Numbered from the stretch's first letter, positions 1 through 18,505 are shown. The stretch is DNA of 18,505 bases from Methanobacteriaceae archaeon (GCA_003558085.1 PWMT01000096.1:1-18505); one strand, 5' to 3'. The notes: generated from the sequence alone by a model not told the origin. Numbers and translations are program-made.

Positions 1-472
1 CTAATGCACGTGCAATTGCTACTCTCTGTCTTTCCCCACCAGATAATTCGGTGGGTTTTCTTTCACTTTTATCACTTAATCCCATGTATTTCAGTAATTG
101 CAGGGCCCTTTCTTTCATTTGGGTTGGAGACATTTGCTTTTCATACATAGGTATTTCCACATTCTCCAATACAGTGAGGTTGGGTATGAGGTTATGTAAC
201 TGGAAAATAAATCCTATTTCAGTGGATCTAAATTCACTCAAATCCTTCTCCTGTATAAGATCTTTACCGGAAACCAGAATACTTCCCTTATCTGCCTTAT
301 CCAAGGCCCCAATCATATTTAAAAGAGTCGATTTACCTGAACCTGAGGGTCCAATAATGGATACAAATTCACCTTTTTTTATTTCCAGATTTATCCCATT
401 TAAGGCGGTTATTTTGCCTTTATCAAAGCTTTTATGGAGATTATGGATTTCCACTATAGTTTCCTTATTCAT
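1..472 (-). CDS. ABC transporter ATP-binding protein, LolD/MacB-like (3' end runs off the window)
   Basis: Not in the ORF track. Manual translation from ATG at 472: MNKETIVEIHNLHKSFDKGK..., Walker A GPSGSGKST, Q-loop IGFIFQLHNL, signature LSGGERQRVAIARAL at the window edge. The start overlaps the permease stop. Confidence 0.95.
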   Translation of the reverse strand, partial: MNKETIVEIHNLHKSFDKGKITALNGINLEIKKGEFVSIIGPSGSGKSTLLNMIGALDKADKGSILVSGKDLIQEKDLSEFRSTEIGFIFQLHNLIPNLTVLENVEIPMYEKQMSPTQMKERALQLLKYMGLSDKSERKPTELSGGERQRVAIARAL

Positions 473-1580
473 AGCGCAAAGCCTCTGTTGGGGGTAATCT
501 GCTGGCCCGATAAGCAGGATAAAATCCTCCTAATAGGCCCACTGCTAGGGCCACTGAGAATCCTCTTAAAAAAACATTCAGGGTGTATACTGGTGTTATG
601 AAATCCCTCATACCCAATATTAGCAGAATCTGTATAGCTATAATTCCCATCAGGGCTCCTACTAAACCAGCTACCAGGGTTAAAACTATGGATTCTCCAA
701 GTATCATCCCTAAGATTCTCTTCTCCTTCCATCCTACTGCTTTTAGAACACCTATTTCCCTAGTTCTTTCATATACAGACATGATCATAGTATTAACTAC
801 GCCGATACCACCAATGACAATAGCTAAAAGAGATATAGACCAGGAGGCAGTATCAATGGTTTGCAGTCCCTGAGAAATACTGGCTATATCTTCTAGGGAA
901 GAAATGGTGGTTAAATCTTCACCATACTGATTTTCTATGGCTGCTGTAACTTCCTCAATCTGGGCATCAGTTTCGATCTGGGCATAGATCATGGTGATTA
1001 TGTTCTCTTTATTTTCGATTTCCTGAACATTTTCCAGGCTTAGGAAGGCGCCTCCATCCTGTTGCAAATCACCTGTTTCGAAGACACCGGTTATTTCATA
1101 TTCTTCCCGATTTAAAGTTAGATCATCTCCCACATTTTTTTCTAATCTTTCAGAAGCCACCTTACCTAAAATAAGTTCATTGGATTCTCCAGAAGCAAAT
1201 GCTCTACCTTCGGTAACTTTAATGTTACTTATTGCAAATTTTTCTGGGTCTATACCTACTATAACAAAAAATGGCTGGTCTTCTACTCTCGAAGAAGCCA
1301 TTAATATTCCTACCGTATCACGAACACCTTCCACCTCATTTATTTTTTCCACGTAATCTTCATCGATTTCACTACCAAATAAATCAGGAGCATCAGACTC
1401 TGCTATGCTGAAATCAGCTCCTCCAGCGGTTAATGTCTCTTCTGTGGAAAGTTTCAGTCCATCGGTTATAATACCCAAGGTTATAATGGTGGCGATTCCA
1501 ATGGCTATACCTATGATAGCCAGGATAGTGCGGGTTTTGTTTCTAAAAGGGTTTTTAAGAATTAATGTAAAAAACTTCAT
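465..1580 (-). CDS. ABC transporter permease, MacB/FtsX (LolC/E-like) family
   Basis: N-terminal RNKTRTILAIIGIAIG TM helix, large extracytoplasmic domain, conserved SVYERTREIGVLKAVGW and C-terminal YPAYRASRLPPTEALRYE motifs. Confidence 0.93.
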   Translation of the reverse strand: MKFFTLILKNPFRNKTRTILAIIGIAIGIATIITLGIITDGLKLSTEETLTAGGADFSIAESDAPDLFGSEIDEDYVEKINEVEGVRDTVGILMASSRVEDQPFFVIVGIDPEKFAISNIKVTEGRAFASGESNELILGKVASERLEKNVGDDLTLNREEYEITGVFETGDLQQDGGAFLSLENVQEIENKENIITMIYAQIETDAQIEEVTAAIENQYGEDLTTISSLEDIASISQGLQTIDTASWSISLLAIVIGGIGVVNTMIMSVYERTREIGVLKAVGWKEKRILGMILGESIVLTLVAGLVGALMGIIAIQILLILGMRDFITPVYTLNVFLRGFSVALAVGLLGGFYPAYRASRLPPTEALRYE

Positions 1581-1592
1581 AGTATGCTATGC

Positions 1593-1630
1593 TTAGTGCA
1601 CCTAATATAAATATTTGATTGAAGCACTAA
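1593..1630 (-). promoter_or_regulatory. TATA box of the ABC permease gene, flanked by inverted repeat TTAGTGC-N24-GCACTAA
   Basis: Minus strand reads TTTATATTA at 1611-1603, about 25 nt before ATG 1580. No SD is present. Perfect 7-bp arms at 1593-1599 and 1624-1630. Confidence 0.5.
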
Positions 1631-1877
1631 TTAGTAAAATTACGTATTATAATATCTAAATTATCATTTAGTACTTAACTAAGTTTTTTTATGATAAATA
1701 AGCCTTTATTCATAAGCCATAAGTTTATTCAATAATCTAAAACAATTTTCTATTATTATTTCAATAATAGCCTTTTTTTCTTTTAAATATAATTAAAGTG
1801 TTGAATTATTATTAAAAATTAAATATTAAGGAAGACATAGAGTAATATGTGAAAAATCTACTTGGTGGAGGGATGAG

Positions 1878-2198
1878 ATGAAAAAAGATATATTTTATGG
1901 TAAAGGAATGTCCCATGTTAAAAAAGACTATCCTGACATATACTCAGCAGTGGTGGAACTAAACAAGGCAGCTTACACTGGAAAAGAATTGAAATATAGG
2001 ACTCAAAAATTAATAGCTGTGGGAATTACCGCTGCCAGTTCAGATGATAGAGCTATGAAGAAACAAATGCGTAGTGCCATGCGTGAATTTGATATTACCG
2101 CGGATGAGATAGTGGATGTGCTGCGGGTGGTTCTTTTAACTTCAGGAATGCCGCCTTTTACCAAGGCCATGCGCATACTATATGAATTGCTGGAATAA
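1878..2198 (+). CDS. Carboxymuconolactone decarboxylase (CMD/AhpD-like) family protein, Cys-free
   Basis: SD GGTGGAGG upstream. CMD-like pattern L..RTQKLIAVGITA...A....ITADEIVDVL....LTSGMP. 106 aa, no CxxC. Confidence 0.8.
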   Translation: MKKDIFYGKGMSHVKKDYPDIYSAVVELNKAAYTGKELKYRTQKLIAVGITAASSDDRAMKKQMRSAMREFDITADEIVDVLRVVLLTSGMPPFTKAMRILYELLE

Positions 2199-2217
2199 AT
2201 TCCTAATTCCATAAAAA

Positions 2218-2769
2218 ATGAATTCATTGCTAGAATTATTAAAAGAAGGGGATCTTCGATCTGATGGCCGTGCTAACGAGGTAGCACTCAAAGTTATAAA
2301 AAACCCTGAACTTTTTGATCTTTTATGGGAGGGACTCTTTGAAGCGGACAAAGTGGTAAGGGGTCGGACTGCACATGCTTTAGAAAAAGTTTCAAGAAAT
2401 AAAAATGTTTTATTCAGCAATTTAGCCGATAAAATTATGTATAAAGCTTTAAATGATGATATACCCATGGTGAAATGGCATTTAGCCATGTTAATATCTA
2501 ATTTGAAACTTTCTACATCAGAAACCAGTCGGGCCATATCCACCTTACTAAAACTATTAGATGATCCCAGTATATTTGTTAAAACTTGGTCCATTTACAC
2601 TCTAACCATACTGGCCATGGAAAACCCGGAGAAAACCCAATTGATTAGGGAAAAAATCGCTGCCCATAAACATCATAAGAGTGTTGCAGTTCAAAATAGA
2701 GTTTCCAAATCACTGGAAGTTTTGGATGACGGTGTTGATTTGCCTAAATGGTGGTCCAAGAAACCTTAA
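2218..2769 (+). CDS. HEAT/armadillo-like helical repeat protein, function unknown
   Basis: Repeated helical units (D.VVRGRTAHALEK, DDIPMVKWHLA, DDPSIFVKTWSI, SVAVQNRV). Co-oriented 19 bp after the CMD-like gene. Confidence 0.7.
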   Translation: MNSLLELLKEGDLRSDGRANEVALKVIKNPELFDLLWEGLFEADKVVRGRTAHALEKVSRNKNVLFSNLADKIMYKALNDDIPMVKWHLAMLISNLKLSTSETSRAISTLLKLLDDPSIFVKTWSIYTLTILAMENPEKTQLIREKIAAHKHHKSVAVQNRVSKSLEVLDDGVDLPKWWSKKP

Positions 2770-2970
2770 ACAGGCCCTTTATATATTTATTCATAATAAG
2801 GCAGATTCCTAGAATAAATATTACAACATGACCTTTCTCCTAGATAAATGGTTCAGCTATAAGTTGAATTTTTATCTATAAATTCTAACTATAAATGGGG
2901 TATTGCTGATGGATTAGGATTCTTAAGGATTGATTTTAATAATACTAATTTTTTTAGGTTTAATTAATTT

Positions 2971-3060
2971 TAGCTTTATTAGAAGATATAAGTGTAGAAT
3001 TAGTGGTATTAGAAGAGATAAATGTTAATTTAAGGTTATTAGCATAGATGAAGAGATAAG
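2971..3060. repeat. Three degenerate copies of a 30-bp unit
   Basis: tagctttattagaagatataagtgtagaat / tagtggtattagaagagataaatgttaatt / taaggttattagcatagatgaagagataag. TATTAG recurs at 2977, 3007 and 3037. Confidence 0.5.
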
Positions 3061-3143
3061 AGTGAGCTAAAGGAATGGAAATAAAAATCATATTTAAAGA
3101 ACACCTAATCCCATCTATTTAATTAACTGTCTGTATTTTTTAG

Positions 3144-3158
3144 CACAAACTTTTTAAG
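3144..3158 (+). promoter_or_regulatory. Probable BRE/TATA promoter of the rpl15e superoperon
   Basis: cacaaac-TTTTTAAG about 25-30 nt upstream of the GC-rich leader starting near 3178-3181. Confidence 0.55.
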
Positions 3159-3177
3159 TAATCATGATCAACATTGA

Positions 3178-3263
3178 TCACCGCCAATTGGTGGATAATA
3201 AATACTCTTTTTAGGGACCAGGTCCCTTGGATGTGGCGTAAGCTGAACAAAGAGGTGTTTTTA
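3178..3263 (+). ncRNA. Structured 5' leader of rpl15e, candidate eL15-Euryarchaeota ribosomal leader
   Basis: GC-rich hairpins in AT-rich DNA: ccgcc-aatt-ggtgg (3181-3194), agggac-cag-gtccct (3213-3227), ggc-GTAA-gct GNRA tetraloop (3235-3244), then SD GAGGTG (3252-3257). Confidence 0.55.
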
Positions 3264-3809
3264 ATGTATAAATATGTAAAAGATGCATGGAAAAATCCAA
3301 AAGAATCCTATGTAAGGGAACTAATGTGGGAGAGAGCTCCAAAATGGAGACGAGAAAACATTATTGAGAGAATAGATAAACCTACCCGTATTGACCGAGC
3401 ACGATCTTTAGGTTATAAGGCCAAAAAAGGATATATAGTGGTTAGAACCCGAGTTAGACGTGGTGGAAGAAGAAAAACTCGATTCAAGTCAGGTAGAAGA
3501 GCTAAAAGAATGGGTGTACGTAAAATTACTCCTAAAAAATCCCTGCAAAGAATAGCTGAAGAGAGAGTGGCTCGAAAATTCCCCAACCTGGAGGTATTAA
3601 ATTCCTACTGGGTCTGGAAAGATGGTAAATTCAAATTCTACGAAGTCATCTTGGTGGATCCCCACCACCCTTCTATAAAAAATGATCCTAAAATTAACTG
3701 GATCTGCGATAAACAGCACCATGGAAGAGCATTTAGGGGACTTACAAGTCAGGGTAAAAAGACTCGTGGTTTACGTGGAAAAGGAAAAGGCGCTGAAAAA
3801 GTAAGATAA
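3264..3809 (+). CDS. rpl15e: 50S ribosomal protein L15e (eL15)
   Basis: [10 protein letters not shown]..., [35 protein letters not shown] motifs. Start moved from TTG 3174 to ATG 3264, which follows SD GAGGTG. Confidence 0.98.
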
Positions 3810-3862
3810 TAAGCTTACTTTTTTATTTTATTTATTTTAATTATTAGTTTTTAAGGTTAGTT

Positions 3863-4282
3863 ATGATCCATAATATTAGCTATAGAGTTTTTGTTCATGG
3901 AACAGAAAAGGAAAGTAAAGTATTGGAAGCTCTCAAAAATATTTTTCCCAACGCCAAACCAGAAAGAGAGCTTAGCCAAGGCCACCATAAAAATGAGATT
4001 ATAATACTACATCAAAAACTAGTAAAAAAAGATGAAATTAATCCATTCCTTAGAAAAATTAAATCATTAGAATCAGCATCTAGGGAAGACATTTTAAATA
4101 ATTTGGATAAGAAAATGGATTATAAAGGAAATTTATTCATCCGTTTAAGTAAACAATCTGCCTTTTTAGGTAAATGGAAGATGATGGAACACGGTGACTC
4201 TATTCACATACGTTTAAAATTTGCAGCTTATCCTGCCAAAAAAGAAGTGGCTTTGAAAATAGCCCAGGAATGGTTGGATTAA
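3863..4282 (+). CDS. Predicted RNA-binding protein (DUF54/COG1325-like, exosome-operon associated)
   Basis: FVHGTE...KVLEAL and LFIRLSKQ.A..G......GDSI motifs. Conserved position between rpl15e and rnp3. Confidence 0.85.
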   Translation: MIHNISYRVFVHGTEKESKVLEALKNIFPNAKPERELSQGHHKNEIIILHQKLVKKDEINPFLRKIKSLESASREDILNNLDKKMDYKGNLFIRLSKQSAFLGKWKMMEHGDSIHIRLKFAAYPAKKEVALKIAQEWLD

Positions 4283-4283
4283 A

Positions 4284-5027
4284 TTGAAGTTCTTTGATTT
4301 TCATCTTAGAGGAAAAAATCTGGAAGCTGACCATACTTTAATTAAAGAAGCACTTAGATTAGGATATGCGGGAGTTTCCTTATTTTATCTGGAAAAGGAT
4401 TATAAATTAGCTTTAAAATATTTAGATAGAATAAGAGCAGATATAAATTTGAATAATTATTCTTTAAATCATTCCTCAGGAAATATTACAGATTTTCAAA
4501 TAATAGCTGGCCTTAAATTAAAGCCCAAAAACCCCCTTGATTTGCAAAAAAAGATCAGAAACTTACCTAAAACTGATATATTGATGGTCCAGGGAGGGGA
4601 TTTGAAAATTAATCGGGCAGCCTGTGAAAACATTAAAGTTGATATACTATCTAGACCATATTACAAGCGAAGAGATTCTGGAATTAACCATGTTTTAGCT
4701 AAAGAAGCTTTTAAAAATAATGTGAGTATTGAAATATCGTTGAATGATCTTTTAAGATCTAAAAATAGTTTAAGAGCTAAAATAATCAGTTATTTTCATG
4801 ATATTATCAAATTACATCGTAAATTCAACTTTCCTTTATTAATTTCCAGTGGAGCTGCTTCTTTCTATGATTTACGTACTCCTAGAGATCTTATAGCGTT
4901 GTTCAAATGTTTAAATATGAATGAAGATGAGATAATAACTTCAATATCCCATTTACCTCGCTCTATACTGGATAATAGCCTGCAGAGGAAGAATACCATT
5001 GTATCTGGGGTAAAAGTAATCCCCTGA
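4284..5027 (+). CDS. rnp3: RNase P protein component 3 (Rpp30)
   Basis: TTG start. VQGGDLKINRAACEN..VDILSRP and ISSGA.SFYDLRTPRD motifs. Confidence 0.93.
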   Translation: MKFFDFHLRGKNLEADHTLIKEALRLGYAGVSLFYLEKDYKLALKYLDRIRADINLNNYSLNHSSGNITDFQIIAGLKLKPKNPLDLQKKIRNLPKTDILMVQGGDLKINRAACENIKVDILSRPYYKRRDSGINHVLAKEAFKNNVSIEISLNDLLRSKNSLRAKIISYFHDIIKLHRKFNFPLLISSGAASFYDLRTPRDLIALFKCLNMNEDEIITSISHLPRSILDNSLQRKNTIVSGVKVIP

Positions 5028-5210
5028 AAATAGGAAAATGATATTTTGATCATGGATATTATAACATCTGTTAATCTAGTTTAATATCCCTGAATCCTAA
5101 TAAACTCTATTTTTTCTCTGGCTAATTCTATCTTGGATAAGAAATAGCTAAAAAATTTGAGATATTCTTTACTTTTTTGACCAGGAAAATTTAAATGGAA
5201 GAAAAAAACT

Positions 5211-5600
5211 ATGAAACTTAAAACACTTCCTCCAACTTTAAGGGAGGATAAAAGATATCTGGCATTTGAAGTACTATCCTCTCAAGATTTAAGTAGAGAT
5301 GAATTAATCTTTATGATATGGGATGCTTGTTTAAAGTTTCATGGTGAATGTGAAACCAGTAAATTTCGGTTATGGCTAAATAGATCCTGGAATTTAACTT
5401 CAAAAAATGATTCTAATCAGTTATCTCATTGGAAGGGAATTTTACAGTGCAGCAGAGGATATGAAGAAAAGGTGCGCGGAGCTTTATGTCTTTTAACTTA
5501 TTATAATCAGAAAAGAATAGTATTTCATACCCTGGGTATAGCTGGCACCATTTCCTCATTAATAAAAAAGTTTATTAAACCAGTCCCTAAGATAGATTAA
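5211..5600 (+). CDS. rnp2: RNase P protein component 2 (Pop5/Rpp14)
   Basis: LPPTLREDKRYLAFEV N-terminus and TLGIAGTI C-terminal motif. Confidence 0.93.
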   Translation: MKLKTLPPTLREDKRYLAFEVLSSQDLSRDELIFMIWDACLKFHGECETSKFRLWLNRSWNLTSKNDSNQLSHWKGILQCSRGYEEKVRGALCLLTYYNQKRIVFHTLGIAGTISSLIKKFIKPVPKID

Positions 5601-5739
5601 TAAGTATACATATATTAGAACCATAATATTATTAAAAAATAGATTTTTTTAGAATATAAATCATTTTAATAAAGAAATAAATAAATTTAGATGGTAAATC
5701 ATTTTCATAAGAAAATAAAAAAATTAGAGAGGTATACAT

Positions 5740-6486
5740 ATGCAACCACTTCAGAGTGCAGGATATGATAGGGCTATCACCGTATTTAGTCCAGATGGAA
5801 GACTATTTCAGGTTGAATATGCAAGAGAGGCCGTAAAAAGAGGTACCACTTCTTTAGGTGTAAAGTCAGCTGAAGGAATAGTGCTGGTAGTGGATAAGAG
5901 ACCCACCAGCAAACTGGTAGAACCTAAATCCATAGAAAAAATATTCCAGATAGATGAACATATTGGGACTGCTACCTCTGGTTTAGTGGCAGATGCCCGG
6001 GCAATTATTGAAAAAGCAAGAATTGAAGCTCAGATTAATAGAATAACCTATAATGAACCCATCAGAGTAGAATCTTTAGCTAAAAAAATATGTGACATGA
6101 AACAGATGTATACTCAGCATGGAGGAGTACGTCCTTTTGGATCAGCTTTAATTATTGGCGGAGTTAACGGTAAAGGATGTCATTTATTTGAAACCGATCC
6201 TAGTGGAGCTTTAATTGAATATAAAGCTACAGCTATAGGTGCTGGAAGAGCTGCAGCCATGGAAGAATTTGAAAAGAAATATAAAGAAAACTTGAGTATG
6301 GAAGAATCTATTGAACTGGCATTAGATGCTGTTTATGAAGCAACTGAAGGAAAAACAACTCCTGAGAGTGTGGAAATAGCAGTCATTGATTCTAGAGATA
6401 AGCAATATAAAAAATTAACTGAAGAAGAAATAAAAGATCATGTAGAAGAGCTTCTCTTAAGAAAGGAAAAAGAAGAAGAGGAATAA
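5740..6486 (+). CDS. psmA: Proteasome subunit alpha
   Basis: [24 protein letters not shown] signature. SD GAGGT upstream. Confidence 0.99.
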
Positions 6487-6490
6487 AAAG

Positions 6491-7195
6491 ATGGTAACTC
6501 TTGAAGATGCTGTCATCGCCCGTTTAGAATCACATGGTGAACGATTCGAAATTTTAGTTGATCCTGATTTAGCCTCTGAATTGAAAAGAGATGTCACTCA
6601 AACTGATATTGAATTAGAAGAGGCATTAGCAGTACAGGAAATATTCAAAGACTCTAAAAAGGGAGACAAAGCATCTGAAGAAGCCATGCTAAAAGTATTT
6701 GATAGTATAGATCCCTTGGAAGTGGCGCTGGCCATTATACAGAAGGGACAGATACAACTTACTGCCCAACAACGGCGGAAAATGCAAGAGGAAAAACACA
6801 AGAAAATTGTAAATAAAATAGCTAGAGAAGCTATAAATCCTCAAACTGGGCTACCTCACCCCACAAGGCGTATAGAAAATGCGATGGAAGAGTCAAAAAT
6901 TCATATTGATCCATTCAAACCAGTTGATGAACAACTCAAACTGGTATTAAAGGCCATTCGCACTAAAATTCCCATAAAAATCGAAAAAGTTAAGATGGCT
7001 ATAAAAATCCCTGGTGAATACGCTGGCGGATCCTATGCAGATATTTCTAAATTTGGGAAAATTATTCAAGAAGAATGGCAACAGGATGGTTCATGGATAG
7101 CTGTAGTTGAGATACCTGGAGGCTTACAAGACAGTTTTTTTCAAAAAATGAGCCAAATTACAGGTGGAAATGTCGAAGCAAAGGCTATCAAATAA
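6491..7195 (+). CDS. Ribosome maturation factor SBDS/Sdo1 homolog
   Basis: [41 protein letters not shown] motifs. Confidence 0.97.
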
Positions 7196-7247
7196 AATAT
7201 TCTTCTTTTAGCTATCTAGGTGGCCTTCCCCAAAAAGGAGGCATAAC

Positions 7248-8099
7248 ATGATATTTGTAAATGATAAAGATCTAGTAGTACCTGGTGAAATACTGGCTGA
7301 AGATGATTTTCATCCGGGAAGAGGGACTTTTAAGGAAGAAAATAAGATTTGCTCATCGGTAGTGGGATTGATTGCTCTAAGAAATAAAAAAATTAGTGTA
7401 ATCCCACTGCAAAGTAAATATATTCCTAAAAGAGGTGACGTGGTGATTGGTGAAATCACTGATATCAGATTCTCCATGTGGGGATTGGATATTAATTCTC
7501 CCTATTCCGGTCTTTTACCTGCTTCCGAAGTATTTGGAAAAGAAAAAAGAGAATTGGATAAGGTTTTTAAAATAGGAGATGTTCTCTTTCTAAGAGTAGT
7601 AGACGTGGATGAAGTTAGAAAAGTTAAACTCGGATTAAAAGGACGTGGCTTAGGTAAATTCAAGGGTGGTATATTGATCTACATCACCCCTACCAAAGTA
7701 CCCCGTTTAATAGGTAAAAAGGGCTCCATGATTAACATGATTAAGGATAAAACTAATTGTGAGATCGTAGTGGGTCAAAATGGAGTGGTATGGGTTAATG
7801 GTGACATTGAAATGGAGAGAGTCGCTGAAAAGGTTATCAAGATGATTCAAAAACAGGCCCATACTTCTGGCTTAACAGACCGTGTCCGGGAAATGCTAGC
7901 CCAATTAACTGGTGAAGAACTAGAAGTTAGTAAAGATACCGAAGCAGTAGAGGGAGAGGAAAATGATAATGATAATGCTTCATCAGAGGATGAAAAGGAT
8001 GTTAAACAAGAAAATGATACTAATTCATCCGAAAAAGATAATAAAAACATCCCTCGAGAAATTTTTGAATCTAAATTAAACTTAAATCATAAGAGGTGA
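7248..8099 (+). CDS. rrp4: Exosome RNA-binding subunit Rrp4 (S1+KH) with acidic C-terminal tail
   Basis: [11 protein letters not shown] (S1), [12 protein letters not shown] (KH), [24 protein letters not shown]. Confidence 0.97.
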
Positions 8100-8815
8100 T
8101 TATTATCATCACACTAGGCACTAATGTTGGAACAAAAGCAAGGGAAGATGGCCGTGCTTTTGATGAGTTACGTAATTTAAAAATAGATGCAGGTGTATTA
8201 GAAAGAGCTGATGGATCTGCTTATCTGGAATTTGGTGGAAATAAAATACTGGTAGCTATATACGGTCCTAAAGAATCATATATTAGAAGATTGCAGCGAC
8301 CGGATCGGGCAGTTATACGATGCCGTTATAATATGGCTCCCTTTTCCGTGGATGATCGTAAAAGACCAGGACCGGATCGTAGATCTATTGAAATATCAAA
8401 AATAACTGCCGAGGCATTACATTCTTCAGTGATACTGGAGAAATATCCCCGATCCATGATCGAAGTATTCATTGAGGTTTTAGAAGCTGAAGGCGGTACT
8501 CGTTGTGCTGGAATTACTGCGGCCTCTGTAGCTATGGCTGATGCAGGTATACCTATGCGGGATATGGTAGTGGCCTGTGCTGCCGGTAAAGTAAATGGGG
8601 AGATAGTACTAGATCTTTCAGAAGTGGAAGATAAGGATGGTGAAGCAGATGTCCCTGTGGCTATTTTACCCCGAACTGGTCAGATAACTCTCTTGCAGAG
8701 TGATGGTAACTTAAGTGCTGATGAATTTGAAAAGGCACTTGATCTAGCTATAAAGGGCTGCCAACAGATCAGCGAAGTTCAGAAAGAAGCCCTGAAAAAT
8801 AGGTATGGTGTATAA
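8096..8815 (+). CDS. rrp41: Exosome catalytic subunit Rrp41 (RNase PH fold)
   Basis: [36 protein letters not shown] motifs. Exact start uncertain (GTG 8096 or ATC 8105). Confidence 0.97.
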
Positions 8816-9605
8816 AATGAAAATTGTACCAGAAATAACTCGTAAAAGTATAACCAATCTTATCAACCAACAAGAACGAGTTGATGGTAGAGCCATGGAT
8901 GAATTTAGAGAGATATCCCTGGAAAGTGGAATAATTTCCAAAGCAGAAGGCTCTGCTCGGGTGAAGATAGGTAACACCCAAATCATTGTAGGAGCCAAAC
9001 CCCAATTAGGTGAACCCTTCCCAGATACTCCTAATTTAGGAGTCTTAATAACTAATTCTGAATTGCTTCCTATGGCATCACCTACTTTTGAACCAGGACC
9101 TCCTGATGAACGATCAGTTGAATTATCTAGAGTGGTAGATAGATGTATCCGAGAATCTCAGATGGTGGATCTGGAAGAATTATGTATAATTCCAGGGAAA
9201 AAGGTTTGGATGATATTCCTAGATCTGCATATTCTAGATTATGATGGCAACCTCATGGATGCTGCTGCGCTGGCCACGGTAGCTGCCTTGAAAAATACTC
9301 AAATACCTAATACCCAGGTAGAAGATAATGAAGTGATAATGGATCAGGAAGAGATGAAACCACTTCCTCTTAAGGAAGAAGCATTAATGTGTACTTTTGC
9401 TAAAATAGGAGATGAACTGGTACTTGATCCTTCCCTAGACGAGGAAAAGATATTATCAGCTAGATTATCTATTGGAATAACTTCATCAGGAAAAATATGT
9501 GCCATGCAAAAGGGTGGTGATCATCCCTTAACTAAAGAGGAAATTTTAAAGGCAGTTAAAATTGCTGAAGTAAAAACCCAGGATCTGATGAAACACTTGG
9601 AGTAA
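8805..9605 (+). CDS. rrp42: Exosome subunit Rrp42
   Basis: [48 protein letters not shown]. Start may be ATG 8817. Confidence 0.97.
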
Positions 9606-9974
9606 TCAAATTTTAAATCTTTACCTTTAAATATTCCTTTAATTATATTTCAAGTAATTACATCTAGCAGCGTCCCTTTAGTTCTATTTAAGGCGGATCA
9701 TCTTTTACTCCTCACCTTAATATAATATCAGTTTTAAGAGAGATAATCGAAATTTATGTTTATGATAAAAACTTTTATCTCCAGAATCAAGCTGAACTAT
9801 TATCGAACTTAAATAGATCATGCTCAGAGTTAAACCTTAACAGCAGATAAATGGATATTTAACCTATCTATCTTTCTAATCCTAATATTGATGGAAGGGG
9901 AGCTAACAGGAAATGAATTTTCTTGAAGTTTATAGTCAACTATTAATTAAATTAATTTATTGGAAGTGATATTT

Positions 9975-10244
9975 ATGGCAAGAACCAAAAAAGTCGGTAT
10001 TACAGGACGTTTTGGTCCAAGATACGGTAGAAAAGCTAAAAGAACAGTACAAAAAATCGAAGAAAAAATGAAAAAGAAGCATGTTTGCCCTAAATGTGAT
10101 AGGCCCTACGTTAAAAGAATAGGTAGTGGTATCTGTAAATGTACTAAATGTGATAATGTCTTCACCGGCGGTGCATATGTTCCCGCTACTCCTATGGGTA
10201 AAACTGCTAATAGAAATATTAAGAGGATAATTGGAGGTTTATAA
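9975..10244 (+). CDS. rpl37ae: 50S ribosomal protein L37ae (eL43)
   Basis: [22 protein letters not shown]...CTKC zinc ribbon, FTGGAY. Start set at ATG 9975. Confidence 0.97.
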
Positions 10245-10376
10245 TTGTATAAATGTGCAGAGTGTGGATTTTTATTAGATCCTAGAATCACTTTGGAGAA
10301 CAAATGTCCTCGCTGTAGATATAGAATACTATTTAAACAAGTGCCTGTAGTCAAAAGAACTGTAAAGGCCCGATAA
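10245..10376 (+). CDS. rpoP: DNA-directed RNA polymerase subunit P (Rpo12)
   Basis: Not in the ORF track (43 aa). TTG start right after the rpl37ae stop, SD GGAGG at 10233-10237. MYKCAECG...[24 protein letters not shown] zinc ribbon. Confidence 0.95.
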
Positions 10377-10418
10377 TTCCTTTTTAGTTTACTAAATAAG
10401 GGCCTATAGGATGTTTTA

Positions 10419-10934
10419 ATGCTCATAACTACTTCTAGAAAACCATCACCTAAAACCCGACAATTATGCAAAACATTTACCCGGATTTTTAGCTCAGATT
10501 GTATTAATAGAGGTAAAATGAGCCTGCGAGATGTTTTCATCCAGAGCTCTAATCGAGGATATACTCACACCCTCATAATTCATGAATATAAGGGTAATCC
10601 CCAGCAGGTCAAATTCTATGGAAATAAAGGCGAAGAACTTATTCATTTAGAAATCAATGTAAAATTACCTTCAGCTCGCTTACAATTTAATCCAGAGTCT
10701 TTAACTTTCAAATGTGATGTAAAGGATTTATGCTTTTTAAAAGAATTTCTACCGGTAAAGGCCCATTATCAAGATCCTGAATCTAATTATATGTGGATAA
10801 AAGACACCCAGAAGGATTATCTAGCTATAATGGATTTTATGGATAAAAAGGGGTATAGTAGTGGATTTAGAATTTATGTAAAAAATTGGAAAGAAGGTGA
10901 CCCAGTTAGCGCAAATAAAAAAGATGGAAGTTAA
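10419..10934 (+). CDS. Brix-domain (Imp4-like) ribosome biogenesis protein
   Basis: MLITTSRKPSPKTR, NRGKMSL, E.KGNP motifs. Canonical position after rpoP. Confidence 0.92.
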   Translation: MLITTSRKPSPKTRQLCKTFTRIFSSDCINRGKMSLRDVFIQSSNRGYTHTLIIHEYKGNPQQVKFYGNKGEELIHLEINVKLPSARLQFNPESLTFKCDVKDLCFLKEFLPVKAHYQDPESNYMWIKDTQKDYLAIMDFMDKKGYSSGFRIYVKNWKEGDPVSANKKDGS

Positions 10935-11181
10935 TACTATAAATTCTATCCAGGCGGATATGGAAATGAAATTGGATTCGGCAGATGAAGCCGCTATTAT
11001 CTATGCAGCACTTTTTCCTGAATTTCAAAGCTCGCCTTCCAGCCGATCCACCATGCACCTGTACCTCCAAGATAATATTTTATATTTAAAACTTCAGGCC
11101 AAAGACGTTACTTCCTTTAGAGCTTCTCTTAATTCATCCATTCGATGGATCATTCTTTCCCTAGACATGTTAAATCTTTAA
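10924..11181 (+). CDS. pcc1: KEOPS complex subunit Pcc1
   Basis: A..IY.AL.PE....P..RS and A.D..SFRA.LNS..RW motifs. Start probably ATG 10924, overlapping the Brix stop (track gives GTG 10897). Confidence 0.88.
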   Translation: MEVNTINSIQADMEMKLDSADEAAIIYAALFPEFQSSPSSRSTMHLYLQDNILYLKLQAKDVTSFRASLNSSIRWIILSLDMLNL

Positions 11182-11315
11182 ATAAGTTCTACTATTAAAA
11201 TACTTAAGCAGTCTCTTAAGATGGGATCTATAAAATCTTTATCTTTAAGGCTGAACTTTAAATTAATTAAATCATTAGCAGATGAATAAATTTTATAAAT
11301 ATGAGGTGATAAAAA

Positions 11316-11681
11316 ATGGAAATTCCCCAGAATATTCAACACCAGTTAGCCCAGTTTCAGCAACTGCAACAACAGGCCCAGGCCATCTCTATGCAGAAGC
11401 AAAATGTAGAAATGCAAATACAAGAAACACAAAAAGCACTGGAAGAATTAAAGAAAACAGAAGATGACTCTGAAATTTTTAAAACTGCCGGCAATCTACT
11501 TATTAAGGTTAAAAAAGATGAAATCAATAGTGAATTGGAAGATAAATTAGAAACCTTACAACTTAGAGAAAAAACCGTGACTCGGCAGGAAGAAAGGGTC
11601 ATGAAAAAGCTTCAGGAAATGCAGTCCACCTTACAGGAGGCAATGCAGGGGGCTGGTATGGGCCCGGGTACAGGTAATTAA
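11316..11681 (+). CDS. pfdB: Prefoldin beta subunit
   Basis: [20 protein letters not shown] coiled coil and [11 protein letters not shown] hairpin. SD GAGGTGA. Confidence 0.97.
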
Positions 11682-11963
11682 TTGAAAAAACTTAAAACTT
11701 TGAGTAAGGCGGATTTAGAATTAATTTCCGATTTTATATCCTCCACTGCTCAAGATTTTATTTTAAATAAAATATCTAGAAAAGAAATAGACAACCTGGA
11801 TATTAGATCTGAAGTTTCCTATGATGATGAACTAAAGGTAGATTTATCCATTAACATCCATGTAGATGAGTTATCTGTTTATGATGAGGAGATTGTGGAT
11901 CAGGCCTTAGATTATACTTTTAAAGTATTGGAACATTTTCTAGATGAAAATTATCGTTTATAA
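11682..11963 (+). CDS. Conserved archaeal hypothetical protein (DUF3194-like)
   Basis: TTG start abutting the pfdB stop. Acidic 93-aa protein (ISRKEIDNLDI) at the position this family usually occupies after pfdB. Confidence 0.75.
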   Translation: MKKLKTLSKADLELISDFISSTAQDFILNKISRKEIDNLDIRSEVSYDDELKVDLSINIHVDELSVYDEEIVDQALDYTFKVLEHFLDENYRL

Positions 11964-12019
11964 TATTTTATTTTCACGCCTCCTCTTTATTTAAGATATT
12001 GATTTTAGAGCCCGGAGTA

Positions 12020-12030
12020 TTTTTTTTTTT
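12020..12030 (+). terminator. Oligo-T terminator candidate closing the superoperon
   Basis: Run of 11 T about 55 nt after the last gene. Confidence 0.5.
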
Positions 12031-12152
12031 GATGGTAACTATAAGGCATTTAATTTATTTTCTAAATTAGAAATAAAGTTAATTTTTAATTCAATGTTAT
12101 TTATTACTTTTTTTTAAAATTGGGGGTTATAATTATTAATCTAAATCAAATA

Positions 12153-12166
12153 GAAAGATTTAAATA
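12153..12166 (+). promoter_or_regulatory. BRE + TATA box upstream of the structured intergenic element
   Basis: gaaaga-TTTAAATA (TATA 12159-12166), predicting a start near 12185-12189. Confidence 0.5.
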
Positions 12167-12184
12167 ATTTTTCACCAAAATAAT

Positions 12185-12354
12185 GGTTGATAACTAATGC
12201 GTGTAAAGTATTATTTTTGTACTAAAAACTTAGTTATCAAGCTCGAACCATTGAACCCTCTTGTTTTTTTAGTAGGGATCATTTAATTGATCCCTGCTAG
12301 AATAATATCTTAACTGAGCTACTCACGCGACTAAAGCCTGGGGCTTTATCAACC
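12185..12354 (+). ncRNA. Candidate structured RNA (~170 nt) containing a 29-codon ORF
   Basis: 11-bp IR 12187-12197/12230-12240; 12-bp stem with one G.U 12270-12281/12288-12299; 7-bp IR 12332-12338/12342-12348; 9-bp end-to-end complement 12185-12193/12346-12354. Confidence 0.45.
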
Positions 12355-12561
12355 CCTGATCGCAATAACTATAACTCTAGTTTTATTCATGATAGTAATA
12401 CTAAAATTATGGTTTTATAAACTTAGAACAAATCTATGTTTAAAGATCTTTTTTCTGCCTAAAATATTCAGTTAAAAAGCTTATTTTTACTAAAAAATAG
12501 TTTTAATATTTTTTTTATTTTTCTCAAGTGGTATTAACTATAAACCAGATTTTAGGTTTTC

Positions 12562-12590
12562 AGTAATAACAATTACTATAGATTATTACT
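12562..12590. promoter_or_regulatory. NikR-like operator AGTAATAA-N13-TTATTACT (GTAATA-N15-TATTAC)
   Basis: Perfect 8-bp inverted repeat. Half-site size and spacing resemble NikR operators. Lies upstream of metal-uptake genes. Confidence 0.55.
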
Positions 12591-12614
12591 TTCAAGAGTA
12601 TATTACTTAAAATT

Positions 12615-12645
12615 GTAATAACACAAACTATATTTATAGTATTAC
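12615..12645 (+). promoter_or_regulatory. Promoter of the large FmdE-domain gene: GTAATA-N12-TTTATA-GTATTAC
   Basis: TATA-like TTTATA at 12633-12638, bracketed by GTAATA (12615) and GTATTAC (12639). The same GTAATA-N12-TTTATA spacing recurs at 15913. Confidence 0.55.
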
Positions 12646-12702
12646 TCCAATTTAGGTCTGCACTAAAGGTGCCCATATTTAATATTACTAAAAAATGAGG
12701 AG

Positions 12703-15700
12703 GTGAAAAAGATAAAAAAACAAGCAACATTTCTAATAATGATAATGGTCTTCGCCATGGTTATTTGTGGAGCAGTTGCAGCAGAAGATGGATCAAACAC
12801 CGGTGGTGAAATAGAGTTGCAAGGGGAACCATCACCCCTGGAAGTGGATGAAGAGAGTTCACAAACAGCAAAAAATGAGGATAATGGTTCCAAATCAAAA
12901 GAACTAGTAGATTCTATCATCGGGGTTAAAGTAAATTACCAGTACGCTGATGATGAAATCAATCCAGGCATTACCCTTAAAAATCTAAGCGGTGAGAGCA
13001 TTGAATATGTTAAAACTTATGATGCTGCCTTTAAAGGATATAAACTGGAATTCTTTTACCCTGGAGTAGAGGGAGGAAGCAAGTTTAAAGTCTCAGTTAC
13101 TGCCCCGGGATACATTACTCAAGAACAAGAAGCTACAGTTAATAAGCATCCCACCGATACTACTGATCCGAATCTCTACGCTAACCTTACTTTCAATATG
13201 AAAGCCACAGAAAACTATCGCTTAGGACGAGAAGTTACCAAAAAAGCAGATGAACTATTAAACTTTGCCACAGCTGATGAAGTTCTATGCATAACTACCG
13301 CTGGTGTACCTAAACTTAATGGAACTACCAGCGAGGATGTCATTGAGGGTATCCTTAACCAATCAAATGGTATAATAACGGATGGTAAAGGTAATCTGTT
13401 ATTATTGAGGAAACCACCGACAGAACCAGTGAACTTTGCCTTTGCAGTAAAAAGGGGAAGCCAGTTAATCATGGCTTATTTCTACGATGGATCCCTGAAC
13501 CCGGCTTATGTGGGCACGGCATCTGCAAATATGAGTGAGAATCAGTGGAGAGATGTAACTCATAAATTAGGTAAAGATGCCTACGATATAACCAGCCTAG
13601 TCAATGCCTGGGCAGTAGGAGCTCCTACTGACCTTTTAAAGGCCGCAGCTTTTCATGGACATATGTGTGATGGAACTATAAGTGGATATGCTATTACTGA
13701 AATGCTCTTAAAGTATTATCCACCGGAACAGGAGACTTTAACCCATAGGGGTGCTCCTGCAGATCATACATTTTATAGGTCTATAACTATCCCTGGTGAT
13801 TCTAAAGACGATGCATTTTTATACATTCTAAACCTGACACCAGGTAAAGGAGGATCACTTTCAGGATATGATACCAGTGAAACTGGCGCCACCCGACAAA
13901 TGGCAGCATTTATCCGTTGGGATAATAAACTTAAAACTGGTACTATAATCATACTCAATTTTGATCGAGCAGCCTACCAGAAAGACTTTAAAAATGAAAC
14001 TGGACAATCGCCTTCATCAACAACACCCCATGATCATAGTCACGATGACCATACACAGGAACACGTTCACACTGATATTTATCCCCTAAGGTTAACTACC
14101 TGGTTACTGGGCAAATTAAATGAAAACCCCGAACAATACATCGAAATTATTCTAGCCAAAGAAGGATTAACTGAGGAATCCTACTACTATCTCTTGGGTT
14201 CACCCAGTGATATTAAAAATCCAGATGGTAGTGTGCGCATACCTGCACAAGAAGCAGCTGGATTAGACTTGGAATACATCGAAAGTCTAGATTTACCGGA
14301 TGCCATACCGGCGGATCCATCTCAACTAGAAAGTGGTAATTTAACCCCAGAACAAATGAAACAAATTGGAATAGATGCTGCTAATCTGGCTAAACAAATA
14401 TTCCTTGATGAGAAAGGAATAAATCTGGAAAAAGATGATCGAGATTTACTAGTGCAAACTTCTGCTGGTTACGTCCGCTTAAATGGTCAATTGACAGATA
14501 TGACTATGGATGGAATCTTCGAAGTTCTAGGATCCAGATTAAGCCGATACACTTTACTACCTATGCATAACACACCCTGGAATCCACTCTATTTTGCCTT
14601 CACCCTAAGAGGTGCTGATGGAGTAATTATGGACTCCATTTACATGAGCTACGACCCAGATGAACATAAATTTTGGGTGGGAACCTCTGCTGAAGGAAAA
14701 CAAGTGAATAATATCGGTCCAGAAGCATTGAATAATCCTGAAATATTAGAAGATCTTTCTAAGAACGTTTTCAAAGAAGGGAACTTTTCTAATATCCAAT
14801 CCATCGCCAATGCATGGAGAAATGATCCGCCTTTTGATCAGTTACTGACTTTCCTTTTCCACGATCATGCCTGTCCTGGAGTACAGCCTGGATTTTTCAT
14901 AACTGAAAAAGTTCTAACAGACTTCCCTTTAAGTGGAGATGAGCACTATTACTATTTAGCAGCTAGTATCTACTGTAAAGACGATGCTCTAATATACTTG
15001 ATGGGCATATCTCCGGGCACTGGAACTTATATGAGTAACAGGCTTCTTGATGAGGATTTATTTGATCAAAATCCAGATTTGCCTGGTGGAAGAGATGAAG
15101 GTTTATTAGTTGTTTGGGATCCAGCTACCAAAACTGGCCAAGCAGTTGTAATTACCTTTAAATGGCCAGAATTTGATCGTACTGGTCTTAATACTAGAGA
15201 AGCAATTCGTGAAGCTCAAATTGCTGGTTTTGTAGCCCTCTATAAAGATGAGGAATTTGCCCGGTTAACTGCACCGCTTCAAGTATCAACTTCAACACCC
15301 AAGTACATCACTGAAGCAGAATACAATACCATCCGTCGGGGTGGATTTGCCCAATCCAATGCAATACAATATCTAAACAGTCTTCCTTATCGAAACCGTG
15401 CTGATTTGATTCAGGTTCCTGGTGGTGACCATAGTCATAATGGAGGCCACAGCCATGATAGTACGGGAGGCCATACCCATGATGGTACGGGAGGCCATAC
15501 CCATGGTCCTTGTGGACATATTCATGGTCCAGCTACAATGGGACATTCCCATGCTCATGCTGGTTACGGCCCTGGACATACCCATGCTTCTTCTGAATTA
15601 GGAGCTGATGGTGCTGAAGGTGAATCGCCTGGTGAGGGTACTGCTTACGAGGTTACTGCAGGTTCAGGTTCAGGTGGAGCCTCATCTAATCTACCAAATT

Positions 15701-15786
15701 ATGCTATAATCTTTGGTTTATTAGGTATCAGTGCTTTGGCTGTATTTGGATTCCTTAAAGGTGGTTTAGGACCATTGCGAAAATAA
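12703..15786 (+). CDS. Secreted, C-terminally membrane-anchored His-rich protein with two FmdE-like metal-binding modules
   Basis: Signal peptide (KKQ, hydrophobic core, AVAA|E). FHGHMCDG (13651) and FHDHACPG (14857) in an internal duplication. His-rich tracts 14029-14070 and 15430-15585. C-terminal TM helix plus basic tail. Start may be ATA 12712. Confidence 0.85.
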   Translation: MKKIKKQATFLIMIMVFAMVICGAVAAEDGSNTGGEIELQGEPSPLEVDEESSQTAKNEDNGSKSKELVDSIIGVKVNYQYADDEINPGITLKNLSGESIEYVKTYDAAFKGYKLEFFYPGVEGGSKFKVSVTAPGYITQEQEATVNKHPTDTTDPNLYANLTFNMKATENYRLGREVTKKADELLNFATADEVLCITTAGVPKLNGTTSEDVIEGILNQSNGIITDGKGNLLLLRKPPTEPVNFAFAVKRGSQLIMAYFYDGSLNPAYVGTASANMSENQWRDVTHKLGKDAYDITSLVNAWAVGAPTDLLKAAAFHGHMCDGTISGYAITEMLLKYYPPEQETLTHRGAPADHTFYRSITIPGDSKDDAFLYILNLTPGKGGSLSGYDTSETGATRQMAAFIRWDNKLKTGTIIILNFDRAAYQKDFKNETGQSPSSTTPHDHSHDDHTQEHVHTDIYPLRLTTWLLGKLNENPEQYIEIILAKEGLTEESYYYLLGSPSDIKNPDGSVRIPAQEAAGLDLEYIESLDLPDAIPADPSQLESGNLTPEQMKQIGIDAANLAKQIFLDEKGINLEKDDRDLLVQTSAGYVRLNGQLTDMTMDGIFEVLGSRLSRYTLLPMHNTPWNPLYFAFTLRGADGVIMDSIYMSYDPDEHKFWVGTSAEGKQVNNIGPEALNNPEILEDLSKNVFKEGNFSNIQSIANAWRNDPPFDQLLTFLFHDHACPGVQPGFFITEKVLTDFPLSGDEHYYYLAASIYCKDDALIYLMGISPGTGTYMSNRLLDEDLFDQNPDLPGGRDEGLLVVWDPATKTGQAVVITFKWPEFDRTGLNTREAIREAQIAGFVALYKDEEFARLTAPLQVSTSTPKYITEAEYNTIRRGGFAQSNAIQYLNSLPYRNRADLIQVPGGDHSHNGGHSHDSTGGHTHDGTGGHTHGPCGHIHGPATMGHSHAHAGYGPGHTHASSELGADGAEGESPGEGTAYEVTAGSGSGGASSNLPNYAIIFGLLGISALAVFGFLKGGLGPLRK
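15454..15505 (+). repeat. 24-bp tandem duplication encoding HD(S/G)TGGHT
   Basis: catgatagtacgggaggccatacc / catgatggtacgggaggccatacc / catg, one mismatch. Confidence 0.9.
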
Positions 15787-15788
15787 AC

Positions 15789-15814
15789 TTTTTTTTCTTT
15801 TTTTCTTTTTTTTT
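15789..15814 (+). terminator. Oligo-T terminator after the FmdE-domain gene
   Basis: 24 of 26 nt are T, immediately after the stop codon. Confidence 0.75.
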
Positions 15815-15880
15815 AAACCTAAATTATTTTAAACTAGTGAAGTGGTATTTTATGCGCGTATAAAGCTTAAATCACTTTAA

Positions 15881-15937
15881 GTAATACAAATTGGGCTTTC
15901 TAATTAAAAAAAGTAATACCAACCGTTAATTTTATAT
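15881..15937 (+). promoter_or_regulatory. Promoter of cbiM-1 with two GTAATAC boxes 32 bp apart
   Basis: GTAATAC at 15881 and 15913. TTTATA at 15931 lies 12 nt after the second GTAATA. Confidence 0.5.
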
Positions 15938-16021
15938 GAGACTAGTTTGGAATTATTTAGTTAAACAGAACATGATTTATAATTAAATTGTTATTAATTA
16001 CCCTATTGTGAGGTTTTTAGT

Positions 16022-16645
16022 TTGCATATCCCTGATGGAATTATACCTTTATCTCAAGCTATGGTTTACTGGATTATAAGTATCATTGTGGTTTTTATCT
16101 ACATGTTTAAAGTATCTAAAGATGAAGATAAGGAGCAAAGAGTTTTCACCACCGCTCTTCTAGTGGTGGCATCCTTAATCGGATCTTCCTTATCCATTCC
16201 TTCACCTTTAGGAATACCTATACATTTTTTCATCATACCCTTGGTGGTGATTATCTTAGGGCCTTGGAGTGGCTCATTGGTGGCCTTTTTAACTCTCCTA
16301 ATGCAGTATTTTCTGCTGGGAATGGGAGGTATCACCAGTTTAGGGGCTAATACCGTGACTATTGGGGTGGTGCTTAGCTTTTCTACTTACATCTTTTATA
16401 GGATCACTCGGGATTTGGATTTCAAATTCAGCATCTTTTCTGGATCTTTTATGGGAATAATCATGGCTACCTTGACACATATTTTAATATTGCTTATTGC
16501 AGGTGTAGCTACATTAGAAGTACTGGTGGCCACTTTAATACCATTTTATTTATTTATTACCGTTATAGAGAGCCTGGCCAATGTAGTGGTCATATCCTTT
16601 TTAGCTAAAATTAAACCCCAATTAATAAATATGAAAAAAATTTGA
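16022..16645 (+). CDS. cbiM: ECF-type Co/Ni transporter S-component (CbiM/NikM family), copy 1
   Basis: TTG start after SD GTGAGGT. N-terminal MHIPDG, His68 (PIHF), GMGGITSLGAN. 207 aa, polytopic. Co versus Ni specificity not determinable. Confidence 0.9.
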   Translation: MHIPDGIIPLSQAMVYWIISIIVVFIYMFKVSKDEDKEQRVFTTALLVVASLIGSSLSIPSPLGIPIHFFIIPLVVIILGPWSGSLVAFLTLLMQYFLLGMGGITSLGANTVTIGVVLSFSTYIFYRITRDLDFKFSIFSGSFMGIIMATLTHILILLIAGVATLEVLVATLIPFYLFITVIESLANVVVISFLAKIKPQLINMKKI

Positions 16646-16659
16646 GGAGGAATAAAAAG

Positions 16660-17169
16660 ATGAAAATACAATTAATTTTAACGGGTCTTATGATATTGGG
16701 CATGGTAGCAGCGGTATCTGCCCATGGAATACATATCGCCACTGAGACTGATGCAGATGTAGTTATAATTGCTGATCAGGATAGTGCTGATCTAGCCCGC
16801 AGAGTGGTGAGTGAATTAGGAGTAAATGCTGGGGTTTTTGAATTCACGTCACCAGGTCAAGTAAACCATGAACTAGGCCACTTCATTTTTGATCACGATT
16901 ATACGGTACTAGCGGTGGCTTATCAGGATACTGTAGAAGAATTTATAGTTAATAATCCACAATCTTCAGATCAAATCAGAGTATCAGCAGCAGAAGAAGA
17001 AGAGATCAGAAATAATCTAATGGAGCTCACGGAAAATGGTACTGGCGAGCCAACTACTCCTCCTGTTGAGGAAAGTGGATTTTTAATTCCTTTCATTTTA
17101 GGACTTTTAGTGGGATTTGTTGCTGGTTTGGGATTAGGTGCTTTCTGGATGAAAAGGAAGAGTGCTTAA
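16660..17169 (+). CDS. Small secreted, membrane-anchored putative metal-binding protein, copy 1
   Basis: ATG 16660 after SD GAGGAGG. Signal peptide ending AVSA|HGIH, internal HELGH, P/T linker, C-terminal TM helix plus KRK. Confidence 0.8.
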   Translation: MKIQLILTGLMILGMVAAVSAHGIHIATETDADVVIIADQDSADLARRVVSELGVNAGVFEFTSPGQVNHELGHFIFDHDYTVLAVAYQDTVEEFIVNNPQSSDQIRVSAAEEEEIRNNLMELTENGTGEPTTPPVEESGFLIPFILGLLVGFVAGLGLGAFWMKRKSA

Positions 17170-17203
17170 TCTCCTCTTTTTTCTATTTTTATAATCAATT
17201 TTT
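17170..17203 (+). terminator. Pyrimidine/T-rich terminator candidate
   Basis: tctcctcttttttctattttt directly after the stop codon. Confidence 0.5.
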
Positions 17204-17459
17204 TAATTAAAACTTTTCTATATTATTTATTTTTAATAAATAAATTATTTAAAAACTATTTGTATAGTTTATAACTTACTTAAGCTTAATTAAAACTATA
17301 TCTTGACTTCTTTTTAAGGAATAATCAAATTTTATAGTAAATTTTATATATTAGTTCACGATTTATTTAAGTATACTTTAATTAATTTCAATTATACCTG
17401 AATTATGGGTGTGATTGGAATTATTAAATAAGCATTAAAATGAAAGGGAGGTCTTTAAT

Positions 17460-18083
17460 CTGCATTTACCAGATGGAATTATACCTTTAGGACAAGCTTT
17501 AATTTACTGGATTATAACCATTGTAACCTTGCTTATCTACCTATATCGGCTTTCTAAAATTGAAAACCGTAATAAATTAATCATCAGCACCTCACTTTTA
17601 GCGGCAGTAACCATGGTGGCGGGTTCCCTACATATACCCTCACCTTTAGGTATCCCCATGCACCTTTTCATCATACCCCTGGTAGCTATTTTACTGGGAC
17701 CTCTAAGTGGGGCTACTGTAGCGGTATTGGTGCTTATAGTACAAGCATTTTTACTGGGAATGGGTGGAATAACTGCCTTAGGTGCCAATGCCTTAACTTT
17801 AGGTTTACCTGTAACCCTGGCCACATATTATTCCTATAAATTGCTTTTAGATATTGATTTCCGGTTGAGTGTTTTCTCCGCCACTTTTATTGGAGCTATC
17901 ATGGTTACGGTAACTCAGAGTGTGATACTTTTAATTGCAGGGGTTTGGACTTTAGAAGTGATATTAGCTACTTTAGTACCGTTTTACTTATTCATAGGAG
18001 TGATTGAAGGAGTGGCTAATGTAGCTGTTTTATCTTTCTTAGCTAGAGTTCAACCTGAATTTTTATCTATAGAGAAGGTTTAA
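17460..18083 (+). CDS. cbiM: ECF-type Co/Ni transporter S-component (CbiM/NikM family), copy 2, CTG start
   Basis: Extending the track ORF (17529) upstream gives CTG-CAT-TTA-CCA-GAT-GGA (MHLPDG), 7 nt after SD GGGAGGT. Length is then 624 nt, identical to copy 1, with His68 conserved. Confidence 0.88.
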   Translation: MHLPDGIIPLGQALIYWIITIVTLLIYLYRLSKIENRNKLIISTSLLAAVTMVAGSLHIPSPLGIPMHLFIIPLVAILLGPLSGATVAVLVLIVQAFLLGMGGITALGANALTLGLPVTLATYYSYKLLLDIDFRLSVFSATFIGAIMVTVTQSVILLIAGVWTLEVILATLVPFYLFIGVIEGVANVAVLSFLARVQPEFLSIEKV

Positions 18084-18099
18084 GGAGGAATGAAAAAAT

Positions 18100-18505
18100 A
18101 TGAAAAAAATAATATGTTTAGTCATAATGTTAATGGGAATAATAGCACCTATATCTGCCTGTGGACCACATTTTGCCCCAGACGGTGGGGTGGATGTAGT
18201 GATAATAGCAGACCAAGCAAGCAGCCCCCTGGCTACCAATTTGATAAATTCATTAGGGGTAAATGCTCAGGTGATCGAATTTCCTTCCAAGGATGCTGTA
18301 AAGCATGAGATGGGTCACTATATTTATGACTACGATGTTAAAGTATTGGCAATCGCTTATCAGGATACTGTGGAAGAATTTATAGCAGATAATCCAGAAT
18401 CCTCAGATCTAATCAGAGTCTCTGCAGCAGAAGAAGAAGAAATTGAAGATAATTTAAACCAACTAGAAGCTGAAACTACTTCCCCCGGGCAAACCACTGA
18501 TCCCA
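18100..18505 (+). CDS. Small secreted putative metal-binding protein, copy 2 (partial, runs off the window)
   Basis: Not in the ORF track. MKKIICLVIMLMGIIAPISA|CGPHFAPDGGVDVVIIADQ...HEMGH...AYQDTVEEFI..NP.SSD.IRVSAAEEEEI, clearly paralogous to 16660-17169. Confidence 0.88.
   Translation, partial: MKKIICLVIMLMGIIAPISACGPHFAPDGGVDVVIIADQASSPLATNLINSLGVNAQVIEFPSKDAVKHEMGHYIYDYDVKVLAIAYQDTVEEFIADNPESSDLIRVSAAEEEEIEDNLNQLEAETTSPGQTTDP

Follow-up and report, generated by a model that had tools for sequence, protein, structure and literature searches.

The question raised by this locus of a Methanobacteriaceae archaeon (GCA_003558085.1) is whether a large exported protein with two FmdE domains, two CbiM/NikM-type transporter components and two small exported proteins serve a single system of metal uptake. 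The window that was analysed is one whole contig of 18,505 nucleotides (PWMT01000096.1:1-18505), the end of which falls inside the last gene, small2. Five genes between 12703 and 18505 encode the double-FmdE protein, CbiM1, small1, CbiM2 and small2; all were found on the + strand, as a preliminary description of this DNA had it. The reading favoured here, with a probability of roughly 55%, is that they belong to a nickel-regulated (possibly NikR-controlled) accessory nickel/cobalt uptake system of the ECF type with new extracytoplasmic components.

Genes and predicted products

CbiM1 (16022..16645, + strand; TTG start, MHIPDG) and CbiM2 (17460..18083, + strand; CTG start, MHLPDG) match Pfam family PF01891 with 137.1 and 119.9 bits, far over the cut-off of 23.1, and the earlier identification of two CbiM/NikM S-components stands. 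The listing of open reading frames begins CbiM2 at 17529; the MHLPDG frame opens with a CTG codon at 17460, 7 nt downstream of GGGAGG. Judged from its sequence, CbiM2 really begins at this CTG, from which it scores 140.9 bits over positions 1-204 of the PF01891 model. The two proteins are 54-55% identical. Residues M1, H2, H68, Q95, G102, G103 and N110 align with M1, H2, H67, Q94, G101, G102 and N109 of TtNikM2 (4M58/4M5B), in which the N-terminal Met1-His2 and His67 are described as metal ligands and Gln94, Gly101, Gly102 and Asn109 as residues that hold the N-terminal loop; the same account treats the planar site of N-terminal Met-His and His67 as the Ni/Co determinant of the solved NikM/CbiM proteins (PMC3945884). 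H2, H68, Q95, G102, G103 and N110 do not vary among 20 members of the clade to which the window proteins belong, and M1 is only nearly invariant because CbiM2 was entered from His2. The phmmer alignment to TtNikM2 spans residues 1-155 only; the C-terminal hydrogen-bond network of TtNikM2 consists of His190 and Glu198. E183 and Y176 are also invariant in the 20 members, Y176 standing seven residues before the conserved glutamate where the order's canonical paralogues have histidine. Identity between the clade and canonical paralogues from the same genomes is about 30%, and the clade falls below every NCBIfam CbiM equivalog cut-off (e.g., NF004902 and TIGR00123), the best score being 109.7 against 219 bits; for TIGR00123 the window CbiM scores 65.7 bits against a cut-off of 184. 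By these comparisons CbiM1 is a CbiM/NikM-family ECF S-component in a distinct Methanobacteriales clade.

The small1 gene (16660..17169, + strand), the ribosome-binding site of which begins directly after the cbiM1 stop codon, encodes 169 amino acids and is 100% identical to gene-called protein P0001. The N-terminus has the look of a signal peptide that is removed by cleavage (VSA/HG), with His as the predicted mature N-terminus (HGIH), and the protein continues with an HxxxH motif (H70/H74) and a C-terminal Gly-rich anchor; in the structural model the ectodomain is Rossmann-like and helices occupy residues 2-21 and 142-168. Its paralogue small2 (18100..18505, + strand), truncated by the contig end, is 55% identical to small1 across the aligned part and has Cys rather than His as its predicted mature N-terminus (ISA/CG), so that both cleavage predictions agree with the claim of two small exported proteins with His and Cys N-termini. 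Members of the family are 155-175 amino acids long, with a folded ectodomain and conserved histidines: all 56 sequences have [A/G/S]-H-G at the predicted signal peptidase site and D, H or E at the +4 residue, and 53 of the 56 have H-x-[LM]-x-H.

This tiny family has no Pfam or NCBIfam match. PF02553 (CbiN), PF13190 (PDGLE) and PF04536 are absent among the 25 most often matched of 43 Pfam families (21 small members, E up to 10), and alignment of the family with the PDGLE family by hhalign gave a probability of 18%, over the anchor helix only. The layout is that of CbiN/NikN, in that the small gene directly follows the M gene and its product has hydrophobic N and C ends and an outward middle. 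The small protein has no detectable CbiN/NikN similarity, so the case for an N-like role is one of position and topology alone; as a CbiN/NikN replacement it is described at least as well as by the term "carrier". The automatic Atlas label of the nearest clusters, "TPM domain-containing protein" (score 0.91), is the only source of that name and makes TPM kinship a lead only: a signal peptide, a Rossmann-like domain and a C-terminal anchor are common to TPM-domain proteins and the small protein, and the best 50 structural matches of the latter are generic Rossmann/binding-protein lobes (Z up to 10.5), TPM not among them.

The double-FmdE gene (12703..15786, + strand) encodes 1027 amino acids counted from a GTG at 12703; the true start is likely to be an ATA at 12712, a position at which orthologues, with the same GGAGGTGA ribosome-binding site in front, have ATG. 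Over its full length the protein reaches 73.4 bits against PF02663 (cut-off 22.9), and in the genome profile search both PF02663 stretches exceed the cut-off (42.2 and 38.9 bits). A hydrophobic N-terminus ending AVAA/ED is followed by a beta-sandwich (residues 71-166), FmdE module 1 (approximately 170-500; H318, H320, C322, and S367 in the place of the fourth ligand), FmdE module 2 (approximately 549-900; H720, H722, C724, C758) and, in order, His-rich linkers, a YEV motif and a hydrophobic membrane anchor; each module is extended on its N-terminal side by a subdomain of about 130 amino acids. These nine positions, counting H622, are invariant in 20 double-FmdE sequences; the site of FHGHxC plus a distal Cys is complete in module 2 and has an invariant Ser367 in fourth place in module 1. 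The FHGHxC-plus-Cys site of FmdE is described as binding Zn/Ni in crystal structures, with Zn exceeding Ni by 2.6:1, and those who solved the structures had already pointed out that PF02663 genes mostly adjoin metal-transporter genes (PMC2954224). With 32 histidines in all and stretches rich in histidine at 427-473 and 897-971, the protein deserves the epithet "His-rich" that it was given, but the epithet does not extend to the family, because His-richness is confined to this genus. Formylmethanofuran dehydrogenase genes are not among the neighbours of this double-FmdE gene, which are CbiM-type and housekeeping genes; a separate, ordinary single-domain FmdE gene is present in the genome (C68:22772-23179).

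Conserved linkage and dispersed components

A gene-neighbourhood survey, as the preliminary description had proposed, found the linkage kept across several genera of Methanobacteriales, so that the first objection which that description had allowed for, absence of such linkage elsewhere, does not apply. Fifty-seven loci of this order were collected via the CbiM clade and neighbours were scored within 7 kb. In 56 of them CbiM is followed immediately by the small gene, the sole exception ending 157 nt after CbiM; conversely, in 30 of 30 loci found independently of these, the small gene has CbiM as its immediate upstream neighbour. A double-FmdE gene is found within 7 kb in 40/57 loci, in 25 of the 30 that have full 7-kb flanks, and in 17 of 20 loci of 20 kb; it may be upstream, downstream or divergent, its order and orientation changing among several genera. 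Ligand-type residues are invariant in both the CbiM and the FmdE alignments (20 sequences each).

A fourth partner is encoded in 47 of the 57 CbiM-clade loci and in 16 of the 20 loci of 20 kb: a stalk protein in which a signal peptide, a predicted mature N-terminal HPGHG and a long stalk are combined with a membrane anchor. Its gene stands between the FmdE gene and cbiM in operon-like arrays with short spacers. It is absent from the present genus. The genus without the stalk protein is the one whose FmdE stalk has turned His-rich.

Both this protein and the dispersal of the T and A components were missing from the earlier reading. By profile search, the window contains no CbiN (PF02553), PDGLE (PF13190), Q or O gene, and PF02553 was not found in the genome (95.9% complete). 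The Q and O genes lie on other contigs: an orphan nikQ-type cbiQ over the TIGR02454 cut-off, a complete cbiO-type ATPase gene on contig C120 over the TIGR01166 cut-off, and a second cbiO-type gene that is cut by the start of contig C66, scores below the TIGR01166 cut-off and is 80% identical to the CbiO-type gene in the same cluster of a relative of the same genus. The contig that carries one of the cbiO-type ATPase genes is probably adjacent to the window; a CbiO-type gene is within 7 kb in only 9 of the 57 loci. In three genomes of the genus, the cbiQ orthologue follows a canonical CbiM and a PDGLE protein, the place of which is taken in this genome by an intact 633-bp spacer. The 95.9%-complete assembly has no CbiM genes other than the two of the new clade, a pattern that points to loss of the canonical S-component.

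The same neighbourhoods bear on a simpler explanation, rather unlikely in our view, that the locus encodes an ordinary third Ni/Co ECF importer in which the small protein stands in for CbiN/NikN, and that the FmdE and stalk proteins are co-regulated wall proteins (for metal buffering, storage, detoxification or another wall function) that do not feed the transporter. The CbiM-small pair occurs with no double-FmdE gene nearby in 5 of the 30 full-flank loci, in L042/L083 and in the Methanothermobacter-like L052 and L053, so the FmdE protein is not obligatory. In the window the FmdE gene forms a transcription unit by itself, with boxes of its own and an oligo-T tract (15787..15815, + strand) that is likely an archaeal terminator, and the tail of YEV motif plus anchor is common to unrelated large surface proteins. 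Against this, the linkage has outlasted repeated rearrangement, the promoter box is shared, the stalk gene is intercalated between the FmdE gene and cbiM as if in an operon, and loss of the stalk protein coincides with the His-rich FmdE stalk.

Promoter boxes and their candidate regulator

The preliminary description reported GTAATA boxes at two promoters. Boxes are real at both, but the motif is (A)GTAATAC; the bare hexamer is not enriched in the window (20 occurrences against 15.3 +/- 3.8 expected, with at least 20 in 27 of 200 shuffles), although 6 of the 20 fall in 12563-12688. The 8-mer AGTAATAC occurs four times in the window against 0.65 expected, a count reached in none of 200 shuffles, and each of the four precedes either the FmdE gene or cbiM1. 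The region before the FmdE gene holds a distal AGTAATAC box (12394..12401, + strand), an inverted repeat GTAATAA-N13-TTATTAC (12563..12589) and a second box pair, GTAATAA ... GTATTAC(T) (12615..12646), 57-88 nt before the FmdE start region. Upstream of cbiM1 is a pair of AGTAATAC boxes 32 bp apart (15880..15919, + strand), with 6 nt between the proximal one and TTAATTTTATAT, which resembles a TATA element (approximately 15926-15937). There is no GTAWTAC box upstream of cbiM2-small2.

Genome-wide there are 19 intergenic AGTAATAC sites, eight of which lie in four regions: upstream of the FmdE gene, upstream of cbiM1, in the cbiQ/cdhC spacer and upstream of a ChlID-ECF-CobN operon. GTAWTAC pairs no more than 45 bp apart number four in 1.86 Mb; one is in coding DNA of contig C119 and the three intergenic pairs precede cbiM1, the orphan nikQ-type cbiQ and the only other ECF T-component operon, so that the operons of both CbiQ-family genes of the genome, which has only two, carry a pair. 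Apart from the repeat at 12563-12589, the sites are pairs with the boxes 20-32 bp apart. In relatives the box is also found at canonical CbiM operons, and in 20 of their loci its density is 3.76/kb upstream of core genes against 0.48/kb in other intergenic DNA (8-fold).

The genome encodes two NikR homologues (NikR_C matches), and comparison of the boxes with known operators suggests that one of the two most likely binds (A)GTAATAC. NikR operators are given as GTATGAT-N13/14-ATCATAC in enterobacteria and GTGTTAC-N13/14-GTAACAC in delta-proteobacteria (PMC545781). Set beside the sequences in that account, the half-sites GTAATAC/GTATTAC are one base off the delta-proteobacterial GTGTTAC, and the repeat at 12563-12589 would share the 7-N13-7 geometry of bacterial operators, whereas the commonest arrangement is two boxes 32 bp apart (N25), which form direct repeats in this genome and inverted ones in sister species.

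The box also bears on what is transported. That the substrate is not free Ni/Co, but another metal (Zn, Fe or Cu) or a chelate such as a nicotianamine-type metallophore complex, seems improbable. The FmdE core is reported to have held mainly Zn in crystals (PMC2954224); a gene resembling nicotianamine synthase (PF03059, 96 bits; weak match to CntL) adjoins the cluster, together with a GNAT gene, in the same genus and some others (5 of 57 loci); and FeoB and a DtxR/MntR-like regulator are next on contig C66. However, the nicotianamine-synthase gene is found in a minority of loci only, the planar Met-His and His67 site described for Ni/Co is invariant in the CbiM clade, and the box pair is common to the nikQ/ACS spacer and canonical CbiM operons. 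That surface-protein genes and a transporter came together by chance, with the boxes as noise of very AT-rich intergenic DNA, might be argued from the unenriched hexamer, but is effectively refuted by the 8-mer enrichment, the restriction of intergenic box pairs to ECF-related promoters, the 8-fold box density in relatives and the linkage counts (30/30, 56/57, 17/20 and 40/57).

Proposed uptake system and its known counterparts

Taken together, the linkage, the ligands and the box support a Ni/Co-related, jointly regulated surface-plus-transporter system; its metal, the binding and hand-over of that metal and its regulator are what we infer from them. The cluster would encode an accessory ECF-type uptake system confined to Methanobacteriales, and is probably an undescribed route by which scarce trace metals are captured extracellularly. 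For the boxed cbiM1 unit the metal is probably nickel, and cobalt is possible, especially for the unboxed cbiM2 unit. The core would be the CbiM/NikM clade, with its planar Met1/His2/His67 site, and the new small partner in place of CbiN/NikN. Exported and anchored by its C-terminal helix, the partner would present its mature histidine, Rossmann-like ectodomain and HxxxH motif at the outer face and may load or gate the S-component, as the CbiN loop does in classical systems. Methanobacteriales are walled by pseudomurein. Farther out, the anchored double-FmdE protein, with one His2Cys2 and one His2Cys site, would span the wall as a surface metal collector, and so, in most genera, would the stalk protein with its HPGHG mature N-terminus; in this genus, which lacks the latter, it is the stalk of the FmdE protein itself that is rich in histidine. 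The orphan nikQ-type cbiQ and the cbiO-type ATPases, T and A components with genes elsewhere in the genome, would supply the energy, and the (A)GTAATAC boxes would tie together transcription of the FmdE gene, cbiM1-small1 and cbiQ.

A bolder version of this scheme can be put forward tentatively, namely a Ni/Co protein relay of Methanobacteriales in which anchored "fishing-line" proteins carry an N-terminal His metal site made by signal peptidase (as HPGHG at the end of a long stalk or as HG-x-D/H on a Rossmann-like domain) and the double-FmdE protein hands metal inward to the Met-His of the S-component. If true, the relay would be without described counterpart, the small protein would represent an "N" component of a new class, and a function, that of a metal-transfer domain, would be assigned to the FmdE fold for the first time.

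The accessory uptake system proposed here has partial counterparts in known proteins. Both modules of the double-FmdE protein share the core domain of the cytoplasmic FmdE/FwdE-like family (PF02663; PDB 2GLZ, 2GVI, 3D00), and module 2 keeps the full His-His-Cys-Cys site reported to bind Zn/Ni in 2GLZ/2GVI. Unlike those proteins, the double-FmdE protein is exported and membrane-anchored, combines two modules per chain with extra N-terminal subdomains, a beta-sandwich and a stalk, and is encoded outside any fmd operon. With NikMNQO/CbiMNQO (TtNikM2, PDB 4M58; RcCbiMQO, PDB 5X3X), the window shares the Pfam family of the S-component, the N-terminal Met-His, the His67-type ligands and loop-holding residues of TtNikM2, and an adjacently encoded small extra membrane-anchored partner, and CbiQ- and CbiO-type genes like those of the classical systems are present in the genome; in contrast, the partner is neither CbiN nor PDGLE/NikN, and the Q and O genes are outside the operon. 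NikKMLQO, by its published description an ECF nickel transporter with additional periplasmic or membrane proteins, NikK and NikL, instead of NikN (PMC545781, PMC2667541), embodies the same idea of extracytoplasmic accessory proteins.

Gene order, start codons and transcription

The source assembly amounts to 1.86 Mb (95.9% complete), and the window is its full 18.5-kb contig C132. A string of archaeal exosome, RNase P, proteasome and prefoldin genes occupies positions 3174-11963, and the close relatives of the source met in later searches are named Methanobacterium and other Methanobacteriales. The five co-oriented genes of the preliminary description, which lie in the last 6 kb, were borne out by an ORF listing and family scans. 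All on the + strand, they are a double-FmdE gene (12703-15786) encoding 1027 amino acids with two PF02663 stretches, a signal-peptide-like N-terminus and a C-terminal hydrophobic anchor; cbiM1 (16022-16645), which starts with TTG and reads MHIPDG; the gene of a small exported protein, small1 (16660-17169); cbiM2, first listed from 17529, for which a PF01891 search of the genome together with reading of the sequence established a CTG start at 17460 (MHLPDG, 7 nt after GGGAGG); and the gene of a second small protein, small2 (18100 to the contig end). In both pairs the small gene follows the CbiM gene after 14-16 nt. Oligo-T tracts lie directly after the FmdE gene and after small1; therefore, the cluster is divided into three transcription units.

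Weak start codons seem to be favoured in the cluster (12696-12714, 16022, 17460), probably ATA for FmdE beside TTG for cbiM1 and CTG for cbiM2, each behind a strong GGAGG site. The ribosome-binding site of the FmdE gene, GGAGGTGA, lies 5 nt ahead of an ATA at 12712, and since orthologous genes have ATG at that position, this ATA is probably the true start rather than the GTG that overlaps the ribosome-binding site; the relatives' FmdE genes start with ATT in one locus (L045) and with ATG elsewhere. Across 22 genes of the same CbiM clade, the start codon is TTG in 14, ATG in six, GTG in one and CTG in one, always preceded by a strong GGAGG. The non-ATG starts must still be decoded as methionine, because Met1 of CbiM is a metal ligand.

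The spacer between a DUF3194 gene and the FmdE gene (11964-12702) is unusually long (739 bp), AT-rich and gene-less, and a stretch within it (approximately 12200-12370) is faintly tRNA-like by eye. No riboswitch or RNA gene was found with ARAGORN over the window or with Rfam: neither ARAGORN nor Rfam at gathering thresholds gave a match, and when the Rfam threshold was relaxed to E ≤ 1 for 11950-12720, the sole row was FasX, at chance level (22.8 bits, cut-off 100). A scan for sigma-70 promoters and hairpin terminators returned 17 promoter-like sites where 23.9 were expected; such a scan is uninformative for an archaeon.

One metatranscriptome run contains contigs identical to 12675-13180, 15109-15378, 17397-17607 (which spans the CTG start of cbiM2), 17791-18087 and 18142-18310. 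They hint, though weakly because such libraries may contain DNA, at transcription of the FmdE and cbiM2-small2 units; no contig of the run matches cbiM1-small1, a lack of cover that carries no weight.

The CbiM clade and its small exported partner

CbiM1 and CbiM2 both pass PF01891, yet fall far under every NCBIfam CbiM equivalog cut-off. Their matches among solved structures are NikM2 of Thermoanaerobacter (4M58/4M5B) and CbiM of Rhodobacter (5X3X). Excerpts of the NikM2 report give Met1, His2 and His67 as nickel ligands, and Gln94, Gly101, Gly102 and Asn109 as residues that hold the N-terminal loop (PMC3945884); the counterparts in the alignment are M1, H2, H68, Q95, G102, G103 and N110. All but M1 are invariant across 20 members of the clade, and M1 is nearly invariant for the sole reason that the CbiM2 row was entered from His2. 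In a first CbiM alignment, the CbiM2 row was read with CTG as methionine, so that internal leucine codons appear as methionine; its columns were read only against canonical paralogues, and a later alignment superseded it for every other CbiM analysis. Members of the clade are about 30% identical to canonical CbiM proteins of the same genomes. By alignment, CbiM1 and CbiM2 thus belong to a distinct CbiM/NikM clade in which the predicted Ni/Co site residues are intact. Of 201 genomes searched from the order, 200 have a PF01891 match, usually near 200 bits; the best score in the source genome is 141 bits, and therefore only the two copies of the new clade are assembled there.

The small proteins had been described as exported, with His/Cys N-termini, and this description holds: each has a predicted signal-peptidase site followed by histidine, or by cysteine in small2. 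They have no Pfam or NCBIfam match. A search of 5.8 billion proteins found 34 homologues, all "hypothetical" or unnamed save one stray label and none with a Pfam domain, and a profile search of 1.84 billion cluster representatives retrieved just 42 at E ≤ 1e-3, with many fragments among them; this is a very small family. In the alignment of the small proteins, a variable hydrophobic N-terminus closes in a conserved small-x-Ala followed by His-Gly; one helix carries the invariant His70 and a nearly invariant His74 (HxxxH), and KRK follows a C-terminal helix that has a conserved glycine. In an independent set of 56 small proteins, all have [A/G/S]-H-G, all have Asp, His or Glu three positions past that first histidine, and 53 have H-x-[LM]-x-H; small2 is the single sequence with cysteine in place of the first histidine.

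The AlphaFold model of small1 (pLDDT 83.5) places a four-stranded Rossmann-like domain between an N-terminal helix and the anchor helix. Foldseek found no match to it in the PDB at E ≤ 1e-3, the sole near misses being de novo Rossmann 2x2 designs at about 2e-3, and a wide VIA search reached Z scores up to 10.5 with many unrelated Rossmann and binding-protein lobes, from which no family can be assigned. An automatic Atlas label, "TPM domain", is unsupported among the Pfam matches listed. Co-folding of CbiM1 with residues 22-169 of small1 gave no answer (score 0.00 in two runs, without controls) and speaks neither for nor against an interaction.

The proposed survey of gene neighbourhoods in Methanobacteriales found the linkage of CbiM and small protein to be conserved in sets of 30 and 57 loci, and that with FmdE in most of the loci in sets of 20 and 57. 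Of 201 genomes sampled from the order, 79 have the small protein, and a CbiM gene lies directly upstream of its gene in all of the best 30 loci. The 57 loci, obtained by an independent scan of named genomes with peptide patterns of the CbiM clade, come from Methanobacterium, Methanobrevibacter, Methanosphaera, Methanothermobacter, Ca. Methanoflexus and a few oddly labelled MAG contigs, and in 56 of them a small gene follows the CbiM gene. We conclude that the small protein, exported by prediction, is a new and obligate partner of this CbiM clade.

Surface proteins linked to the pair

A double-FmdE gene lies within about 5 kb, co-directional, divergent or downstream, in 17 of the 20 loci (20 kb each); the other three are one second-copy locus and two loci of family f2. 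Among the 57 loci it was found in 40, including 25 of the 30 whose flanks are complete. A fourth gene, found in 47 (27 of those 30), encodes a stalk protein of 135-190 amino acids with a signal peptide, a long low-complexity stalk, an anchor and the predicted mature N-terminus HPGHG. The CbiM-small pair is frequently linked to anchored surface proteins of two families, whose His/Cys motifs are invariant. In termite-gut lineages the predicted mature N-terminus of the stalk protein is HD..(V)PHSHG instead of HPGHG; loci of termite-gut Methanobrevibacter and Ca. Methanoflexus (L105, L106, L110, L112, L113) have HD(T/S)(S/G)VPHSHG or similar, retaining the first histidine and a nearby histidine pair. 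The stalk gene is missing in the source's own genus, which is the genus where the FmdE stalk is His-rich.

In 20 FmdE orthologues, module 1 has invariant H318, H320 and C322 with an invariant serine at the fourth ligand position, module 2 has invariant H720, H722, C724 and C758, and H622 is also invariant. Parts of the 2010 paper on single-domain FmdE crystal structures describe a His-His-Cys-Cys site carrying Zn or a Zn/Ni mixture, state that most family members are encoded next to metal transporters, and tie the fold only loosely to metal transport (PMC2954224). The model of the window's protein (pLDDT 74, pTM 0.75) has a beta-sandwich at 71-166, two modules of about 330-350 residues each, disordered linkers at 439-455 and 906-1008, and an anchor helix. 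Foldseek with the whole model returned only weak rows, of FmdE structures and transthyretin-like domains, and phmmer against PDB sequences returned no match at E ≤ 1.

The His-rich character noted for this protein is real in the window (two tracts, 32 histidines altogether) but does not extend across orthologues: the tracts are confined to one genus (the window, L040, L041 and L043, plus L065 and L066, both counted among 36 long orthologues with two HxHxC motifs), and outside it the stalk is rich in Ser, Thr, Asn and Gly. His-rich "FmdE" matches in L069, L071 and L074 are other large surface proteins without HxHxC and were dropped from the count. All double-FmdE orthologues have a (K/R)(A/S)YEV motif (approximately 15645-15786 in the window) some 15-25 residues before the anchor helix and basic tail. 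The same motif occurs in unrelated surface proteins of 1500-1700 amino acids (L071, L074) and may serve to sort or anchor the surface proteins of Methanobacteriales.

Other neighbours recur. Canonical CbiM plus PDGLE is one; CbiO-type ATPases are near the cluster in nine of the 57 loci and a DUF2162, MotA/ExbB and DUF2149 triad in 17. The triad was seen on contig C66 of the source genome (4280-5992, L060), in L045 (10503-12195) and in 16 further loci, and papers on Hmu haem uptake in Porphyromonas mention DUF2149. Nicotianamine synthase (NAS)-like and GNAT genes adjoin the cluster in five of the 57 loci, same-genus loci among them; a NAS-like gene (PF03059, weak CntL match) with a GNAT gene was noted in L040 (8073-9666), L043, L065, L066, L075, L079 and L072.

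A shared promoter box and probable nickel/cobalt uptake

Of the GTAATA boxes reported at two promoters, the hexamer alone is not enriched, but the extended form AGTAATAC is: four copies in the window against 0.65 expected, a number reached in none of 200 shuffles. Its 7-mer form GTAWTAC, which is its own reverse-complement pair, has 187 copies in the genome, and just four pairs are at most 45 bp apart: in the cbiM1 promoter (32 bp, with 6 nt between the proximal box and a TATA-like element), in the spacer between a cbiQ gene and cdhC (32 bp), upstream of an operon on contig C84 (20 bp) and in coding DNA. The upstream regions of cbiM1, cbiQ/cdhC, the C84 operon and FmdE hold eight of the 19 intergenic copies of AGTAATAC, and the FmdE region also has a perfect GTAATAA-N13-TTATTAC repeat (12563-12589). 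In sister species the corresponding position ahead of the TATA element is taken by GTATTAC-N24-GTAATAC. Box density in the relatives' loci is eight times higher upstream of core genes, among them canonical CbiM, than in the remaining intergenic DNA (47 boxes over 12.5 kb as opposed to 25 over 52.2 kb, the kin not being independent). No box was found upstream of cbiM2 or of its counterpart in a sister genome. The cis element is common to the cluster, the genome's ECF T-component operons and canonical CbiM operons.

Two CbiQ-family genes were found in the genome. One belongs to the C84 operon, which reads ChlI/D, S (Trep_Strep), T, fused AA and CobN; just past its box pair the contig terminates in a long perfect palindrome of about 60 nt (C84:8240-8308, L122), possibly a repeat element or an artefact of assembly. 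The second, at C68:41379-42182, passes the TIGR02454 cut-off and is solitary, with divergent cdhC (acetyl-CoA synthase, ACS) 633 bp away. Its orthologues in three same-genus genomes (L123-L125) are 77-80% identical and are preceded by canonical CbiM plus PDGLE, an arrangement that equals the nikM-nikN-nikQ unit beside ACS genes described for Methanothermobacter (PMC3087415). In the source genome the S/N pair is missing (C68:42183-42815, L062) from an uninterrupted contig in which a 633-bp spacer with the box pair remains; therefore, the C68 cbiQ is an orphan T gene. CbiN was not found in this 95.9% complete assembly, and tblastn of the assembly found no NAS, GNAT, stalk, PDGLE or canonical CbiM gene. 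One CbiO-type ATPase gene occupies C120:13900-14742. Another opens C66, truncated by the contig end, and after it come feoB, a DtxR/MntR-like gene and then the DUF2162/ExbB/DUF2149 triad. Because a same-genus relative (L043/L066) has the FmdE-CbiM-small cluster, GNAT and NAS and then an ATPase-feoB-regulator string, C66 probably continues the window's contig, and NAS and GNAT genes may sit in the gap after the contig end.

From the Ni/Co site of the CbiM clade, its obligate partner, the linked surface proteins and the shared cis element, we infer that the cluster is a nickel-regulated accessory Ni/Co uptake system, in which the outer proteins would gather metal across the wall and the small protein would take the place of CbiN/NikN. 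Since the canonical nikMN pair is lost and the new pair duplicated, this system may carry all ECF-type Ni/Co import here, as far as the assembly shows. Methanogens have an unusually high need of Ni (F430, hydrogenases, CODH/ACS) and Co (corrinoids), their habitats are often sulfidic and scarce in both, and trace-metal supply limits methane formation in digesters and the rumen. We know of no account of how metal passes through the pseudomurein wall to an ECF S-component, and to our knowledge the function of the FmdE fold has been open ever since fmd operons were described. The cluster supplies a testable function for that fold, and candidates in the form of a new CbiM/NikM partner, two surface families with invariant His/Cys sites and a shared promoter box; each of these can be studied in species in culture, for example Methanobacterium oryzae DSM 11106, M. 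ferruginis and Methanothermobacter.

As the preliminary description had supposed, no functional account of this combination was found in the literature searched: papers on NikK/NikL/NikM, NikR and DUF2149 do not describe it (an earlier listing of the clade or the box is possible), the paper naming FmdE together with CbiM treats the two separately, and only the 2010 structure paper (PMC2954224) was relevant among those on PF02663. In the sections consulted of a 2009 survey, archaea appear only with NikMN1QO and NikMN2QO (PMC2667541). Profile comparison of the small protein with the NikN-type PDGLE protein of the same organisms pairs the anchor helix only (probability 18%). The half-site of the box is one base off the delta-proteobacterial NikR half-site GTGTTAC, as quoted from part of its report (PMC545781), and the genome encodes two NikR homologues.
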